From an uncultured cyanobacterium (GTDB lineage: Bacteria > Cyanobacteriota > Cyanobacteriia > PCC-9006 > JAAUQQ01): a stretch of DNA of 64,000 nucleotides. Where the stretch lies: the NCBI GenBank assembly GCA_963718615.1, contig OY970368.1, forward strand, positions 3,104,001-3,168,000. The letters run 5' to 3'. This document shows, piece after piece, positions 1 through 64,000 of the stretch. Every line of letters starts with the position of its first letter. The first letter of the stretch is position 1. The notes under the pieces are model-generated. The model was given only the letters and a program-made list of their open reading frames with translations. It had not been told where the DNA came from and did not search any database. Both the position numbers and the translations under genes were made by a program.

Positions 1-306
1 AGGTTACAGAGAGAATCAGGGTTTGACTGGCAAGTTTCCTACGAGTTTTAACGGATCAACATTCATGCAGTCTCGCTATAGAACTTCTAGGCAAGACTTA
101 AGATCCAAAGGGTGATTTCAGCTTGCGTCTACATTCCAGCTTACCCTCAGAGTTTTTCCAAGGCTGTTCCAGGGTTTCCGGTGTTAGTTTATAGTCCGTT
201 CATAAAGTTCGTTTACAAAAAGTTTGTTTACAAAGTTCGTTCACAATCGATAGCCGCTCGCGGTCGTTCGATTGGAGACGTTGAATTGTAGGGTTAGGGT
301 TCCCCC

Positions 307-2025
307 ATGCTTCGTCAATCCATTTCAGCCAGTATTATCTTGCTTTGGGCCGGGGCGATCGCGACCATTGCTACCCCAGCCCAGGCCCAAACCCCGCTGA
401 CGCGGGCGATTGTTTCTTCGCTCCGCAATCGGGTGAAGTTTCTGCCCCAAGGACGACCCGCCAGAAGCGCCCAGCTTTCGGACGTGATGGTGCCAGGGGA
501 TGGTTTAGCCACGGCTCGTTCCTCGTTGGCGGAGCTGCGGTTTAATGATGGTTCTCTCGCGCGGATGGGGGAGCAGGCGGTCTTTCGCTTTGTGCCCCAG
601 TCCCGGAGCTTTCGCCTGTCCAATGGAACAGTCTTGCTACTGATTCCCCCCGGTCAAGGGCATACCCAGATCCGCACCCCCAACGTCACAGCAGGGATTC
701 GGGGCTCGGCACTCTTCGTTCGTTATGATGCGGCGACCCAGAAAACCTTGGTAGGAGCTTTGACCGATAGCGGCATTGAGGTCAGTAATGCCGATGGCAG
801 TCAGCGTCAGGTGTTAAAAGCGGGCCAGGTGGCGATGGCGGTGGGCGATCGCATTGTCGGTCTCTACGACTTTGACTTAGAAGTGTTTTATAACACCAGT
901 CCCCTCGTGGATGGACTAGAACTCAATCAATTAACACCAGTGAACAGTGAAGATGAGGCGATCGCTCAAGTGCGGGAAGAGACTCTCGCTGGTATCGCAC
1001 AGCAAAGTGAATTTGCCACGGAGACGGCAACAGGCCCCATTTTGGTTAATCCTGAATTTGTTTCCCTGACGGCTACGCCTGCGATCCCCGTGCCCAATGG
1101 CTCCGCTCTGGGTCAACCTTCACTGCCTGGTGTGAACGGTGTTCCAGTGGCATTGCCCGGTCAGGATACCCTAACCCAAACCCAGCCCAACTTCCCGGTT
1201 TGGGATGCAGGGATGCAGCCTGGGTCGACGATGCCTAGCGCGGGCAATGGTAGTAACTCGGGCTACGAACCCCCTACAGTTCCTGGGGTCGTTCCTGAAG
1301 TCCCTGCGGTCGTTACGCCGCCACCAATACCAGTGGTCGAACTGCCCACAACGCCCTTACCTGAAGTTGTTCAGCAGATCCCCGAGGTTCCCGTTGATAC
1401 CGGGATTCCCTCTACGCCCGAAGTGGTGGCTTTTCCAGAGGTTCCCCCAGGACCTGAGGGTTTGTCGGGTTTAACCCCCCCCGAAGTAGAAGCCTCAGCA
1501 CCGGAGGTTCCAGAAGTTCCAGAAGTTCCGGAAGTCCCCGAAACGTCAGTGACGCCAGAAATGCCTGAGGTGCCGGAAGTCCCCGAAACGCCAGTGACGC
1601 CAGAAATGCCTGAGGTCCCAGAAGTTCCTGAAACTCCTATTACCCCGGAGGTCCCCGAAGTGCCGGAAGTCCCTGAGGTACCGGAAGTCCCTGAGACGCC
1701 AGAAGTGCCGGAAGTCCCCGAAACGCCAGTGACGCCGGAAGTGCCGGAGGTCCCAGAAGTTCCTGAAACTCCTATTACCCCGGAGGTCCCCGAGGTGCCG
1801 GAAGTCCCTGAGGTACCGGAAGTCCCTGAGACGCCAGAAGTGCCCGAGGTGCCTGAAACGCCTGAAACTCCAGAAGTGCCGGAGGTTTCTCCCCCTTTTG
1901 TCCCCGAGGAGCCGACGACCCCTGAAGCTCCAGAGACTCCTACAGTTCCTGAAGTTCCAGAGACCCCCACAGTCCCACCGGAAACTCCTGTAGATCCTAC
2001 GGATATTTTGATCGATGTCCTCTGA
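307..2025 (+). CDS. FecR-domain secreted protein with long Pro/Glu/Val/Thr-rich C-terminal tail
   Basis: Signal peptide ending AQA; FecR-like segment ([19 protein letters not shown]...LSNGTVLL...[13 protein letters not shown]); C-terminal PEV/PET repeats. Confidence 0.85.
1495..1995 (+). repeat. Coding 9-bp (PEV/PET) tandem repeat with a 135-bp higher-order duplication
   Basis: gaagttcctgaaactcctattaccccggaggtccccga occurs at 1621 and again at 1756; dozens of CCN-GAR-GTN triplets. Confidence 0.9.
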
Positions 2026-2075
2026 TCCCCACTGAAAACGGCTCGAACACAGAGGACAAAAATGAGAACAAAAAC

Positions 2076-2100
2076 AAGGACAAAATGGCTTTTTGTCCTT
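2076..2100 (+). terminator. Hairpin between the FecR gene and the barrel gene (terminator-like or RNA-stabilising)
   Basis: aaggacaaaa-tggct-ttttgtcctt inverted repeat. Confidence 0.4.
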
Positions 2101-2147
2101 GTCTCTTTGCGCTAAACTGCCTGAGGCTGTAGCGCGCTCGGTTTCAC

Positions 2148-3422
2148 TTGGCCCTGGAGGGGGATTCGTTGAGACGAGATTTCTTAAACCACCATCGCTT
2201 ATGGTTCCTAGTTGGGTTGTGCCTGGGGATTGATTGGTTGTCTCTTCCGGCGATCGCCACGGAGCCGATTTCTAAACCTGATCCCATCCCATGCTTATCT
2301 ACCGTTCTCCTTGATGTCCATCAAGAGGATACCTGTCGAGATCATGAGATTCAATTCAGTGACACGGCGTTAGAAATTGGCTTGGATGAGCCCCTGCTCA
2401 ATCCTTCCAGTCCAGATGCACCCACCCCAGAGTCCCAGGCTCAAACCGCAGACACCGTAACCGACAGTGTTCCTACGGACCCCCTAGAAGACCCACTCAC
2501 GCCCTCGTTTCCAGAGTCGATTGAGCCGCCGGAAGAGCTGGCCCCGGAGGGAGAGAATCCAACGGAGCCTAGTCCTGGGGCGGAAAACAGTACACCCGAA
2601 GGCGAAGCTGGAGAAGAGACCGATGGCGACATGGGGAGCAGCGATTCAGGGGGTGATCCCGATCTGGGCACGCTTCGACTGAAGGAACGGGAGCTGTCGC
2701 TACAGCGACCTCCGATCCGGATTCCGGTTTATTTTTCACTTGACAGCAGCTACCTCAGCACCAGCAACACCCTGGCCAGCGAAAACTTTCTGGACGATCG
2801 CCTATTCCGTACAACAACCGCGTTGACGGTTTCGCCGATTTTGAACCGCAAAACCTTTCTGTTTGGCTCGGTGCAGGGTAGTGTGTATCGTTACGGTGAA
2901 CTCTCTCGCCTCGACTACAACGAATTGCGGCTGCAAGTGGGAGCCCGACGGGTGTTGTTTCCTCGGGTGGTGGGAGAACTGAGCTGGAGCAATCGGCAGC
3001 TGTATTTTCGGGAGAATGGCGATCGCTTCCTCAACGAACAGGCTTTGAGCCTGGGGATCTCCCGCCGTGATCCCCTCATGGAAAAAGTCTATGTAGATAG
3101 CTTTTACCGACTGCGGGCAGGATTTGCCGAGCCACAGACCAGCAGCCGAGTGGTGCAGATTTTGGGTTCTACCTTAAATTACGACGTTACCCGGCAGATC
3201 AATCTTTCGATCACGGGACTGGGGGTTTGGACGCAATATACCCAGCGCGATCGCCAGGACCTCTATGGTCAAGTTCTGGGCCGCCTGACCTATAAACTGG
3301 CAGACAATACCAAGCTTGGATTGTTTGCCGCCTGGGCTCAAGGGGAATCGTCGAGTCAGGGCGTTGATTTTGACAATACCCTCTTGGGGATTAGCTTTGA
3401 TACTAATATCAAGCTGTTTTAG
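2148..3422 (+). CDS. Outer-membrane beta-barrel protein with acidic Pro-rich periplasmic N-terminus
   Basis: Signal-like N-terminus, alternating amphipathic strands in the C-terminal ~230 aa, terminal Phe (ISFDTNIKLF). Confidence 0.7.
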   Translation: MALEGDSLRRDFLNHHRLWFLVGLCLGIDWLSLPAIATEPISKPDPIPCLSTVLLDVHQEDTCRDHEIQFSDTALEIGLDEPLLNPSSPDAPTPESQAQTADTVTDSVPTDPLEDPLTPSFPESIEPPEELAPEGENPTEPSPGAENSTPEGEAGEETDGDMGSSDSGGDPDLGTLRLKERELSLQRPPIRIPVYFSLDSSYLSTSNTLASENFLDDRLFRTTTALTVSPILNRKTFLFGSVQGSVYRYGELSRLDYNELRLQVGARRVLFPRVVGELSWSNRQLYFRENGDRFLNEQALSLGISRRDPLMEKVYVDSFYRLRAGFAEPQTSSRVVQILGSTLNYDVTRQINLSITGLGVWTQYTQRDRQDLYGQVLGRLTYKLADNTKLGLFAAWAQGESSSQGVDFDNTLLGISFDTNIKLF

Positions 3423-3441
3423 GATTGGGTTAGGGGGTTCC

Positions 3442-5019
3442 ATGGCTTCATCATCGCTTCTGCAACAGTTTCATCGCTGGCGGCTCGGAATGCTAGAACC
3501 CCTGCCCCTGGTCTTACCCAACCGGGCGGTGATCAACAAACGCTATCAAATCCTCTGTCAGCTCGGGCGAGGTGAGGTTGAACGTACCTACTTAGCGGAA
3601 GATTGGCACCACAAGAATCGCTGGTGTGTACTCAAGGAAATTGTGCCTCGCCTACTCAACCCTCGGATGTTGGCGGAGGGGCGGCGGCGGTTTGAGCAAG
3701 AGGTGTCGCTGCTGCGAGACCTGGAGCATCCGCAATTGCCCGCCTTTGGCGAGATGCTGGAATGTGAATTCGCTGGGCTGCATCGCTGGATCGTGGTGCA
3801 GGAATGGCTTGAAGGCATGAGCTATCTCGACTTGGTCAAAAGCCGTCCCTACCGTGAGGAGGAAGTCCTACGGTTTTTGCAGGAGGTGTTTCCAGCGCTG
3901 CATTATTTGCACCAGCAGGATCCACCGGTGATTCATGGCAACCTCTCGCCGGAGACGATTTTACACAGCAGCGAGATGGACAAGCCCATCTTGATTAACT
4001 TTGGCACGTTCAAACATATTGCCGCCCAGATTGCCGATCCCTTTGGTGACCCGGTGTCGCCAAGGCTGCGGCTGTATCGTCCGCCGGAGCAGTTTCGCGG
4101 TCATCTGAGTCCCTCGACGGATCTCTATGCCTTGGCGGTGACAGTGCTGACGCTGCTCACGGGCTGTCCGGATCCGCGAGAGTTTTATGATGCCAAACGG
4201 CGAGAATGGCGCTGGGCCAAACATGTGGCAGTGAGTGTGGGTTTCGTCGTGGTCCTAGACCGAATGCTTCAGGCCGATCCCAATCTTCGCTATCCCTCCG
4301 TGGCGGATGTCCAGGAAGCCTTGGCAGCCATTCATAGCCGTCGGCCAGTCCCGGTGCCTGAAGCGGTGGTGCTGTTATCCAGCCCAACTCAATCCCTAGG
4401 CTCTGCATCCCTAGGCTCTACATCCTTGGGTACTACCGCCACCGCTCCCTATCTTTTACCCCCGGCTCCGACGCTCACGACGCTCAACGCCACCCTCGCC
4501 ACAGGCTTCACGACAACCCTGACCACAACCGCCCAACAGCTTCAGGGGACCATTCACCAGGGCGGCACCTGGGTGGCGGCTGGGCTGCAGCGCAGTGGGG
4601 TGGGGGTGCGATCGCAGCTCCTAAAACTCAAACAAATCCCCCCCGACAAAGCCCTGAATGGCCTGCTGGGTCTCCTGTTCTGGGGCAGCATCCTAGGGTT
4701 TTTGGGGCTCAGTGGCTATGCCGGACTGCGGCTGGTTCACCGGCTCAAGCAAGATCCCGCTATCCAGGCGGTGACGGCGGCTCCGGCGGTGATCCGCTCG
4801 ACCTATTTGCCCGATGGTGACCTGGAAAGTTGCCACACCAACCTAGCTCAGCGCTATCTGAATTTATCTCAGCCCAGTTGGACTGAAGTGGATCAACGGT
4901 TTGCCGCTGCCTTTCCCGGATTTCCGGGGCCGATTGAAGCTCGTAATCCCGACCATGCGTTTTATTTGCAGGAATGGTGTTTTCTTGCGAATCAGTGGCT
5001 AGAAGACCAAGGGAATTAA
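3442..5019 (+). CDS. Membrane-anchored Ser/Thr protein kinase-like protein, probable pseudokinase
   Basis: Hanks-type fold (YQILCQLGRG, VLKE, LEHPQLP, PPEQ, TDLYAL) with degenerate HGNLSPET and NFG motifs; one TM helix near the C-terminus; start moved to ATG 3442. Confidence 0.85.
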   Translation: MASSSLLQQFHRWRLGMLEPLPLVLPNRAVINKRYQILCQLGRGEVERTYLAEDWHHKNRWCVLKEIVPRLLNPRMLAEGRRRFEQEVSLLRDLEHPQLPAFGEMLECEFAGLHRWIVVQEWLEGMSYLDLVKSRPYREEEVLRFLQEVFPALHYLHQQDPPVIHGNLSPETILHSSEMDKPILINFGTFKHIAAQIADPFGDPVSPRLRLYRPPEQFRGHLSPSTDLYALAVTVLTLLTGCPDPREFYDAKRREWRWAKHVAVSVGFVVVLDRMLQADPNLRYPSVADVQEALAAIHSRRPVPVPEAVVLLSSPTQSLGSASLGSTSLGTTATAPYLLPPAPTLTTLNATLATGFTTTLTTTAQQLQGTIHQGGTWVAAGLQRSGVGVRSQLLKLKQIPPDKALNGLLGLLFWGSILGFLGLSGYAGLRLVHRLKQDPAIQAVTAAPAVIRSTYLPDGDLESCHTNLAQRYLNLSQPSWTEVDQRFAAAFPGFPGPIEARNPDHAFYLQEWCFLANQWLEDQGN

Positions 5020-5232
5020 AGCAGAAGCTTCCAGAAAACCCCAATGCAGGCAAGGGTATTTTTGGCAACATACTTTTACAATTATTTTTGCTACCATAGG
5101 ACTAGTGAGGAAGCGTAAGGTCCTGGGAGCAGAATCGAACAACCCAGGGCTCACAGGATTGCTGGATGACTGATTACTGGATGACTGATTGTTGGATTAT
5201 TGATTGTTAAATCAATCCCGGAGGCTTTCGCC

Positions 5233-5679
5233 ATGGCACTCGCCAGACAGATTGAAACCTATGCCCTGGAAACAGTTCAAGGGGGAATGGCTCAGTTCTA
5301 TACACCTCAAGCCAGTGATGAAACGATGTTGGTGGAGCTACCGCCCCATGCCCAGGATGATTTGTTCGTGCATCGCTACCAAACCGATCAGTTATTCGTG
5401 GTGCGCGGCAGATTTGTCCTGGTGGTCCTAGAAAATCGGCGCTATCGCTACGTACCGATGCAGGCCGATGACCGGCAAATGGTGAAAATTCCGCCCGGTG
5501 TCCCCCATGGGGCGATTAACTTTAGCGATGAACCCTGTTTTGTCGTGAATGCAGTCCTGCGCCACGGCGATTCTCATCCCAAGGACTATCAACCGCTCAA
5601 GCGTCCCTTTGAGTATGACCGCGAGGCGGCTTGGCGATCGCTCACCGCCTACAGTGCCGAAACCGCCTGCGCTGCCTAA
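5233..5679 (+). CDS. Cupin-fold dTDP-4-dehydrorhamnose 3,5-epimerase-like protein
   Basis: Cupin motifs DDLFVHRYQTDQLFVV and KIPPGVPHGAIN. Confidence 0.7.
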   Translation: MALARQIETYALETVQGGMAQFYTPQASDETMLVELPPHAQDDLFVHRYQTDQLFVVRGRFVLVVLENRRYRYVPMQADDRQMVKIPPGVPHGAINFSDEPCFVVNAVLRHGDSHPKDYQPLKRPFEYDREAAWRSLTAYSAETACAA

Positions 5680-5775
5680 ATCGCTCCCTCCCCCCGGCCC
5701 TTGCCCCTCTGCCGGATGCGAAGGCTAGTGCGCTAAAGTATTGAAGGATACTTTAGTCATGATGCCCCTGTCTCT

Positions 5776-6951
5776 GTGACCGTTACTCGACGCCAATTTT
5801 TAACCGGTACTGCTGCGATCGCCGCCGGACAGCTCGCCACCGGCTGTGCCGCCCTGCCCTTTTGGCAGCCTCCCCATTTCAAGGTTCAGATTTTGGACGG
5901 TACGATTCCGGTACAATTGCTCAGTCGATTTCGCAGCCAAGTGAAGGGCCAAGGCAAACTCAAATTTGTCCCGGTCACCACGCCCAAAGAGATTTTCACC
6001 ATTTTGCAATATTGGCAGCGGGGCCTCAATGCCTACCAACGGGGGCTGATTAAGCTACCGTTTCGAGCGGGAAAGGAACCGGTCGATTTAATTTCTTTGG
6101 GAGATGCCTGGCTGACGGGTGCGATTCGCCAACAGTTGATTCAGCCTCTGGATGCTAACGCTTGGAGCGCCTGGTCCGAGCTTCCGTCCCAATTTCAGCA
6201 GATCGTACAGCGAGATGCTCAAGGCTTCCCGACAGCGGAGGGGCAAACTTGGGGGGCTCCCTATCGTTGGGGTAGCACGGTGATTGCCTATCGCAAAAAC
6301 CGCCTTAAGCCCTTGGGCTTCAAGATTCAAGACTGGTCCGATCTGTGGAATCCGGCCCTGAAGGGACAAATTTCGTTGCTCAATGACCCCCGTGAGGTCC
6401 TAGGACTGGCGCTGAAGCAGTTGGGTGGGTCTTACAATACGGAAAAGTTGGCGGGGGTTGCTGGGCTCAAGGCGAAGTTAGGTGCGTTGCACCAACAAGT
6501 TAAGGTCTATTCGTCCGACAACTACCTGCAACCGTTGATGTTGGAAGATACTTGGGTGGCGGTGGGGTGGTCGGGAGATTTGTTGCCGTTGTTGCAGCGC
6601 GATCGCAATCTGGTCCTAGTCTATCCGCGATCGGGCACAGCCCTCTGGGCCGATTTGTGGGTACAACCGCGCAGTGCTAAGCCCTTGAGTATGTCGGCGA
6701 ATGACTGGATTAATTTTTGCTGGCAGCCTGAGATTGCGGAGTTGCTCTCTCGGTTTACAGATGCGGTGTCACCGAGGGCGTTAACAGGGACCGTTGCAGC
6801 TGCTTGGACCCAAACGATTCAGCACCGAGAGGTGTTATTACCGGACGGGGAAGCCCTCAGCCGCAGTGAGTTTATTCAGCCCTTGCCCCAAGAGAGTTTG
6901 GATGAGTATCAAGCATTGTGGTTGGCGATGCGGAAGGGAGAACTGATATAA
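5776..6951 (+). CDS. Polyamine ABC transporter periplasmic binding protein (PotD/PotF-like), Tat-type lipoprotein signal
   Basis: TRRQFL twin-arginine signal and ATGC lipobox; PYRWGSTVIAY, DWSDLWNPALKGQISLL, AVGWSGD. Confidence 0.8.
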   Translation: MTVTRRQFLTGTAAIAAGQLATGCAALPFWQPPHFKVQILDGTIPVQLLSRFRSQVKGQGKLKFVPVTTPKEIFTILQYWQRGLNAYQRGLIKLPFRAGKEPVDLISLGDAWLTGAIRQQLIQPLDANAWSAWSELPSQFQQIVQRDAQGFPTAEGQTWGAPYRWGSTVIAYRKNRLKPLGFKIQDWSDLWNPALKGQISLLNDPREVLGLALKQLGGSYNTEKLAGVAGLKAKLGALHQQVKVYSSDNYLQPLMLEDTWVAVGWSGDLLPLLQRDRNLVLVYPRSGTALWADLWVQPRSAKPLSMSANDWINFCWQPEIAELLSRFTDAVSPRALTGTVAAAWTQTIQHREVLLPDGEALSRSEFIQPLPQESLDEYQALWLAMRKGELI

Positions 6952-7190
6952 AGTCTGGTCCATTAATCGGGGATAAGGGAGCGCCACCCTCGCGATCGCC
7001 AGAACAACCACCAGAACAATCGTCAGAAAATTACCAAGGAAAATATCACTGGCAAAGTCCTCAAAGTTATGTTTAGAGTGGCCTGGGCTTATCGGGTCTA
7101 GCGGCTGGGTTCATGGGTTTATGTTGGTGAATGGGCTAACGAGAGGATGTGCGACAATGGGGGGCTGGACTTTTTTGCAGAGCTAGCGTT

Positions 7191-7526
7191 ATGGTCACTC
7201 AGTTTATTACGGATGAAGCAGGTAAACGGGTAGGTGTTGTACTGGATTGGACGACCTACCAAAGGCTTGTGCATCGTGAGGTTCAGGATCCTGAGTTATT
7301 GCCAGGATTGGGCGCAGAGGAGTTGTCGATTTTGGCCAATGTGAGTTTGGCTGCTGAGTTGCAACAGGAAATGAGTGAGCTTTTGGCAAGGAACCAAGAG
7401 GGGCAGGTGTCGGAGTCGGAGGCTGATCGTCTAGATGATTTGTTGGATCAGGTCGATCGCCTAAATATTCTTAAGGCTCGTGCGAGGTATACGATTGAGC
7501 AGTTGTATACACCGTCTATGCCATGA
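7191..7526 (+). CDS. Small putative antitoxin-like protein
   Basis: N-terminus QFITDEAGKRVGVVL typical of small antitoxin-like proteins; stop overlaps the start of the following HNH gene (ATGA). Confidence 0.6.
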   Translation: MVTQFITDEAGKRVGVVLDWTTYQRLVHREVQDPELLPGLGAEELSILANVSLAAELQQEMSELLARNQEGQVSESEADRLDDLLDQVDRLNILKARARYTIEQLYTPSMP

Positions 7527-7660
7527 GTGTTTACGTACCTGTTGAGTTACAGCGCAGGGTGCGAGGGCAGTTTTATGGTTGCTGTGCCTACTGCCGAACA
7601 GCAGAATCTTTGACGGCTACAACATTTGAGTTTGAGCACATTGTCCCTTTGTCATCGACC
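7523..7660 (+). pseudogene. Truncated HNH endonuclease (5' fragment only)
   Basis: CCAYCR...FEFEHIVPLS HNH start, then homology is lost (no GG..N..N..CxxCN); the rest of the 230-aa ORF is antisense to mutS2. Confidence 0.75.
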
Positions 7661-7716
7661 GAAAACCCTTCAACGGTCTGTGCTGTTTCAACGCCTGCCA
7701 AATTTCCTCATCAACC

Positions 7717-10146
7717 TTATATCTTCAAATACACCACCGTCACCCCCGTTCCCCCATCCGCCTGCTCCGCCGCCTCAAATCGCTCCACCTGGGGATGCTG
7801 CTTGAGAAAATCCTGCACCCCGCGCCGTAGCTTACCCGTGCCGTGGCCATGGATAATCCAAATGGGTCCTGCGGCCTCGGCAATAAACCGATCGACCTCG
7901 ATTTCCGCATCGCTCACCTTGCTGCCCCGCAGATCTAGCGTATTGCGGGAGGTTCGGATGGCGGGGGCTGCTGGGCGATCGCCCTCCTCCACCTTCGGGT
8001 CTGACCTAAAGGACTCCAGCACTTTGATCTTCGCCTTGGCCTCCGGCATCTGTCCCTTCTCTCCCTGGAGCGACTCCACATCCGCCAGGGTCACCATCAT
8101 TTTCATCAAACCAAACCGCACCTGTAACTCACCTTCCGGCGTCGCCACGGTCAAGACCTCTGCAACCTGCCCCCCCAGGCGAGGTAAACGCACCCGCTCA
8201 CCCACCTGGGGCTGATAGCCCGGTTTCGGTTTTCGTTTCTGTTGGGAAGGCAACTGGGCAGCGATCGCCTCCACTGCCTCCGTCGCCTGCTGTGCCCGCT
8301 TCGCCCGCTGCTGGGAATCCTGGGGACCCCTTTGGAGTTGCCGGATCACCTGGGCAATTTCGCCCTTAGCTTGGGCGATCGCCGCCTGGACCGCCTGTTC
8401 CTGCTGCGCCTTGAGTTCCTGCTCCCGCGCCTGTAGCTCCGCTGCTTTGCGAGACACTTGGGCATAGAACTTCTCTGCCTCTGCCACCAGCTTTGCCGCC
8501 TCCGCCGCCTTTTCTTCCTGGACTCGTCGCTGGGCTTCTAATCCTGCAATCACTTCATTGACTTCTGTGGAAGCTCCAGGGCTGACAAAATCGCGGGCGG
8601 ATTCGATGATGTCGGACTTGAGACCCAGACGCTGGGCGATCGCCAAGGCATTGGACCGTCCCGGAATTCCCCAGAGCAGTCGGTAGGTGGGCGAAAGCGT
8701 CTGGACATCAAATTCCACCGAGGCATTTTCAAACCGTTCATCGCTATATTTCAGCGCCTTGAGTTCGCCAAAGTGGGTGGTGGCGACGGTAAGACGGGTG
8801 GTATCGGCTAGGTGTTTGAGGAGGGCGATCGCCAAGGCGCTACCTTCAGAAGGATCGGTCCCCGCCCCCACTTCATCCAACAGCACAAGGGAGTTGGGGT
8901 GGTTTTCCAAGGCCTCCAGGATCCGCCCAATCCGTTTAATATGGCCGGAGAATGTGGACAAGCTCTGCTGGAGCGACTGTTCATCGCCAATATCCGCCAG
9001 GACTTGGTCAAACCAAGGCAGCTCGACCGGTTCGCGGGCCGGAACAAACAGACCTGCCTTCGCCATCAGAGCCGCGAGCCCCAAGGTTTTGAGCGTCACG
9101 GTTTTGCCCCCGGTATTGGGACCAGTAATCGCGACGACCCGCAGATTGGGGTCAATGCGTAGGTGGGTTGGAACAACGCCATTGCCTTGTTCGTGGCGCT
9201 CTTGCCAGATCAACAGCGGATGGCGCAACTCTCGCAGCGTCGTTGATTCTGGCGTTTCGCTGGCCAGAAAACGGGGCGGATTGCCTTCGAGCCAGTAGCT
9301 ATAGCGAGCACGGGCCGCCGCCAGATCAAGGGTCGTGGCAACGGCCAGCAGATGCTCCAAATCCTCTAGGACTTCGGCGATTTGCTCCGACAACCGGCGA
9401 CGCACCCGTTCTTCTTCAACCTGCTCTTGACGCAGCAACTGTCTAAGCTGATTGTTGCCATTCACCACGCTGCTGGGCTCAACGTAGAGGGTTGCGCCAC
9501 TCGATGAACTGTCGTGGACAATGCCGGGAATGACATCTTTGTGGGAGGCCTTGACCGGAATGACAAACCGGTTGTCCCGCTGGGTCACCACCGCCTCTTG
9601 AATGGCGCTGGCCTTGACCTGCATAATCCGCTGAAGTTTGCGATAGACTTCGTCCCGCTGGGATTTGAGCTTGGTTCGCAGGGCTCCAAGGGTTTCGCTG
9701 GCGCGATCGGTGACTTTGCCGCGATCGTCGATGCAGTGATGGATCTGCTGTTCTAGCTCTGGATAGGTCCGCAGGTCCGCCACTAGGCCCACGAGTGTGG
9801 GCAGGTCGTCCTCATGGGCATCAATGAGTCGACGGAGGTTGCGCACTCCGGCTAGGGTCGTCGCTACGGACAGCAACTCTTCGCCGGAGAGAATGCCCCC
9901 ATGGCCCGCCCGCTCTAGGGCAGCGCTAATGTCCTCGATGCCGTCAAAGGAAAGCGAGGGGGTCAGCCGAGACTCTAGGTCATAGATCTCGGTGGTTTGG
10001 GTGAGCAGATGTTCGCTTTCGGCTTGGGTTTGGGGGATGCGCAGTTGACCGGTGGCGATCGCCCCCAACTTTGTCGCCGCAAACGTAGCGACATGCTGGC
10101 ACAGACGCGGCCATTCGAGCAGGTTTAAGGTTTCGTCTTGAATCAC
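7717..10146 (-). CDS. mutS2: Endonuclease MutS2
   Basis: ITGPNTGGKT Walker A, QSLSTFSGH, LLDEVGAGTDP, C-terminal Smr domain (LDLRG...IIHGHGTG). Confidence 0.97.
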   Translation of the reverse strand: MIQDETLNLLEWPRLCQHVATFAATKLGAIATGQLRIPQTQAESEHLLTQTTEIYDLESRLTPSLSFDGIEDISAALERAGHGGILSGEELLSVATTLAGVRNLRRLIDAHEDDLPTLVGLVADLRTYPELEQQIHHCIDDRGKVTDRASETLGALRTKLKSQRDEVYRKLQRIMQVKASAIQEAVVTQRDNRFVIPVKASHKDVIPGIVHDSSSSGATLYVEPSSVVNGNNQLRQLLRQEQVEEERVRRRLSEQIAEVLEDLEHLLAVATTLDLAAARARYSYWLEGNPPRFLASETPESTTLRELRHPLLIWQERHEQGNGVVPTHLRIDPNLRVVAITGPNTGGKTVTLKTLGLAALMAKAGLFVPAREPVELPWFDQVLADIGDEQSLQQSLSTFSGHIKRIGRILEALENHPNSLVLLDEVGAGTDPSEGSALAIALLKHLADTTRLTVATTHFGELKALKYSDERFENASVEFDVQTLSPTYRLLWGIPGRSNALAIAQRLGLKSDIIESARDFVSPGASTEVNEVIAGLEAQRRVQEEKAAEAAKLVAEAEKFYAQVSRKAAELQAREQELKAQQEQAVQAAIAQAKGEIAQVIRQLQRGPQDSQQRAKRAQQATEAVEAIAAQLPSQQKRKPKPGYQPQVGERVRLPRLGGQVAEVLTVATPEGELQVRFGLMKMMVTLADVESLQGEKGQMPEAKAKIKVLESFRSDPKVEEGDRPAAPAIRTSRNTLDLRGSKVSDAEIEVDRFIAEAAGPIWIIHGHGTGKLRRGVQDFLKQHPQVERFEAAEQADGGTGVTVVYLKI

Positions 10147-10502
10147 GCGGGCTCGTAGAGGTATTCAAACCAGTTACCATCGGGGTCACGACCATAAAAC
10201 GAAGCCGTGCCATCGCGGTGTTCGTGGACTGGGGTGAGTTTAATTTCGGTTTGGCTGAGGCGTTCAAAGGCTTCATCCACGGCGGCTCGGTTGTCAAACA
10301 CAAAGCCAAAATGGGGACCGGCCTGGGCATAGCCGGGTCCCAAAAGTGCGAGGCCATCTTTGCCTGCTTTGAGATAGGCCCAGTCTGTATCTTTCCAAGC
10401 GAGCTCCAGGCCTAAGTCTTGGTAAAACTGGGCAGCCCGTTCGATATTTTCTACTTTGATGGCGACGTGGCCGAGTCGTTTGACCTGCATTTTGACCTGC
10501 AT
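10143..10502 (-). CDS. VOC/glyoxalase family protein
   Basis: LGHVAIKV...HFGF...FYGRDPDGNWFE. Confidence 0.9.
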   Translation of the reverse strand: MQVKMQVKRLGHVAIKVENIERAAQFYQDLGLELAWKDTDWAYLKAGKDGLALLGPGYAQAGPHFGFVFDNRAAVDEAFERLSQTEIKLTPVHEHRDGTASFYGRDPDGNWFEYLYEPA

Positions 10503-10617
10503 GATGTCGAAGCGTTATGGGCTGAGTATTGTGTGCTGAGTTGAGGATGAGGCTATGGGGTAGCCTTCTCTATTTTAGGGCTGCGGGTTTAGAGGTGCTG
10601 GTTTTGGGGCGCACAAT

Positions 10618-10635
10618 GTTAAGTTAGGTTACAGC
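10618..10635 (+). promoter_or_regulatory. Possible HLR1/RpaB-type direct repeat upstream of the pentapeptide gene
   Basis: GTTAAGTT-ag-GTTACAGC resembles (G/T)TTACA(T/A)(T/A)-n2 repeats; imperfect. Confidence 0.25.
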
Positions 10636-10672
10636 TATTCATTTTACTGCCGTTTTACCAAAAATCTTTGCC

Positions 10673-11206
10673 ATGGGTATTTCTCGGTTGTGGTCCGGTC
10701 GGGTTTTGTGGAGTCGGTTGGGAACTGTGGCGATCGCCAGTCTCTTGGCCATTGTCTTGCTCTTGCCAGGGAGCGCTTGGGCCGCTAGCTCTAGTACGCT
10801 CAAGTCTTCTCGCATTGAGGATGGGCAAACGGATTTTGCGGGTCAAAATTTGATTCAGGTCGAGTTTGTCAATTTGAAGCTTCAGGGGGCAGATTTTAGC
10901 AATGCGGATCTGCGGGGCGCTGTGTTCAATGGCTCCAATGTGCGGGAGGCCAATTTTCACGGGGCTGATTTTACCGATGGTATTTCCTATTCCACCAGTT
11001 TTAGAAATGCGGATTTGTCCGACGCGGTGCTGAACTCGGCGCTGTTGCTACAATCCTATTTTGATGGGGCCAATGTCACGAATACGGACTTTTCATTTGC
11101 GGTGATTGATGGGGTTCAGCTATCGATTTTGTGTAAGACGGCGAGCGGTGTGAATCCTAAAACTGGCGTTGATACGCGCGAATCTCTGGGCTGTTCGAAT
11201 AGCTGA
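10673..11206 (+). CDS. Pentapeptide repeat protein (exported or lumenal)
   Basis: Signal ending AWA; A(D/N)(L/F)xx repeats; C-terminal [20 protein letters not shown]. Confidence 0.9.
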
Positions 11207-11388
11207 ACTGCGACTGAGCTAATCCTGATCTAGCCCTGAGCTACTATGGTGCTTTCACGTCATGCTTTAATGTTGTGCTTTCTTCATCCCAGCGCAGTGG
11301 CTACGATGAATTTATCGCCTATCTCAAAGCGCAGAGAATTTGGGATAGCGCGATTCTGATTCGCCAAGTTTTGCAGCGGTCGGTCCCC

Positions 11389-12222
11389 ATGACACTCTCG
11401 GAAAAACTGGCTCAAATCGATCGCCTCAAGGGCTGGCTCGATGCCTTTCGCCCACTCCCTGCGTCGGTCGTAGCGGAGTTGAAAGCCCTGTATGATGTGC
11501 GGTTTACGTACACCTCTAATGCGATCGAGGGAAACACGTTAACCCAAAGTGAGACTCAGCTTGTGTTGGAGCGGGGGATTACGGTGGGTGGGAAGAGTCT
11601 GACGGAGCATTTGGAGGTGGTTGGCCATAAGGAGGCGATCGACTATATCGAAGCCTTGGCACGGCAGGAGACAGCGATTGGAGAATGGGAGATTCGGCAA
11701 ATCCATAGTTTGATTCTGCGCAAGATTGCCCCAGAGGAAGCGGGCTGCTATCGACAGCTTGATGTCAGAGCAGCAGGAACGGAATATGTGTATCCGCCCC
11801 ATTATGCTGTGTCTGAGTTGATGGCGGAGTTTGTGGAATGGTTAGGGTCTGAAATGGTTCGGACGATGCATCCGGTTTGGCGCGCGACGGTGGCCCATGT
11901 AAAGTTTGTGTCGATTCATCCATTTCGGGAGGGTAATGGGCGAACAGGCCGGTTATTCATGAATTTGTTGCTGTTGCGATCGGGGTATCCGATTGTGGTG
12001 ATTAGCAATCGGGTTCGGCAGGCTTATATTGAGGCGTTGGTGGCAGCGCAGCAGGCTTCTGATTTGGAGCCGATGCTGGAGTTGGTTGCTAATGCGATGG
12101 AGGATGCGTTGATTGACCTGTTGCGGGGGGTGGCGACGGCGGGGGAGAGTCGCGGGAGGGGGTTGAGGTTTTATCGGGAGATGATGGAGATTTTGGATCA
12201 GGGGATGGGTTCGAATCCCTAG
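11389..12222 (+). CDS. Fic family protein (class II, N-terminal inhibitory helix)
   Basis: HPFREGNGRTGR Fic motif; SNAIEGN autoinhibitory motif; likely start ATG 11389. Confidence 0.92.
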   Translation: MTLSEKLAQIDRLKGWLDAFRPLPASVVAELKALYDVRFTYTSNAIEGNTLTQSETQLVLERGITVGGKSLTEHLEVVGHKEAIDYIEALARQETAIGEWEIRQIHSLILRKIAPEEAGCYRQLDVRAAGTEYVYPPHYAVSELMAEFVEWLGSEMVRTMHPVWRATVAHVKFVSIHPFREGNGRTGRLFMNLLLLRSGYPIVVISNRVRQAYIEALVAAQQASDLEPMLELVANAMEDALIDLLRGVATAGESRGRGLRFYREMMEILDQGMGSNP

Positions 12223-15200
12223 GATGTGATGAGGGCTTGGACTTCGTTGGCTTTTTCGGTGAGGTCTAGGTGTTGATAAAGGGCTAGGCTTTGGCTCAGG
12301 TATTGGCGGGCGGTTTGGGGGGCGTTGGGGTCGGTTTGGTTGGGATGTTGATAGATTTCGCCGAGGAGTTTGAGGGCGTCGGCTTGGTGTTTTTGGCGGT
12401 TGTAGGTTTGGAAGGTTTGGAGGGATTTTTGGGTGAGGGTGGTGGCTTGTGGGAGGTCTAGGAGGGCGGGGGTTTCGAGGTGGGCTCGGGCGATATCGAG
12501 GGTTTCTTCGGCGGCGATGAGGGTTTGGTTGAGGCTGGAGAAGAGGTTTAGGGCTTGGGTATAGCTGGTTTTGAATTGGCTGATGAGGGTTGGTGGGTTG
12601 GGGTCGTTGGGGGGGCGGTGGCGGAGTTGTTCGGCTTGGAGGAGGCTGAGGACGATGTGGTCGTAGGCGAGGTTTTCGGTGTATTGTTTTTGGGTGTTGA
12701 TTTGGAGGGCTTGTTGGAGGTTTTGTTGGGCTTGGGTGAGTTGGATGAGGGCGGTGTTTGGGTCGGGGGTTTGGTGGGCTTGTTGGCGTTGGGTGTTGGC
12801 GAGGCGTCTGAGTTGGCGGGCGAGGTTTTCTGAGTGGTCGAGTTTTTTATAGATGTCGTAACTTTGTTGATGATACTGGGCTGCTGTATCGTATTGTTTT
12901 TGTGCGGAGTAGATACTCCCTTGCTGTCGATACGAATCGGCAATGTCTAGCTTCTCGTCTAGCTTTTGACGAAGAGCCAAGTCTTGTTGTGCTGCTTCCA
13001 AAGCTTGCTCATACTTACCCCAGTCTCGATAGCTATCCGATATCCAATACCACTGGTTAGCAACCTTAGAATCTTTTCCTAACTGCTGATAGAGATCTCG
13101 GCTTTGGATGTATTGAGTGATCGCCTCTCCATACTTACTCCAGGCTTGATAGATTCTTCCCAATTGCCAATAAACAGCAGCAATTTCAGAAGAATCATCC
13201 AGCCGTTGACGAATCGCTAACTCCTGCTGCTGTGCTTCTAAGGCTTGCTCATACTTACCCCAATCTCGATAGCAAACTGATATCCGATACCACTGGTTAG
13301 CAACATCAGAATCTTTGCTTAACTGCTGATAAAGGTCTCGGCTTTGGATGTAGTGGCCGATCGCCTCTTCATACTTACTCCAGGCTTGATAGATTCTTCC
13401 CAATTGCCAATAAACAGCAGCAATTTCAGAAGAATCATCCAGCCGTTGACGAATCGCTAACTCCTGCTGCTGTGCTTCTAAGGCTTGCTCATACTTACCC
13501 CAATCTCGATAGCTATCCGATATCCAATACCACTGATTAGCAACATTAGAATCTTTGCCTAATTGCTGATAGAGATCTCGGCTTTGGATGTGGTGGGCGA
13601 TCGCCTCTTCATACTTGCTCCAGGATTGATAGATTCTTCCCAATCGCCAATAAGCAAGGGCAATTCCAGAGGAATCATCCAGCCGTTGACGAATCGCTAA
13701 ATCCTGCTGCTGTGCTTCTAAGGCTTGCTCATACTTACCCCAATCTCGATAGCTATCCGATATCCAATACCACTGATTAGCAACATTAGAATCTTTGCCT
13801 AATTGCTGATAGAGATCTCGGCTTTGGATGTGGTGGGCGATCGCCTCTTCATACTTACTCCAGGCTTGATAGATTCTTCCCAAGGCATAGTAAGCTCTAG
13901 CAACTCCAGAAGAATCATCTAGACTTTGATGAATCGCTAGATATCGCTGCATTGCTTCCAAAGCTTGCTCATACCTACCCCAGTCTCGATAGCTATCTGA
14001 TATCCAATACCACTGAGTAGCAACATTAGAATCTTTGCCTAACTGCTGATAGAGGTCTCGACTTTGGGTGTGGTGGGCGATCGCCTCTTCATACTTGCTC
14101 CACGCTTGGTAGATTCTTCCTAATCGCCAATAAGCAGTAGCAACCCCAGATGAATCATCCAGCCGCTGACGAATTGCTAACTCCTGCTGTGCTTCTAAGG
14201 CTTGCTCATACTTGCCCCAGTCTCGATAGCTATCCGATATCCAACCCCACATATTAGCAACATCAGAGTCTTTGCCTAACTGCTCATAGAGGTCTCGGCT
14301 TTGGATGTAGTGGCCGATCGCCTCTTCATACTTACTCCACTCTTGGTAGATTCTTCCCAATCGCAAATAAGCAAGGGCAACTCCAGAAGGAATCATCCAG
14401 CCGTTGACGAATCGCTGAATCCTGCTGCTCTGCTTCCAATGCTTGCTCATACTTACCCCAGTCTCGATAGCTATCCGATATCCAACCCCACATATTAGCA
14501 ACATCAGAGTCTTTGCCTAACTGCTCATAGAGGTCTCGGCTTTGAGTGTGGTGGGCGATCGCCTCTTCATACTTGCTCCAGGCTTGATAGATTTTTCCCA
14601 AGGCATAGTAAGCTCCAGCAACCCCAGAAGAATTATCTAGACTTTGACGAATCGCTAAACATTGCTGCCTTGTTTCCACAGCCTGCTCATACTTACCCCA
14701 ATCTCGATAGCAATCTGATATCCAAGCCCACTGATTCGCAACATTAGAATCTTTGCCTAATTGCTGATAGAGGTCTCGACTTTGGGTGTGGTGGGCGATC
14801 GCTTCTTCATACTTGCTCCACTCTTGGTAGATTCTTCCCAATCGCCAATAAGCAGTAGCAATTCCAGAAGGAATCATCCAGCCGTTGACGAATTGCTAAT
14901 TCTTGCTGCTGTGCATCCAATGCTTGCTCATACTTACCCCAGTCTCGATAGCAATCTGATATCCAATACCACTGATTAGCAACATTAGAATCTTTGCCTA
15001 ATTGCTGATAGAGGTCTCGACTTTGGGTGTGGTGGGCGATCGCCTCTTCATACTTGCTCCAGGCTTGATAGATTTGTCCAATTTGTCGATAAACACTAGC
15101 AATTTCAGAAGAATCATCCAGCCGTTGACGAATTGCTAACTCCTGCTGCTGTGCATCCAATGCTTGCTCATACTTACCCCAGTCTCGATAGCTATCCGAT

Positions 15201-18200
15201 ATCAAACACCACAGGTTAGCAACATTAGAATCTTTGCCTAATTGCTGATAGAGGTCTCGACTTTGGGTGTGGTAAGCGATTGCCTCTTCATACTTACTCC
15301 AGGCTTGATAGATTCTTCCCAATCGCCAATAAGCAGTAGCAATTCCAGAAGGAGTCTTCCAGCCGTTGACGAATTGCTAACTCCTGCTGCTGTGCATCCA
15401 ATGCTTGCTCATACTTACCCCAGTCTCGATAGCTATCCGATATCAAACACCACAGGTTAGCAACATTAGAATCTTTGCCTAATTGCTGATAGAGGTCTCG
15501 ACTTTGGGTGTGGTAAGCGATTGCCTCTTCATACTTACTCCAGGCTTGATAGATTCTTCCCAATCGCCAATAAGCAGTAGCAATTCCAGAAGGAGTCTTC
15601 CAGCCGTTGACGAATTGCTAACTCCTGCTGTTCTGCTTCCAAAGCTTGCTCATACTTGCCCCAGTCTCGATAACTATCCGATATCCAATACCAGAGATCT
15701 GCAACATTAGAGTCTTTGCCTAACTGCTGATAGAGGTCTCGACTTTGGGTGTAGTGGGCGATCGCCTCTTCATACTTATTCCAGGCTTGATAGATGCTTC
15801 CCAATTGCCAATAAGCAGTAGCAATTCCAGAGGAGTCTTCCAGCCGTTGACGAATTGCTAAATCCTGCTGTTCTGCTTCCAAAGCTTGCTCATACTTACC
15901 CCAATCTCGATAGCAAGCTGATATCCAACCCCATAGATTAGCAACATCAGAATCTTTGCCTAACTGCTGATAGAGGTCTCGACTTTGGGTGTGGTGGGCG
16001 ATCGCTTCTTCATACTTGCTCCAGGCTTGATAGATTTGTCCAATTTGTCGATAAACACTAGCAATTTCAGAAGAATCATCCAGCCGTTGACGAATTGCTA
16101 ATTCTTGCTGCTGTGCATCCAATGCTTGCTCATACTTACCCCAGTCTCGATAGCTATCTGATATCCAATACCACTGGTTAGCAACATTAGAATCTTTGCC
16201 TAATTGCTGGTAGAGGTCTCGACTTTGGGTGTAGTGGGTGACTGCCTCTTCATACTTACTCCAGGCTTGATAGCTTCGGGCAAGGTGCCAAAAGAGATAA
16301 GCCTCAGCCTTAAGGTTCTGAGCTTGTTGAGCAATAGCAATAGCCTGCTGAAAGCACTGTAGGGATTCTGCGTATCTACCATGAGATCTGTAACAAACAC
16401 CCCGATATCTCCATAAAATTAACTGCTCAGCAGAATCCGAATCAACATTCAATTTATCCGAACATTGCTGATAATATTGCAAGCCTTGATCATAATCATC
16501 TTTCTTCTCATAGGCAATCGCAATTGCCCACTCTACAAATCCACCAAAATAGCAATTATCCTCATCCACCAGCAATTCCAACCGCTCCAGCGCCCGATCA
16601 TAATGATCTGCCCTCAAATACGATAGGGAGGCTACAAACACCAAGCATCGACGATCATCAGAATCAAAATACCCTAAATCTAATGCTCGCTCCAGCACCG
16701 GGCTCATCTCCGCACCCAATTCTGCCATCAAGTCTCGTATATCACCAAACAATGAAGGCGTAAGGTGCTGCATAACCTCCACAACTCGTTCTGCCAACAA
16801 TTCTTCCGAATTACCACAAGCCACATACAACATCGCTACCCAAGCTCGGTTCCGCTGCTCAGTCGAAAGCTGTCGGTTCTCCACCGCCTGCTGCAATCGC
16901 CCCCAAACCTGATGATTAAAAGCTTCAATCCCCCGCAATCGCTGCAAGAGTTGCTTAACGGGCTCTTTACTAAATCCCTCATCTAACCCCAAATAAGTCA
17001 ACACCAACCTGTCAACCTGCCTAGCACAAAACGTTGACAACACCCGCACTTCAGCCAATATCTGTCCCACAAACAGCAAATCTTGCCACAGCCCCTCCGA
17101 CTCCCGTATCGCACTTTCTGATTGCGAATACCACAATAGAATCGGATTATCGCTCCCAGAATTCTGAAGGCGAATCTCTTGCCCTAAAATATTCGGCTGA
17201 TACTCTGATAAATTACGAAATAACTGCTCCAAAAGGCGATTGGTTCGTTTCTGGTCAGCACTTAAATACCCGAGCGCCAACAAAATCGGCTCATTCCACC
17301 GGGCCTGATTGCGATAGGGACCAATAATCTCCAAAATTTCACTAATCTCATTATCCGCAATCTGCCGAGCCGCAAAATACTCCTCAAACGTCAGATGCAT
17401 AAACCCATACATCTCCGGAGCCCGCTCCACAAATAGCCCCGTCGTCTCCCGCACCTTCCGCAAAAACTGCCGCACTAACTCCAGCGCAGCCTGCTCATCC
17501 ACCCCCTGCAATTCCATCATGTGCGGCGTCAGCCATCGCTCAACCTCCCCCTGGGCCACAATCCCCGAAGGCTTCTCCTCATGCATCCGCAGCGCCAGCG
17601 GAGCCAAAAGCGCCGTTACCTCTTCCTCCACCAACATCAACTGCCGATGTCTAGCCTGATAAGGAATATTGCGGCCAAGCTGCCAATCCTCAATCAACGT
17701 CTTTGCCGCCAATTGATAGAGCTCCACCCGACGCTGGGGCAACCGCGTACCATTGCGATGGATCAGCGCCAAAATCGTCAAAAGCAAAGGATTCGCTGCA
17801 AATCGCCTCACCCCTTGATTGCTCGAAATTTCCTGCACAATCTCTTGGGCTTCCCGATCCGCATCCCGCTGTTGTCGCTCCGCCTCAACCTCTGGCCGCT
17901 GCGCGATTTCGACCGCCAAACACCAACGCCTCAGGAATTGCTCAATCTGTTCATCCCCCATGGGCGTAATCGTAAATTCTCGAAACCGGCTTCCCAACGC
18001 AGCCTGCTTGTACCCCGCAATCCGACTTGTAACCACAAACTTGTTATTACGATACTCATCAACCAATCGATTAATGTGTTGAACAACCTGCACCCGATTG
18101 TCTTGATCAAACACCTCATCCAATCCATCCAGCAAAACCAAACAATCCCCTGTCGCCATTCGGTTCAGCAGCAGATTCGCCACAGAATCCCCATCCGTAG

Positions 18201-19347
18201 CCTCAAAACGGTGCTCCCACTGGCGATAAAATTGCTGGAGATAATCTACCAGGCTCAACTCTGGCGTATCAGTCAACCGTTCCGCATAGTCCGCAATCCG
18301 AAACAGAATGGGCAACCGCATATCTCCCAGTTCTTCTTCTTTCCCCCCTACCACGGTGGAGAGACGATCCCGCTGAGCCAAGGCAAAATGCCTTGCTAAG
18401 TAGCGCAGCAACGTCGTTTTCCCAGCCCCCGGATCACCCAAAATCACGCAATAGGTGTGCTTACGCACCGCCTCCGCCAGATCCACCACCTTCGTCACTC
18501 GCTGTTGCCGAGTATCAGACTCAACAGGACGCTCAAGCGTTATTTCCTGTTTCAATGCTCCAACGAGCTTAAGCGGTGATTTTCTACCTGGCTCTAAACT
18601 CTCTTCCCATTCACTTGCCCCTGAACCCACAGCCCCATTTATCGGGCTCAGATTCACGGGCGACTCTACTGCAACAATCTGTTCTTTGAAAGACTGGCTT
18701 CGCTTTTCCTCCCAGGAGCCCTGTAGTGATACATAAATTTGATCTAGGGAAATATCAACCTGCCGATTGACCTGCATGACCCCACTGACCCTCAGCCGTG
18801 AGTTTTCTGAGATTAGCCATTCCAAATAGGGATATAGCAACGGATCAAGCTGAGGACGTGTCGTAAAGATCGCGACTTTGCCCCGCCAATCCCAAAAGTC
18901 TGCAGCCCGTCGCCGAAACTCCTCTAAAAAAGACTCTCGATTCAGCCAAAAGACCAAAATCAAACCCTGCTCAAAAATTCGCTCTCTCCCCAAATTGAGC
19001 TGTTCCATTTCCTGCCGAAGCAAATCAGGCCGGAGCTGCTCTAAGCCAAAGGCCATCACAATTCGGCGTGTCGGGTTAGTCTTTGCTGAATCGGCTGGCA
19101 ATTGATGTAGAAAGTTAAATAATGAATCCTCGCTGTAATGAAACGTCAAAAAATGAAATTCATTTTCTAACTGCTGGATCTCTATCTTAAACGCCTGGGA
19201 AACAGGATGATCTGGAGCACTATCCGGTGTAATTGCAAACAGCGTCAAGCTCCGCTCGCTCATGGCTACAGCATTGACTAATTTAGCCAACTCGTCCCGT
19301 TCTTCGGCATCAAGAAGATGTAGATGATTTTCCGATTGAGTCATCAT
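12219..19347 (-). CDS. NACHT-TPR (NLR-like STAND) protein, ~2374 aa if four +1 frameshifts are removed; split into 5 ORFs as given
   Basis: ILGDPGAGKTT Walker A, LLDGLDEV Walker B, NPLLLT, GFMHLTFEEYFAA; 28 near-identical TPR motifs; 7129 nt minus 4 extra bases = 7125 nt, in frame. Confidence 0.88.
12960..16272 (-). repeat. Tandem array of 14 x ~240-bp units, each encoding two TPR motifs (80 aa)
   Basis: Unit YQAWSKYEEAIAHHTQSRDLYQQLGKDSNVAxxWxxISxxYRDWGKYEQALEAQQQELAIRQRLDDSS recurs every 237-241 bp. Confidence 0.97.
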
Positions 19348-20639
19348 CAGTTCTCCCCATTCATAGAGCGCCAGCGTTCCAAATCGATAGCCAAAATTGG
19401 ATTAATATCAAACCATCGGCCTTGCTCAGGATCCTGATACCCCAAGACTAACTTATTGTGCAGAAGTTCATCGCAGATCACAACCTTGCCATATTTAGGG
19501 GAATCAAAGGAATTCGTGGTCAATTGCCCTGTTTTTTTGACCGTATTCAGCTCCGGAAACTGATAATCTTCAACCGTATAGCCTTGCCGCTCCTCTCGTA
19601 CAGCATCTTGGGCTAGGGCGAGGCTGATTTCGCTACTTTTTTTACGTAGGGCCACTTCTCCAGAGGTTCGTGCCAGACGGACCAGATCGCGCATTACCCC
19701 CCCACTTGTCTCACAAAGCAGATTCAAGGCATCAGGATGGAACAGGTTTCTGAAGGTCGGCTCCAGCGTTCCCAACCTCTTCTGAATCACCGTTGTTAGA
19801 ATATGTCGTCCAACTCGATCTGACTCATGGGTTGGTCGTGCGTGATCATCACATTTAAAAACCGGGATATTAGATAAGTCTAGGCATTTATCAAAGCTCT
19901 GCATTGGCTGCCTAAATGCCGAGGAATAACGTAATGAGATCGGAATTGCATAAACGATATGACAGTTTAGATCAGTCATCAAAGAACTAGAGAACATCTC
20001 TAGTGCAATCCCAAAATCTTTTCTATCCAAACCATCTACAATCACCAAGAGCTTTGGCTTATTCTGCTCTGCCACCGCAATGATTTCGTTAACCTTCGCA
20101 ACAATTTCACCTATTGCTGGACGAACTTCACGAGTCGCTGTTGTTTCTCGTTGAAACCCAACCTTTAACAGCAGTCCTAAGTCTTTAAAAAGCTTTGGCA
20201 ATTCTAGCTGTCCACCACCAGTAACTTTGTCTTGATAGGTGATACGCGCTAGACTCGTTAGTAATTCCTGCTCTAGCTTCCGAGGTAGCCTCCACCCAAG
20301 CTTTGTGAGCTGTTGGACAATTTGTAACCCAATCAGAACAACTACTTCCGCATAACCAATATTGTATTTGTCTAGAGCTGTGTCAGTGTCCACCCAGACA
20401 ACGGTGTAGTCTGAGACACATTTTTGTTCGAGTCGCCGTAGCTCTGTCGTTTTTCCACCTCCCCGATGACCCGCCAGCAGAAACTTTGCCGCTCCATCAT
20501 CCATTGCCAGAAGTTCTATGAGACTATCGACTGGACTATCCTCTCGACGTACATAAAAATCTCGTAACTCTCTGTCTATCAACGGTTCATCGGGCTTAAA
20601 GAGCTGATAGACAGGGGTCCAAAACTTAAGATCACTCAT
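19347..20639 (-). CDS. P-loop (AAA+/STAND-like) ATPase, translationally coupled to the NACHT-TPR gene
   Basis: LLAGHRGGGKTTEL Walker A, LLVIVDGLDR Walker B, SGGVMRDL; stop overlaps next start (TGATG). Confidence 0.88.
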   Translation of the reverse strand: MSDLKFWTPVYQLFKPDEPLIDRELRDFYVRREDSPVDSLIELLAMDDGAAKFLLAGHRGGGKTTELRRLEQKCVSDYTVVWVDTDTALDKYNIGYAEVVVLIGLQIVQQLTKLGWRLPRKLEQELLTSLARITYQDKVTGGGQLELPKLFKDLGLLLKVGFQRETTATREVRPAIGEIVAKVNEIIAVAEQNKPKLLVIVDGLDRKDFGIALEMFSSSLMTDLNCHIVYAIPISLRYSSAFRQPMQSFDKCLDLSNIPVFKCDDHARPTHESDRVGRHILTTVIQKRLGTLEPTFRNLFHPDALNLLCETSGGVMRDLVRLARTSGEVALRKKSSEISLALAQDAVREERQGYTVEDYQFPELNTVKKTGQLTTNSFDSPKYGKVVICDELLHNKLVLGYQDPEQGRWFDINPILAIDLERWRSMNGEN

Positions 20640-20786
20640 AGCGCCAAGACAAATCTGAGGATATTACGCAGCACTGATATTATGCGTGCTTTGGATGATG
20701 CAAGGTGAGACATGGATCACGTCCGAGACGTTACACTGTAGCCATGGCTCCTCCGCTATGGCTTTCCACCCCAGGAGACTCCATCC

Positions 20787-21362
20787 ATGGTCGTCACCAT
20801 CAACCTCCAGCCAACCCTTGAGTTAACCGACGTGCAGTTCGAACAGATCTGCCACCAAAATCGTGACCTAAAATTTGAGCGCACCGCCAAAGGAGGATTG
20901 GTCATTATGTCCTTAACAGGGGGCGAGACTGGCGAACGTAATGCTGAGATCAACGGCCAACTGTGGCTTTGGAATCGCCAAGCCCGTCTTGGTCACATCT
21001 ATGACTCCTCCACAGGCTTTCGGTTACCCAACGGAGCCATTCGCTCGCCCGATGCCGCCTGGATCAGCCAACCTCGCTGGGAAGCCCTCACCCCTCAACA
21101 ACGTCAACGCTGGGTGCCGCTTTGTCCTGATTTTGCCGTGGAATTGAAGTCCCCTTCCGATGACATTGAAGACTTGCGGATCAAGATGCGGGAATATCTC
21201 GAAAATGGCTTGCAATTGGGTTGGTTAATCGACCCAGAGAGCCAAATCGTAGAACTGTATCGAGCCGATCAAGCCGTTGAAATTTTGAGCCATCCAGAAA
21301 CCCTTTCCGCAGAAGAACTGATGCCGGGGTTTGTTTTAAGTTTGGTTGGAATTCTAGAGTGA
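20787..21362 (+). CDS. Uma2 family (PD-(D/E)xK-like) endonuclease
   Basis: FERTAKGGLVIM, DSSTGFRLPNGAIRSPDAAW, PLCPDFAVELKSPSD, LGWLIDP. Confidence 0.95.
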   Translation: MVVTINLQPTLELTDVQFEQICHQNRDLKFERTAKGGLVIMSLTGGETGERNAEINGQLWLWNRQARLGHIYDSSTGFRLPNGAIRSPDAAWISQPRWEALTPQQRQRWVPLCPDFAVELKSPSDDIEDLRIKMREYLENGLQLGWLIDPESQIVELYRADQAVEILSHPETLSAEELMPGFVLSLVGILE

Positions 21363-21443
21363 TGGGCGATCGCCAAAAAAGGACGCCTTACTCCCGAAGA
21401 AGCAACAGCGCCCAGTCCTCACCTATTCTGCTATTCTGCTCAA

Positions 21444-23648
21444 TTAGCCCAGGGGATTGAGTCCTGGATCAGTGACCCAGAAAGAACCATCAATTCCTGC
21501 CAAGTCAGAGTCAGCGGTCGATGACAGGATTGCCTGTCCGCCTAAACTGTTTCCCTGAATCTCTACCTCCACCGCACGGTCATAACGACTATCGATCAGC
21601 GGTTGTGTGAGCATTACACCACCATCAAAATTCGCACGGAACTGGCCAGCCAACAGGAAGATATCATCGGTTGTACCAGTGCTTGGATCGAAATCAGAAT
21701 CGATCGCGTCATTAACGCCCACATTGGCCTGGGTAAGCTCGTATCCTGCAGGCAATCCCTCGATCGCAACCCTGTATTGCCCTGCAGCAAGGTTGCTAAA
21801 GCCATAGAAGCCCTCAGCGCCCGTCGTTTGGGTCCGAATGAGATCATCAGCAGTATTGAATTGTGCATCTGCCCCAGCCCCGCGCAGCGTGACCTGCGCG
21901 CCCGCAAAACCGCCTTCATTGACATCGTGCAGGCCATTGCCATTTTCATCGAAAAAGACACGGTTGCCGATAAAACCCGTTTTGGGATCAACCTTACCCG
22001 GTGTGGAGACCACGCCCGCATCAATATCGGCACGAAACTGACCGGCTGACAGGGTGATCGGCTCTGTCATGCCACTGTTGGGATCAACGTCTGAATCCAG
22101 GGCGTCGTTATTGCCCACATTGGCATAGGTGAGCTGAAAGCCTTCCGGCAGGCTGTCGATAGAGATTTTGTATTGTCCCGCAGCCAGATCGCTGAATCCG
22201 TAAAACCCTTTTTGCGCTGTGGTTTGGGTCTGGACAATATCGTCTTCCGTGTCAAAGAGATTATCCGTTCCAGCGCCCCGCAGAGTTACCCTTGCCCCTG
22301 CAAATCCCTCTTCATTGCCGTCATAAAGACCATTGCCATTGGCATCGAAAAAGACCCGGTTGCCGATGAAACCCGTTTTGGGATCTACGGCAGGTCCTGC
22401 CTGTTGGACAACACCGGCATCAATATCGGCTCGAAATTCTCCAACTTCCAGCGTAATTTGTTCACTGATACCGCTACTGGGGTTAAAGTCAGAATCGATC
22501 GCATCATTGCCGCCCACATTGGCTTGGGTCAGTTGAACCTCTTCCGGCAAATTATCAATCGCAATTTGATATTGACCAGCAGCCAGATCGCCAAAACCAT
22601 AGAATCCCTCAGCCCCGGTCGTTTGGCTCCGAACTAAATCGTCATTGGTGTTGAATAAACCATCAGCACCAGCGCCCCGTAGGGTTACCCGTGCTCCGGC
22701 AAAACCGCCTTCGTCCGTATCCAAAAGACCGTTGGCATTGGCATCCAGAAAAACCCGGTTGCCGATGAAACCGGTCTTAGGATCAATCTTTTCCGGAGTG
22801 GTCACAACGCCTGCATCGATATCTGCGCGAAACTGGCCCGCCGAGAGTGTGATCACATCTGTCAAGCCACTGTTCGGATCAACATCCGAATCAAAGGCAT
22901 CGTTGTTGCCCACATTAGCTTGGGTTAGTTGGAAGCCTTCGGGTAAGTTGTCAAGGGAAATGGTATATTGCCCCGCCGCCAGATTGTCAAACCCATAAAA
23001 GCCCTGCTGACCTGTGGTTTGGGTCCGAATGACATCATCCGCCGTTTCAAACAGACCATCGGCACCCGCACCCCGCAGGGTTACCTGTGCGCCTCCAAAG
23101 CCTTCTTCGTTCTCATCAAAAAGACCATTGCCGTTTTTATCCAAAAAGACTCGGTTGCCGATGAAACCAGTCTTAGGATCGACTAGTGGACCTGTCTGTT
23201 GGACGACACCCGCATCAATATCAACCCGGACTTGATTATCCGCTAAGTTGATAATCTCTGTCTCACCTGTGAGCGGATCAATGTCAGAATCAATCGTGTT
23301 GTTATTGCCCACCTTTGCATGGGTTAGCTGAAACCCTTCGGGCAGATTATGGATAGAGATTTTGTATTGTCCACCCGCGAGATCGCCGAAACCATAAAAG
23401 CCTTGGGAGTTTGTATTTTGGGTTCGAAGAATATCATCATCAGTATTGAAGATTCCGTCTGCTCCAGCGCTCTGTAGCGTGACTTGGGCTCCAGCAAAGC
23501 CGCTTTCATTGGCTTCGTGCAGGCCATTGCCATTTTCGTCGAAGAAGACACGGTTGCCAATAAAACCGAGGGGAAGAAGAGTCAGTTCTGAGCTTTGATT
23601 GCTTTCAATATTCTGAAAGAGAGAAGAGCTGGTCGTGAATGAAGTCAT
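21444..23648 (-). CDS. SdrD B-like (Cna-B) repeat surface protein, 5 domains
   Basis: Five ~134-aa repeats GFIGNRVFxDxNGNGL...T..T...GFYGF.DLAAGQY...N.G.ND..DSD...DIDAGV. Confidence 0.9.
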   Translation of the reverse strand: MTSFTTSSSLFQNIESNQSSELTLLPLGFIGNRVFFDENGNGLHEANESGFAGAQVTLQSAGADGIFNTDDDILRTQNTNSQGFYGFGDLAGGQYKISIHNLPEGFQLTHAKVGNNNTIDSDIDPLTGETEIINLADNQVRVDIDAGVVQQTGPLVDPKTGFIGNRVFLDKNGNGLFDENEEGFGGAQVTLRGAGADGLFETADDVIRTQTTGQQGFYGFDNLAAGQYTISLDNLPEGFQLTQANVGNNDAFDSDVDPNSGLTDVITLSAGQFRADIDAGVVTTPEKIDPKTGFIGNRVFLDANANGLLDTDEGGFAGARVTLRGAGADGLFNTNDDLVRSQTTGAEGFYGFGDLAAGQYQIAIDNLPEEVQLTQANVGGNDAIDSDFNPSSGISEQITLEVGEFRADIDAGVVQQAGPAVDPKTGFIGNRVFFDANGNGLYDGNEEGFAGARVTLRGAGTDNLFDTEDDIVQTQTTAQKGFYGFSDLAAGQYKISIDSLPEGFQLTYANVGNNDALDSDVDPNSGMTEPITLSAGQFRADIDAGVVSTPGKVDPKTGFIGNRVFFDENGNGLHDVNEGGFAGAQVTLRGAGADAQFNTADDLIRTQTTGAEGFYGFSNLAAGQYRVAIEGLPAGYELTQANVGVNDAIDSDFDPSTGTTDDIFLLAGQFRANFDGGVMLTQPLIDSRYDRAVEVEIQGNSLGGQAILSSTADSDLAGIDGSFWVTDPGLNPLG

Positions 23649-23878
23649 AGAACGTTGTTAACCTACAAAGTGAGTAGGTAAATGACCCGATTCAAAAAAG
23701 ATGCGATGGCTTTACTTTAGGTGATGATGCGGGATCTGTGCAAGTGTTATCACTGATAAATAACTCATTTATCGGCAACTTTATTTACTTGCAAAACGCT
23801 TTTTACACAGTACATGAAAACAGCGATCTGAATCGGGTTAACTCTCGCTAAAAATTTAGACTGGGGATGAGAAGTCTG

Positions 23879-24811
23879 CTACAACCGATATTGCCGAAAC
23901 ACATCGCTGGCGGCCCGATGGAGGAGCGAATGGCGAAAGACCAAGGCATTTAGATCATCGCAATAGCCCCCACCGATCACACAGGCTACCGGATAGCCTG
24001 CACTGACGCATGTGCTCAAAACCTGCATATCGCGACGGAATAGACCTTGATCCGTGAGGGCCAGTTTGCCGAGGCGATCGCCCACATGGGGATCCACCCC
24101 CGCATTGTAAAACACAATATCCGGCTTTACTTGGCTCAATAGATCGGGCAGATGCTGCGCCAACGCCTGGAGATACTCATCATCCTCAGTCCCTTCTCCG
24201 AGGGGCAGATCCAGATCGCTTTGCTGTTTGCGCAGGGGAAAGTTAATGCCGCAGTGGATCGAAAAGGTAAACACCCGAGGATCATTGCGAAAAATCCAGG
24301 CAGTGCCGTCCCCTTGGTGAACATCCAGATCGACGATGAGGATTTGCTGGGCTTGGTTGTTTTGGAGGAGCGATCGCGCCGCCACCGCAAAATCATTAAA
24401 AATGCAAAACCCCGAACCATAGTCCGGAAACGCATGGTGGGTGCCCCCCGCCGTATTGCAAGCCAAACCTCGCTCTAGGGCCAGTTGTGCCGTCAAAATG
24501 GTTCCCGCCACCGCTCGACAGGTGCGCCGCACCAAGACTGGCGACCAGGGCAAGCCAATGCGACGCTGGGCGCGAGGGTCAAGGGTTCCAGTTTGATAGG
24601 CCCGAATATACTCCGGACTATGAACCAGTTGTAGGAGCGTATCGCTGGGAAAATCCGGTGCGTGAAACTGATGGGGGTGAACCACCCGATCTCGCAGTAG
24701 CAACTCTCGCAGTAGCGAGAATTTACTCATGGGAAAACGGTGGTGCTCCGGCAGCGGCGCAACATATTCAGGATGGTAGACCAGGGGCAAGTCGGCGATC
24801 GCAGACACCAT
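23879..24811 (-). CDS. Histone deacetylase family (Zn-dependent deacylase) protein
   Basis: HRFPMSKF, GGTHHA...GSGFCIFND, DLDVHQGDGT, GVDPH..D.LG, GGGY. Confidence 0.93.
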   Translation of the reverse strand: MVSAIADLPLVYHPEYVAPLPEHHRFPMSKFSLLRELLLRDRVVHPHQFHAPDFPSDTLLQLVHSPEYIRAYQTGTLDPRAQRRIGLPWSPVLVRRTCRAVAGTILTAQLALERGLACNTAGGTHHAFPDYGSGFCIFNDFAVAARSLLQNNQAQQILIVDLDVHQGDGTAWIFRNDPRVFTFSIHCGINFPLRKQQSDLDLPLGEGTEDDEYLQALAQHLPDLLSQVKPDIVFYNAGVDPHVGDRLGKLALTDQGLFRRDMQVLSTCVSAGYPVACVIGGGYCDDLNALVFRHSLLHRAASDVFRQYRL

Positions 24812-24898
24812 CGAAAGCACAAAGAATCGAAACGGCAGGTTCTCTGTCCCAGGCTACAGTGAAAGTCCTGAGGGCAACACCCCAAGCACAGGAACCGC

Positions 24899-26698
24899 TC
24901 AAGATCCGCCAGGACCGCGCAGGGCTGAATACACAGGAGACGAGGCTGAGGCCAAGGCCGAAAACATCGGGAAATGGGCGATCGCCCCCATCGGCAGACC
25001 CACCAAACAAAACAGATAGACCAAGCCCAAAACCAGCCGTGTCCGGCCCGAAGCTTGGGCTTCTCGCTGTCGCTCCCAGACATCCTTGGCGATCGCATAC
25101 CGCTGTTCAAAGGACCGCTTTCCATAGCCAGAGTCCCGCAAGGTCTGAAAAATGGCTTGAAGATAAGGCCGATCGAGACCCTCTAGGGGACGATTGGCCC
25201 CTTGGCTTTTCCAGGTTTCTGGCAGAGAAGCTCCCTCGGAAGTCTTCAGGGAATTTTTCAGGGAACTTTGCAATTTAGCGCTGCGGAAACTGTGGGGAAT
25301 ACTGAGACCCACACCGACGGCAAGGAGCAAAAGCAACGGGCTAAACCAGGATAGGGCAGATAATGCGGCGATCGCCCCCAGCTTAAACCCCACATCGGCC
25401 CAAGGATAGCGGGAAAACAGCAGCAGGTACGCAATCTTGCCACCATCCAGCGGATAGATCGGCAGCAAATTAAACAGGTTGAAGCCAACCAAAATGATGC
25501 TGCCTTCCCAGAGCCAAGGGGATTGCGGACTGGATTGCAGACTCCCCAAGGTTTGCCAGAGGAGCCCGCCCAGACCGAGAGCCAGCCCTGGCAGGGGACC
25601 CGACAGTAGAACGATAATTTTTTCACTCAAAGAGGCATGGGCTTTATGACCCGTGGCAACACCTCCCAAAAACGGTAGAAAAAAGATCGCAGTTTCCCGA
25701 TAGCCCAGGAGCCCCATGGCGAGAAAATGGCCCAGCTCATGGAGGGCGATCGCCCCCACCAGCATCAACAGTCCCCAGCCATCCCCAAAGGCCCGCAGCG
25801 ACAACCCCAACAACGCCAAACTTACCCCAAAGGCCCAGGAGGAGCCCGCCGAACGACGCACCGCCCCTGCCTCCATCTGGCCCATGCGTTCAAAATTCTC
25901 AACCTCTAGCTCAATCGGGATCTCGATCTGGCCATCGGGTTCCTGTTGAGCGCGAGCGACATAGGCTTTGAGCAGTTGCACCGTCTGGCGATGGCCCCGT
26001 GCAATCCGCCAAGTAACCGCCATTGCCGTGGGGAGACTGAGCTTATGAAGCGCCTGCTGGGGAGCCGCAATAATCTGTCCTTGGTCCCACAGGTGTTTGA
26101 GATAGCGATCGTAATGATCATTCAGGACATCCACATAGAGGGGTTTGGGAATTTTAACCGGGAGCTGGGACCAGGACTCTAGGCGCTGTTGATGGCCTCG
26201 CCATTGAGCCGCCAGATCAGCCGTATAAAAGTCCTGAACCTGGGTTTGGGGCAAGGTACCAATCAGCGAATGGGCTGCGCCATTGAGGGTTAAAAGTAGC
26301 GTTCGGTCTTGAAAAAAAGAATAAAACGCAACGTGATACCAGAGCGCAGGTTCAATGGGATGCCGCAAACTGATATGGGCATAGGTTTGCCATTGGGGAT
26401 GAAACAACAGCAGTTCCCACTCCTTCCTCGGTCCCCCATGAATCAAGGGCTGCACCGCCAAGGCCCCCATGGGTTCAAAGCCTTGGGCTTGTAGATGCTG
26501 AAGCGGCACTTGAAACAGAGGCACCAGGGCCGCCGGAACCCCCTGAACATCATTGGGATCTGCATCATTAGCCCGTCGCAACTCATATTGAATGGGCTGG
26601 ATACCGAGACGAATTAAACGCTGAAAAATAATTAAATAAAACGTAGATGAAATAAAAATAAACAATAAAATCGCTACAAACAAAAGCCACATTGTCAT
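24899..26698 (-). CDS. Site-2 protease (M50) family membrane protein with long N-terminal domain
   Basis: HELGH zinc motif, LSGPLPG, FNLLPIYPLDGG; several TM segments. Confidence 0.88.
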   Translation of the reverse strand: MTMWLLFVAILLFIFISSTFYLIIFQRLIRLGIQPIQYELRRANDADPNDVQGVPAALVPLFQVPLQHLQAQGFEPMGALAVQPLIHGGPRKEWELLLFHPQWQTYAHISLRHPIEPALWYHVAFYSFFQDRTLLLTLNGAAHSLIGTLPQTQVQDFYTADLAAQWRGHQQRLESWSQLPVKIPKPLYVDVLNDHYDRYLKHLWDQGQIIAAPQQALHKLSLPTAMAVTWRIARGHRQTVQLLKAYVARAQQEPDGQIEIPIELEVENFERMGQMEAGAVRRSAGSSWAFGVSLALLGLSLRAFGDGWGLLMLVGAIALHELGHFLAMGLLGYRETAIFFLPFLGGVATGHKAHASLSEKIIVLLSGPLPGLALGLGGLLWQTLGSLQSSPQSPWLWEGSIILVGFNLFNLLPIYPLDGGKIAYLLLFSRYPWADVGFKLGAIAALSALSWFSPLLLLLAVGVGLSIPHSFRSAKLQSSLKNSLKTSEGASLPETWKSQGANRPLEGLDRPYLQAIFQTLRDSGYGKRSFEQRYAIAKDVWERQREAQASGRTRLVLGLVYLFCLVGLPMGAIAHFPMFSALASASSPVYSALRGPGGS

Positions 26699-26966
26699 TA
26701 ATTCTTTAGGTAGAGAACGAGCGACCTGCTATCTCTACTTTGCCCTATTTCTTTTGATTCAAAATCCTTCAAATGTCGGAATGTAGGTATTTTAATTGTG
26801 TAGACTTCAATAAAATTTTTGTATTCAATAAATTTAGTTCAACCTGAGGTCTGGATTTTTTTCCTAGCGAATAAGATATGATACGAACCGTTTACAGCTC
26901 AGTCCACCGTTCAGTCCACCGTTCACGCTCCGTTTTTCTCCCCGAGAGGACCTTCAAACGCCCCCT

Positions 26967-28163
26967 ATGACCGTGCATCTTTTCCATTCGCTCTTGCCTG
27001 TCCCCGCTGGCATCCCCCAGGTTGCGGCGCTAGCCTTAGACGCTACTCCGGTAGAGTTTTCGCTAATTATCCCAACCTACAATGAGCGAGAAAATCTGCC
27101 CCAACTCCTAGCGGAGCTAGTGGCGCTGCTGGAGTCTGTGGTTCCGGGGGATTATGAAATCATTGTGGTGGACGACAATAGCCCCGATCGCACCTGGGAA
27201 CTTGCTCTGGACTTGATGAGCCAATATCCTCAGCTCTGGGTCATGCGACGACAGCGAGAACAGGGACTTGCCAGTGCGGTAGTCCGGGGCTGGCAAGTCT
27301 CACGGGGGAAGATTCTCGGCGTCATTGATGCGGATTTACAGCATCCTCCCCAAACCCTCTTGCCTCTGCTTCAGCAGATCCAAGGGGGGGCCGATTTGGC
27401 GATCGCCAGCCGTCACATCGAAGGGGGGGGCGTGAGCAACTGGAGTTTTAGTCGCCGATTTCTCTCGCGGGGGGCACAAATTCTGGGGCTGATCCTTTTA
27501 CCGGGGGTCGTGGGTCGTGTGTCGGATCCCATGAGTGGTTTCTTTTTGGTGCGCAGAGGGGCGATCGCCCATTCTCCGCTCTATCCCCACAGCTACAAAA
27601 TTTTGCTAGAGGTTCTCGCCCGAGGTCAGGCTGGTGCCATTGCGGAGGTGGGATATATCTTTCGATCGCGCCACCAGGGCCAGAGCAAAGTCAGTCTACG
27701 TCAATACAGTGATTATCTTCTCCATCTTTTGCGGCTGCGGCTGAGCCTCTTTCCAGGGCAGCGATTTTTGCGCTTTGGCTTGGTTGGGCTGAGCGGTGTC
27801 TGTGTGGATATGGCGCTTTTCTATGGCCTCAGCAGTACCGCTGGATTAGGCTGGGGGCTGAGCCTTAGCAAGATTTTGGCCGCAGAAGCCGCCATGGTTA
27901 ACAATTTTATTTGGAACGATGCTTGGACGTTTCGAGACTTGAGTAGCCATCAACGGGGCTGGCGGAAACGAGGCCAACGGTTTTTGAAGTTTAACTTGGT
28001 CTGTGGTCTGGGCTTGGTCTTGAATGTGTTGATTTTGAATTTACTGGTTCATACGATTTTGCCCCACAAGTATCTGGCGAATTTGGTGGCGATCGCCCTC
28101 ACCACGGTCTGGAATTTCTGGATTAATTTCAAACTCAGTTGGCGAGTGACGGATACCCATTAG
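26967..28163 (+). CDS. GT2 polyprenol-phosphate glycosyltransferase fused to a GtrA-like domain
   Basis: IIPTYNERENL, VVDDNSPD, DADLQH, DPMSGFF; C-terminal RFGLVG...NNFIWNDAWTF...WNFWIN. Confidence 0.92.
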   Translation: MTVHLFHSLLPVPAGIPQVAALALDATPVEFSLIIPTYNERENLPQLLAELVALLESVVPGDYEIIVVDDNSPDRTWELALDLMSQYPQLWVMRRQREQGLASAVVRGWQVSRGKILGVIDADLQHPPQTLLPLLQQIQGGADLAIASRHIEGGGVSNWSFSRRFLSRGAQILGLILLPGVVGRVSDPMSGFFLVRRGAIAHSPLYPHSYKILLEVLARGQAGAIAEVGYIFRSRHQGQSKVSLRQYSDYLLHLLRLRLSLFPGQRFLRFGLVGLSGVCVDMALFYGLSSTAGLGWGLSLSKILAAEAAMVNNFIWNDAWTFRDLSSHQRGWRKRGQRFLKFNLVCGLGLVLNVLILNLLVHTILPHKYLANLVAIALTTVWNFWINFKLSWRVTDTH

Positions 28164-28183
28164 ACTTCTTGGCTGATCAATGC

Positions 28184-28255
28184 CTAGGTCCTTAACCCGA
28201 AGCTGTCAGCCTGGGTTGGGTTGAGGCGTTTACGAGGTTTGGGAGAATGGTTCAC
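28184..28255 (-). pseudogene. Possible 5' remnant of an integron integrase gene
   Basis: Divergent from the attI-like site; reads MNHSPKPRKRLNP, three single-base changes from the P-R-K-L-L-D-Q start typical of IntI; stops after 23 aa. Confidence 0.35.
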
Positions 28256-28345
28256 GGAAATTACGGAGCGTTCTGCCGAATTGCCAGTATGGGTGTATTA
28301 GGCAGAATTCTGGCAACGCACGCACAGGAGCAATTAAGGTCCGTT

Positions 28346-28563
28346 TTGCCTAAGGCTCTACTGGGGGATCTGATGTGCGGTTTGAATCGGCCTAACGCTA
28401 TAATCTGGGGAGTTAAGCTGACGGATTTCGGTATAACACTCTATATTCGAGGTGTTAAGCGGAATTGAATCGGCATAACATCCGGATTTGGGTGGATAGG
28501 CGAAACACAATTCGGTATAACACCCCTAAAGGGGTGAATAGGCTAACTCAGTTCAGCCTAAAC
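28346..28563 (+). repeat. ~42-bp phased degenerate direct-repeat array upstream of the attI-like site
   Basis: CGGCCTAAC 28388, CGGTATAAC 28429, CGGCATAAC 28471, CGGTATAAC 28513, CAGCCTAAAC 28554; weaker TTGCCTAAG 28346. Confidence 0.75.
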
Positions 28564-28574
28564 AATAGTTATCT
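28554..28574 (+). mobile_element. attI-like integron recombination site (crossover G/TTATCT at 28568)
   Basis: cagcctaaacaataGTTATCT resembles attI1 GCCCTAAAACAAAG/TT; GTTATCT is the exact reverse complement of AGATAAC at the end of cassette 1. Confidence 0.65.
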
Positions 28575-28600
28575 AGTAAATCTCTTGTTGATATACACTT

Positions 28601-29716
28601 ATGTCACATTCATTTCGCGATATCCAGGGCATCATTGATGATCTCAATCGGTCGCGCTCAGTGTACAAGAGCTTCACGGATCAGATTCTGTCATCGACAT
28701 CAGGCATTAACGCGATTCAAGAGTCTCTAGCCGCCCAAAGAGCACTTGACCGTAGCCTTCTCGCATCAGCGACATCAGCTCTCGCCACAGTAAATCTCCC
28801 CGATTACACAAGTAACATTCGCGATCTAGTTTCCGCTAACAAGACACTGACCGACATTGTCTCACAGGCGTCAATTGCCGACTCAGCGATGTCTAAGATT
28901 TTTGCTGAGCACAACGTACTGCGAAAATCATTGGCTTCAATCGCCTCTCTTCGTTCGACAACCGAGCCTTTGGCATCATTTGATACCAGTCGCTTACTCT
29001 ACACTTCGCTCAGCAGTCAGGTTCGGCTTCTTGACTTGGAGACGCATTCTTTCGGGAACTTAATTGGCGCAACAAATTTATTTACCAATGACCTCGCGGC
29101 GACATTCAGTAAACTTACCAGTTCGTATCGCGATGTGATCGAGTCTATCCCAAAGATTTCCAAGCAGTTAGTTCCGTTTGTTGCAACGTATGCACCGATT
29201 GAATACGCCCTTGAACTTGATGTCATTGAAGGTATTACAGTTGAAGACGACGAAGCTCAAGACCTCGAACCGCTACCGTCAGTTGACGACGAACTGGCAT
29301 CATTTGATGAACGTCTTCTCGCTCTTCTGAAAGGTGCAAGACAGTCGTTGGATTCAGATAACCCAGAAAAGGCTCGTCACGTTACAACGTCGGTTCGTGA
29401 GTTTTTTACTCATATTCTTCACGAACTCGCCCCCGACCACGAAATAAACCAATGGACAACTGACGCCTCTTATTATCACAACGGTCGCCCGACACGTCGT
29501 ACACGCTTGCTCTTCATCTGCCGAACTTTCTCGTGCGATCCCCTTACAAAGTTCATCGAACATGATGTTCAGGCTGCGCTCACTCTGGTAGATTCGCTCA
29601 ATGCTGGTACACACGCGATCGAGTCCAAGCTCACGCAACCTCAACTTCAGGCAATCGTATATCGCATGGAATCTCTAGCGTTATTCCTGCTCAAAGTATC
29701 ACGAGGTGGTGGTTAA
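28601..29716 (+). CDS. Integron cassette ORF 1: helical N-terminus plus C-terminal HEPN-like predicted nuclease (resembles pPIWI-associating nuclease domain)
   Basis: GARQSL..DNPEKARH...SVRE....ILHELAPD...GRPTRRTRL...LNAGTH motif set; no HIP1 sites. Confidence 0.6.
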   Translation: MSHSFRDIQGIIDDLNRSRSVYKSFTDQILSSTSGINAIQESLAAQRALDRSLLASATSALATVNLPDYTSNIRDLVSANKTLTDIVSQASIADSAMSKIFAEHNVLRKSLASIASLRSTTEPLASFDTSRLLYTSLSSQVRLLDLETHSFGNLIGATNLFTNDLAATFSKLTSSYRDVIESIPKISKQLVPFVATYAPIEYALELDVIEGITVEDDEAQDLEPLPSVDDELASFDERLLALLKGARQSLDSDNPEKARHVTTSVREFFTHILHELAPDHEINQWTTDASYYHNGRPTRRTRLLFICRTFSCDPLTKFIEHDVQAALTLVDSLNAGTHAIESKLTQPQLQAIVYRMESLALFLLKVSRGGG

Positions 29717-29726
29717 TGGGTTGGTC

Positions 29727-29818
29727 AGATAACAAACGCCCATGCACACCGACCGCCGAGAGTTGATCGGTTATGATTCAGAGGTTGTCTGCGGCGGGTG
29801 ATGGGCACCGTTTTAGGC
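29727..29818 (+). mobile_element. attC-like site
   Basis: R'' AGATAAC (29727), L'' GCCCATgCAC pairing with L' GTGATGGGC with one extra G, R' GTT(TT)AGGC (29810); lies 10 nt after the cassette 1 stop. Confidence 0.7.
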
Positions 29819-29828
29819 GTTCACGCGT

Positions 29829-30164
29829 ATGAAACCACAATACCATCGTCATAGTTGTCCGAACTGCGGCCATCGGGTTAGTTGGTCGCGCCTGCATCTG
29901 CGCGCATGGATTTGGGCTCGGTGGCGATGCGAGTCTTGTAGCAGTGAGTTACGTTTCGATTCTGGTAGGCGTTGGTTATACGCAGGCTTGTCTGCTCTGT
30001 GGTTTATTTTTCTTGTCGCATTAGTCAGGCAGTATGTGGATTTATGGGTGTGTGGCGTTCTTGTTTTTGTCGGTGTCATTGCGATATCCCGATTGGAGCG
30101 CATTCGACTTGTTCGGGAGTCCCACCACACAGCAGATTTGTATGCACGACCAAAGGACACCTAA
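29829..30164 (+). CDS. Integron cassette ORF 2: Zn-ribbon (CxxC...CxxC) two-TM membrane protein
   Basis: CPNCG...RCESC followed by two hydrophobic helices; stop codon lies inside an R''-type ACCTAAC. Confidence 0.65.
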   Translation: MKPQYHRHSCPNCGHRVSWSRLHLRAWIWARWRCESCSSELRFDSGRRWLYAGLSALWFIFLVALVRQYVDLWVCGVLVFVGVIAISRLERIRLVRESHHTADLYARPKDT

Positions 30165-30174
30165 CCAGAGCGCT

Positions 30175-30453
30175 TCTGCAATTCTCTCGGCAACTTCATC
30201 ATTCGATTCTTTCACCTCAAATGCTCGATGCGCCTGCTTGAGAAATTCATTCTTCCAGCGGCACAGCACTGACATATGGACTTTGTGGGCTCGTCTTGCT
30301 TCTGTTGGCAAACGCTGACCACTCAGCAGTTCCAGCACCACTTTTGCCTTGAACTCGCTGCTATAATTTCTTTGCTTTTTGTCATGACCTCTTTCCCTCC
30401 TGGACTTCAGCTTACTCTCTCTACCCTCTGTCCAGTTTGAGGGGGTCACTTCA
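30175..30453 (-). mobile_element. IS3-family remnant (left inverted repeat plus frameshifted, truncated orfA)
   Basis: Minus strand starts TGAAGTGACCCCCTCAAACTGGACA; orfA-like RNYSSEFKAKVVLELL...LCRWK...ERIAE; ATG at 30385 is out of frame; no orfB. Confidence 0.8.
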
Positions 30454-30612
30454 AAATGACTATCTTTGCATGATTCTCCACAGTGCCATGGCAAACCCAG
30501 AGGTTGCTCACACAGCTCATCTATGAAATCCGATTATTCTCTCGATTACAGTCATGCGCGATCCCTGCAAAAAGATGAGCCTAGCGCATGACTTTAGCCT
30601 GAGCATCTGCTT

Positions 30613-30645
30613 CGTTGGGTTTCGTTGCACTCAACACCAACCTAC
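30613..30645 (-). repeat. GTAG-type REP-like palindrome
   Basis: Minus strand GTAGGTTGGtGTTGAGTGCAACGAAACCCAACG, similar to GTAGGTTGGG...GAAACCCAAC repeats common in cyanobacteria. Confidence 0.55.
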
Positions 30646-30744
30646 GGATTTTTCTTTCTGTGCCAACGCAGACGTAATTTCTCTGACCAAAACCGCTAGG
30701 CGAGTGACATAAAAGTACTACTGCCAGCGCAGCGGAGACTTGTC

Positions 30745-30945
30745 ATGAGAAACCAACTCACTCTTGAAATCATCCGCGCCATCCTGCACCATGCCGAAGA
30801 ACACAGCCGCCTCGCCAAAAGCCACTACAATGCTTCCCTGGTCATTGCCTTCCTCTGCGTTCAATTCATTAACAACGCCGGAAAACAACTCCAGTCCGCC
30901 AGCCAGCAACTCAACCAAACCCTGGACAATTTAGACCAAAAATAA
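30745..30945 (+). CDS. Small hypothetical protein, possibly a shortened TRADD-N-associated membrane-type protein
   Basis: GGAG RBS; EHSRLAKSHYNASLVIAFLCVQF resembles the ERLRQAxxSFNxAL family pattern. Confidence 0.35.
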   Translation: MRNQLTLEIIRAILHHAEEHSRLAKSHYNASLVIAFLCVQFINNAGKQLQSASQQLNQTLDNLDQK

Positions 30946-30983
30946 CCCGCCTTCAGCCCCGTGCCTCAGTTCACAATCTCCCC

Positions 30984-31907
30984 CTAATCAAAATACTCAT
31001 CCAGAAAAAACGTCCCTTCCCCATCCAGATTATTCATGCAGAACGGCGCGTTTTTGCCATTCCAAGGCTTCTTTCCATTGGGCTTCGTCACCACAATCTG
31101 CCCATCGCTACCGCCAGCAGCATCGATATAATAGGCCGCCAATGCCTCACATTGCTCATGGGTTAAGGCCGGATTATTCGTATCCGCCTGAATCACCTTG
31201 CCATCAAAGATCTTTTCCTCGCTCAAACGATGGGGAGGCAGATTGGCAATGGTGAGCATCGGCGTATCGGCAGAGAGGAAAGCCGCCGCTGGGATAGCAG
31301 TAGCAGGGGGGGGCGCGACCGCTGAGGCAGAAACAGGTGTTGAGGAAGCAGATGTTGAGGCAGGAGTTGAGTGAGCAGAAGAGGCCATGGGCGCAGGCGC
31401 TTTGGGGGAGAGGCTGAGCAAAATTGCGCCGACGGTGACCACGATCGCCACAAACGCCGCACTACTCTTCCAGGTATAGACAAACCGCCTCGGAACTGTG
31501 GACTTAGGGGCTGCGGACTGGCGCAGAACAATTTGCCCCGTCCAACTGGGGAGGGTCGCCTGGGCACGATAGCCCCGCACCTGAATCGCCCTAATCTGAG
31601 CCAAATTTTGTGCCAAATTGAGATTGTGGCAAAAGCGTTTCATCCAAGCCAACAGCTCAGCCTTCGGTGGGGTCAGACGGCTGCTGAGATCGACCAGCAA
31701 AATCGAGCCCCGGCGCTGGACCCGCACCTGAATGCCTTTGGCTCGGAGGGAGCGGGCCATGAGGGTCGCGATCGCCCGAGGATGGTTAGGCTTAGCCGGT
31801 TTCTTCACCGGTCTTTTCGCCAGTTTCATAGCTGGTTTCACAGCCAGTTTCTTCGCCGATTGCAGGGCCGGTTTCATGGAGGCTCGCCTCGTGGTGGACA
31901 GACTCAT
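30984..31907 (-). CDS. Hypothetical single-TM protein with basic K/P/A N-terminus, Ser/Ala/Pro linker and small Cys-containing C-terminal domain
   Basis: 307-aa ORF; AKKLAVKPAMKLAKRPVKKP; TM AFVAIVVTVGAILLSL. Confidence 0.65.
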   Translation of the reverse strand: MSLSTTRRASMKPALQSAKKLAVKPAMKLAKRPVKKPAKPNHPRAIATLMARSLRAKGIQVRVQRRGSILLVDLSSRLTPPKAELLAWMKRFCHNLNLAQNLAQIRAIQVRGYRAQATLPSWTGQIVLRQSAAPKSTVPRRFVYTWKSSAAFVAIVVTVGAILLSLSPKAPAPMASSAHSTPASTSASSTPVSASAVAPPPATAIPAAAFLSADTPMLTIANLPPHRLSEEKIFDGKVIQADTNNPALTHEQCEALAAYYIDAAGGSDGQIVVTKPNGKKPWNGKNAPFCMNNLDGEGTFFLDEYFD

Positions 31908-32046
31908 CGCGTTGCTTCCCCGAGCTGAATCGAGCTTATTCTGCCATAGGTTATCTCAGCTTGGGATCGGGATAATGCCATTGGGGGGAGGTGTCTGTCA
32001 CCGGTAATATTGCTATGAACGTAAAAATTGTTCCCTATTGTTGGCG

Positions 32047-32328
32047 ATGACCATGCTCAACCCCCTTTCCCTCCCCCCCGAGGGCATCCTCAGCAAAGGC
32101 AGCTACCACAGCATTCTCAGCATCGGCAGCGTCGGCAGTATCCTCAGCATCGGCAGTGCCGGAAGCATTCTTAGTGTGGGAAGCGTTGGTAGCATTCTTA
32201 GCATTTGCAGTGCGGGCAGTATTTTAAGTTTCCTCAGTGCGGGCAGCATTCTGTCTTTGCTGAGCGTCAACAGCATTCTTAGCGTGGTGCGATTTGGTGC
32301 GATTTTGAACAGCCGAGTGCAGGAATAA
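32047..32328 (+). CDS. Small protein built from 9-aa SILSIGSAG-type repeats
   Basis: 7-8 tandem nonapeptides with synonymous codon variation, consistent with protein-level selection. Confidence 0.65.
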   Translation: MTMLNPLSLPPEGILSKGSYHSILSIGSVGSILSIGSAGSILSVGSVGSILSICSAGSILSFLSAGSILSLLSVNSILSVVRFGAILNSRVQE

Positions 32329-32571
32329 TCCCAGGAATCCTGCTCCCAAGGCGATGACGAGTAAGGGAAGAAGATTAAAATGAATGGCTGATCCCTCGAC
32401 ATTGTTCTGCCAGCGCATGAGCTCCAGCAAGCCCCACTGAAGCTTAAAGGAAGGAATCTGAAGCAACAGCAAAATTGCCGGTAGACCGAAAAAGCAGAGG
32501 ATGAGTGTCAGAAAAGTCAATACACTAATGTGCAAAAAGCGACCTGCTTGGGATTGGCGATGTTCTTTCAT
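32224..32571 (-). CDS. Hypothetical two-TM membrane protein
   Basis: Two hydrophobic segments; 3' end overlaps the repeat gene by ~105 bp. Confidence 0.45.
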   Translation of the reverse strand: MKEHRQSQAGRFLHISVLTFLTLILCFFGLPAILLLLQIPSFKLQWGLLELMRWQNNVEGSAIHFNLLPLLVIALGAGFLGLFLHSAVQNRTKSHHAKNAVDAQQRQNAARTEET

Positions 32572-32744
32572 AGTTGATGAAAAACAACTGCGATCGCCAA
32601 CCTAACCAACGCAAACATCTTCGACCTCTGTCTCAAGCCTTCAATCCGGGCGATCGCCCTCTCCGTAACCGTGAGCCATCGGTGCCCGTGCCGAAGCTTG
32701 CTAAAATCAAGGCTAAATCATTACAAAACGTAAAGCCTGACGCA

Positions 32745-33680
32745 ATGGGTGCATCTCTCCTGCTTTTGCTCTTCCTCGCTCTGCCTGCGGCAGGGATTGT
32801 TCTCTATTTGCTCAGCGCCCGCCGCTATCAGTCCTCGGACACCGTGGCGGATTCCTACGACCAATGGACCGAAGACGGTATCCTGGAATATTACTGGGGC
32901 GAGCATATTCACCTGGGGCACTACGGTTCGCCGCCTCGCCAGAAGGATTTCATCCAGGCCAAATATGACTTTGTTCACGAAATGGTGCGCTGGGGCGGTC
33001 TCGATCGCCTACCCCCAGGGTCCACCCTGATTGATGTCGGCTGCGGCATTGGAGGCAGCACCCGCACCCTCGCCCAGGAATACGGCTTCGACGCCATTGG
33101 CGTCACCATCAGTCCCCAGCAGGTCAAGCGGGCCACGGAACTCACCCCAGCAGGGGTCACAGCGAAGTTTAAGGTCGACGACGCCCTTGCCCTCTCCTTT
33201 GCTGATGCTAGTTTTGATGTAGTCTGGTCCGTGGAAGCCGGTCCCCACATGCCAGACAAAGCCCAGTTTGCGCGGGAGCTCCTGCGAGTGCTGAAGCCCG
33301 GTGGTATTTTGGTTGTGGCGGACTGGAATCAGCGGGACGATCGCCAAGTGCCGCTCAATCTCTGGGAAAAGCCAGTCATGCAGCAACTCTTGGATCAGTG
33401 GGCACACCCGCAATTTTCTAGCATCGAAGGATTCGCCGAACTGCTCGAAGCCACGGGCCTCACCCAAGGCCCAGTAGAAACCGCAGATTGGACCCAGGAA
33501 ACGCTACCTTCCTGGTTCGAGACGATTTGGCAGGGAATTGTACAACCCCAGGGCTGGATGCAGTACGGCGCTTCGGGCTTGATTAAATCTGTGCGTGAGG
33601 TGCCGACGATTTTGCTCATGCGCTTGGCCTTTGGGGCTGGTTTGTGCCGGTTTGGGATGTTTAAGGCCGTGCGGCAGTAA
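32745..33680 (+). CDS. MPBQ/MSBQ methyltransferase (tocopherol/plastoquinone pathway, Sll0418-like)
   Basis: ARRYQSSDTVADSYDQWTEDGILEYYWGEHIHLGHYG, DVGCGIGGS, WSVEAGPHMPDK; start ATG 32745. Confidence 0.9.
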   Translation: MGASLLLLLFLALPAAGIVLYLLSARRYQSSDTVADSYDQWTEDGILEYYWGEHIHLGHYGSPPRQKDFIQAKYDFVHEMVRWGGLDRLPPGSTLIDVGCGIGGSTRTLAQEYGFDAIGVTISPQQVKRATELTPAGVTAKFKVDDALALSFADASFDVVWSVEAGPHMPDKAQFARELLRVLKPGGILVVADWNQRDDRQVPLNLWEKPVMQQLLDQWAHPQFSSIEGFAELLEATGLTQGPVETADWTQETLPSWFETIWQGIVQPQGWMQYGASGLIKSVREVPTILLMRLAFGAGLCRFGMFKAVRQ

Positions 33681-33714
33681 ATGGCCAGTAAACGTCTTAG
33701 CGCCCCCTAGACCC

Positions 33715-35346
33715 CTAAAGAGCGATCGGCTCTTGCCCGGAAATGACCGGCGCGATCGATCGCAGCTGCAAATCCTTATGATCCGCCAATAACTGATTGA
33801 CATTCCACTCATTGCGGAACAGCAAAACGGGTCTCCCCCAGCTATCCTTCACCGTCACCGTATTAAACAGACGACCCAACTTTTCCAGGGTTTCCCAGCC
33901 CCCTTCCACCCAGCGAGCCACCTGAAATGGCAAGGGTTCCAAGCGCGTTTCAACGCCGTATTCATTTTCCAACCGAAACTGAACGACCTCTAATTGCAGT
34001 TGGCCAACCGCTGCCAAAATCGGTTCCCGTTTTGATTCATCGACGGAATACATAATCTGTACCGCGCCCTCTTCCCGCAGCTCTGAAACGCCCTTATTAA
34101 AGGACTTAAACTTGGACGGATTAGGATTGCGCAGCGTCGCAAAGATCTCCGGTGAAAAACAGGGGATGCCTTCGTATTCCAGCTTCTTGCCGGTGTAAAT
34201 CGTGTCGCCGATGGCAAACGCCCCTGGGTTATTCAAACCAATCACATCCCCTGGATAGGCTTCTTCCATGGACTCCCGACCTTGGGCAAACAACTTTTGC
34301 GGGCGCGACAGCCGAACCGTTTTGCCCGTGCGAGCATGCTGGACATTCATGTCCTTCTCAAATCGACCGGAACAGACCCGGACAAAGGCGACGCGATCGC
34401 GATGTTTCGGGTCCATATTCGCCTGGAGCTTAAAGACAAACCCCGTAAATTCGGGATAGACCGGCTCAATATCCCCTTTAGTACTGTTGTGGGGGCCGGG
34501 TTTGAGGCCATATTCCAAAAAGGCTTGAAGAAACAACTCCACGCCAAAGTTGGTCATCGCACTGCCAAAGAAGACCGGCGTTTGTGTTCCCCCATGGACT
34601 TTCTCTAGATCAAAGTCCGTTCCCGCTTCATCTAGCAGCTCAATGTCTTCCTTGAGTTGATAGTACAAATCCTGTTCGAGCAACGCCTCAATACGCGGGT
34701 CACTAATGTGAATCACCATTTCCTCCGCTTGGCGCTTACCGTGGGCGCTGCGCTCAAACAGATGGATTTCCTGGGTACGGCGATCGTAAACCCCTTTGAA
34801 GCGATCGCCCGTACCAATCGGCCAGTTGATCGGGTAGGTTTGCAAGCCTAATTCCTGCTCAATTTCATCCAGCAGTTCCAAGGGTTCGCGACCGGGGCGG
34901 TCCATTTTATTGAAAAACGTAAAGATCGGAATCTTCCGCATTTGGCAAACTTCAAACAGCTTGCGGGTCTGGGGTTCTAGACCTTTGGCTGAATCCTCTA
35001 GCATCACAGCATTGTCAGCGGCGGCTAGGGTGCGATAGGTGTCTTCGCTAAAGTCCTGGTGACCAGGGGTGTCCAGCAGATTGATCTGATAGTTTTGGTA
35101 ATCAAACTGGAGCACGGTGGACGTAATCGAAATTCCCCGCTGTTGCTCCATTTCCATCCAGTCGGAGGTGGCTTGACGCTGTGCTCGCTTTGCCTTCACC
35201 GCCCCTGCCTCTTGAATAGCCCCCCCGTAAAGCAGCAGCTTCTCCGTCAACGTCGTTTTACCGGCGTCGGGGTGGGAGATGATCGCAAAATTGCGACGGC
35301 GATCGATTTCTTGTTGCAGTTCAGCGGAGGTCAGGCTTGTGCTCAT
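33715..35346 (-). CDS. prfC: Peptide chain release factor 3
   Basis: [52 protein letters not shown]. Confidence 0.98.
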
Positions 35347-35385
35347 TCGGGACGATCAGTGCGAGGATGCGGGTGCTCATCCATT

Positions 35386-36018
35386 TTAGAGGTATGACGA
35401 CCGGCTGTTGGGCAAGGGAACCGGAGAAGTTTGCACTTCGGCCTCACGGGCCTCAATCCGGCGGAGTCGCCGTGCCGGGACCCCGGCCCAAACCTCATTG
35501 GCCGGAATATTGCGGGTCACGACACTGCCTGCCCCAACCACTGCATTGGCCCCAAGGCGACAACCGGGCAATACGGTTACCCCCGCCCCTAGCCAGACGT
35601 TATTCCCCAGATAAACCCCCGTTTTGGTTTCATCCCAGGGCTGATCATGGTAAATCTGATCCGGCTCAATTTGGTGGCTGGAGGCGATGAGCGAGACACC
35701 CTGGGCGATCGCACAGTCTGCCCCGATCCAAATTTCTCCTCCGGCGGCCCGGAGGTTGGCATGGGTGCCGATGATGGTGCGATCGCCAATGTGTAAGCCG
35801 CCGGGGACTGCGCTGTAGGGCGATCGCCGATGGACACAAATCTCTGAAAACGCACCAATCACCACATCTCGCCCAATATCAAACGCGTTGGGAGTGTCGT
35901 ATTGCAACGCCACAGGAAACGCCAAAACCAAACTGGGATGGTGTCGTTGAATTTGGTAGTGTCGGAGCCAAGCATCTAGCAGTTGCTTGGGTGCCCGCAG
36001 GAGCATTCTGACCGTCAT
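35386..36018 (-). CDS. Hexapeptide-repeat acyltransferase (LbH)
   Basis: LGNNVWLGAGVTVLPG...VVGAGSVVTRNIP....AGVPAR. Confidence 0.9.
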   Translation of the reverse strand: MTVRMLLRAPKQLLDAWLRHYQIQRHHPSLVLAFPVALQYDTPNAFDIGRDVVIGAFSEICVHRRSPYSAVPGGLHIGDRTIIGTHANLRAAGGEIWIGADCAIAQGVSLIASSHQIEPDQIYHDQPWDETKTGVYLGNNVWLGAGVTVLPGCRLGANAVVGAGSVVTRNIPANEVWAGVPARRLRRIEAREAEVQTSPVPLPNSRSSYL

Positions 36019-36315
36019 CTCTGTGTCAATCCTGCAAAAAGAATTGAAAGGGCTGAAGCGTCATCGGATTACTGTCTGATGAACACCTGATTACCGTCTA
36101 ATTACTGAGTGCTCTTCTTTAAAGAAAGACAGGGAATACACAGACGATCATAGCCCAGGGCTAAAGCCGGACTTTAAAGATTCAATGTTGTGGATATAGG
36201 CTTTTGCAAAAATTTGTCGTCCTCGCTCAAAGGTCTCGCATGTCTAAGGCTATGTATCAATCGTTTCTTCTTCCTTGAGGGTAGAGAAGCTCTAGAGAGA
36301 GTGGTCCAGGCATAG

Positions 36316-36344
36316 AAAAAGCCCTAGTGATGGTCACCAGGGCT
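36316..36344 (-). terminator. Intrinsic terminator downstream of dnaK
   Basis: Minus-strand hairpin AGCCCTGGTGA-cca-TCACTAGGGCT followed by a T run. Confidence 0.75.
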
Positions 36345-36392
36345 TGAAGTATTGCAGCACTGTTATTGCAGCACCGTCATTGCAGGAGCAAC

Positions 36393-38294
36393 CTACTTGC
36401 TTTCGGAGAACTCTGCATCAATCACATCATCGCCACCGTCCGAAGGCTCTGCATCCGCAGCACCGCTATCGCTGGGTGCACCAGCGGCGGCATCTTGGCC
36501 GTAGATGCTGCTGCCTACGCTATAGAGCGCCTGCTGGAGGTCATTGATAATCGACTTGATCTTTTCGACGTCCTCGCTGGCCTTGGCTTCTTTCAGTTGG
36601 ACCACGAAGCCTTCGACCTTTTCCTTGGCATCCGCTGGAACTTTGTCGCCCAGTTCCTGAACCTGCTTCTCCGACTGATAGATGATCTGGTCAGCCTGGT
36701 TCATCAAGTCAATCTTCTCGCGACGCTCCCGGTCCGCATCGGCATTGGACTCTGCATCCTTGACCATCTTCTCGACTTCGCTGTCGGAGAGGGTCGAAGC
36801 GCCGGTAATACTGATGGATTGCTCCTTGCCAGTGCCTTTGTCCTTCGCACTCACGGTCAAGATGCCGTTCGCATCAATATCGAAGGTGACCTCGATTTGG
36901 GGGACACCCCGTTGAGCCGGAGGAATGCCATCGAGCCGGAAGGTTCCCAGGCTTTTGTTGTCGCCAGACATTTCCCGTTCCCCTTGGAGAACATGGATTT
37001 CCACGTTGGTCTGACCATCCACCGCCGTGGAGAAGGTTTCAGACTTTTTGGTGGGAATCGTGGTGTTCCGGGGAATCAGCTTAGTCATGACGCCCCCTAG
37101 GGTTTCAACCCCCAGAGATAGGGGAGTCACGTCGAGGAGCAGAATATCCTTGACTTCACCCGCCAAGACACCGGCCTGAATCGCCGCACCAATCGCCACC
37201 ACCTCGTCTGGGTTAACGGTTTGGTTAGGGTCTTTGCCCAATACCTTTTTGACGACTTCCTGGACTGCCGGAATCCGAGTGGAACCCCCCACCAGAACAA
37301 CTTCGTCAATGTTTTCCTTGCTCAGCTTGGCATCCTTGAGCGCTTGCTCAACCGGAATGCGGCAACGATCGATTAAATCAGCACATAGCTCTTCAAACTT
37401 GGCGCGGGTCATCGTGATATCCAGGTGCTTAGGGCCATCCTGGGTTGCCGTGATAAACGGCAGGTTGATTTCTGCTTGGGTCAAGCTTGAGAGCTCAATC
37501 TTGGCCTTTTCTGCCGCTTCCGTCAGGCGTTGGAGCGCTTGGCTGTCCTTGCGCAGGTCAATGCCTTCGTTGCGCATGAATTCTTCCGCGAGGAAGTCGA
37601 CAATTTTCTTGTCGAAATCGTCACCACCCAGGTGGGTATCCCCGGAGGTGGAGAGCACTTCAAACACGCCATCGCCCACTTCCAGGACAGACACGTCGAA
37701 GGTCCCGCCCCCTAAGTCAAATACCAGAATGGTTTCGTTGCTCTTCTTGTCCAGGCCATAGGCCAGCGAAGCAGCGGTGGGCTCGTTGATAATCCGCAGC
37801 ACTTCCAGACCGGCAATCTTACCGGCATCCTTGGTGGCCTGACGCTGGGAGTCATTGAAGTAAGCGGGGACAGTGATGACCGCTTGGGTCACTGGCTGAC
37901 CGAGGTACTTCTCCGCATCGGCTGCCAGCTTCCGCAGCACCTTGGCAGAAATCTCTTCCGGTGCAAACTTTTTGCCTTCCGCCGGGCAGTCCAACCGGAC
38001 GTTGTTCCCGTCGTTTGTGACCTTATAAGCGACTTCGGTGGTTTCGTTATTTACTTCGTCAAACCGACGACCAATAAACCGCTTCACCGAATAAAAGGTG
38101 TTGGTGGGGTTCATCACCGCCTGACGTTTGGCGATTTGCCCCACGCGGGTTTCCTTGGTCTTGGGGTCAAACGCCACCACCGAAGGCGTAGTCCGGAGAC
38201 CCTCGGCGTTGGCAATCACGGTAGGCTTGCCGCCTTCCATTACCGCGACACAGGAGTTGGTAGTTCCTAAATCAATTCCGACGACTTTTCCCAT
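36393..38294 (-). CDS. dnaK: Molecular chaperone DnaK (dnaK2-type)
   Basis: [32 protein letters not shown]-terminal [10 protein letters not shown]. Confidence 0.99.
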
Positions 38295-38461
38295 GGTGGT
38301 TACGTTCGCTTTGCCTCAACTATTGCGTCCAAGTTCAGGCTTGCGATTCCCCAGGAAGCTTGCTTGGCAAGTCTCCCGGCTCTTCCACTGGGCCTGAACA
38401 AAACTCTGTCTTTACAAAAACAGTCTCGTCTATATTCCGGCCTATGTGACTCCCCTAAGAA

Positions 38462-38477
38462 GGGGAGGTTACCGAAC
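38462..38477 (-). promoter_or_regulatory. K-box-like element upstream of dnaK
   Basis: GTTCGGTAACCTCCCC vs cyanobacterial K-box GTTCGG-NNAN-CCNNAC; 5' half matches, 3' half only partly. Confidence 0.45.
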
Positions 38478-38530
38478 AACAAGGGGTAGGGGCACTAGCT
38501 CTGGGCTTCATGGGCCATCAGGTCCAATCC

Positions 38531-39493
38531 TCAATTCCAATAGGTGAGGGGTTGATTGGGACCGCGATAGCCAATAAACAGCGACATCGAAACGCGGGGC
38601 CCCCCTTCACAAGCACGTACAGCATGGACATGGCCGGAGTCAAAAAGGACGAGGTCACCGCTCTGAGGGGTGAGGATCACATCGGGGTCGGGCAGATTCT
38701 GGCGATCGACAATCCCTTCGTATTGGAATTCGTTGTCGCGGATGGCCTGCTGTTCTTGCAATGAGGGGCTGAGATGCCAGATTTCTAGCTGACCGCCTTG
38801 GTGGGCCGGACGCAAATAGATGTTGGCCGATAGCTGGCGCAGGAGCGATTGATGGTCGTTGAGCGGCGGCAGGGTTGCATCTTGCAGATCGCGAGCCAGA
38901 ATGTCTTGGTGGGGCGGCAGCTCAAAGCCGTTTTCGAAGACGCGGCCAATGCCAGCTAGCATCGGGCGGCCATGGGCGTTTTCGCTACGCACGCCATCGA
39001 GCCAAAGATCTCCTAATTCTAACCGCAGCTTATCCACCGGAGAGAGCAAGGGAGCACAGGCCCCCCGCAGGGCATGGGTCGCGGGCTGAGCCTCGTCGTA
39101 ATAACGCAGCAACTGCTCGGTACTGCCGTTGGTTTCAAAAAAGGTCATGCCGGTACGCCGAACGCCAATGTCTGGGGCACGAAAATAGCGTTCAAACTGG
39201 GCATGGTCGATGAGCTGCTGGCTGAGCCGTTGCGCTTCGACCTGAGGATAGAAATTGGAAATGTGAATCGCTAAGGTCTTGCCTGCAAACAGCTCCCGTA
39301 AATTGTTTAACGTCAGGCGGGAGGCAGTCGTTATCGATTTAACGGATGATTGCTGACAATCATCCGTAGTTATGCTGGGATGAGTAGTCTTAGAGGTGGC
39401 ACTGGGAGAGGCGATCGCCTGCAACTCAAACTCGGACAAACGCTCAGGTAAAGCCTCGGCAATCTGTCCAGAGGGAACGGAAAAAGAAGCCAT
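38531..39493 (-). CDS. 2-oxoglutarate/Fe(II)-dependent oxygenase
   Basis: PHQD...LSANIYL...GGQLEIW...GDLVLFDSGHVHAV...RVS. Confidence 0.85.
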   Translation of the reverse strand: MASFSVPSGQIAEALPERLSEFELQAIASPSATSKTTHPSITTDDCQQSSVKSITTASRLTLNNLRELFAGKTLAIHISNFYPQVEAQRLSQQLIDHAQFERYFRAPDIGVRRTGMTFFETNGSTEQLLRYYDEAQPATHALRGACAPLLSPVDKLRLELGDLWLDGVRSENAHGRPMLAGIGRVFENGFELPPHQDILARDLQDATLPPLNDHQSLLRQLSANIYLRPAHQGGQLEIWHLSPSLQEQQAIRDNEFQYEGIVDRQNLPDPDVILTPQSGDLVLFDSGHVHAVRACEGGPRVSMSLFIGYRGPNQPLTYWN

Positions 39494-39677
39494 GAATATC
39501 GGGTGATGATCCGTGAGGAAAAGCGTCAGAAACCTGACTTGAAGGCGAGGCTACGGCGATCGCCCTCCCCGATCAAGTGGCTTTGACCCCTAGGGTGAGT
39601 CTCCCCTAAGACCTTTGGACCCCAAGGGGATCGTTCCCCATCAACTTGGCTCAAAATCTGCTACTTTTAGAGATTTT

Positions 39678-42600
39678 CTATGATAAAAATTGGTTTTTAT
39701 CTATGTATTCTAGAAAACATTTTTTGTCGGATCCTCGGATTTGGGTCAGAGTTGGGGGACATGCCGGGTCTGGATCCGAGATCTGGCGAATGCATTCGGT
39801 GGCGGCTTGGCCATTGAGCGGTCGACTGAGCCAATAGCCCTGACCAAATTCGCAACCTAGTTCGCGCAGTTTGTCCCGCTGGGGTTCGGTTTCGATGCCT
39901 TCGGCTACGACTTTAGCATTGAGGCCATGGGCTAGGAGGATAATACTGTGGGCGATCGCCTCTTTTTTGCGATCGGTTTCCAGACCATCCACAAAGGCGC
40001 GGTCGATTTTGAGCACATCTAGGGGTAGCTGATGCAACCGACTGAGGGAGGAGTAGCCCGTGCCAAAGTCATCGATGCAGAGCCCTAAACCCAACGCTTT
40101 GAGTTCGTGGAAAATCCGCATGCTGTAATCGGAAGCTTCCAGAAAATTGGTTTCGGTGACCTCTAGCTTGAGGCGATCGCTCGGCAACTGATAGGTACAC
40201 AACAGCTCTTGCATTTGCGCGACGAGGTTTTCCTGCTTGAGTTGCACCACCGAGAGATTCACGCTCATCGTCAGAGCTTGGGCCTGGGCAAACTGCTGCC
40301 GCCAACGCTGCAAGGTCGCCGCCGCTTCCCGAAACACCCACCAGCTTAAGGGTTCGATCAGTCCAGTTTCTTCGGCAATGGGGACAAAGTCCGCCGGGGA
40401 AATCCAGCCGCGCTGGGCATGGTGCCAGCGCAACAGGGCTTCAAAGCCGCTCAGTTGTCCAGTGCCTAGATCAATAATGGGTTGATAGAACAACTGAAGT
40501 TCTTGACGCTGGAGGGCTTGCTGGAGATCATGTTCAAGCTGCAAGCGGGCTAAGGCCCGAGGATGCATGTCTTTTTCAAAGCAAACGTAATGGCCTCCCC
40601 CGGCAGCTTTGGCGCGATACATGGCGATATCTGCATCCCGTAACAGCTCGTCAGAACGCTGATAGTGCGCTTCTCCTAAGGCAATGCCAACGCTGGCTCC
40701 GACGCTAAAGACTTCGTGATCGAGCCAGAGGGGATTTTGCAGCAGGCTGACCAGTCGTTTAGCGATCGCCAGAGCTTCTGAAGCATGGGACAACCCCCGT
40801 AAAAGAATGACAAATTCATCGCCGCCAAACCGTGCCAGAATATCCTGATTCCGAATAGAGGTTTGCAGGCGTTTGGCCACGACTTGCAGAATTTTATCGC
40901 CCACAAGATGCCCCAGACTATCATTAATCACCTTAAACCGATCTAAGTCAATAAACAGCAAGGCAAAATCTCTGGTTCGCTGCTGCTGAGCCGCGATCGC
41001 ACAGTCCAGTTGCTCAGTCAAGTAACTGCGATTATAGAGACCCGTGAGCTTGTCATGCATGGCATCATGGCGAAGCTGCTCTTCGGCACAGCGGCGCATG
41101 GTGACATCTTCGAGCCGACCCTCGTAGTAGAGTAGCTCTCCCTCAGCGTCATACACCGCATGTTGGGTTTCAGAAATCCAAATTTTTTGGCCATTGTACT
41201 GGTAAATCTGGGATTCATAGTCTTCGATTTTGCCGCTGGCTTTTAAGGCTTGCTGAATTTCCTGGTGGCGATCGGGATCGACATAGATGGCCTTACCAAA
41301 GTCGGTGAGCTGATGCATTAAGGCTCCGGCGGAGTCATAGCCTAAAAGCTGAACCAAAAATGGATTCACGCTCAAATAACGGCCTTCGGGCGAGATCTGG
41401 AAAATGCCTTGAGTAATGTTCTCGAAAATGCTGCGGTATTTAGCCTCGCTGTCTCGAATTGTGGCTTCTGCCTGTTTGCGCTCCCGTAAATCGAGATCTA
41501 CGCAGTACATCTCCGGTTGGCCTTGAATATTCTTCAAAATCACATGGCTAGAAAAGACCGGCACGAGATGACCCTCTTTGTGTTGCAAGAACATCTCACT
41601 GGCGGGAATGGCTGGTCCGCCTTGAATCCAAGCATCAATCAGGCTGACGATATAGTCTCGAATGCCAAAGGGAATAATCAAGTCCTCCAGCCGCCGTCCC
41701 ATAATTTCTTCGGCTTTGTAACCATAGAGCTCTTCGCTGGCCCGGTTCCAGAAAATGACGCGTCGTTCCCGGTCATAGCCTTGCACTGGAATTTTGGGAA
41801 TTTCTTCAAACAGCTTGCGAAATCTAGCTTCGCTTTCGAGTAAAATCGTTTCGGTTTGGTGGTGCTCTAGGGCGATCGCCGCCAACGAAACCGCCACATC
41901 CAACAATTGCCAATCCCGTTCCTGGGGCTGACTGGGAACCGTAAAATAACAGGCTAAAATCCCGAGTACCGTTTGTCGAGAAGAGAGAATAGGTAAGGCC
42001 CAAGTCGCGGCAAACTGGTGTTGTTTGGCAAAGGCATGATGGGGCAACCACAGCTCGTCCGTGCTCTTGGAGTGATCCAGATTCTCTAAAATTACAGTGC
42101 CTTTTTGCAGCACCGCTTGCCCCTCCACAGTGGGATGTTCGGTGAGCGAAAGTGCCGTTAACCAATCGAGATAGCTCTGGGGCATTTTGGGCGCGGCAGC
42201 ACAGCAAAGTTTGGGTCCAGCCTCTGTTTCTTCGTCCAGCAAAAAGATTGCACCTTTGAGACCAGGGCGTTGGGACTCGGTCATTTGCACCAGCGTTTGC
42301 AACATCTCCGCCAGGGATTCTTTGCGGGCAAACTGGGAAAAAAATTTCCATTGACGATGTAATAGAGTTTCGCTGTGTTTTCGTTCGCTGATATCTCGTT
42401 CTTCTACTAGCATTAATAATTCTCCTGTGCTCGGATCGGCTAACGGCTGAAGCTTCATTTCATGCCAACGACGTTCAGGCCAAATTAGGCTCTGCACTTG
42501 AACCTCTTCGCAAATTTCAAGATGATCTTCAGGGGGGGCTTGGGCCAGCTTTTGCCGCAGCTCATCTGCGATCGCAGGATTCGGAAAGCACGCAGCAAAA

Positions 42601-42746
42601 TTGTGATCGTGCTCTGCGGCATTTCCGTAGAAGGCGATCGCTGCCGGATTTTGTAATACTGTCTGACCTACAGCGTTGTAGATCGAGACCATAGCGGACA
42701 TTTGTTCGAAAGCAGTTGCGGTTAGCACAGTCATCTTAAAAACCAA
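39678..42746 (-). CDS. PAS-GAF-PAS-PAS-GGDEF-EAL c-di-GMP signalling protein
   Basis: HDKLTGLYNR, RxxD I-site (RNQD) before FGGDEF, GFEALLRW, DDFGTGYSSL. Confidence 0.95.
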   Translation of the reverse strand: MVFKMTVLTATAFEQMSAMVSIYNAVGQTVLQNPAAIAFYGNAAEHDHNFAACFPNPAIADELRQKLAQAPPEDHLEICEEVQVQSLIWPERRWHEMKLQPLADPSTGELLMLVEERDISERKHSETLLHRQWKFFSQFARKESLAEMLQTLVQMTESQRPGLKGAIFLLDEETEAGPKLCCAAAPKMPQSYLDWLTALSLTEHPTVEGQAVLQKGTVILENLDHSKSTDELWLPHHAFAKQHQFAATWALPILSSRQTVLGILACYFTVPSQPQERDWQLLDVAVSLAAIALEHHQTETILLESEARFRKLFEEIPKIPVQGYDRERRVIFWNRASEELYGYKAEEIMGRRLEDLIIPFGIRDYIVSLIDAWIQGGPAIPASEMFLQHKEGHLVPVFSSHVILKNIQGQPEMYCVDLDLRERKQAEATIRDSEAKYRSIFENITQGIFQISPEGRYLSVNPFLVQLLGYDSAGALMHQLTDFGKAIYVDPDRHQEIQQALKASGKIEDYESQIYQYNGQKIWISETQHAVYDAEGELLYYEGRLEDVTMRRCAEEQLRHDAMHDKLTGLYNRSYLTEQLDCAIAAQQQRTRDFALLFIDLDRFKVINDSLGHLVGDKILQVVAKRLQTSIRNQDILARFGGDEFVILLRGLSHASEALAIAKRLVSLLQNPLWLDHEVFSVGASVGIALGEAHYQRSDELLRDADIAMYRAKAAGGGHYVCFEKDMHPRALARLQLEHDLQQALQRQELQLFYQPIIDLGTGQLSGFEALLRWHHAQRGWISPADFVPIAEETGLIEPLSWWVFREAAATLQRWRQQFAQAQALTMSVNLSVVQLKQENLVAQMQELLCTYQLPSDRLKLEVTETNFLEASDYSMRIFHELKALGLGLCIDDFGTGYSSLSRLHQLPLDVLKIDRAFVDGLETDRKKEAIAHSIILLAHGLNAKVVAEGIETEPQRDKLRELGCEFGQGYWLSRPLNGQAATECIRQISDPDPACPPTLTQIRGSDKKCFLEYIDKNQFLS

Positions 42747-42950
42747 TGCCTGGGTCTATAAGCCTTTCCCTAGCTGGATTGAGGCAGTGGATGCTGGGAA
42801 TAACGGGGCGCGTGGGGCGTAATTCAAGGCTTGAAGCTTTAGCCTCAGCTTCTGCCGCTAGAATGCCCACAGTTCCCAGAACGCTACCGAATATAATCCA
42901 TCAAAACCCACAAAAACGATTCACCTTTCCAGGGGAACCAATAAGCAAAA

Positions 42951-43868
42951 ATGCGCATTACAGGGACCACTCAACTCCTCGGTATTCTTGGCAATCCCGT
43001 AAAACACTCGCTTTCGCCACTGATGCAGAATGCGGCAATCGCCGAACTTGGGCTAGATTTCGTCTATATTCCGTTGCCGGTCCAAGGGGAAAACTTGGCC
43101 CAGGCGATCGCCGGTTTCGAGACGATCGGTCTCGTTGGATTCAATATTACGATTCCCCACAAGCAGGCGGTCTTGCCGTTTCTTTCCCAGGTCTCCGAAG
43201 TGGCCCAGGCGGTGGGAGCGGTGAATACTATGTGGCGATTGCCTGCAGAGGCTGGACTAGGTGCTGGAGCAGGCTGGGCGGGAACCAATACCGACGTGGA
43301 GGGGTTTTTGGCTCCGCTGCAAGCCCTCGATCGCGATTGGTCGGAGACCGTGGCGGTGGTGTTGGGCAATGGCGGGGCTGCGCGGGCGGTGGTGGCCGGT
43401 TGTGCGCTTTTGGGCTGTCAGGAAATCCATGTGGTGGGTCGGGATCAGGCCAAACTCGCGGCTTTTGCCGCTAGCGGGTTCGGACCCTTGGCGGGATCAG
43501 CAACGGGCTTACCGACGTTGACCCATCGATTGCGGGTGGCTTCTTGGACCACGCTGACAGATCTCTTGCCCCAAACCGGATTATTGGTGAATACAACGCC
43601 GCTCGGGATGGCTCCCCAGGTTGAGGCTTGTCCGCTGACGCCAGAGCAAATCGCGTTGCTCGCACCAGGTACGATTGCCTACGATCTGATCTATGTGCCC
43701 AATCCGACCCGGTTTTTGCAATTGGCCCAGGACCAGGGGGCGATCGCCCTCGACGGTCTAGAGATGCTGGTTCAACAGGGTGCCGCAGCCCTGCGGATCT
43801 GGACAGGACAGGAGCAGGTGCCCGTGGCTACGATGCGACGGGTTTTACAGGGCCATTTGGGTTTGTGA
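42951..43868 (+). CDS. aroE: Shikimate dehydrogenase
   Basis: HSLSPLMQN, GFNITIPHK, GAVNT, NTDVEGF, GNGGAARA, DGLEMLVQQG. Confidence 0.97.
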   Translation: MRITGTTQLLGILGNPVKHSLSPLMQNAAIAELGLDFVYIPLPVQGENLAQAIAGFETIGLVGFNITIPHKQAVLPFLSQVSEVAQAVGAVNTMWRLPAEAGLGAGAGWAGTNTDVEGFLAPLQALDRDWSETVAVVLGNGGAARAVVAGCALLGCQEIHVVGRDQAKLAAFAASGFGPLAGSATGLPTLTHRLRVASWTTLTDLLPQTGLLVNTTPLGMAPQVEACPLTPEQIALLAPGTIAYDLIYVPNPTRFLQLAQDQGAIALDGLEMLVQQGAAALRIWTGQEQVPVATMRRVLQGHLGL

Positions 43869-44073
43869 CGATTATCACCCGGCAAGGCATACTGTGATGT
43901 ATCTTGAACCCTTGATTATGGGCCTATGGATGATAGGACCTTGATTATGGGCCATTGATGGTAGGCCATGGGATGGGGACTTTATTCTCTACAGAGGGTA
44001 TTCTCCCTAGAGCAGCCCTAAAGCCTGCTTCCCGTTTAACCCTGGGTGCTCATCTTCGTTGCGCATAGCCGCT

Positions 44074-46212
44074 ATGGTTCAATCCCCTATCCTTGTGAAA
44101 TTTCAGGTTGGTGCCCAGAGCGATCGCGCCCTAGGCAGTACCACGGAACCGTTTCGGACCTTGACCGATGCGCTGAAACAGGCCCAGGCGGGGATGATTA
44201 TTCAGCTTTCTCCCGGCACCTATAATGCCGCTTCGGGGGAACAGTTTCCGCTGACGGTGCCCCCTGGGGTGGTCTTGCTGGGAAATGAAACCACCAAGGG
44301 CCAAGGCATTTTGATCCAAGGGGGAGGACTCTACAGCAGCCCAACGCTGGGCGCGCAAACGGTGACGCTCTTGCTGGCCAACGACGCCCAAGTGCGGGGC
44401 ATTACCATTAGTAACCCAGCCCAGAAAGGAACCGGAATTTGGATCGAGTCAACCCGCCCGGTGGTGCAAAACTGCACACTGATCAACTGCGGTCGCGAAG
44501 GGCTGGTGGCCACCGGCACAGCCAATCCGCTGATCCGTGATAATCGCTTCGAGAGCAACCAGGTGAGCGGTCTGGCGATCCTGCGCAACGGCAAGGGCGA
44601 AATTTGGGGCAACCTCTGCTCTCAATGCCCCATCGGCTTGGCCCTTGGGGATGAAAGTGCGCCCTTGGTCGCCAAAAATACGCTGTCTGCAAACCAGACG
44701 GGGATGGCGATCGCCGGAACGGCCCGTCCAGTCCTGCGCAATAACGTCATTGAAAGCAGTACCGACATTGGCCTAACGCTCAAGGAACAAGCCATTCCCG
44801 ACCTCGGCAATGCTCAAGCCCCAGCCGGCAATGTCTTTCGCAACAACCAGCGATTCGATCTCAACAACGAAACGGGCAAAACCTTGGTGTCCGTCGGCAA
44901 TCAGGTCAATCCCCAGCTCAATCGCGGTCCCATTACCTTTCAGGCCAGCGAAGCGCCCACTGCGCCCCCCCTACCCGAACCGGAAGTCGTGCCCTTGCCC
45001 CAGGGGAGCGGCGGCAGCTCGCCCACGCCGATTACGGGCGGTCCTGTTAGTCTCAGCGACATTCAAGGCCATTGGGCCAACGATTTTATTCAAGCCCTGA
45101 TCGATCGCGAAATCCTCAGCGGCTTTCCGGACAGTACATTCCGTCCACAAAACTCCCTCACCCGTGCAGAATACGCCGCCCTGATTGCCAAAGCCTTTAA
45201 TCAGCCCCTGGTGCGTCCCGCCTTGCGCTTTCCCGACGTGCCCAGCAATTTCTGGGGAGCCAGCGCCATCGAAAAAGCCAGCCGCATGGCCTTTATCGCC
45301 GGGTTCCCCGACGGCACCTTTCGGGCCAACCAGCAGCTCACGCGAGTTCAAGCAATCGTCGCCTTGGTGAGTGGCTTGAGCCTGAGCGGCGGCAGTCCGG
45401 GCCTCTTGGGGGTGTATAGCGATCGCGCCCAAATCCCCAGTTATGCCACCAATGCGATCGCCACCGCCACCCAACACCGCATCATCGTTAACTATCCGCA
45501 GCTCAATCTCCTAGACCCCCTGCGCCCTATCTCCCGTGCCGAAATCGCCGTCATGGTCTACCAGGCCCTCGTGGTTCTGCGTCAGGCCACGGTGATCGAA
45601 TCCCCCTATATTCCTCAACCCCAAGTCCTCACGGCCCTCACCGACCTCAATGGCCATTGGGCGGAACCCTTTGTCCGCAATTTGGTTAACCAAAATTTGC
45701 TCACTGGCTTCCCCGATGGCAGCTTCCACCCCAATGCGCCGGTGAGCCGAGCCGAATATGCGGTCATGATTGCCAAAGCCTTCAATCCCCCCGCCGTCAA
45801 TCCCCAGCCGAATTTTCAGGATTTAGCCTCGGACTTTTGGGCCAACCCTGCGATTATTAGCGCGACCCGTGGCGGCTATTTGTCCGGTTATTCCAACAGT
45901 CAGTTTCAGCCCGATCGCGCCATTTCTCGGGTGCAGATTTTGCTTTCCCTCGTCAGTGGCTTGAAGCTCACCGGCGGTCACCTGGGTTTGGTCAATCGCA
46001 TGCCCGATCAAACCGATGTGCCTAATTATGCTCGTGAAGCCGTAGCCACCGCCCTCCAAAACCGCATTGTCGTGAATTATCCAGACCCCAATCAGCTCAG
46101 CCCCAACCGCGAAGCCACCCGTGCAGAGGTGGCGGCGATGATTTATCAAGGTCTCTTGACCCAAGGACGAGTCGCGCCATTGCCCTCTGCCTATATCGCC
46201 ATTCCGCGCTAA
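44074..46212 (+). CDS. DUF1565 / right-handed beta-helix protein with multiple SLH domains
   Basis: PFRTLTDAL...GTYNAASGEQFPL beta-helix start; two blocks of three SLH motifs (DIQGHWA, GFPD.TFRP, TRAE). Confidence 0.88.
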   Translation: MVQSPILVKFQVGAQSDRALGSTTEPFRTLTDALKQAQAGMIIQLSPGTYNAASGEQFPLTVPPGVVLLGNETTKGQGILIQGGGLYSSPTLGAQTVTLLLANDAQVRGITISNPAQKGTGIWIESTRPVVQNCTLINCGREGLVATGTANPLIRDNRFESNQVSGLAILRNGKGEIWGNLCSQCPIGLALGDESAPLVAKNTLSANQTGMAIAGTARPVLRNNVIESSTDIGLTLKEQAIPDLGNAQAPAGNVFRNNQRFDLNNETGKTLVSVGNQVNPQLNRGPITFQASEAPTAPPLPEPEVVPLPQGSGGSSPTPITGGPVSLSDIQGHWANDFIQALIDREILSGFPDSTFRPQNSLTRAEYAALIAKAFNQPLVRPALRFPDVPSNFWGASAIEKASRMAFIAGFPDGTFRANQQLTRVQAIVALVSGLSLSGGSPGLLGVYSDRAQIPSYATNAIATATQHRIIVNYPQLNLLDPLRPISRAEIAVMVYQALVVLRQATVIESPYIPQPQVLTALTDLNGHWAEPFVRNLVNQNLLTGFPDGSFHPNAPVSRAEYAVMIAKAFNPPAVNPQPNFQDLASDFWANPAIISATRGGYLSGYSNSQFQPDRAISRVQILLSLVSGLKLTGGHLGLVNRMPDQTDVPNYAREAVATALQNRIVVNYPDPNQLSPNREATRAEVAAMIYQGLLTQGRVAPLPSAYIAIPR

Positions 46213-46538
46213 TCGAGCGCCTTTGGGCCCCTACACCAGCAGACTTTTCTGTAACTAAATATTGCTTTTTGCAACGCTATTACTTTGGGATTCCAAGGGA
46301 GTGCCACCTGCGGATGACAATGAAAATTATGGAAATTAAGGATGGAAATTGAGGTCAGACCAGCCTTCGGAACTCATCTAGATAGGATTTACAGGCAATC
46401 TATCCCTTAGCCGATTTGAAAACTGGCCTAAGGCAAGATGAATCCATCTGGAATTCTACCGAAGCTATTTGTAGACGACCCGTAAGAGCCATTCAAGAGC
46501 AAGGGGCTCGTCCATGTCGGTTCCAGGGGGGGATAACC

Positions 46539-47081
46539 ATGATTCAGCGTAGTCTTCAGAATTGCTTCACAACCACTTGCGATCGCGCCGCCCGCGCGGT
46601 CAATCTGACTGCGCTCTTGTCCCTAGGACTGATGTTGACGGGGACAATGCTAACCAAGACCGCAGTGGCTCCGGCCTGGGCAGCGATCGACGCAGTACCG
46701 CTGCCGAAACCCGTGGGACCACAATTGGCGGATGGCGTTTATCTCTACGGTGAGGCCCAAGAACGCGACCAACTTAACCGTGCCTACATGGTGTTTGAAG
46801 TGAGTGAAGGCAAAGTCGAAGGCGCAGTGTACTGGCCGCAATCAAACTTTAACTGTATTGATGGCCGCTTTGCGAATCAACAGTTAGCGCTGCGGGTGAG
46901 CGATACCTACACCCAGGAATCCTATACCTACAGTCTGGGATTGACCCAATCAACCGCCCTATTAGCTTCACGAGATTTAGAAACGGTTCCCCTAGAAGTG
47001 GGTTTGGAAGGGATGCATCGCATTGCAGAACTGAATGACAATGATTTGCGCATTCTCAAGATGTGCCAAGCCAATCTGTAG
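46539..47081 (+). CDS. Conserved cyanobacterial exported hypothetical protein
   Basis: Signal ending AWA; LADGVYLYGE...YMVFEV....VEGAVYWPQSNFNC...RILKMC. Confidence 0.65.
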   Translation: MIQRSLQNCFTTTCDRAARAVNLTALLSLGLMLTGTMLTKTAVAPAWAAIDAVPLPKPVGPQLADGVYLYGEAQERDQLNRAYMVFEVSEGKVEGAVYWPQSNFNCIDGRFANQQLALRVSDTYTQESYTYSLGLTQSTALLASRDLETVPLEVGLEGMHRIAELNDNDLRILKMCQANL

Positions 47082-47556
47082 GCTCGTGTCAGCGGGCTTG
47101 CGTCAGCGTTTCGTACTCGATAGGCGTATATGAATTTTTGTTGAAGCCTGATCTTGGTTTGTAAAGATTCGTTGTTTATACGACGTTCAAAGATCTGTTT
47201 CATTGGTTACTTTGCTGCCATCAAATTGCGAAAAAAACGCAGATTGATTGGCAGTTTTTGTATGCCTTTCTGCTTGATGGGTCAATGATTGCCCTGGATA
47301 TGTGCGGCCTAGTTTTCCTTGCTTGAAAAATCAGTGATGGTTGTTTTTTCCTACTTACAGATACGTATTGAGTCTTTTTCTATGCCTTTGTAATCTTGAA
47401 TGGCCTTCCGGGATACCAAGATTTGCCTGGATGAGAGGGGAAAGTGCTAGTCCATTACGAGAGTGCGCCAGAGCGGTGTTTCTCGGTTGTGACTAGCTTC
47501 AATTTGTGTGTTTTAGGGATCTGCCAAATTGATGAATTCAGCAAGGAGTTGCCTCA

Positions 47557-47895
47557 GTGAGCTATTCACCTGAGATTCCCCGTGGGATATCGAGACGCTC
47601 AAACGCAGTTGGTCGGCCCAGGACCGTGAGCGATGCCTATCTGCAGCGTTTGAAAGAATTAGTGAGCCATGATCCGCGTGAGTTTGGTTATTCCTTCCGA
47701 CGTTGGACCGCCCGTTGGCTCAATCAGCGCCTCTATGAAGAAATGGGGGTGTCTGTGAGCGATCGCCATATTAATCGTTTGCTCAAGCAAATGGGGCTAT
47801 CCACCCGGACCTCCTACGTCTCTAATGCCATGACTCGTCGTCATCCCAGCCATCTCAGGATTCAGATCGCCGATTTAGTTCCTGAGCAAGGATAG
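47557..47895 (+). CDS. Helix-turn-helix protein related to the IS630 transposase N-terminal HTH
   Basis: GRPR...YLQRLKELV..DPREFGYSF.RWTA.WL...VSDRHINRLLKQMGLS; no DDE domain. Confidence 0.7.
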   Translation: MSYSPEIPRGISRRSNAVGRPRTVSDAYLQRLKELVSHDPREFGYSFRRWTARWLNQRLYEEMGVSVSDRHINRLLKQMGLSTRTSYVSNAMTRRHPSHLRIQIADLVPEQG

Positions 47896-47929
47896 AATAG
47901 GGAGGCTCAATGGTATTGCGACAGAATCC

Positions 47930-48187
47930 GTGACCACCTACCAAGCCAAAATTTACGTAACCCTCCGCCCCTCGGTGTTAGATCCTGCTGGGACTGCTGT
48001 GGAATCGGGCCTCAAACATATGGGCTACGGCGACATCGAAGGCGTTCGCATCGGCAAATACGTGGAGCTCAAGGTCTCTGCGGAAAGCGAAAGCGCTGCC
48101 CAGGAACAGCTCGACCAGGTCTGTGACCAGCTCTTGGCGAACCCGGTAATCGAGAATTACCGCTTCGAATTAGAACCCGTGGGATAG
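47930..48187 (+). CDS. purS: Phosphoribosylformylglycinamidine synthase subunit PurS
   Basis: VTLRPSVLDPAG...VRIGKY...LLANPVIENY. Confidence 0.97.
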   Translation: MTTYQAKIYVTLRPSVLDPAGTAVESGLKHMGYGDIEGVRIGKYVELKVSAESESAAQEQLDQVCDQLLANPVIENYRFELEPVG

Positions 48188-48193
48188 ACACCC

Positions 48194-48217
48194 GTAGGGA
48201 CGAACCGCGTTCGTCCT
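48194..48217 (+). repeat. GTAG-type REP-like hairpin between purS and purQ
   Basis: GTAG-GGACGAAC-cgc-GTTCGTCC. Confidence 0.55.
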
Positions 48218-48263
48218 CTTGAGAACGTTGGATGAATCAAGTTGGCAATATTAGGAGGGGCAG

Positions 48264-48932
48264 ATGAAGTTTGGGGTGATTGTCTTTCCGGGATCGAACT
48301 GCGATCGCGATGTCCTCTGGGTCACCCAGGGGATCTTGAACCAGCCCACGCGGATGGTGTGGCACGAAGACAGCGATTTGTCAGATATCGATATCGTTGT
48401 CATTCCCGGCGGGTTTAGTTACGGGGACTATTTGCGTTGTGGGGCGATCGCCCGCTTCTCTCCCGCCATGCGCTCCACCGTCGAGCACGCCAAAGCCGGT
48501 AAGCCGGTCTTGGGAATTTGCAATGGCTTCCAGATTTTGACGGAGTCGGGATTGTTGCCAGGGGCACTGGTGCGCAATGCCCATTTGCATTTTATCTGCG
48601 AGCGATCGCCCCTCACCGTCGAACGCAACGACTTGCTCTTTACCAGCGGCTACCAGCCAGGTCAACAGATTACGATTCCCATTGCCCACGGCGAGGGCCG
48701 CTACCACGCGGATGAGGAGCTGCTCAAGGAACTGGAAGACCACAATCAAATCGTTTTCCGCTATGTGAACAATCCCAATGGTTCGGTGAACCGCATCGCC
48801 GGAATTTGTAACCGTGCAGGCAATGTCCTGGGCCTGATGCCCCATCCGGAGCGGGCCTCGGATCCCCGAACCGGCGGTACAGATGGTTTGGCACTATTTG
48901 AAGCGTTGACCCGACAACTGGTTGCGGCTTAG
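48264..48932 (+). CDS. purQ: Phosphoribosylformylglycinamidine synthase subunit PurQ
   Basis: [31 protein letters not shown]. Confidence 0.98.
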
Positions 48933-48946
48933 TCACGACGGTTGAT

Positions 48947-49945
48947 ATGCGCAAACTCTATTTTCTAGTTCCAGGGACAACCGGTCAATTCAAGAGCGGG
49001 GGACTGTTCGCGGAGCTCAAGACTTTGGCTTTGGCCCAGCAAGTCTGTGAAGCGGCGATCGCCACCTATCGCCAACGGGAACCGGACCACCCTTTCCTCG
49101 ATGATCTGCTCCAAACCGCATCGCCTCAGTCCTGTGCCTTTGTATTGGGCTGGGGATTTGACGTTCCCAAACTGCTCAAGCGCATCGGCAACTTTCCCCT
49201 GATCTACCATGCCCATAGCGCAGGCTACGGGTTTCGTCTACCGGCTCGGGTGCCGATTATCACCGTTAGCCGGAACACCATGGGCTATTGGGGGCAATGG
49301 GCCAATAACAATCTGATTTACTACTTACCCAATGAGATCTCGCCAGAGTTTCGAGATTTGGGGGGCGATCGCGACATTGATGTCTTGGTCCAAGCCCGCA
49401 AATCCTCAGATTATTTGCTGCAGTCCCTGATCCCGGCGTTGCAATCCCGTTGTCGGGTGGTTGTGCTGGATGGATTTGTGGAAGATTTATCGGTGCTGTT
49501 CAATCGGGCCAAGGTCTATCTCTACGATTCTGCGGACTACTGGGCCGTGAGCGGCGTGACGGAAGGGTTTGGGTTGCCGCCGCTGGAGGCGATCGCCTGT
49601 GGTTGTCGGGTATTTTCGAGTGTCAACCATGGCTTATCGGATTTTTTGGATCCGGGGTTTAATGGCCAGAAAATTGGTGTCTATTCCTTAGAATACGACC
49701 TGGAGCGGATTTTGGGGGCGATCGCTCAGCCCGCTCCCCCGGTTCCAGAAGCCTTGTTAGGGGAGTATCGGAGCGATCGCCTGGTGGCGCGCCTAGAGAT
49801 CATCTTGGCGGAGATCAACCCATTTTTTGATCATCAGGCCAGCCATAGCGCCAACATTCCGGGGCTGACGCCACTACGCTTGCGGCAGCTATGGGCCAAG
49901 CAAACCTGGCGCAAGATTCAGCGACGGCTAGGGCGCGGAGCTTGA
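48947..49945 (+). CDS. Glycosyltransferase (GT-B)
   Basis: EGFGLPPLEAIACGC motif. Confidence 0.85.
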   Translation: MRKLYFLVPGTTGQFKSGGLFAELKTLALAQQVCEAAIATYRQREPDHPFLDDLLQTASPQSCAFVLGWGFDVPKLLKRIGNFPLIYHAHSAGYGFRLPARVPIITVSRNTMGYWGQWANNNLIYYLPNEISPEFRDLGGDRDIDVLVQARKSSDYLLQSLIPALQSRCRVVVLDGFVEDLSVLFNRAKVYLYDSADYWAVSGVTEGFGLPPLEAIACGCRVFSSVNHGLSDFLDPGFNGQKIGVYSLEYDLERILGAIAQPAPPVPEALLGEYRSDRLVARLEIILAEINPFFDHQASHSANIPGLTPLRLRQLWAKQTWRKIQRRLGRGA

Positions 49946-50024
49946 GGCCCAGCGCTCTTGGGTGGATTGCTCTATCATGAAGAAATATGAACCGCTGTTG
50001 AATCCGCTATCTTGACGAGCTGCC

Positions 50025-50993
50025 ATGGCGATCGCCCCTCCCTCCGTTTCTTCTGCTCCTGCTTCTGCATCCTCTTCCGCAACGCCTGCACCCTATGCCT
50101 TGCACCATTGGACCTGGCGAGGCTACCAAATTCAGTACGCCGTCGCCGGAACCGGAACGCCGCTGGTCTTGATCCATGGTTTTGGAGCATCGATTGGCCA
50201 TTGGAAGAAAAATATTCCCGTCTGGGCTGCTGCGGGCTACCAGGTCTTTACGCTGGATCTGCTGGGGTTTGGGGCCTCCGAAAAGCCCTTGACGGACTAC
50301 AGCCTAGAACTTTGGGAGGACCTGCTGGCAGAGTTTTCAGCAGAGTTGATTGGCCAACCGGCGGTCTTCATTGGCAACTCCATTGGTGCGCTACTCAGTT
50401 TGATGATGGCGGTGAATCATCCCGACCAAGTCAGCGGCATCATTTTGCTTAACTGCGCTGGGGGACTCAGCCATCGCCCCGAGGAACTGCCCCCACCGCT
50501 GCGGGTTGTCATGGGAACCTTTAACACACTGGTAAATTCCAATCAGTTGGGTCCGCTGATGTTCAATTTGGTGCGCCGCAAACCCCAGATTCGTCGGGCA
50601 TTACAACAGGTGTATCGTAAACCTGGCTCCGTTACCGATGAGCTGGTGGACATGCTCTACGAACCCTCCTGCGACCCCAATGCCCAAAGCGTCTTCGCTT
50701 CGATCCTGACCGCTCCCCCCGGACCAACCATCGAAACTCTCTTGCCGAAACTGGAAAAACCGATGCTCGTGCTCTGGGGCGAAGATGACCCCTGGACGCC
50801 GGTTAAGGGCAGCCAAATTTTCCAAGACCGTGCCCAAGACCATGCTCAAAACCGCAACACGACGTTTATTTCCCTACCCCGCACTGGCCATTGTCCCCAC
50901 GACGAGCGGCCCGAGCTGGTAAATCCACTGATCTTGTATTGGCTCAAAACCATAACATCAACCCGACAAGTGTCGGAATCCCACTGGGGGTAG
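50025..50993 (+). CDS. Alpha/beta fold hydrolase
   Basis: LIHGFGAS, DLLGFGAS, GNSIG nucleophile elbow, WGEDD, GHCPHDE. Confidence 0.93.
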   Translation: MAIAPPSVSSAPASASSSATPAPYALHHWTWRGYQIQYAVAGTGTPLVLIHGFGASIGHWKKNIPVWAAAGYQVFTLDLLGFGASEKPLTDYSLELWEDLLAEFSAELIGQPAVFIGNSIGALLSLMMAVNHPDQVSGIILLNCAGGLSHRPEELPPPLRVVMGTFNTLVNSNQLGPLMFNLVRRKPQIRRALQQVYRKPGSVTDELVDMLYEPSCDPNAQSVFASILTAPPGPTIETLLPKLEKPMLVLWGEDDPWTPVKGSQIFQDRAQDHAQNRNTTFISLPRTGHCPHDERPELVNPLILYWLKTITSTRQVSESHWG

Positions 50994-51600
50994 AAATTCT
51001 GGAATTTACGGAGGAACGATGCAAAGCCCTGATTAGGAAGGACTATTTGTCTTTGTGCAGTTTCTTCTTTACACGACATTGAAGTAGATATCCGTGAACC
51101 CCTTAGACTAAGGGGAACGTGCCCCCTGTAATCTTAATATCGTCGTTAATATCTGTTGGATATAGATAAAGATACGAGAGTGCAATAAATTCTCGATATT
51201 TGAGTCCGATAATTTTCTCTTGGGAATGGGAACAATAGAGTCAGCTCACGATAAGTAGCAATTAATCAAGGAAGTCGAGCAGGAGACAATCGAGTCGTGA
51301 CCTAGTCGTGGCCTAGATGATACTTTCTGCTGTCAGACGTTTCCTCACAGTCTACCTATCGTTGTACGGGTGCTACTCTATCGAATCTTCGCTAAAAATC
51401 ATAGAGGTCTCACTTTGTCAATAGCTGAAGGACTGCACCGAAAACGAGGGGCTATCTTCCTCCTGCCAAATCCGCAGTAACGTCTATCTTGTATTAGAGA
51501 TGGCTTAGTGCTTGTCTAGTTCTGTATTTATTGCAGTTGCTCGATTTCTCTAAGCCACAGCTTGTGTAGGTTCTTTCTGTGTAGGAGCACACCAACTGAA

Positions 51601-52728
51601 ATGGACATCTGTATAGTGAGTGGCATCTTCCCGCCAGATATTGGAGGGCCAGCCAGCTACGTTCCTAAAATCGCTAATACATTAATTGAACAAGGGCACA
51701 GCGCTGAAATAGTTTGTCTCAGCGATTCACTAGCGCATGATGATTTGAATGACTATCCCTTCAAGGTAACAAGAATTCAGCGTTCTTTACCAAAATATAG
51801 GCGTAGTATTGAAATAATCCATGCTATTTGCAGAAGCGCTAAAAACGCAAATCTTATATACGTAAACGGTCTAAGTCTAGAATCAATGATTGCCGCTCTA
51901 ATTTCCAAGAAGCCAACTATTCATAAGGTTGTTGGAGACTATGCGTGGGAAAGAGCACAGCTCTGGCGGCATTTTACTGGCACATTAGATGAATATCAGA
52001 CAACAAAGAAGAATTTAAAATTGAAGGTTCTAGACTTTATCAGGACAGCACCACTCAGAAAGTCACACTCAATTATTGTCCCAAGCAAATACCTTAAAAA
52101 AATAGTTATTGGATGGGGCATTAGTTCAAAAAAACTAAGAGTTATCTATAATGCTATCGACATTCCAAATCCTCAAACAGATTTGATTTTTCCAAAGGTA
52201 TCTGGGAAAGCGATTGTAACGGTAGGAAGATTGGTTCCTTGGAAAGGTGTGGATGGAATTTTAAACGTTCTATCTCAGATCAAAGATTGCCATCTTGTTA
52301 TCATAGGTGAAGGTCCTCTCCGTAATGAACTAGAAATTCTGTGCCATAAACTTAATCTGGAAGATCGAGTAACATTTATGGGGGCTCTTTCAAAATCTCA
52401 AGTTACTTACTGCTTAGAGAAAGCTGATTTATTCGTTCTTAATTCTACCTATGAAGGTCTACCTCATGTTGTGCTTGAGGCTATGAAAGCTGGGACTCCT
52501 GTAGTTGCTACTGATGCAGGAGGGACCTCAGAGGTTATACAAGATCGTGAGAATGGACTATTAGTGTCCGTAGGAAATGAAGAGAAACTTAAGGAATGCA
52601 TTCAGAAGATACTTGCAGAACCTAAGTACGCTCAACAGCTAGCTAATCAAGCTTATAATGATGTGAATGAAAAATTCTCATTAGAGAATATGTTGAAGGA
52701 GTCAATACAAGTATTTTCCCAAGTATAG
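51601..52728 (+). CDS. GT4 glycosyltransferase
   Basis: FPPDIGGPA, VGRLVPWKG, EGLPHVVLEAM. Confidence 0.92.
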   Translation: MDICIVSGIFPPDIGGPASYVPKIANTLIEQGHSAEIVCLSDSLAHDDLNDYPFKVTRIQRSLPKYRRSIEIIHAICRSAKNANLIYVNGLSLESMIAALISKKPTIHKVVGDYAWERAQLWRHFTGTLDEYQTTKKNLKLKVLDFIRTAPLRKSHSIIVPSKYLKKIVIGWGISSKKLRVIYNAIDIPNPQTDLIFPKVSGKAIVTVGRLVPWKGVDGILNVLSQIKDCHLVIIGEGPLRNELEILCHKLNLEDRVTFMGALSKSQVTYCLEKADLFVLNSTYEGLPHVVLEAMKAGTPVVATDAGGTSEVIQDRENGLLVSVGNEEKLKECIQKILAEPKYAQQLANQAYNDVNEKFSLENMLKESIQVFSQV

Positions 52729-52755
52729 CAACTACAAAGTAGGACTACAGCAGCA

Positions 52756-53319
52756 ATGATAAGTCAAAGCATTTCAGAGAATCAACTCTCTGTGAAAGAT
52801 ATTTCTTTTCAAAAGTTTCTAGGTGGTGTCCGAGGACTTATTAAGAAAGCTGAACTAAAAGACTGTGGATTTCCTGTCGTTATTGGCAGAGGAGTAAAGT
52901 TTAGAGATAAAAGTAGCATACTACTTGGGAATAAAGTTCAAATCAAAGAAGGTACACAAATCCTCAATCGAGTCACACTAAAAGATGGAGTATTTATAGG
53001 TCGATTTTGTGACATAGGCTCAGATGTCACCATTGAGGAAAGAGCGACCTTAGCAGATTATGTCTGCATTTTAGGTGAAACACATCAACATGATGACTGT
53101 GGGCATAGAGCCGGTAAACTATATTCACTTGGGGACAAGGTTATTGGGAAAGGAGCTTGGATAGGATATCGAGCAATTATCCTTCCTCAAGTTCGATACA
53201 TCGGGAAGGGTGCAGTTGTAGGAGCAGGAGCAGTTGTCACTAAAGATGTCCCTGATGGAGCTATTGTGGTAGGCAACCCAGCAAAATTAATAAAAAATCG
53301 TACTGCAGCTCATCAATAA
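52756..53319 (+). CDS. Hexapeptide-repeat sugar O-acyltransferase
   Basis: IGKGAWIG...[12 protein letters not shown]....GNPAK. Confidence 0.9.
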
Positions 53320-53331
53320 GCGAGGAAGGCC

Positions 53332-54522
53332 GTGAACGTTTTAATTATTGGAAAAGATTCAACAATATTTGAAAATTCTACAGATGTTCTTGGAGACACA
53401 AGAAAGCGACATCTACTATACTCAAGGCTCTTAAGAGAGAAATGCGGCGATAAGAGCGAAATCAAAATGATTAGCTATAGTCCACGTAAAAAAAATTATG
53501 ACGTTCTTCAATTAGATGAAGGTATTACTATTTATCCCAGTAGCTCTTTTCTAAGGGAAACTTTTCTTTTGGACCTAGTTCGATTAAGTCCGAAAATACT
53601 GAAAGGTTGGAAACCAGACTTAATTACTGTTCAAACCCCTTGGGAAGAGGGTATATTTGCTTGCTTAATCAGCAAAATTATAGGTTGTAAATCCTTACTA
53701 CAGCTACATTTTGATATTTTCTCAACGGAGTGGCTACGAGAAAAAATCACAAATAGGATATATTTGGCAATTTCAAAGTTCGTTTTTTCGAGAGCAGATA
53801 GAACTAGAGTTGTCTCTAATAAACTTCAGGAAAAAATGGTTGAACATTTAAACTTAAAAAGAGAGGTTTTACCCATCATTCCCGTAGGAGTAAATTTCAA
53901 TCCGTTAGATTCTCTACAGAAAAAAAACATTTATAAAGAAAAGATTGATTCTAAACTCAAAGATTGTCCTGTAGTTCTTTTTGTTGGTCGACTGTGTGAT
54001 CAAAAAAACCTCCAGGATTGGGTTCGAGTTGCAAAAAACATTAAGCAGAAAGTGAAACACACAAAATTTCTCATTGCAGGAGATGGGGAAGCCCGCAAGT
54101 CAATAGAAGATTTGGTACAAGAGCAAGGTCTCAGTGAAGAGATCATATTTCTAGGGAAAGTAGGGTATGAAAAGTTACCCGAGATTTATGCAGCAGCCGA
54201 CGTATTTCTCTTAACTTCACACTATGAAGGCTATGGACGAGTTGTCCTTGAAGCATACTTATCTCGAATTCCGGTAGTTTCAACGGCCTGTACGGGGCCA
54301 GAAGACCTGATTCTACCGGATATCAGTGGTATTTTGACGGGAAAGGGAGATATAAACGCTCTTTCTTCGGCAGTTATCAAAATGCTAAAAGAGCCAGAAC
54401 TAGCCAGAGAAATGGCTCAGCATGGATACGATTTTGTATCAAACAACTTTTCTAGCGTAAAGTTAGCTGAAAAACTTGTTGATTGTTGGGCTGAGAGTTG
54501 TCTTTCAGATAAAATTCATTAA
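53332..54522 (+). CDS. GT4 glycosyltransferase
   Basis: FVGRLCDQK, EGYGRVVLEA. Confidence 0.92.
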   Translation: MNVLIIGKDSTIFENSTDVLGDTRKRHLLYSRLLREKCGDKSEIKMISYSPRKKNYDVLQLDEGITIYPSSSFLRETFLLDLVRLSPKILKGWKPDLITVQTPWEEGIFACLISKIIGCKSLLQLHFDIFSTEWLREKITNRIYLAISKFVFSRADRTRVVSNKLQEKMVEHLNLKREVLPIIPVGVNFNPLDSLQKKNIYKEKIDSKLKDCPVVLFVGRLCDQKNLQDWVRVAKNIKQKVKHTKFLIAGDGEARKSIEDLVQEQGLSEEIIFLGKVGYEKLPEIYAAADVFLLTSHYEGYGRVVLEAYLSRIPVVSTACTGPEDLILPDISGILTGKGDINALSSAVIKMLKEPELAREMAQHGYDFVSNNFSSVKLAEKLVDCWAESCLSDKIH

Positions 54523-54530
54523 AGAAAATC

Positions 54531-55613
54531 ATGAGAATTTTACTATTTAATCTTGCAACAGATTTAGACCACTCCATTCTCGGCTTTACAACCTCATGGG
54601 TCAATGCTATAGCCACAAAGGTAGAGCATGTCAATGTTATTACTATGACAGCAGGTAGTCTTGGCGTTTTAGATTCTGTCAATGTCTACTCAGTGGGACA
54701 AGAAAAAGGCTATAGCAAGGCTAGACGTTTAGTTGAGTTTTACAAGCATTTAACTCATATTCTAAGTTCCGAAAAAGTAGATGCCTGTTTTTCCCATATG
54801 AACCCACTCTTTACTGTCCTTGCAGCCCCCCTACTAAAAGCAAAGGGAATTCCAATTGTCACATGGTACGCTCATCCCAGTATTACGACTAAGCTAAAGC
54901 TTGCCCATAAATTATCTGATCGAATGGTAGCAAGTATTTCTAGTGCTTACCCATATAAGAAAGACAAATTTGTTGTTGTTGGTCAAGGGATAGATACTAA
55001 TATTTTTAAGCCTAGGAACGAACTCATAGAAAACCAAGAGAAAACTATCTTATGTGCAGGTCGTCTTTCGCCAATAAAAGATCATTCCACTCTACTAAGA
55101 GCAGCTGCTAAGTTAAGAGAAATAACAGACACCTCTTTTCGAATTATTATCCTTGGTGGGACACCAAATGAAGAAGGGAAGAGGTATAAACAAGAGCTTG
55201 GTCAGTTAATCAAAAAACTTGACCTAGGTGAGAAAGTCGAATTTATTGATGGTGTTCCAATGAATGAGTTACCATTCTGGTATCAACAGTGTGACATACA
55301 TATCAACCTGACGCCAAAAGGCTTTGGAGACAAAGTCGCGTGGGAAGCAATGAGTTGTGGTAAACCATGTATAGTTGCAAATGAAGGATTTAAAGAAACA
55401 TTAGGTCGATATGAAGAACCTCTTTTATTCCAATATCAAAACAGTAATGATCTTGCGAAGAAAATGCATAAAATTCTAAGTCTTACTCAATTAGAAAGAG
55501 AGAGGATTGGATATTATTTACGAGATCAGGTAATTAAACTACATAGTTTGAAAAACCTTTCGAGCAACATTGTTAATCTACTACAATCACTTTGTTCTAG
55601 CCATCTAACTTGA
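54531..55613 (+). CDS. GT4 glycosyltransferase
   Basis: AGRLSPIKD, FGDKVAWEAMSCG. Confidence 0.9.
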   Translation: MRILLFNLATDLDHSILGFTTSWVNAIATKVEHVNVITMTAGSLGVLDSVNVYSVGQEKGYSKARRLVEFYKHLTHILSSEKVDACFSHMNPLFTVLAAPLLKAKGIPIVTWYAHPSITTKLKLAHKLSDRMVASISSAYPYKKDKFVVVGQGIDTNIFKPRNELIENQEKTILCAGRLSPIKDHSTLLRAAAKLREITDTSFRIIILGGTPNEEGKRYKQELGQLIKKLDLGEKVEFIDGVPMNELPFWYQQCDIHINLTPKGFGDKVAWEAMSCGKPCIVANEGFKETLGRYEEPLLFQYQNSNDLAKKMHKILSLTQLERERIGYYLRDQVIKLHSLKNLSSNIVNLLQSLCSSHLT

Positions 55614-55737
55614 TTTTCGAACAATCCTGAACACGCTCAGTAATGCTTTCAGTCTCCGTATACTTATAATGAATCAAGTCTGATTTTTATCTACTATAAA
55701 AATCAGAAAGTTAAGTACATCAAAGTAATAGAAAGCC

Positions 55738-56418
55738 ATGCAGTCTATCACTATTAACGACAACGTCACTAGTTCCAAGAGTTGTATATCTATCATGAAG
55801 AAACTTGCATTTATAGAGCTTATTTTACTTTGGGTAAAGCATGGAGATCCTTATATTTATTACTATTTTAGAGATAATGCGGTCATCGACATTGGTTGTG
55901 GTAATGGTAAATTTTTAAAACGAAATCCAAAAAAATATATAGGTGTAGATATCTCTGAAAACTTAGTTGCTGAATGTAAGCAGAAAGGATTCAATGCAGT
56001 TCTAGGACAGGCTGATAGAATTCCATTCGACGACAGTAGTATCAAGGCAATTAATTGCGACAATGTAATTGAGCATCTGACACCAGATGTTGCAGCGGTG
56101 ATGATCAATGAATTTGGCCGAGTACTAGAGAGTGGAGGAGTTGCAATAATTCGTTCACCTTTGGGCGAAAGCGTTTGGGATACTTTTTCACACATTCGCC
56201 CTTATCCTCCATCAGCAATCCAAAAATTACTCACTAAAGAAACAGAAGATTTTGTCAGACCCAAAGACAATCATCTCAACGAGTTAGAAATACTACATGT
56301 TTATTACCAAGGTAAATACTTCAAGAATAAAATTATTTTTTTACTTTCTCAAGCCTGGACTAACATCGTACCTGAGTCCAGAAAATATGCATATGTTGCA
56401 ATTCTAAGAAAAAAATAA
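55738..56418 (+). CDS. Class I SAM-dependent methyltransferase
   Basis: IDIGCGNG, IPFDD, VIEHL, RVLESGG. Confidence 0.88.
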   Translation: MQSITINDNVTSSKSCISIMKKLAFIELILLWVKHGDPYIYYYFRDNAVIDIGCGNGKFLKRNPKKYIGVDISENLVAECKQKGFNAVLGQADRIPFDDSSIKAINCDNVIEHLTPDVAAVMINEFGRVLESGGVAIIRSPLGESVWDTFSHIRPYPPSAIQKLLTKETEDFVRPKDNHLNELEILHVYYQGKYFKNKIIFLLSQAWTNIVPESRKYAYVAILRKK

Positions 56419-56584
56419 AAATCATCATTTTTCAACCAAGGAATGGAGTAGAAAGTTTGTCGGCCTGTCTCTTAAGATAGATAGCTATACTTAAGTAACA
56501 AGGCTTCCGTTGCTGTTTAGTTTCTAACTCATTCCATCACACAAGAATCCAGTAAGTTTTTATTATAATGAGATTTATTTTCTT

Positions 56585-57907
56585 ATGATTTTTTTCAACT
56601 CTTCAATGAGAAAATTAATCTCAGATGCTTCTTTTACAGGAGCATCTCAGCTCATTTATGCAATTTCACTCATTTTAGTTCAAGTCTTAGCAGTTCGACA
56701 TACATCAGTTAAGGATTTTGGAGATTTTGTTATCGCCAATACCATAGAAAGCATTATTGAAGTCGTTTTTATATCAAAAAGCTCAGAACTAGCATTTCAA
56801 TATCTTGGCAAATATTGGATCTCTAACGATTTTACAGCTGCTAAGATCTGTGCAAATAGAATTATAAAAATTGATTTAGCTACTAATGTCTCAATCACTA
56901 TTATAGTTTCATTCATATCTCTAATTTTAGGAAAGATACTTAACTTTAATCCTTTTTATATCTTAATACTCATCCTTCAAATTCCATCACAAATTGGATA
57001 TGGAGTTTATAAATCTATCTTTGTCTGTGCATCTAAAGTAAAGCAGCAAGCCATTGTAGAAATTGTATTTTCAACCTTTCAACTAGTAGTTTGCTCCATA
57101 TCTATAATCCAAATCGGGATTTACGGGCTACTATTTTCTTATCCAATTTTAGCGTTAGTGAAAAATTTAATAAGTTACTGGATTACAAGGAAATGGTGGG
57201 GAGATATAGACCACAAACTACTTAGTTCTAAGGAGTATCACAGCAACATCATAAATTCAAAATCTTGGTTATATTTTTCTTTTCATTCAATTATTAGAAA
57301 CATATTTAACCATAGCTCAGGTCAGGTAGATGTACTACTCCTTAGCCTAAGAGGTGCGGAAGCAGTAGCAGTTTATAAAATTGCTAAATCATTGGCCTCA
57401 TTACCTATTCGTGTCATTGGACCAATCTGGAATGCTACAAGACCTAAAATCATAGAAAGCTATCATAAAAAAGAATATAACAGACTTAGAAAAATCATTG
57501 GTATCCCATCATTTCTAATGTTAGCTTTCTCTATTCCAAGCTTTATTGTTTTATTGCTAATAGCCGATCAACTATTCATAAATATTTATGGCAATATCTA
57601 TGCTTCTGCAACACAGCCATTTCTTATTCTTCTGATTGGAAACACAGCTTTAGGTGCATTAACAGGGTGGTTTAAATTTTGGATTGTCATTAGTAAATTT
57701 AATACTTTAGGAACAATAAATTCGGTATTATTCCTCAGTCTTAGCCTGTTTCTTGGCTATATATTTGGAGTAAATTCAGCAACTAATATGGCAACAGTTA
57801 TGAGTTTATCATACCTAGTTTCTAGTCTATTATCCTGGACATTGTTCTTGATAGATACCAATTCGAAAAGGACTAGTTCTGATAGCTATCTAAGTTATCA
57901 AAAGTGA
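56585..57907 (+). CDS. Wzx-like polysaccharide flippase
   Basis: About 12 hydrophobic segments, VDVLLL...AVAVYKIA; position within a GT cluster. Confidence 0.8.
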   Translation: MIFFNSSMRKLISDASFTGASQLIYAISLILVQVLAVRHTSVKDFGDFVIANTIESIIEVVFISKSSELAFQYLGKYWISNDFTAAKICANRIIKIDLATNVSITIIVSFISLILGKILNFNPFYILILILQIPSQIGYGVYKSIFVCASKVKQQAIVEIVFSTFQLVVCSISIIQIGIYGLLFSYPILALVKNLISYWITRKWWGDIDHKLLSSKEYHSNIINSKSWLYFSFHSIIRNIFNHSSGQVDVLLLSLRGAEAVAVYKIAKSLASLPIRVIGPIWNATRPKIIESYHKKEYNRLRKIIGIPSFLMLAFSIPSFIVLLLIADQLFINIYGNIYASATQPFLILLIGNTALGALTGWFKFWIVISKFNTLGTINSVLFLSLSLFLGYIFGVNSATNMATVMSLSYLVSSLLSWTLFLIDTNSKRTSSDSYLSYQK

Positions 57908-57952
57908 GTTGCTAGTTGTCTCATAAATATTTAAGTTTGAAATCGTATAACC

Positions 57953-59335
57953 GTGTCTATCAGTCTCTTTTCTCTAGTCCTAATCCCATTAGCAATTGCT
58001 TTGTCTAATACAGGCATCATAGGTGATTTATTTTCAATTGGGGGAGTCTCTATACGAATGGAAGATATGCTCACTATTGCTCTTGCTGCCAGATATGGAA
58101 TGAGAAAATTAAAAACGATAGCTAACAAGAACGACAAAGAAAGACTTAAAAACGAAAAAGTTATACAAGCAACATCTAGTACCCTAATACTACTTCTTGC
58201 TATTTTGTATACAGCGACAGTAATAGCGGGACTCAGATATGACTTCACCATCTTTGCTCTCGAGATCACTCCTCTGACAAGATTTACGATTCAAGCATCC
58301 TTATTTTTTATAGTATCTGCTCTTATAGGTTCAGAAATTACATTAAAAGAATGTCATAGAAAGTTTTTAATCCTGGGATTTCTTGTCGTTGGAAGTGCTT
58401 TTATTAGTTTTGCACTGTACACACTATTTGGCATTCAATTTGGTGAAGTTCAAGAAACAAGCCAAACATTACGATTTTTTGGACCTCTGGGGGATCAATT
58501 AGGCTTTATTGTCAGTCTCTTTTGTTTCTATTTCACGCTTAAATCCAATATTAATCTTGCGTTACTATCTGGATTTGCTGTCGCCATGACAGCCACAAGA
58601 GGTGCGATTTTAGCATTAGTAATTGGTTTTCTTTTTCTTACACTTGAACAAAAAAGAAGACTCAAGTTTCGAATTTCTGCTAAAGTATCTAAAAAAATAT
58701 TTCTGTCTTTTTATTTACTAGTAGTATCAATTGCCTTTCTTTCTTTTAGCAGTATCGGGAATGAAATGCTAAACAGCGTATTTCAAACTTTTAACGTTGT
58801 TATATCAAGATTTATCGACTCTTCAATAGGCGAGTCTGGACTTACCCAAAGAAGTATAACACTATCGATGGCTACAAGTATATTTATGAATAATTTCTTT
58901 ACTGGCGTTGGCTATACAGGCTTTAAGCATATTGCTCTCAATGAGCCTGAGTATCAATTAATTCCAAACTATATTGATGCTCAAAATGCAATTGCAACAA
59001 CTAACAATCAATTCCTCCAGTTTGCAACTGATGCTGGAATTTTCGGATTAATTCTCTTTGTTGGACTTATGATCGCTAGTTTAAACTTATTAAAATATGC
59101 TGGGAATGTTGCACCGAGAGAGCAAAAAGCGTTATTTATAGCCGTTCGTATTTGGCTCCTGTCTCAGATTTTTGGAAATGTAGGAGCTTCTTGGATGCTG
59201 CCTTCATCATTTATTAGTTCTCTTTATTGGATTTTTCTTGCTATGGCAGCTGCGACTGTAAAAATCTATGGATTTACAGGAAAACAATATGAGCAGGAGC
59301 AGCCTCAAAAATTAGAAAATGAATTGATCATTTAG
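57953..59335 (+). CDS. Wzy / O-antigen ligase family protein
   Basis: Multi-TM; TATRGA, R...A...F....FTGVGY.GF, NNQFLQ...DAGIFG. Confidence 0.82.
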   Translation: MSISLFSLVLIPLAIALSNTGIIGDLFSIGGVSIRMEDMLTIALAARYGMRKLKTIANKNDKERLKNEKVIQATSSTLILLLAILYTATVIAGLRYDFTIFALEITPLTRFTIQASLFFIVSALIGSEITLKECHRKFLILGFLVVGSAFISFALYTLFGIQFGEVQETSQTLRFFGPLGDQLGFIVSLFCFYFTLKSNINLALLSGFAVAMTATRGAILALVIGFLFLTLEQKRRLKFRISAKVSKKIFLSFYLLVVSIAFLSFSSIGNEMLNSVFQTFNVVISRFIDSSIGESGLTQRSITLSMATSIFMNNFFTGVGYTGFKHIALNEPEYQLIPNYIDAQNAIATTNNQFLQFATDAGIFGLILFVGLMIASLNLLKYAGNVAPREQKALFIAVRIWLLSQIFGNVGASWMLPSSFISSLYWIFLAMAAATVKIYGFTGKQYEQEQPQKLENELII

Positions 59336-59383
59336 TCCTGATAGAAGTAATTCAATTTTTCATCTTGATTTTTTCATCCTGAC

Positions 59384-60526
59384 ATGAACATTCTTCACAT
59401 CATTACAGCTATCAAACGAGGTGGGGCAGAGAACCACCTATACGACCTTTCTAGAAATCAAGCACAGAAAGGGCATTATGTTACTATCATTTGTCTTAAG
59501 AAAGGAGATTACTGGAAAGAAAAACTTGAGAAGGATGGGGTGCGTGTAATACACCTAAATATATCTAGCTATCTCAATATGTTTGCAATATTCAAATTAT
59601 CAAAGCTAATTCAGGATTTAAAGCCAGATTTAGTGCATGCACATCTCACTCCTGCAGAGCTCTTTACACGACTAGCACTTCTTAAGCGAGGCTTAGATGA
59701 TATATTTTTAATCATTACAAAGCATAATGACTCTAAGTTTTATAATTTTATAGGTCAGAGCTTATTGGGTAATTGGGTTGCACGAAGAGCTAACAAAATT
59801 ATTGCTATTTCTCAATCCGTCAAGGTAAACAACTGTATCAAAAATCTATGCATACCTTCAAAAAAAATTAGTGTTGTTAGATATGGAATAGATCCAACTC
59901 CTTATGAACAGGTCAAAAAAAAGGAGATTGATGCATTACGTCAAGAATGGCAGATAGACCATGACATATATTTAATAGGAGTAGTGGCTCGACTCATTCC
60001 TCAAAAATCACTGCATACGCTCTTAGAAGGATTTAAGCTCTATCAAGATATTTCTAGCTCGCGCTCTAAGCTAGTTATCATCGGAGTTGGTCCTTTAGAA
60101 CAAGAATTAAAGAAACAATCTATTGACTTAGGAATTCAAGATGACATCATTTGGGCGGGCTTCCGGGAAGACATTCCCATTGTTATGAATACAATAGATA
60201 TATTTGCATTAACATCTAAATTTGAAGGTCTTGGCCTAGTTCTTTTAGAAGCAATGTCAGCTGGAACACCAGTTGTGGCGAGTAGAATCAGTGCAATACC
60301 AGAAGTGATCGAAGATCGAAAAACTGGAATCCTTTTTAGACCTGGTAATGCCCAAGAGCTGGCTATGGCTTTCAAGTTGCTCGAAAGCTCGGAGGAACGT
60401 AAGCAACTATCCAAAGAAGGTATCGAACGAGTTAAGTCTCTATTTTCTCTAGAGAGAATGACTATTGAGACCTTATCGCTATACAAGAATATGGTTAGTA
60501 AAAAGGTCAATCATCACTATGCTTAG
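59384..60526 (+). CDS. GT4 glycosyltransferase
   Basis: [23 protein letters not shown]. Confidence 0.92.
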
Positions 60527-61061
60527 CCCCAAAATTAAATTAGGAATTAGAGCAGTAAGAGGATGTTTGGTTATGCCTTTTTTAGGAGAGGTGAAGTTCC
60601 CACTCGTCCTTGGAAAAGTCAAATTTAAAGCTATTAGGACTGTTTGTCTTGGGAAAAAAGTCATACTTTCTGAGGGAGTAACAATTGGTGAAAACGTTAC
60701 AATAGGTAATAGAAGTTTTATCGGTTCAAATTCTTATATTGATGGAGATATCAAGATCGGCTCATGCTGCAGCATTTCTCGAAATGTCAACCTTCTAACA
60801 AGGACACATCGTATTGATCAAGTTGATAAAACTGGTAGAAGAGCAGGTGAAGTTTTCTTGGTCTCTCCTTTAGAAATTGGCAATGGTGTTTGGATCGGTA
60901 CTAATGCAACAGTCCTACCCAAGGTAAAAAAAGTTGGTTCCTTCGCTATCATTGGTGCAGGGGCCGTGGTTACTAAGGATGTCCCTGAAAACACAATTGT
61001 TGCGGGAAACCCAGCACGAGTCATCCGGAAATTAGAACCACCCAAGAAAATATTTAGTTAA
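60519..61061 (+). CDS. Hexapeptide-repeat sugar O-acyltransferase
   Basis: IGNGVWIG...[12 protein letters not shown]....GNPARVI; start ATG 60519 overlaps the upstream gene end. Confidence 0.9.
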
Positions 61062-61080
61062 CTCTAATTCAGTCAAGAAA

Positions 61081-62295
61081 ATGAAAATCTTACAACTTTG
61101 TGCTGTTGGATTCACTGTTAGAAATTTACTTATTCCTCAAATTAACTATTTACAATCGCAGGGATTTGAGGTTGAAATAGTTTGCTCGCCCGGAAAGGAT
61201 GTAGATATTCTTCGGGAGCAAGGTTATAAAATGCACTGCTTACCCATCAAGAGAGAAATTAATCCATACTCTAACTTCAAGAATGTTCTAGAGCTTCAGA
61301 ACTTAATGAAGGCTCAGCACTATGATTTAGTTCATGTCCATACACCAATTGCTGCTGTACTCGGAAGAATAGCAGCAAAGCTGGCTAAAGTTCCCAAGAT
61401 CATATATACAGCACATGGTTTTCCATTTCATGATCAATCTTCATTTTTTCAATATCAATTCTATTTTAATGTTGAAAAGTTTTTTGGTCTGTTGTCTGAT
61501 AAAATTTTGAGCCAAAGCAACGAGGATATTACAACAGCTCGAAACAAAGGACTTTGCCACCCAGGAAAAATCGCATATCTAGGAAATGGTGTTGATGTCA
61601 ATCGCTTTAGTCGCAAATATTTAGATCTTTCTCGTCAGAAGTCTCTTCGTACATCTCTAGGAATTCCATCTTCTGTAGACTTCATCATAGGTACTATTGG
61701 AAGACTAACATACAAAAAAGGTAGTAGTTTTCTTGTAGAAGCCATTGCAGAGCTCAAAAAGGATTATCCAAATCTTCACACGATAATCATCGGTGGTGAG
61801 GTTAAGGGAGATCCCGCACCATTCCAAACACATCTCCTCCAAAAAGTTCGCGACTATGGGTTAGAAGAAAATATCACTCTCACTGGTTATCGACAGGATA
61901 CGCCTGAGCTTCTGAGTCTGCTAGATGTTTTTACTCTCCCAACCTTTACCCATGAGGGAATGCCCCGTTCCATTCTTGAAGCCATGGCAATGGAGTTGCC
62001 GGTGGTAGCCACTAACATCCGTGGGTGTCGAGAAGAAGTCATTCACGGCAAGACAGGTCTAATTGTTTCTCCTAGAGATAGCGATGCACTTGCTCAAGCA
62101 TTTCGACAACTAATTGAAAACCCCAAACTTATTAAAGAGTATGGCCTAGCTGGTCGAGCCAGAGTAGAAGCAGAGTTTGACGAAAGAATTGTTTTTGAGC
62201 GCCTTCGGAAATTTTATACGGATCTGGGCATTATAGAGCCACAGACTTTATTAGAGTCACAACATTGCTTAGAAGCAAACTTTAATACCGTCTAA
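61081..62295 (+). CDS. GT4 glycosyltransferase (CapM/PglA-like)
   Basis: HVHTPIAAVLGR, YTAHGF, GNGVD, EGMPRSILEAMAM. Confidence 0.92.
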   Translation: MKILQLCAVGFTVRNLLIPQINYLQSQGFEVEIVCSPGKDVDILREQGYKMHCLPIKREINPYSNFKNVLELQNLMKAQHYDLVHVHTPIAAVLGRIAAKLAKVPKIIYTAHGFPFHDQSSFFQYQFYFNVEKFFGLLSDKILSQSNEDITTARNKGLCHPGKIAYLGNGVDVNRFSRKYLDLSRQKSLRTSLGIPSSVDFIIGTIGRLTYKKGSSFLVEAIAELKKDYPNLHTIIIGGEVKGDPAPFQTHLLQKVRDYGLEENITLTGYRQDTPELLSLLDVFTLPTFTHEGMPRSILEAMAMELPVVATNIRGCREEVIHGKTGLIVSPRDSDALAQAFRQLIENPKLIKEYGLAGRARVEAEFDERIVFERLRKFYTDLGIIEPQTLLESQHCLEANFNTV

Positions 62296-62370
62296 GCTCC
62301 ACTGGCTATCTATTCCTTTAGATGCCAGCAGAGCAAGAGTCATACTGAATTGTAGGGAATAATAATCATC

Positions 62371-63396
62371 ATGAAGCTACTCGTTACAGGTGTTGCTGGA
62401 TTTATTGGATATCACTTGTCAAAGTGCCTTTTGGAAAAAGGATACACTGTCGTAGGTATCGATAATCTAAATGATTACTATGACGTGGGTCTTAAGCAAG
62501 ATCGCCTTGCTCAGCTTATTGCTTGTGATAACTTTGAGTTTCAGCTTATAGACCTGAGCGATCGCCACAAAGTCTCTCAACTTTTCCGAGAACATACATT
62601 TAGTCAAGTGATAAACCTCGCAGCCCAAGCTGGTGTCCGTTACTCCTTAGAAAATCCATATGCATACATCGATAGTAATATAACTGGTTTTCTTAACCTC
62701 TTGGAAGGATGTAGAAATCAGCAAAAAACGCTGAAACATTTTATTTTTGCTTCTTCTAGCTCTGTCTATGGAACAAACACAAAAATTCCCTTTTCTACTA
62801 CCGATATCGTCGATTCTCCCGTTTCATTATATGCAGCAAGTAAAAAATCAAACGAGCTGATGGCCCATGCCTATAGTCATCTTTATGGTTTTCCTGTTAC
62901 AGGTCTTCGATTTTTCACAGTTTATGGCCCTTGGGGAAGACCTGATATGGCCTACTTTAAATTTGTCAAAGCTATTCAAGAAGGAACACCCATTGATGTT
63001 TATAACTCTGGAGACATGAAACGAGATTTCACTTATATTGACGATATTGTAGAAGGGATCTATCGATTGATTAAGAAGCCAGTACGGCAAAGATGCGTTA
63101 ATGAGTCAAGTTATAATCACGCTAATTACAAAATTTATAACATTGGTAATAATAATGCTATTTCCTTGCTTAGGTTTATTCAGGCCATTGAATTTGCTGT
63201 GGGTAAAGAGGCCAAGAAAAACTATATGCCGATGCAACCTGGTGACGTTCCAGTCACATATGCAGACATTTCTGAACTTAGTCAAGACATTGGATTTAGC
63301 CCCAATACTTCCATCGAAGAAGGCATGAAAAAGTTTGTTAGTTGGTACAGTAACTATTACTCAGAAAAAGTTACTGAATCTTTAGTGCCAGCATAG
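62371..63396 (+). CDS. NAD-dependent epimerase, UDP-glucuronate 4-epimerase type
   Basis: TGVAGFIG, LAAQAGVRYSLENP, YAASK, FTVYGPWGRPDMA, RDFTYIDD. Confidence 0.95.
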   Translation: MKLLVTGVAGFIGYHLSKCLLEKGYTVVGIDNLNDYYDVGLKQDRLAQLIACDNFEFQLIDLSDRHKVSQLFREHTFSQVINLAAQAGVRYSLENPYAYIDSNITGFLNLLEGCRNQQKTLKHFIFASSSSVYGTNTKIPFSTTDIVDSPVSLYAASKKSNELMAHAYSHLYGFPVTGLRFFTVYGPWGRPDMAYFKFVKAIQEGTPIDVYNSGDMKRDFTYIDDIVEGIYRLIKKPVRQRCVNESSYNHANYKIYNIGNNNAISLLRFIQAIEFAVGKEAKKNYMPMQPGDVPVTYADISELSQDIGFSPNTSIEEGMKKFVSWYSNYYSEKVTESLVPA

Positions 63397-63406
63397 CTCA
63401 ATCAGC

Positions 63407-63482
63407 TTTGCAGTCTTGACGTATCATTGACAATACGACAAGACTGCAAATCTATATAACCTAAATCTAAAATTAGGTTATA
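63407..63482. terminator. Two adjacent hairpins between convergent genes (likely bidirectional termination region)
   Basis: tttgcagtcttg...caagactgcaaa (63407-63450) and tataacctaa...ttaggttata (63455-63482). Confidence 0.6.
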
Positions 63483-63495
63483 GGTTACTTGTTCT

Positions 63496-63999
63496 CTAGA
63501 ATTTAACAGCTTTACGAGACTTGAGCGTTTTAATACCCATCAAACCTAACGCAAGTAATCCACCCACTGCACCGGGTTCAGGAACGGTGTGGTACTTCAG
63601 ATTATCAAAGAACTCCGGACCGCCACTTGCATTGCCAAGCTGTCCTTCAACGAGATCTAGTCGTACTTTATCTAGCTTATAGGAACCACTCATTCCATCC
63701 AGAATAAATTCTCTCACTTGCAAATCTGAACCAGCACCGATGGTTAGACTAGCGACTTCGTTACCTTGATAAAAGCCTCGAACAGTTAGAGGTTCATCTG
63801 AGTCAAGAGAGAGGATTGAAAAGTAATTAATCGCTTCCGCAAAGGAAATTTCGATATCTGAAAATAAATGTGTAGAGTTAAAGGGTAATGCGTTTTCAGG
63901 ACGCAAGGCAATACCAGAAGCACCAGGATACGTAGCAGACGAGATCGCCGCTGCAATCGGACCACCAAAACTGTTAGAAGTTGAGAAACTTACGCCTTG
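63496..63999 (-). CDS. PEP-CTERM sorting-domain protein (5' part outside the window)
   Basis: C-terminal VPEP-GAVGGLLALGLMGI-KTLKSRK; frame stays open to the window edge. Confidence 0.9.
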   Translation of the reverse strand, partial: QGVSFSTSNSFGGPIAAAISSATYPGASGIALRPENALPFNSTHLFSDIEISFAEAINYFSILSLDSDEPLTVRGFYQGNEVASLTIGAGSDLQVREFILDGMSGSYKLDKVRLDLVEGQLGNASGGPEFFDNLKYHTVPEPGAVGGLLALGLMGIKTLKSRKAVKF

Positions 64000-64000
64000 A

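Follow-up and report, generated by a model that had tools for sequence, protein, structure and literature searches.

How might a NACHT-TPR protein with no recognizable effector act, and what ties it to the separate ATPase encoded directly in front of it? The question is raised by two genes on the minus strand of the window, a stretch of 64,000 nucleotides from an uncultured cyanobacterium. As a reading of the sequence alone had proposed, the upstream gene (19347..20639) encodes a P-loop ATPase of 430 aa, with Walker A GHRGGGKTTE and Walker B LVIVDGLDR, and its stop codon TGA shares one base with the start codon ATG of the sensor gene (TGATG). The single sensor ORF of ~2374 aa described in the same reading is absent. 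That length is a read-through figure, valid only with four extra bases discounted (7129 nt minus 4), and the longest actual ORF has 1270 aa (15535..19347). By ORF calling, translation and Pfam, this first piece of the sensor gene comprises an N-terminal domain (N-domain), a NACHT domain, a helical region and the first 8 TPR units. Three fragments on the same strand follow at 15294..15563, 14807..15322 and 14332..14877, and a fourth of 761 aa, counted from its first ATG, contains more TPR units and a helical tail (12219..14504). The ATPase and the sensor each have close homologues in the hundreds, so the gene pair is not a chance feature.

The NACHT module is intact, as had been claimed. The domain (residues 299-475; 17923..18453, minus strand) scores 42.1 bits against Pfam PF05729, above the gathering cut-off of 26.7, and carries Walker A GDPGAGKTT and Walker B LLDGLDE. 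In the excerpted text of a preprint by Kibby et al. (10.1101/2022.07.19.500537), NACHT is defined by a Walker A GxxxxGK[ST] and a D[GAS]hDE Walker B signature. Judged from its sequence, by the Pfam score and both Walker signatures, the sensor belongs to the NACHT clade of STAND NTPases. Pfam recognizes no effector domain in the sensor, its last fragment included, and no enzymatic effector domain in the ATPase; nor was a third gene found to be conserved beside the pair. The absence of an obvious effector noted from the sequence alone thus stands.

The sensor opens with an alpha/beta domain (residues 1-175; 18823..19347, minus strand) that had been put at ~165 aa and comes to ~170 aa, with the quoted motifs in place. 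An AF2 model and an alignment of 43 sequences describe a degenerate AAA+ core of five strands that lacks Walker A. The alignment identifies the conserved motifs LNLGRE and RAxDFWDWR, as well as a loop past strand 1 that reads (A/T)P(D/E)SxPxHP. There is no GK[ST] among its invariant or near-invariant columns, and a search of the N-terminal ~170 aa of the sensor for GxxxxGK[ST] returned nothing. The model has a mean pLDDT of 73, with residues 11-160 at 82-92 except for residues 81-90 at ~62. It matches AAA+ cores in Foldseek with E-values of 1e-5 to 5e-4 (best 1.2e-5; probability 1.0), and VIA-align superposes 156 residues on the ORC chain 7jgr_C (Z 11.4, rmsd 3.8). All 50 listed VIA-align entries reach a Z of at least 8.7, and we take most of them to be AAA+ or STAND-type modules; the fold lists also include Sir3, clamp-loader delta and Orc2/3, which are nucleotide-dead AAA+ subunits. 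Neither the N-domain nor residues 1-275 match a family in Pfam, NCBIfam or PADLOC, and comparison with known effectors likewise gave no match, the nearest folds being AAA+ cores. Since profile-profile comparison of the N-domain with the ATPase found no similarity (probability 0.5%), its assignment to AAA+ rests on the predicted fold. The model thus points to an AAA+/ASCE P-loop fold without the functional Walker A lysine, which favors the earlier suggestion of an inactive P-loop-like N-terminus.

An AF2 model of the partner ATPase (pLDDT 86, pTM 0.86) shows a lid, a C-terminal winged helix and an AAA+ core of Cdc6/Orc1-like type, which contains a helical insert near residues 96-193. Walker A, Walker B and an SGGxxR motif are invariant in 47 sequences. 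The best Foldseek matches are Cdc6/Orc1 proteins (2qby_A at E 4.5e-8, next 1fnn_A and 2v1u_A), and VIA-align gives Z 16.8 to 7jgr_G, 16.1 to TnsC and 15.6 to 2qby_A over model residues 6-427; NB-ARC is also matched in the fold search. A profile search of PDB sequences gave nothing significant, so that the likeness to Cdc6/Orc1 is one of fold, and it is on the model that the ATPase can be classed as Cdc6/Orc1-like. Family models fall short for the window protein: nSTAND_NTPase5 (PF25199) scores 24.1 bits against a cut-off of 34 and covers residues 38-94 only, AAA_16 is sub-threshold, the Sll1717 family P-loop ATPase (NF047389) scores 18.2 bits against a cut-off of 75 and KAP_NTPase has no match at E<=0.01. 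Some homologues bear a precomputed PF25199 label and several Nostocales orthologues a PF07693 label, while one paralogue (L089:8238-9530) scores 25.7 for KAP_NTPase (cut-off 20). Orthologues of the ATPase are 57-85% identical across orders, unusually high conservation for a defense gene.

The two proteins are predicted to associate through the N-domain. Complex modelling gave an ipSAE of 0.68 (runs 0.69, 0.68 and 0.61) as against 0.00 for the best of three controls, so the hetero-oligomerization suggested by the sequence-only reading finds support at the level of prediction. Of 80 solved complexes, 58 reach the ipSAE mark, as do 2 of 110 mismatched pairs; by the tool's own warning, these counts are only approximate with user-supplied alignments. 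At least 73% of contacts are common to the runs, with a partner pLDDT of 77 or more. On the ATPase, the predicted interface involves residues 59-60 in the P-loop, 206-208 just past Walker B and 317/321 in the SGGxxR helix; on the N-domain, it involves residues 118-123 and 153-158. The latter stretches include R121 (of LNLGRE) and R155 (of DFWDWR), which are conserved across the superfamily, both motifs being present in all four distant members examined. In AAA+ assemblies, a neighboring protomer donates an arginine finger at the nucleotide pocket. The adaptor is predicted to dock on this face of the ATPase, with R121 and R155 placed where a neighboring protomer would contribute its finger. Solved structures include many AAA+ heteromers, and likeness to these may be part of the reason that the complex passes its three controls.

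The pair belongs to a large family of two-gene cassettes found mostly in cyanobacteria, and its layout recurs in filamentous cyanobacteria. A sensor gene lies directly downstream of the ATPase in 70 of 79 cyanobacterial loci, adjacency meaning that a same-strand N-domain gene lies no more than 1.5 kb downstream; the nine exceptions are four contig ends, one reversed gene order, one degraded remnant and three loci without a sensor gene. Seen from the other side, N-domain matches adjoin an ATPase paralogue in three of three cases in the window genome and in 14 of 15 in five other genomes, and all seven N-domain loci in a sample of the phylum have an adjoining ATPase. At 20 further ATPase paralogue loci, the next downstream ORF begins with an N-domain match at E<=0.01 in 13 and a weak match lies downstream in four more. 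Adjacency persists among very distant paralogues, where the N-domain is fused to TPRs only, nSTAND1-WD40, NACHT-HEAT or NB-ARC. The coupling of the ATPase to a NACHT-TPR protein that had been proposed needs amending: many partners have no NACHT, so the ATPase is tied to the N-domain and not to NACHT as such. Members are numerous, with up to 20 ATPase-family matches in one genome, and copies are frequently broken or truncated. The orthologue itself is patchy, with matches at E<=1e-120 in 8 of the 401 genomes sampled. Genes for Fic, pentapeptide, MutS2, Uma2 and SdrD_B proteins lie nearby in the window. Here and at orthologous loci, the flanks are mostly housekeeping genes with synteny within subgroups, and the surroundings form no clear defense island.

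The account we regard as probable is a two-component NLR-like conflict module in which a pseudo-ATPase adaptor links the sensor to the ATPase as its output. Gene 1 supplies a minimal Cdc6/Orc1-like ATPase of core, lid and winged helix. Gene 2 opens with the proposed adaptor, an AAA+ core stripped of its P-loop, and continues here with a NACHT switch that is active and a TPR array that diversifies fast. Binding of a non-self or perturbed-self ligand by the TPR array could cause NACHT to oligomerize, and the clustered adaptors could then engage ATP-bound partner ATPases and complete or nucleate an assembly. Such a step would resemble the nucleation of a helper by a sensor NLR, or the way in which an active clamp-loader or ORC subunit is capped by an inactive one. 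The ATPase would provide the output, most plausibly by turning over ATP or by acting on DNA with its winged helix and helical insert. A conflict or immune role is most likely, as we infer from the near-identical repeat units, the many paralogues, the patchy orthologue and the fusion of N-domains elsewhere to RES, TIR, FGE-sulfatase, EAD7 and kinase domains.

Whether the window copy still works is a separate matter, and the broken sensor gene is an observation that weighs against this account. The TPR array (12993..16277, minus strand) is a tandem repeat of 240 bp (80 aa, two TPRs) with 13.7 copies and 88% matches; it contributes to 31 TPR-like units of forty residues in the sensor, in line with the 28 or more originally counted, and its repeat units are 82-100% identical in pairwise DNA comparison. 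The gene lies in five pieces because of four +1 frameshifts on the minus strand, each an identical extra T (TCCTCTGGA becoming TCCTTCTGGA) at one position common to all the repeat units affected. The first (15590..15591) is an extra T in TCCTTCTGG, and the 1270-aa ORF stops 20 codons beyond it. The second (15349..15350) lies in a 241-nt unit 100% identical to that of the first, whereas the units of the third (14868..14869) and fourth (14387..14388) are only 87.6% and 86.3% identical to these two. There is about an even chance that the locus is a decaying pseudogene without current function in this genome, regardless of the family elsewhere. The four frameshifts suggest as much, the exact duplication of a frameshifted unit implies that the array kept recombining after the break, and the intact state of the other large genes in the window argues against generally poor base accuracy. 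Against decay, the ATPase and the first 1270 sensor codons are intact and 72-85% identical to the nearest relative, all downstream fragments remain open once the frame is restored, intact homologues of 1050-1400 aa are known, and one insertion in three unit backgrounds could be a repeat-specific consensus error. Unless the frameshifts are assembly errors, the product here would have at most 1270 aa and 8 TPR units.

For the family at large, three other readings compete with a conflict module whose output is the ATPase. The logic could run in the opposite direction, the ATPase binding the adaptor to keep the sensor off or disassembling active oligomers, as in threshold setting by TRIP13-HORMA or MoxR-vWA, with the sensor oligomer itself providing the output. 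In its favor, docking at the ATP pocket in a predicted 1:1 complex suits capping no less than nucleation, and no enzymatic effector domain was recognized in the ATPase. In addition, according to Kaur et al. 2020 (PMC7159879), AAA+ chaperones act as threshold switches in the conflict systems that multicellular bacteria possess. This reading nevertheless seems somewhat unlikely: the sensor has no effector either and so an output is still wanting, and TPR-only partners have no oligomerizing NTPase of their own, so that the ATPase must be the switch there. Several observations count against the conflict module favored above, namely the absence of an effector, a third gene or a PADLOC match, the housekeeping flanks and the high ATPase conservation. 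A non-immune module, in which a TPR/NACHT signal-sensing partner controls the winged-helix ATPase by MalT- or AfsR-type STAND logic and so governs transcription, replication or development in filamentous cyanobacteria, would fit the syntenic flanks, the ORC-like fold with its winged helix, the strong conservation of ATPase, N-domain and NACHT, and the lack of a toxin-type effector. It is unlikely in view of the patchy orthologue, the numerous paralogues per genome, the recombining near-identical repeats, the RES, TIR and FGE-sulfatase fusions and the frequency of broken copies. Finally, an ordinary NACHT-TPR protein with an uncharacterized N-terminal effector might simply neighbor an unrelated ATPase. 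The two are linked by adjacency and prediction rather than experiment, and the one-base overlap is not general, other gaps running from ~10 to 1400 nt; adjacency over distant paralogues and four downstream architectures, together with a complex prediction that passes its controls, makes mere proximity very improbable.

More tentatively, and with rather more doubt than belief, the pseudo-AAA+ N-domain and the Cdc6/Orc1-like ATPase could define a large unnamed superfamily of helper-dependent NLRs in multicellular cyanobacteria. Its sensors would be NACHT-TPR, NACHT-HEAT, NACHT-FGS, nSTAND1-WD40, NB-ARC-TPR and bare TPR proteins, each with a dead-ATPase adaptor that nucleates or licenses its own cognate minimal ORC-like ATPase, and what this ATPase does, whether directed at DNA or consuming ATP, would be their common output. 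If so, prokaryotes would have a counterpart of sensor/helper NLR logic built from replication-initiator-like parts.

The pair looks undescribed so far, no description of it as a system having been found in PADLOC 2.0 or in the literature searched, just as the initial reading could name no matching defense system. Of the three outcomes that would have counted against that reading, namely a known effector at the N-terminus, a pair that is not conserved and a system already in the catalogues, none was observed. In PADLOC 2.0, the ATPase matches no family and the sensor has eight matches of 13-44 bits, confined to the Walker A stretch near residues 276-337 or to the repeats; the NCBIfam models EruA (39.7 bits, cut-off 1000) and DS8 (22.7 bits, cut-off 790) also fall below threshold. 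With bNACHT and Avs proteins, according to the excerpted preprint (Kibby et al., 10.1101/2022.07.19.500537), the sensor shares a central STAND NTPase, a C-terminal repeat (TPR) sensor and abundant paralogues in cyanobacteria. In that description, each system consists of one gene, whose product carries at its N-terminus an enzymatic effector or else an adaptor of EAD/Death-like, wHTH or similar type; the sensor here begins instead with a pseudo-AAA+ core, and its gene is obligately linked to a second one for the ATPase. The bNACHT, Avs and EruA models find nothing in the sensor beyond the P-loop; with scores below the family thresholds and no known effector or adaptor (EAD, Death-like, wHTH) at its N-terminus, a catalogued bNACHT, Avs, EruA or DS8 was rejected. 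Closer in layout is the nSTAND2 two-gene system, for which the consulted sections of Kaur et al. 2021 (eLife, PMC8195603) describe adjacent active and eroded STAND-type NTPase genes and propose a hetero-multimer via arginine fingers. In that system, each partner is a full nSTAND2 module, the inactive one bearing GT4 or HEPN effectors, domains that Pfam does not find in our sensor; this identity was rejected too. In contrast, the inactive part here is an AAA+ core of ~170 aa at the N-terminus of a sensor equipped with an active NACHT of its own (in other members nSTAND1, NB-ARC or no such domain), and the active partner is Cdc6/Orc1-like. The iSTAND and iSTAND2 ternary systems of multicellular bacteria share a nucleotide-dead STAND-like module used in conflict, and by the same partial sources (Kaur et al. 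2020, 2021) are defined by a MoxR AAA+ and vWA pair. The neighbors listed above include no MoxR AAA+ or vWA gene in the window, and this candidate was set aside as well.

Two better-known architectures offer the nearest mechanistic parallels. Clamp-loader delta and delta', Orc2/3 and Sir3 are P-loop-dead AAA+ cores that pack against an active neighbor, and the interface predicted here similarly covers the nucleotide pocket of the active partner; those proteins serve DNA replication or silencing, while in this family an NLR-type sensor carries the dead core. In NAIP-NLRC4 and in plant sensors with NRC helpers, the NLR that binds the ligand is paired with a second ATPase of NOD type, as the sensor may be here. 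Unlike those helpers, the cyanobacterial ATPase has neither an effector domain nor a sensor, and coupling would proceed through a pseudo-ATPase adaptor instead of NOD-NOD templating, a picture drawn from sequence and models. The repeats, finally, recall fungal NLRs, whose near-identical TPR, WD or ANK units are likewise highly similar and recombine.

The cassette comprises two genes on the reverse strand, called as a 430-aa ORF for the ATPase (19347..20639) and, downstream of it, a 1270-aa ORF that opens the sensor gene (15535..19347). They meet at a TGATG in which the ATPase TGA and the sensor ATG share one base. The Walker A (GHRGGGKTTE), Walker B (LVIVDGLDR) and SGGxxR motifs of the ATPase are all invariant among 47 aligned relatives. 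The 1270-aa ORF leads from an N-terminal region of about 170 aa (the N-domain), which contains the motifs quoted in the sequence-only reading, through a linker to a NACHT (residues 299-475; Pfam 42.1 bits against a cut-off of 26.7; GDPGAGKTT and LLDGLDE), a helical region and finally TPRs. A 240-bp unit, repeated in tandem 13.7 times with 88% matches, makes up the TPR region (12993..16277). The paired genes, motifs, NACHT and TPRs described from the sequence are thus all present; the description of the sensor as one ORF of ~2374 aa did not hold, because the gene is frameshifted.

At four places in the TPR array the spacing of repeat landmarks is 121 rather than 120. Frameshifted units read TCCTTCTGG and intact units read TCCTCTGG; the four frameshifts therefore split the sensor gene into five ORF fragments, and ~2374 aa is its length once the four extra bases are discounted. 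Pairwise unit comparison shows two of the frameshifted units, with starts at 15618 and 15377, to be 241-nt tandem duplicates with 100% identity; those at 14896 and 14415 are ~85-88% identical to this pair and to each other, with the same insertion. These relationships fit a single insertion that was copied along the array through duplication and conversion of short tracts, and they fit a repeat-specific consensus error as well. Other long genes of the window are intact, and no public run was found to contain the locus, two runs (neither of them RNA) having 5-6% of the sampled words. A programmed +1 shift at TCC-UUC-UGG was rejected, as known slippage rules would offer no fitting tRNA re-pairing, and four such sites in series should leave almost zero full-length product. 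Taken at face value, the sequence can code for the ATPase and for a sensor of no more than 1270 aa, with 8 TPR units.

Other genes of the window were noted as well. Convergent with the 3' end of the sensor gene lies a Fic-domain protein with an HPFxEGNGRxGR motif (11275..12222, +; 111 bits against the PADLOC SoFic model and 105 bits against PDC-S04), possibly a stand-alone defence or toxin gene. A Uma2-family putative endonuclease (20787..21362, +; Pfam 151 bits, weak PADLOC PDC-S03 matches) is transcribed away from the ATPase gene, and adjoining the locus is a 734-aa protein with five SdrD B-like repeats (21444..23648, -; 425 bits), probably of surface or adhesin type. Farther away, 28601..29716 (+) encodes a protein with a pP_pnuc_1 domain at its C-terminus (96 bits; predicted pPIWI-associating nuclease). 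A polysaccharide or O-antigen-type cluster at about 51500..63400 (+), with six glycosyltransferases, two hexapeptide transferases, a methyltransferase, a Wzy-like ligase and an epimerase/dehydratase, has a GC content of 33-40% against about 50-56% in the rest of the window and was probably acquired horizontally.

The suggestion that the two genes form a conserved pair is borne out in other genomes. Among 8000 scored candidates, 277 ATPase relatives were found at E<=1e-3, the best 120 of which are 56-100% identical and mostly 424-440 aa long. A scan of one genome per species gave 219 stretches encoding an ATPase relative, and 79 loci were kept, 78 titled as cyanobacteria and one as "uncultured bacterium". 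By tblastn the N-domain is matched in 71 of the 79; in 70 it lies at most 1.5 kb beyond the ATPase, downstream and in the same orientation, and is followed by a NACHT region. The other nine are four contig edges, one locus with the sensor upstream (L061), one degraded remnant (L062) and three loci (L024, L032 and L063) with no N-domain gene despite the presence of downstream sequence. Intact sensors in other loci span about 1050 to 2460 aa. All 120 listed near-length N-domain homologues have NACHT, mostly together with TPR families; in one, a kinase is added at the N-terminus. Clustering all flanking ORFs of the 79 loci revealed no third conserved gene: the two largest clusters are the ATPase and sensor genes (78 and 56 loci), those ranked third and fourth (29 and 23 loci) consist of antisense ORFs within the sensor gene, and the sense-strand neighbours that come after them each occur in at most 17 of the 79. 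Several of these neighbours have no Pfam match and the others are actin-like ALP, a GFO/IDH/MocA oxidoreductase, QueC, CNNM, PGM and Ham1; their recurrence reflects subgroup synteny.

The ATPase stays below library cut-offs (nSTAND_NTPase5, 24.1 bits against 34; AAA_16, 21.3 against 32.6; Sll1717 family, 18.2 against 75) and matches zero PADLOC families; a literature search on nSTAND5 or Sll1717 returned nothing relevant. The sole match in a PDB profile search, a zeta toxin at E 0.056, was treated as noise. The AlphaFold model (pLDDT 86, pTM 0.86, from a 47-sequence alignment) combines an AAA+ core, which has a helical insert, with a lid and, at the C-terminus, a winged helix. Foldseek places archaeal Cdc6/Orc1 on top (2qby_A, E 4.5e-8, then 1fnn_A and 2v1u_A), and the best VIA-align entry is Cdc6 7jgr_G (Z 16.8, 249 aligned, rmsd 3.2), followed by TnsC (Z 16.1), the archaeal ATPase PABY2304 (Z 15.3), plant NB-ARC modules (Z 12-13.5) and RADAR RdrA (about Z 11).

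The N-domain is recognisable by predicted structure. Residues 1-275 of the sensor have no family match in Pfam, NCBIfam or PADLOC, a profile search of the PDB with the N-domain gave 0 matches at E<=1, and its best ESM Atlas score (0.81) was against unnamed "hypothetical protein" clusters. EACC1 was ruled out as its identity, being a single-TM domain in the part of Kaur et al. 2020 (PMC7159879) that describes it. The model of residues 1-220 (43-sequence alignment; mean pLDDT 73, mostly 82-92 over residues 11-160) shows strand-helix repeated five times and matches AAA+ cores throughout both the Foldseek and the VIA-align lists. Foldseek returns RFC, clamp-loader, ORC and Hda chains at E 1.2e-5 to 5e-4; in VIA-align the ORC chain 7jgr_C has Z 11.4 (156 aligned, rmsd 3.8) and all 50 entries listed have Z of at least 8.7. 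Nucleotide-dead subunits, namely Sir3 3te6, delta 1jqj_C and Orc2/3 5uj8, are among the chains of the fold lists. In the N-domain alignment GK[ST] is absent and the loop after strand 1 reads (A/T)P(D/E)SxPxHP. With this absence and the AAA+ matches of the model, the earlier description of the N-terminus as an "inactive P-loop-like domain" is supported by predicted fold and not by sequence, as hhalign of the N-domain against the ATPase profile gives a probability of 0.5%.

Co-folding of the ATPase with sensor residues 1-180 gave an ipSAE of 0.68 (runs 0.69, 0.68 and 0.61), whereas the best of three controls reached 0.00; a pair that looks like known solved complexes can pass such a test through that likeness, and AAA+ heteromers are such a class. 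In a benchmark that is approximate for user-made alignments, 58 of 80 solved complexes reach this mark, as do 2 of 110 mismatched pairs. At least 73% of contacts are common to the runs and partner pLDDT is at least 77. On the ATPase side, the confidently predicted interface involves the N-terminal helix 4-17, P-loop residues 59-60, residues 206-208 just after Walker B and residues 317/321 in the SGGxxR helix, and on the N-domain side helix 18-33, 115-125 (LNLGRE) and 139-160 (RAxDFWDWRGK). The GRE and WR arginines are found in all four distant N-domain members examined. In AAA+ architecture, a neighbouring protomer supplies an arginine finger on the nucleotide-pocket face, and we infer from the model that the N-domain may dock on this same face of the ATPase.

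The association recurs among distant relatives with other architectures. A profile search of 1.84 billion representatives yielded 422 N-domain proteins at E<=1e-3, of which 44 reach 1e-10 and 19 reach 1e-30; a Pfam scan covered 35 of the 150 listed. Fifteen of the 35 have NACHT, among them 11 with HEAT and one each with FGE-sulfatase, TIR as well, and a kinase. Twelve have N-domain and TPR only (400-550 aa), single cases are NB-ARC-TPR, RES and TPR/HEAT with EAD7, and five have no family. The window's own genome, a single contig of 6.10 Mb, has two further N-domain matches, and immediately upstream of each lies the gene of a divergent ATPase paralogue; both partners are N-domain-TPR proteins without NACHT (665 and 713 aa). 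Directly downstream of the genome's second pair (locus L088, G000:C1:3185000-3198000) is a DDE transposase (3773..5266, -; Pfam 460 bits), with mfd on the opposite side of the pair. In five other genomes, which have 4 to 20 ATPase-family matches each, fragments included, such a match lies just upstream on the same strand of 14 of 15 N-domain matches. Among another 20 loci of ATPase paralogues, the next ORF downstream starts with an N-domain match (E<=0.01) in 13 and with a weaker match in the same N-terminal position (E 0.02-0.36) in four more; of the last three, one has a convergent matching gene and two have none. Eight of the 13 scanned partners at paralogue loci are 1250-1700 aa with WD40 propellers, at least four have nSTAND1, and among the matches listed propeller families predominate in the others.

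Variant arrangements also occur. The N-domain gene is convergent with the ATPase in L099 (genome G005), and a second N-domain match (3..662) lies past the first partner gene in L100 (genome G004); these may be tandem or rearranged cassettes. At L109 (G001:C1:5341096-5349876), a 902-aa ORF (112..2820, +) has an ATPase-family module (residues 464-890) behind a TPR-motif-containing N-terminal region; no N-domain partner was detected nearby, and it may be a fused variant. In a phylum sample, 80 of 401 genomes contain an N-domain-type match to P0304, a RES-fused distant N-domain protein, and an ATPase homologue is immediately upstream in all seven N-domain loci returned; an orthologue of the window ATPase (E<=1e-120) is found in only 8 of the 401. 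The RES fusion of P0304 was not found in these genomes, in which N-domain relatives and separate RES-only ORFs were seen, and a metagenome scan (119 patterns matched) gave no relative.

The core unit is most likely an active ORC-like ATPase together with a dead-ATPase adaptor fused to a repeat sensor. The TPR-only pairs would then most likely amount to a split STAND protein, with a NACHT switch interposed in the window's version. The earlier interpretation, in which an inactive N-terminus joins the separate ATPase, is supported overall, and we give this predicted architecture and docking somewhat better than even chances. The direction of signalling and the output deserve less confidence than that. 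In the favoured scheme, a ligand would be bound by the TPR array and the NACHT would oligomerise; the clustered adaptors could then contact ATPases in their ATP-bound state, licensing or nucleating the assembly of the ATPase, and the winged-helix ATPase would deliver the output. The data fit the reversed polarity too, in which the ATPase would restrain the sensor or reset it as a chaperone. Several features speak for a role in conflict or immunity: the near-identical, recombining repeat units, the expansion of paralogues, the patchy orthologue distribution, the frequency of broken copies and the N-domain fusions with RES, TIR, FGE-sulfatase and EAD7. Against such a role stand the lack of a recognisable effector in the cassette and of PADLOC matches, the mostly housekeeping surroundings and the high conservation of the ATPase.

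Should the docking be real, it would provide a simple, testable model of one NOD-type switch passing a signal to another, explain why filamentous cyanobacteria have so many giant STAND proteins with TPR, WD40 and HEAT repeats that are "effector-less" and make the pseudo-AAA+ domain a new adaptor type beside EAD and Death-like adaptors. The ATPase and N-domain also form a marker pair for annotating hundreds of "tetratricopeptide repeat protein" or "hypothetical protein" genes, and the value rests more on this superfamily-wide rule than on the damaged window copy.

Most descriptions of bacterial NLR-like proteins are of single polypeptides with their own effector, whereas this cassette is without a recognisable one and has a second ATPase obligately linked through a domain that appears to mimic an ATPase protomer. 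The main-text passages of a 2026 survey of 589 STAND clades mention no such pair, and its supplementary tables might list the clade. Nor does the cassette appear in the text consulted of Kibby et al. (preprint, 10.1101/2022.07.19.500537), Kaur et al. 2020 (PMC7159879) or Kaur et al. 2021 (PMC8195603), whose supplements may likewise list it. The preprint's catalogue of bacterial NACHT N-terminal effectors and adaptors, in the portion consulted, includes none that is AAA+-like. As described in the relevant sections of Kaur et al. 2020, iSTAND is part of MoxR-vWA ternary systems and EACC1 is a TM domain, and neither fits the present cassette. The nearest concept, going by the corresponding part of Kaur et al. 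2021, is a two-gene nSTAND2 system in which one partner is eroded and an arginine-finger hetero-multimer was proposed; its modules differ, the nSTAND2 effectors being GT4 or HEPN. The cassette is best placed among NLR-like or STAND conflict systems having paired NTPases, as a variant of that kind.

Follow-up and report, generated by a model that had tools for sequence, protein, structure and literature searches.

Can a bacterial receptor gene renew the contact residues of its sensor by exchange among tandem repeats? The question is raised by a locus within the window, the whole stretch of 64,000 nucleotides from an uncultured cyanobacterium that we analysed (GCA_963718615.1 OY970368.1:3104001-3168000), in which a long tandem array encodes tetratricopeptide (TPR) units that differ at a few positions. 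The array encodes the sensor portion of a NACHT STAND NTPase, whose gene starts at 19347 on the minus strand (Table 1). We consider it likely that it forms the C-terminal sensor of an NLR-like STAND NTPase in a HIP1-rich filamentous cyanobacterium, and that its contact residues are reshuffled by intra-array exchange. From its N-terminal domain, the protein would run through the NACHT domain and a small number of divergent TPRs to the 14 highly conserved double-TPR units and a C-terminal cap.

Table 1. Coordinates of the NACHT gene, its repeat array and inserted bases, and the partner gene, counted from the first letter of the window.
Feature	Position	Strand	Evidence
Partner gene, 430-aa P-loop NTPase	19347..20639	minus	ORF, weak Pfam matches
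N-terminal domain, ~aa 1-285	18493..19347	minus	no Pfam family; conserved in alignment
NACHT NTPase domain, aa 299-475	17923..18453	minus	PF05729
HIC array, units U00-U13 (240 nt each)	12966..16326	minus	TRF, unit alignment, TPR_12
Non-repeat C-terminal cap, 248 aa	12219..12965	minus	tblastn, conserved in orthologues
Extra T in U03, +1 shift	15590..15591	minus	ORF reading, unit alignment
Extra T in U04	15349..15350	minus	ORF reading, unit alignment
Extra T in U06	14868..14869	minus	ORF reading, unit alignment
Extra T in U08	14387..14388	minus	ORF reading, unit alignment
ORF 1, 1270 aa: N-domain, NACHT, divergent TPRs, U00-U02	15535..19347	minus	
ORF 2 of split gene	15294-15563	minus	
ORF 3 of split gene	14807-15322	minus	
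ORF 4 of split gene	14332-14877	minus	
ORF 5 (last) of split gene	12219-14504	minus	

The NACHT domain matches PF05729 with E=1.1e-10 (42.1 bits against a cut-off of 26.7), and its translation carries a Walker A motif (GDPGAGKTT) and a Walker B motif (LLDGLDE), as in P-loops of the NACHT clade of STAND NTPases. Two parts of the tripartite NLR layout, the NOD and the TPR repeats, are present; the conserved 285-aa N-domain is a candidate for the third. Pfam gives no match to the N-domain of the window copy and scattered weak matches in the other 15 members (best E 0.043), and a comparison with the PDB gives no match. A profile search recovers the same domain as the N-terminal part of NACHT-HEAT and NACHT-FGE-sulfatase proteins. 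Because it is common to these proteins, it is presumably a constant effector or adaptor module with swappable sensors. The partner gene immediately upstream has Pfam matches below the cut-off (nSTAND_NTPase5, E=3.5e-5; AAA_16, E=4e-4); the stop codon of the partner and the ATG of the NACHT gene share one base, an arrangement that predicts translational coupling of the two genes. Partner homologues fall into 275 protein clusters, the sources named among the matches listed being cyanobacterial, with PF25199, PF13191 and PF07693 as the precomputed Pfam families. We compared 41 related loci, 39 cyanobacterial and two from same-class genomes. A partner homologue lies directly upstream in 39/41, the cap has tblastn matches in 33/41 (25 of these with at least 38% identity over at least 170 residues), and a 240/480-nt array is present in 29/39, with copy numbers of 2.1-14.5. 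Orthologues of 2032 and 1906 aa are intact, end in the same C-terminal cap and are accompanied by the same partner gene. For most relatives, the array was assembled from short reads, a kind of assembly described as unreliable for HIC repeats (PMC12222747). The neighbours are Uma2, SdrD-like, HDAC and M50 genes upstream and Fic, pentapeptide, glyoxalase and MutS2 genes downstream; judged by this gene content, the neighbourhood does not look like a clear defence island.

An earlier note on this DNA had placed a tandem array at 12960-16272, in good agreement with the TRF repeat at 12993-16277 (period 240 nt, 13.7 copies, 88% matches, 0% indels after rounding) and with the unit register, which runs from 12966 to 16326 on the minus strand. 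Each 240-nt unit is 80 codons long and encodes two 40-residue TPRs. TPR_12 of Pfam matches the array with E=2.4e-49 and 1e-65, and the PDB matches (consensus TPR, GPSM2, KLC) are those of the 40-42-residue TPR class. The first TPR of U00 is degenerate, U08 has an in-frame 3-nt deletion besides an extra T, and U03 and U04 are 100% identical over 241 nt. The note's count of 14 units stands; its description of them as near-identical in DNA is too strong, given a unit-to-unit identity of 81-100% (mean 86.7%, all 13 units) and a mean dS between units of 0.36. The units are thus about 80-90% identical to each other, as in highly internally conserved (HIC) repeats, and their mean amino-acid identity is 82% (the 12 units that lack the 3-nt deletion). 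Every helix-1 and helix-2 allele that the note had listed is found in the units, together with two further ones, GVATAYWRLGR (U09) and NQWYWISDC (U05). The alleles also recur with different partners, as it had claimed: EIASVYRQIGQ pairs with NLWGWISAC in U01 and with NQWYWISDC in U05, and GIATAYWRLGR pairs with NLWCLISDS in U03/U04 and with NQWAWISDC in U06.

In each TPR, the amino-acid differences cluster in helix A. By codon, pN is 0.20 at positions 6-18, 0.13 at positions 46-58 and 0.056 elsewhere, and pS has no such enrichment; the variation is neither random nor merely synonymous, outcomes that the note had named as fatal to its idea. Its statement that variation lies in two short helices captures the concentration and misses the B helices, which also vary at codons 30-33 and 72-76. 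The corresponding dN/dS values are 1.12 (codons 6-18), 0.53 (codons 46-58) and 0.13 (rest), and the scaffold outside the four variable patches has 0.07. Entropy within the arrays of 19 other orthologous cyanobacterial loci peaks at the window's variable positions (6, 7, 10, 13, 17, 46, 47, 50, 51, 53, 54, 57, 72, 75, 77 and 79 are shared), with a Spearman correlation of 0.54 between the window and these arrays (p=3e-7). Evidence for positive selection is modest. In the per-codon comparison that had been proposed, here a crude pairwise pN/pS over 12 arrays and 101 units, codon 10 alone exceeds the synonymous rate with an interval above 1 (1.9, bootstrap interval 1.52-2.41); codon 13 reaches 1.3 (0.87-1.78), and the remaining variable codons are near-neutral at 0.7-1.0, compatible with relaxed constraint. 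In an alignment to the consensus TPR, unit positions 10/13/14/17 and 50/53/54/57 are the canonical TPR positions 2/5/6/9 of helix A, the helix reported to line the concave TPR groove (PMC5642895). By canonical numbering and this literature, the hypervariable positions likely mark the predicted binding face in the concave groove, where the note had expected them.

The units are mosaics. None of 2000 permutations in the PHI test reached the observed value, 850/1891 informative site pairs are incompatible, and in 11/13 units the first half is closest to one unit and the second half to another, so the recombination that the note had proposed to look for is readily seen. Neighbouring units are more alike than others (p=0.006), and the nearest unit lies in the same array for 128/157 units overall and for 12/12 in the window array. 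Within-array dS is 0.36 in the window and 0.36 in L023, the genome with the closest orthologue; between these two genomes, dS reaches 1.36 in the non-repeat part and 1.65 in the partner gene. Intra-array exchange, by unequal crossing-over or gene conversion, keeps the units alike in DNA. The same exchange recombines a limited set of variants at solvent-facing helix A positions, and every array therefore ends up with a particular set of contact residues. Even close relatives have markedly different arrays. Among four Nostocaceae orthologues, identity outside the array is 94-95%, and the arrays have 6.6 to 11.5 copies. L029 and L032 still have units in common at 98-99% identity; in the other five pairings the units are only 76-85% identical and have different hypervariable signatures. 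Concerted evolution, unit reshuffling and repeat-number variation, the latter from copy number compared between related loci, thus occur together, as in HIC repeats. The paralogous donor arrays that the note had suggested are absent: the genome holds no such array and no template unit copy outside this one.

Could the variation have arisen without shuffling? Recent tandem amplification combined with relaxed surface constraint, with neither adaptive diversification nor ongoing exchange, would fit the similarity of adjoining units, the identity of U03 and U04, and the near-neutral ratios of most variable codons, none of which rises above 1. It leaves unexplained that hypervariability recurs at the same sites in 19 other arrays and that codon 10 evolves above the synonymous rate, and simple duplication does not yield incompatible sites or unit halves of different ancestry. 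Moreover, the equal within-array dS of two species diverged at dS 1.36 points to a steady state rather than to a single recent burst, and in 5/6 close-relative pairings the remainder of the gene is more similar than the units. We therefore regard this account as unlikely. Writing of the variants by a diversity-generating retroelement (DGR) or another templated mutator, in place of recombination, is suggested by the related NACHT proteins in which the same N-domain is joined to FGE-sulfatase sensors, the usual DGR target fold according to Kibby et al. Yet the reverse transcriptase family PF00078 has 0 matches in this genome, where control genomes give matches, the variant codons are not adenine-specific, and the missing template copy counts against it as well. 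We rejected the gene as a DGR target on the absence of PF00078 and of a unit copy outside the array, and the probability of a templated origin appears negligible.

The exchange process also bears on a second peculiarity of the array. Four units, on three sequence backgrounds, contain the same 1-nt insertion (TCC-T-TCT), and these insertions split the gene into five ORFs; ORF 1 stops 18 codons past the first inserted T, and the cap is reachable only in the frame of the last ORF. Owing to the four frameshifts, the gene as assembled cannot encode the full receptor. The note's peptide strings cross these shifts, which it had not recorded; the array is not one open frame. We lean towards a genuine mutation of recent date that inactivated the gene and spread from unit to unit through the exchange described above; its product, 1270 aa long, would be truncated and lack the cap. 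A serious contender, to which we give somewhat under an even chance, is that the four extra T's are consensus errors of the assembly and that an intact protein of ~2,375 aa, with 14 units and the cap, exists. An independent metagenome contig across the U03/U04 junction lacks exactly the T at 15349 and has 0 other differences over 220 nt, the sequence common to all four insertion sites spans only ~10 nt, and the insertion resembles a merge of the natural variants TCC TCT and TCT TCT at that codon. Over ~3.3 kb of the corrected downstream frame there is no stop or indel beyond the four T's and the U08 3-nt deletion, hence no other decay; intact orthologues exist, and the motif is absent from 50/50 loci of other genomes. 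Against an error stand the other arrays of the same one-contig closed genome: 24/25 long in-frame-period arrays, including ones with 96-98% unit identity, lie inside a single open frame, and the window array is the exception. U02 and U11 share the local context (TCC TCT GGA ATT GC) without the insertion. A one-unit read slip predicts insertions in U02, U04, U06, U08 and U11; they are observed in U03, U04, U06 and U08. Coding density in the rest of the window is normal, with frames of at least 150 codons covering 89% of the window.

Two further readings keep the gene in use. In programmed +1 ribosomal frameshifting, or recoding, at the four sites, a full-length protein would still be made, which would suit four identical sites at the same unit position with the same direction of shift. 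The prfB- and Ty1-type +1 shifts follow established rules, a slippery P-site pairing and a rare or stop codon in the A site; UCC UUC UGG appears to offer neither. With the motif in 0/50 loci elsewhere, orthologues that read through without a break, and a serial yield of four shifts that would be negligible, we hold recoding to be highly improbable. The insertions might instead trace ongoing gene conversion of very short tracts, the broken state being a reversible OFF state and the out-of-frame units silent cassettes. Unequal crossing-over between U02 and a unit beyond U08 would then excise the shifted units, leaving a receptor of ~8 units that is back in frame and has a new specificity, and the out-of-frame units would form a silent store like the pilS/vls antigenic-variation cassettes, inside one immune-type sensor gene. 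We regard this as a long shot. Under an inactivating mutation spread by exchange, the reading we favour, the window copy is a damaged member of a family with intact orthologues.

In an intact protein, the NACHT gene would be co-transcribed with its small P-loop NTPase partner, the groove would bind a non-self protein or peptide, ligand binding would release NACHT oligomerisation, and the N-terminal domain and/or the partner NTPase would deliver the output. The note's proposal of a bacterial analogue that diversifies its ligand groove is partly supported, by the PHI result and by the homogenisation of units; the idea is not new, this copy is frameshifted, and both the receptor and its ligand groove are predictions. 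In fungi there is ample documentation that recombination diversifies the repeats of immune receptors; for bacteria, the literature available to us proposes this without demonstrating it. The two-gene cassette (41 loci, 275 partner-protein clusters, arrays of 2-14 units) offers a tractable bacterial case with three signatures that can be measured from genomes: variation at the same helix-A positions in every array, homogenisation at synonymous sites, and very different arrays in close relatives. It can be used to ask if bacterial NLR-like sensors retune their specificity by unit shuffling. Such arrays break short-read assemblies, and reading their alleles, the four frameshifts included, needs long-read validation.

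Among known systems, bNACHT/Avs proteins resemble the window gene in having a NACHT or STAND core and a C-terminal TPR-like sensor, described as an 'antigen receptor-type' sensor that binds phage proteins (PMC13581612; 10.1101/2022.07.19.500537). They differ in that characterised Avs sensors are not HIC arrays, and the window genes lack a recognised nuclease, protease or TIR effector. Among the PADLOC and NCBIfam defence models, no characterised anti-phage model is matched above its cut-off (the NTPase core has only short P-loop matches, the best overall PADLOC match is the generic TPR-repeat model PDLC01169 with E=3.7e-12, and NCBIfam EruA scores 39.7 bits against a cut-off of 1000); by these curated models we rejected assignment to the characterised anti-phage STAND systems (Avs, bNACHT, EruA). 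DGRs are reported to diversify the sensor domain of conflict-system NACHT/STAND NTPases in multicellular bacteria, including filamentous cyanobacteria (PMC10907252). Diversification targeted to the sensor domain is common to both, and the N-domain of the family studied here also occurs with FGE-sulfatase sensors; in the window array, diversification proceeds by recombination among tandem units, with no reverse transcriptase and no template repeat. The best solved-structure matches are LGN/GPSM2/Pins (GPSM2 E=2.5e-20) and kinesin light chain (~1e-8 to 1e-9), whose TPRs are described as binding peptides in the A-helix-lined groove (PMC5642895); in those proteins the repeats are few and divergent, and there is no NTPase.

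The analogy to fungal HIC NLRs that the note had drawn proves apt. In both, a STAND NTPase (here a NACHT domain upstream of the array) precedes repeats of 80-90% internal identity, hypervariable positions fall on the binding face (here a predicted one; in fungal TPRs, the concave side; PMC4986451), and concerted evolution, with homogenised synonymous sites, is joined to the reshuffling of mosaic units. Natural fungal alleles are reported to include repeats with stops or frameshifts (PMC12222747). The window gene differs in being bacterial, with a double TPR of 80 residues as its unit, in having an obligate upstream P-loop partner gene and an N-domain of no known family in place of a HET, HeLo or sesB effector, and in a setting without RIP or sexual recombination; any part of it in allorecognition or defence is putative. 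Membership of the fungal HET-E/NWD family was rejected, the repeats being TPRs with no HET or WD40 match in Pfam. The window gene shares its class with the bacterial NACHT/NB-ARC proteins with HIC TPR/WD repeats of 80-90% unit identity that have been reported from cyanobacteria and actinobacteria (Dyrka et al. 2020, 10.1101/2020.01.06.895854; Ament-Velasquez & Saupe 2026, PMC13449251), and for which fungal-style diversification has already been proposed (Dyrka et al. 2020; PMC13449251). The text available from these two sources reports occurrence, without per-site, synonymous-site or mosaic analysis of a bacterial array, and does not name the window's two-gene family. Publications of 2014, 2020 and 2026 already describe cyanobacterial NLRs with HIC repeats, and the gene of the window array is a further case of this kind.

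The array-bearing gene starts at 19347 on the minus strand, and this start overlaps the stop codon of the partner gene by 1 base. Together the two genes form a conserved cassette with an NLR-like architecture. The N-terminal domain found no match in the PDB; in Pfam, the window copy matched nothing and other members gave only weak, scattered matches (best E 0.043). Its profile also matches the N-termini of NACHT-HEAT and NACHT-FGE-sulfatase proteins (P0146, P0150, P0155, P0163, P0166 and P0175, remote matches of the N-domain alignment A1). The domain is a constant module, lying outside Pfam, to which interchangeable sensor domains are attached, an arrangement that supports the TPR array as the sensor. 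For the partner, a PDB profile search returned a sole match, to zeta toxin (E=0.003), over the P-loop region. Comparison of the N-domain with the partner by hhalign detected no similarity, and the idea that the two are paired adaptors is not supported. No effector domain is recognisable in the NACHT-TPR/partner cassette, and a promoter and terminator scan gave counts under the shuffle expectation and was hence uninformative.

Features of the two-gene cassette and of its repeat array
Feature	Position	Strand	Description
N-terminal domain	~285 aa, start of NACHT protein	(-)	conserved; matches no family
NACHT NTPase	aa 299-475	(-)	PF05729, 42.1 bits vs cut-off 26.7; Walker A GDPGAGKTT, Walker B LLDGLDE
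Divergent TPRs	between NACHT and array	(-)	a few repeats
TPR array	C-terminal to divergent TPRs	(-)	TPR_12 E=2.4e-49 and 1e-65
C-terminal cap	248 aa, after array	(-)	non-repeat
Partner gene, 430-aa P-loop NTPase	19347-20639	(-)	directly 5' of NACHT gene; nSTAND_NTPase5 and AAA_16 both sub-threshold
Extra T, U03	15591/15590	(-)	+1 shift
Extra T, U04	15350/15349	(-)	+1 shift
Extra T, U06	14869/14868	(-)	+1 shift
Extra T, U08	14388/14387	(-)	+1 shift

TRF places an array of 240-nt period at 12993-16277 (13.7 copies, 88% matches), in which 14 units stand in register on the minus strand, from U00 (16326-16087) through U13 (13205-12966). Each unit of 80 codons comprises two TPRs of 40 residues apiece, the first of which is degenerate in U00. 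U01-U13 are 81-100% identical to one another in DNA (mean 86.7%), mean amino-acid identity among units is 82%, U03 and U04 are perfect duplicates over 241 nt, and U08 has an in-frame 3-nt deletion besides its extra T. All sixteen helix alleles listed in the earlier note are present; two more had been omitted, GVATAYWRLGR (U09) and NQWYWISDC (U05). The array also contains 8 copies of HIP1, for which no specific role as a recombination hotspot can be claimed because the element is abundant throughout the window.

The array is real and its variation non-random, as the earlier note had held. Among 13 units, dN/dS (Nei-Gojobori) reaches 1.12 in helix A of TPR-1 (codons 6-18) and 0.53 in that of TPR-2 (codons 46-58), against 0.13 in the remaining codons; with four variable patches set aside, the scaffold stands at 0.07. 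The overall dS is 0.36. The ratio is thus highest in the two helices in which variation had been said to concentrate, although B-helix codons 30-33 and 72-76 vary too. In 19 other arrays, the unit positions of highest within-array entropy coincide with those of the window (Spearman 0.54, p=3e-7). When 12 arrays whose units are 80% or more identical were pooled (101 units; pN against global pS, bootstrap), codon 10 alone had an interval above 1 (ratio 1.9; 1.52-2.41), codon 13 reached 1.3 (0.87-1.78), the remaining variable codons lay at 0.7-1.0 and 28 codons below 0.2. Codon 10 is the single site at which positive selection is formally shown. Taken together, the site pattern and the pooled ratios place the scaffold under strong constraint and leave the helix-A face free or diversifying. 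In the HMMER alignment to the consensus TPR, unit positions 10/13/14/17 and 50/53/54/57 correspond to canonical positions 2/5/6/9, which we take to be the classical ligand-contact positions and which are interspersed with the core residues W4, L7, G8 and Y11. The variation is focused on the helix-A face; in TPRs, the lining of the concave groove is formed by the A helices (PMC5642895).

At the DNA level, the array displays homogenisation with mosaic exchange. The four-gamete criterion fails for 850 of 1891 site pairs (62 informative sites), the PHI statistic is below all 2000 permutations, and the two halves have different nearest neighbours in 11 of 13 units, all of which bears out the proposed intra-array recombination. 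Neighbouring units are more alike than in random orderings (p=0.006). The array also bears the marks of concerted evolution: the nearest unit lies within the same array for 128 of 157 units (12 of 12 in the window array). Within-array dS is 0.36 both in the window and in L023, the locus of the closest orthologue; between the genes of the two loci, dS is 1.36 for the non-repeat part and 1.65 for the partner. Four Nostocaceae orthologues, with arrays of 6.6-11.5 copies in short-read assemblies, are 94-95% identical over their first 3 kb. Two of these loci, L029 and L032, still have units in common that are 98-99% identical; for the remaining five pairings the closest units are only 76-85% identical and the hypervariable signatures differ, a sign of rapid array divergence with short-read assembly as a caveat. 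The paralogous donor arrays envisaged earlier did not materialise: searching the DNA of the whole genome for two of the units turned up 10 matches, none outside the array. A DGR is ruled out, as the genome has no reverse transcriptase.

The window copy is broken or mis-assembled. Its array is split over several ORFs (15535-19347, 1270 aa; 15294-15563; 14807-15322; 14332-14877; 12219-14504) instead of occupying one reading frame. A single extra T sits at codons 5-6 in each of U03, U04, U06 and U08, giving TCC-T-TCT where the remaining units read TCC TCT or TCT TCT. Once the frame is corrected, the array through U13 and the cap contain zero further stops or indels, the in-frame deletion in U08 aside. 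The ORF map and the unit alignment uphold the units described earlier and expose these four frameshifts, which had been overlooked. A conserved programmed frameshift or recoding site is excluded, since the insertion motif occurs in 0 of 50 loci from other genomes and the relatives' frame breaks coincide with N gaps or fall elsewhere.

We consider it probable that the four insertions are real and reflect a recent inactivation; that they are instead a local consensus error of the assembly is a serious possibility, to which we give somewhat less credence. Read evidence comes from one public DNA run (share 0.06; no RNA run contains the stretch), which yielded one contig over 15282-15502 only; this 220-nt contig (depth 2.5) aligns without mismatch and lacks just one base, 15349, exactly the extra T of U04, and so points to an error or to a very recent event. 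A generic assembly problem, however, is difficult to reconcile with a genome in a single 6.10-Mb contig, with a window in which frames of 150 codons or more take up 89% of the sequence, or with U02 and U11, which share the local context yet carry no insertion. It also sits poorly with a survey of the genome's tandem arrays. Of 25 that have a period divisible by 3 and no shorter than 60 nt, 3 or more copies and matches of 80% or higher, 24 fall wholly within one open frame, including arrays with 96-98% unit identity, and the window TPR array is the sole broken one, its longest frame covering 46%. Pattern scans of metagenomes returned 0 matches for each of three queries: the frameshift site with the T, the site without it and a conserved scaffold 30-mer. 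If the insertions are real, their three unit backgrounds and the U03/U04 duplicate would be the trace of recent intra-array copying, and the present allele would yield a capless 1270-aa product.

An orthologue at E<=1e-50 occurs in only 2 of 40 related genomes, in both cases intact (2032 and 1906 aa) and with the partner gene in front. The cassette and its neighbours (12000-24000) have a GC of 0.46-0.50, lower than that of the flanks (0.52-0.59), which together with the sparse orthologues suggests a patchy, possibly horizontal inheritance. Scanning species-representative genomes gave 39 loci, every one cyanobacterial (genera include Lyngbya, Richelia, Symploca, Microcoleus, Nostoc, Calothrix, Dolichospermum and Scytonema). 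An array of 240- or 480-nt period is present in 29 of the 39 (2.1-14.5 copies, 75-94% matches), and in most loci the ORF reads through it, as in L052 (2461 aa, 14.5 copies, 92% matches). Upstream of the NACHT gene, the partner is present in 39 of 41 loci, and the other two are truncated contigs; the partner's homologues form 275 clusters, and the source names among those shown are cyanobacterial. Some loci have N gaps (L026, ~14140-14290; L034, ~13200-13350) or contig ends (L024, L040, L051, L053, L054, L055) at or near the array start, and others single frame breaks at other positions (L060, L047, L044, L057, L050, L058). These could reflect frequent pseudogenisation in the cassette family or assembly error; contig breaks and gaps are described as expected for highly internally conserved (HIC) repeats in short-read assemblies (PMC12222747).

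The genome holds 24 further long in-frame tandem arrays with intact frames (periods 66-393 nt, 80-98% matches), for example at 472790-474489, 1985716-1986276, 2725055-2725658, 2740365-2741451, 3510252-3511007 and 5071332-5072842 of its contig (G000:C1). Seven were scanned and include WD40, nSTAND1-WD40, CHAT-TPR, CHAT-NACHT-TPR, caspase-NB-ARC and TPR-trypsin proteins. The organism possesses a large repertoire of HIC-repeat conflict-type proteins, and the NACHT-TPR locus is therefore typical of it. Convergent with the NACHT-TPR gene, and overlapping its 3' end by 4 nt, is a Fic-domain gene (11275-12222, plus strand; PADLOC SoFic E=1.8e-32), found beside the cassette in 0 of 41 related loci; a putative Uma2-family restriction endonuclease gene (20787-21362, plus strand) is divergent from the partner gene. 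Two same-strand long open frames (2133-3422 and 3289-5019, plus strand) overlap by 134 nt and may represent separate genes or parts of a single split one; the second has a protein kinase domain, the first matches no family. At the other end of the window, 52000-64000 has a GC of 0.33-0.40 against 0.50-0.59 elsewhere, and the HIP1 octamer GCGATCGC (72 copies in the window, 1.2 expected) is absent from 50036-62557; this region has the look of an island acquired by horizontal transfer.

NLRs and bacterial STAND sensors suggest by analogy that the TPR superhelix would bind a non-self protein, that binding would license oligomerisation through the NACHT domain, and that the output would come from the N-domain, the partner NTPase or both. 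In the literature consulted, no bacterial array is analysed site by site or at synonymous sites and the two-gene family is not named, though supplements could contain either. The reading of the array as a shuffling receptor is reasonable, and the NACHT-TPR array gene belongs to a class already published. Where fungal NLRs are built on HIC WD40, ANK and TPR repeats, positions on the concave face are under positive selection (PMC4986451); in bacterial NLRs, the WD and TPR repeats are stated to share an internal identity of 80-90% (Dyrka et al. 2020, 10.1101/2020.01.06.895854), and HIC NLRs are surveyed across all domains, cyanobacteria included (Ament-Velasquez & Saupe 2026, section 12, PMC13449251).

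Follow-up and report, generated by a model that had tools for sequence, protein, structure and literature searches.

Positions 28184-30454 of the window (the whole 64-kb stretch of cyanobacterial DNA that was analysed) very probably hold a decayed chromosomal integron, which kept its attI site and two cassettes while its recombinase gene was lost. The original prediction had proposed an integron that lost intI, and it is borne out by a palindrome that belongs to an attC family, homology of the upstream region to attI, a dead stub of 23 intI codons and homologues of the first cassette gene that are themselves cassette-like. The type of decay is ordinary and was known before; taken alone, the locus is one more decayed integron. 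Its features are collected in Table 1.

Table 1. Features of the integron-like locus and its right border, with window positions and the basis of each assignment.
Feature	Position	Strand	Basis
intI 5' stub	28184-28255	-	translation and DNA alignment to G004 intI
Predicted attI region	28256-28574	+	homology to intI-abutting region, break after GTTA
Cassette 1, 1242 bp	28569-29810	+	homology break and covariance model match
ORF1, 371 aa, pP_pnuc_1 domain	28601-29716	+	Pfam PF18165
Predicted attC of cassette 1	29727-29819	+	covariance models R1 and R2
Putative cassette 2, 3'-truncated	29811-30165	+	start and end boxes complementary at 7 of 8
ORF2, 111 aa, zinc ribbon	29829-30164	+	NCBIfam TIGR04104, below cut-off
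IS terminal fragment, 274 nt, IS3-type OrfA (HTH_Tnp_1)	30181-30454	-	83-84% identity to a 1275-bp IS
Dispersed repeat, 113 nt	30455-30567		93-94% identity to two further genomic sites

Composition and class of the locus

The GC content is 0.45-0.53 across 28200-31000 and 0.55-0.60 in the flanks. Of the 72 HIP1 motifs (GCGATCGC) that the window contains, none lies between 28097 and 31767 (about 3.7 kb), so both ORFs are free of HIP1, as had been remarked from the sequence. Low GC, the absence of HIP1 and the rarity of ORF1 and ORF2 in cyanobacteria are counted in favour of a possible foreign origin. In the window, the locus lies in the interval from the GT2 gene to a gene for a 307-aa protein. 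Among the 30 relatives searched, none is of the same genus; the one relative locus compared, on contig G003:C104, shares the GT2 gene alone, and its neighbours are not conserved. Four sequencing runs carry sampled words of the stretch (each at no more than 0.07, none of them RNA), too little for a search for excision joints.

In the classes of IntegronFinder, a CALIN lacks intI and has two or more attC sites no further than 4 kb apart, and the case with a single attC is named SALIN (Loot et al., 10.1101/2022.09.11.507474). The attC models R1 and R2, run with filters off, match once in the whole window. With one complete attC only, the locus is formally a SALIN and not a CALIN.

A remnant of intI at the left border and other integrases in the genome

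The left end of the locus carries 23 dead codons (translation VNHSPKPRKRLNPTQADSFGLRT, then a stop) that are all that is left of intI. The first eight residues exactly match the N-terminal residues of the IntI encoded on contig G004:C431 of a relative, and the DNA of 28187-28254 aligns with the 5' coding region of that intI at 69% identity (47/68). The stub call rests on this 68-nt alignment and the eight identical codons. At the protein level the stub goes unseen, both by the TIGR02249 profile and by tblastn of the G004 IntI N-terminus against the genome, because its decay is too far advanced. TIGR02249 has no match anywhere in the window, which lacks the intact intI, a gene for a tyrosine recombinase with the IntI-specific insertion, that a complete integron has next to its array.

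Across the genome, the searches for intI and for further attC sites that had been proposed as a check returned four loci with intI fragments (TIGR02249) and 23 members of the attC family, the window copy included. An intact IntI is encoded at 948 kb, 2.2 Mb from the window, and scores 443.8 bits against a cut-off of 265, without an internal stop. The multi-unit region that adjoins this gene ends in GTTA, and a weak attC (16.2 bits) comes next. One ORF next to the intact intI has the length of ORF1 (371 aa); it was considered as kin of ORF1 and rejected, the two being unrelated in sequence.

The predicted attI region is built of 42-bp units

The attI-like site foreseen upstream of ORF1 is recovered by comparison with relatives. 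Up to 28571 the region shares 73% identity with G004:C431 and 76% with G001:C7, and past the GTTA that ends there identity falls to 25% at most in both. On G004:C431 a near-complete, frameshifted intI (353 bits) lies at 9582-10522(-), and the homologue of window positions 28223-28571 is found at 10517-10864(+), abutting the start of intI. By homology and break point, the window region is the GTT-ended segment between intI and the first cassette. Its end has the form of a simple site, with an L-like box GCCTAAA (28556-28562) and the R box GTTATCT (28568-28574), and the crossover between G and TT is placed at 28568/28569.

The region is composed of units of about 42 bp that bear core-like boxes in alternating orientation. 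Its autocorrelation has a maximum of 0.454 at lag 42, a value that none of 1000 shuffles attains at any lag from 5 to 99, and a repeat search gives direct repeats spaced 42 nt; Tandem Repeats Finder reports no array in 28100-28700. The box patterns, which were picked only once the sequence had been seen, place a first set at 28348, 28390, 28431, 28473, 28515 and 28556 and a second at 28412, 28454, 28495, 28537 and 28568. These 42-bp units may bind IntI. The attI1 site of class 1 integrons consists of a simple site with L and R boxes plus the accessory integrase-binding repeats DR1 and DR2. The region described here resembles attI1 in its L-spacer-R simple site, in the GTT at the crossover and in the additional core-like boxes that precede it, but it has about 11-12 boxes in strict 42-bp phase and alternating orientation, whereas attI1 has four sites.

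Two sigma-70-like matches lie on the + strand of the region (28281-28308 and 28418-28447), against 2.7 expected by chance, and the scan for promoters and terminators gave no more sites than chance. A cassette promoter (Pc) in the attI/intI region may drive the cassette genes, or may have done so in the past.

The palindrome after ORF1 belongs to a structure-conserved attC family

The imperfect palindrome with an extra G that had been described after ORF1 is present. It runs from an R'' box AGATAAC (29727-29733) through L'' and L' arms to an R' box GTTTTAG (29810-29816), which is two T longer than the GTTAG or GTTAT usual in the family. The attC consensus is RYYYAAC for R'' and GTTRRRY for R'. 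AAC and GTT stand at the correct positions of the model, and the other letters of both boxes depart from this consensus. Given its aberrant R' box, the site may be crippled.

The covariance model R1 scores the window site at 91.3 bits, R1 and R2 both being built from copies retrieved by similarity to that same site; the leave-one-out model R2, made without the window copy, recovers 29726-29819 at 78.1 bits (E 1e-21) as its sole match in the window. Copies in the genome number 16 by nhmmer and 23 by R1 (E <= 1.6e-4), and each of the four intI-fragment loci has members at a distance of 1.3-3.8 kb, on the side of the cassettes and with the divergent orientation that is expected. The family alignment ends in xxTAAC and GTTAG, and the L''/L' palindrome is conserved in structure: its L helix of 16 pairs is about 90% paired, with compensatory changes in 8 of the 16. 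The covariation score is 0.319-0.331, compared with 0.141-0.156 in shuffles (0/500 as high) and 0.06-0.11 in slid controls.

Unpaired bases are confined to the R''/L'' arm, at columns 18, 22 and 26, which in the window copy are the G at 29744 and two A. Column 18 is present in 16/16 copies and column 22 is missing from 5/16. The family thus carries its extrahelical bases on one arm only, the feature by which attC sites mark the strand that is recombined, and it is also co-oriented with the cassette gene. In attC sites that have been studied, the extrahelical bases of the bottom strand are G and T; here they are C, T and T. When the bottom strand was folded, as had been suggested, the pairing with extra bases on one arm was recovered, while the stability was unexceptional (-17.4 kcal/mol, z -1.61, equalled by 14 of 200 shuffles and not significant).

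The family also occurs at 75-94% identity in 16 of the 30 other cyanobacterial genomes searched. In six other cyanobacterial genomes the conserved core reaches the GT of the R' box or goes past it, and the sequence outside the core differs, R' starting with GTT in five and GTC in one. A search of 27000-32000 against Rfam (E <= 10) gave two matches, both at chance level, and left the palindrome and the attI array unmatched, and no group II intron reached the gathering threshold in two array stretches of genome G000 (L093 and L094). As judged from its sequence, the palindrome is a genuine member of this attC family.

The 7-mers GTTATCT before ORF1 and AGATAAC after it are exact reverse complements, just as the original prediction had it. 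This pairing alone is not above chance, since 74 of 500 shuffles equal it in a lenient scan (any GTT up to 60 nt upstream against any AAC up to 45 nt downstream). The match gains its meaning because each box has a position that is defined independently: the attI homology stops at the GTT, and AGATAAC is the R'' box of the covariance model match.

Cassette 1 encodes a predicted nuclease that recurs beside attC sites

Cassette 1 begins with the TT at the attI crossover and ends with the G in the R' box of its attC. Its gene and ORF2 are co-oriented (+) and start close to a GTT, as had been pointed out, at 33 and 19 nt, respectively. The distance from start box to ATG in homologous cassettes elsewhere is 17-32 nt, and it is 29-32 nt in eight of the ten homologous cassettes with a match of at least 7/10. 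The C-terminal part of ORF1 (residues 239-358) matches the pP_pnuc_1 domain (PF18165) with E 1.5e-27 and 96.3 bits against a cut-off of 26.3, and PADLOC assigns the protein to Aga_Nuclease (E 5.2e-12); the C-terminal domain contains invariant residues. ORF1 is thus a predicted nuclease, perhaps acting in defence. Its structure model is poor (mean pLDDT 60.4), and Foldseek returned nothing from the PDB at E <= 0.001. A literature search on pPIWI-associating nucleases also found nothing.

The gene is present in one copy in the genome and in 3 of the 401 cyanobacterial genomes searched, the window's own included; 98 homologues were collected in total. A first scan for related loci with ORF1 alone as query gave no relative, while alignment-based scans did find some. 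At 24 metagenome loci with ORF1 homologues, the attC-model matches (E <= 0.03) lie on the strand of the gene in 22 of 22 cases; a match starts no more than 40 nt 3' of the homologue at 10/24 loci and stands directly before or after it at 14/24. Homologues in Neorhodopirellula (L040) and in G029 (L037) are likewise found beside attC-like sites. In homologous cassettes the first bases (GTTACATGGC) and the cassette's own R'' box are reverse complements (10/10 in L063, L072 and L038), and the distance to the ATG is similar to that in the window. By this recurrent context, ORF1 is a cassette gene.

Defence cassettes of sedentary chromosomal integrons, as presented in the main text of the preprint by Darracq et al. 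(10.1101/2024.07.02.601686), are similar in being compact single-gene cassettes; that main text mentions neither 'Argonaute' nor 'cyanobacteria'. The predicted nuclease domain of ORF1 is Argonaute-linked through PADLOC, and no Argonaute partner or known defence system was recognised at the locus. The pP_pnuc_1 cassette is a candidate single-gene defence or conflict cassette.

Cassette 2 is cut short by an insertion sequence

Of the two cassettes originally proposed, the first has its attC; the second has no attC of its own and ends in an R''-like box before an IS fragment. The start of cassette 2, TTAGGCGT (29813-29820), matches the reverse complement of its end, ACACCTAAC (30157-30165), at 7 of 8 positions, a complementarity that had been noticed before and holds. 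The R''-like box is ACCTAAC (30159-30165), with the stop codon of ORF2 inside it, and the homology to the IS begins 15 nt past it. Neither R1 nor R2 matches after cassette 2; the second cassette is without attC-model support because the locus has one complete attC only.

ORF2 is intact and shows a zinc ribbon (CxxC...CxxC) and, after it, hydrophobic stretches, which we read as membrane helices of a putative membrane protein. It scores 36 bits with TIGR04104, under the cut-off of 45. Three homologues were found in 5.8 billion proteins, one of which (P0101) has the identical C-terminal end point, and none in the 400 other cyanobacterial genomes searched (1/401 with its own).

The IS fragment is the end of an element with six full copies in the genome (OrfA, PF01527, E 5.6e-6), and the remainder of the window element is deleted. 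A 113-nt repeat directly adjoins the end of the IS, where the low-GC islet has its right border zone. Cassette 2 is truncated by this IS.

Origin of the locus

In the history that we propose, the integrase of a local integron would have captured two promoterless cassettes, by recombination of the folded attC bottom strand with the double-stranded attI at the G/TT of the R box. The ORF1 cassette would have been inserted last, since it adjoins attI. A later deletion, reaching to the stop codon of the adjoining glycosyltransferase gene, would then have left about 70 nt of intI, all from its 5' end. On the other side, the insertion of an IS followed by a deletion would have taken away the attC of cassette 2 together with whatever lay further on. 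We infer this order of events.

The relic may instead, as the original prediction also allowed, still be at work, with the intact IntI from 948 kb acting in trans to excise cassette 1 or to insert new ones, as one of several orphan attI platforms. Such an enzyme, above the family cut-off and without an internal stop, is encoded in the same genome, and attI-like copies with same-strand attC sites and no adjoining intI match occur at 2250, 3238, 5026 and 4665-4667 kb (the last about 19 kb from an intI fragment). Moreover, the attI at 948 kb and its copy at 4665782 have the same first cassette behind them, a hint that platforms exchange cassettes. Integrases are, however, more selective for attI than for attC, and the window attI is only faintly like that of the intact intI (33 nt at 82% at best). 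The intI stub belongs to the G004 lineage rather than to that of the intact gene, and the sole attC has the aberrant R' box. We regard continued activity as unlikely. Even less weight is given to a distributed integron, in which the one IntI at 948 kb would serve the orphan platforms, an attI of about a dozen boxes would load multiple integrases, and cassettes would be shuffled across platforms and phyla.

It is also improbable that the block of attI and cassettes moved in from another integron by IS-mediated rearrangement, without decay in place. The right border is formed by an IS fragment, the genome holds many integron fragments, and the CALIN survey within Cury et al. 2016 (PMC4889954) gives a neighbouring IS for 38% of CALIN. 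The left border, on the other hand, is a clean intI stub that ends a few bases from the stop codon of a housekeeping-type gene, no IS is found there, and the genome has no second copy of the block.

Insertion of a cassette at a secondary GTT site (attG), where there never was an integron, is the route proposed for isolated cassettes in the section on SALIN of 10.1101/2022.09.11.507474. One complete attC and the lack of an integrase in the vicinity fit that formal picture; upstream of the GTT, however, there are 317 nt of homology to the intI-adjacent region of a relative, plus the intI stub, which makes this reading very unlikely. A last reading takes the palindrome for a common dispersed repeat or a terminator, the array for an unrelated miniature mobile element and the boxes for coincidence. 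It is hardly credible: both palindrome and array are multi-copy in the genome and in relatives, the fold energy is unremarkable and no Rfam family matches, but each of the four intI wrecks has members of the palindrome family next to it, with side and strand as they should be, the conserved core of the copies goes no further than the GT that opens R' (GTT in 5/6 other genomes), matches of the same attC model, all on the gene's strand, bracket the ORF1 homologues of other phyla, and the array abuts intI in G004.

Relation to known integrons and significance

As a decayed integron, the locus resembles the decayed chromosomal integrons of the Xanthomonas type, in which the integrase is dead and the cassettes remain. 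It differs from them in belonging to another phylum, in its far shorter array and in an integrase that is nearly all deleted rather than just inactivated. With CALIN and SALIN it shares a cassette with attC, the lack of an intact integrase nearby, an adjoining IS and an IntI elsewhere in the genome, but here attI and the intI stub are still recognisable, and for this reason one can see directly that the locus arose through the loss of intI. In the survey portions of Cury et al. 2016 (PMC4889954), intI pseudogenes lie near only 15 of 279 CALIN, and attI is given as unknown for most integrons. The taxon-specific attC model for Cyanobacteria, as outlined in Ghaly et al. 2021 (PMC8352920), agrees with our family in that attC is conserved within the phylum. 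A literature search on cyanobacterial integrons as a topic found nothing.

The locus provides a worked example of an intI-less cassette locus that arose by integrase loss, an origin that is rarely demonstrable and is demonstrable here because the stub and attI can still be read. The break-point comparison defines the attI of one cyanobacterial integron lineage, and this long, phased, many-site attI invites binding studies. The protein with the pP_pnuc_1 nuclease domain is a new recurrent integron cassette common to Cyanobacteria and Planctomycetota. If the doubtful distributed integron were true, cassettes of the pP_pnuc_1 type would still be shuffled between platforms, across both phyla.

The palindrome behind ORF1 and its attC family

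The original prediction described an integron without integrase at this locus, and the features on which it was based were confirmed in the sequence (see table). GTTATCT before ORF1 is the exact reverse complement of AGATAAC after it, an attC-like imperfect palindrome follows ORF1, the start of cassette 2 (TTAGGCGT) and its end (ACACCTAAC) are complementary at 7 of 8 positions, and both ORFs have the same orientation and begin shortly after a GTT. The cyanobacterial octamer HIP1 occurs 72 times in the window versus 1.2 expected, with no site between 28097 and 31767 and hence none in either ORF; GC content is 0.45-0.53 over 28200-31000 versus 0.55-0.60 in both flanks. By itself the 7-mer box match is within chance (equalled by 74 of 500 shuffles in a lenient scan) and the bottom-strand fold energy of the palindrome is ordinary (z -1.61); the case rests on the attC family, the attI and intI homology and the cassette evidence.

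Features of the locus (window coordinates) and attC members beside intI fragments (genome coordinates)
Feature	Position	Strand	Remark
Block matching G004 intI 5' coding region	28187-28254		69% identity (47/68)
attI block	28255-28571		73% identity to G004, 76% to G001:C7
Sequence just past GTTA	from 28572		identity 25% or less
attI core-like boxes, first orientation	28348, 28390, 28431, 28473, 28515, 28556		
attI core-like boxes, opposite orientation	28412, 28454, 28495, 28537, 28568		
R box GTTATCT	28568-28574		
ORF1	28601-29716	+	371 aa
AGATAAC	29727-29733		exact reverse complement of GTTATCT
Imperfect palindrome	29727-29819		
TTAGGCGT	29813-29820		
ORF2	29829-30164	+	111 aa
ACACCTAAC	30157-30165		
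attC beside (-) intI fragment at 1907 kb	1908629, 1916858, 1919944, 1920966	+	model R1
attC beside (+) intI fragment at 3860 kb	3858281, 3852924, 3845693	-	model R1
attC beside intI fragment at 4646 kb	4649904	+	model R1
attC beside intI fragment at 4713 kb	4717575	+	model R1

Sixteen copies of the palindrome were found in the genome (nhmmer, query 29720-29830). In alignment the copies share xxTAAC on the left and GTTAG or GTTAT on the right; these ends enclose a conserved imperfect palindrome with a variable centre. The L helix comprises 16 pairs (about 90% paired), eight of which are changed on both sides, and the unpaired bases are always on the R''/L'' arm. The covariation score is 0.319; shuffles give 0.141, none of 500 scoring as high, and slid controls give 0.06-0.11. 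The structure is likewise supported when the window copy is left out. A covariance model of the 16 copies (R1) detects 23 genome sites at E <= 1.6e-4, and its sole match in the window is the palindrome (91.3 bits, filters off), which is again the sole match of a model of the other 15 copies (R2; 78.1 bits, E 1e-21).

Only one integrase gene of the genome scores above the curated cut-off of NCBIfam TIGR02249 (C1:948656-949594, 443.8 bits versus 265). Fragments of intI were detected with this model at four more loci (near 1907, 3860, 4646 and 4713 kb), and it has no match inside the window. R1 places attC members 1.3-3.8 kb from each of the four fragment loci, always on the side of the cassettes and oriented divergently from the fragment. 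By these sequence comparisons, the palindrome is identified as an attC.

Of 30 further cyanobacterial genomes searched, 16 carry the attC core at 75-94% identity. In six of these that were examined, conservation of the core reaches the GT of the R' box or further, and the flanks past it diverge; the box has GTT in five of the six and GTC in one. The R' box of the window, GTTTTAG, is two T longer than usual, and TTTT is also present in one other genome copy (3236088). Three copies (G000:C1 2245208, 3845783 and 3853015) have R'' replaced, at their left end, by the same C-rich sequence some 25 nt long, and it looks as if one and the same element inserted there three times. No intron was found in two of these three stretches at the Rfam gathering threshold.

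attI and the intI stub

Relatives of window 28223-28571 are multi-copy in same-family genomes. The homologue on a contig of a related cyanobacterium (G004:C431; 10517-10864, +) sits right against the start of an intI (9582-10522, -, 353 bits) that is near-complete and frameshifted. Block identities were taken from a three-way alignment of the window, this contig and a second relative (G001:C7); at the break the window has GTTATCT and the relatives have GTTAGCC and GTTAGGC. The minus strand from 28255 to 28184 translates to VNHSPKPRKRLNPTQADSFGLRT, followed by a stop, and the N-terminus of the G004 IntI is VNHSPKPRRLLDQVRD. This stub is too decayed to be detected by protein searches of the window and genome. 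The upstream region is identified as an attI plus an intI stub. The attI is organized in 42-bp units (autocorrelation peak of 0.454 at lag 42, reached by 0 of 1000 shuffles), with core-like boxes in both orientations, the patterns of which were picked after inspecting the sequence. Similar units, ending in GTTA, lie upstream of the intact intI; behind them is a weak attC (16.2 bits) on the right strand.

An attI profile detected more copies in the genome at 2250, 3238, 3538, 4665, 4667, 5026 and 5738 kb. These have no adjoining intI match and most are followed by same-strand attC family members, which gives the genome several integrase-less platforms. The same first-cassette sequence stands behind the attI of the intact intI (~948470) and behind the attI-like copy at 4665782 (both G000:C1), a possible sign of duplication or of exchange among platforms. 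Within the G004:C431 cassette array (L033), group II intron domain V/VI is matched twice (11551-11633 and 15161-15243; RF00029, 64 bits), both times on the cassette strand. The first element seems to start right after the attI GTTA, and a similar start sequence is found behind the attI-like copy at 3538721 of G000.

ORF1 as a mobile cassette

ORF1 has a pP_pnuc_1 domain (Pfam PF18165, E 1.5e-27) and matches the PADLOC Argonaute-associated nuclease model (E 5.2e-12). It is single-copy in the genome and was detected in three of 401 cyanobacterial genomes searched (own genome counted) and in none of seven same-family genomes; the protein collection holds 98 homologues, planctomycete proteins included. 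On 24 metagenome loci with ORF1 homologues, R1 (filters off) gave 26 matches: all 22 with E <= 0.03 are on the strand of the homologue, and three minus-strand matches have E 0.44-0.93. A match begins at most 40 nt after the homologue gene at 10 of the 24 loci, and immediately precedes or follows it at 14. An attC (4123-4217) lies behind the Neorhodopirellula homologue, which ends at 4116, and the same arrangement is seen in genome G029; arrays adjoin the homologue in Mariniblastus, a Planctomycetales MAG and Synechococcus sp. CS-1329.

Homologous cassettes have as their first bases (GTTACATGGC) the reverse complement of their own R'' (GCCATGTAAC); a cassette bears this signature since it takes the outer part of R' along. 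This complementarity is 10 of 10 at homologue loci L063, L072 and L038, and 9 of 10 at L065, L039 and L040. Ten homologous cassettes match at 7 or more of 10 positions; eight of them have the start box 29-32 nt ahead of the ATG, and the remaining two 17 and 22 nt. The distance in the window is 33 nt. This signature places the left cassette boundary of the window at the GTT at 28568. ORF1 is thereby recognizable as a travelling cassette.

The right-hand end: cassette 2 and an IS fragment

The zinc-ribbon protein encoded by ORF2 is full-length and has hydrophobic stretches, putative membrane helices; its match to TIGR04104 (36 bits) is under the cut-off. Three homologues were found, one with the same C-terminus (P0101); a search of 400 other cyanobacterial genomes gave none. 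The stop codon lies inside an R''-like box, ACCTAAC (30159-30165). A 274-nt terminal piece of an IS starts fifteen nt past this box, at 30181. The full-length form of this IS (1275 bp) has six genome copies; the fragment has 83-84% identity and extends to the natural IS end at 30454. The attC of cassette 2 and anything after it are accordingly lost.

A 103-aa antisense ORF (29849-30160, -) fully overlaps ORF2, and another ORF lies on the plus strand at 30034-30318. The ORF2 homologue P0100 runs on in the frame that the window has as this separate ORF, indicating a frameshift near the C-terminus in either P0100 or the window. A 113-nt dispersed repeat (30455-30567) directly adjoins the IS end, with 93-94% identity to 30445-30557 and 800324-800436 of the genome. 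In the low-GC border zone, a 66-aa ORF (30745-30945) has no Pfam, PADLOC or NCBIfam match. Elsewhere in the window, 12.5 kb without HIP1 (50035-62558) hold a polysaccharide-type cluster of five group-1 glycosyltransferases, two hexapeptide transferases, a methyltransferase and a Wzy_C polymerase/ligase-like protein, which is probably another horizontally acquired block.

An integron that captured cassettes

The attC family, the intI stub and the homology of the attI bear out the original prediction, both in the feature and in its interpretation. Of the two cassettes it proposed, the first has its attC and ORF2 is intact, but the second is without its attC, lost at the IS fragment. We read the locus as an integron that took up no fewer than two cassettes and afterwards lost its integrase by deletion at one side and the end of its array, through IS insertion and deletion, at the other. 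The intact IntI, 2.2 Mb away, might still act in trans on the attI and attC of the window, but this is unlikely: the attI beside that gene has just a faint similarity to the one in the window, the stub represents a different IntI lineage and the window R' box is aberrant. Having a single complete attC, the integron counts as a SALIN in the IntegronFinder classification. SALINs are proposed to arise by insertion at a secondary genomic site; here the intI stub and the homology of the attI contradict such an origin.

A full-text literature search by name found no paper on cyanobacterial integrons or the pPIWI-associating nuclease, so a detailed description may still be lacking both for the phased multi-site attI and for the pP_pnuc_1 cassette. 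Published accounts report integrons in Cyanobacteria and CALIN and SALIN elements, with intI pseudogenes beside some (PMC4889954; preprint 10.1101/2022.09.11.507474), a cyanobacterial attC model (PMC8352920) and defence cassettes of chromosomal integrons (preprint 10.1101/2024.07.02.601686). The locus represents an integron relic of an already known sort.
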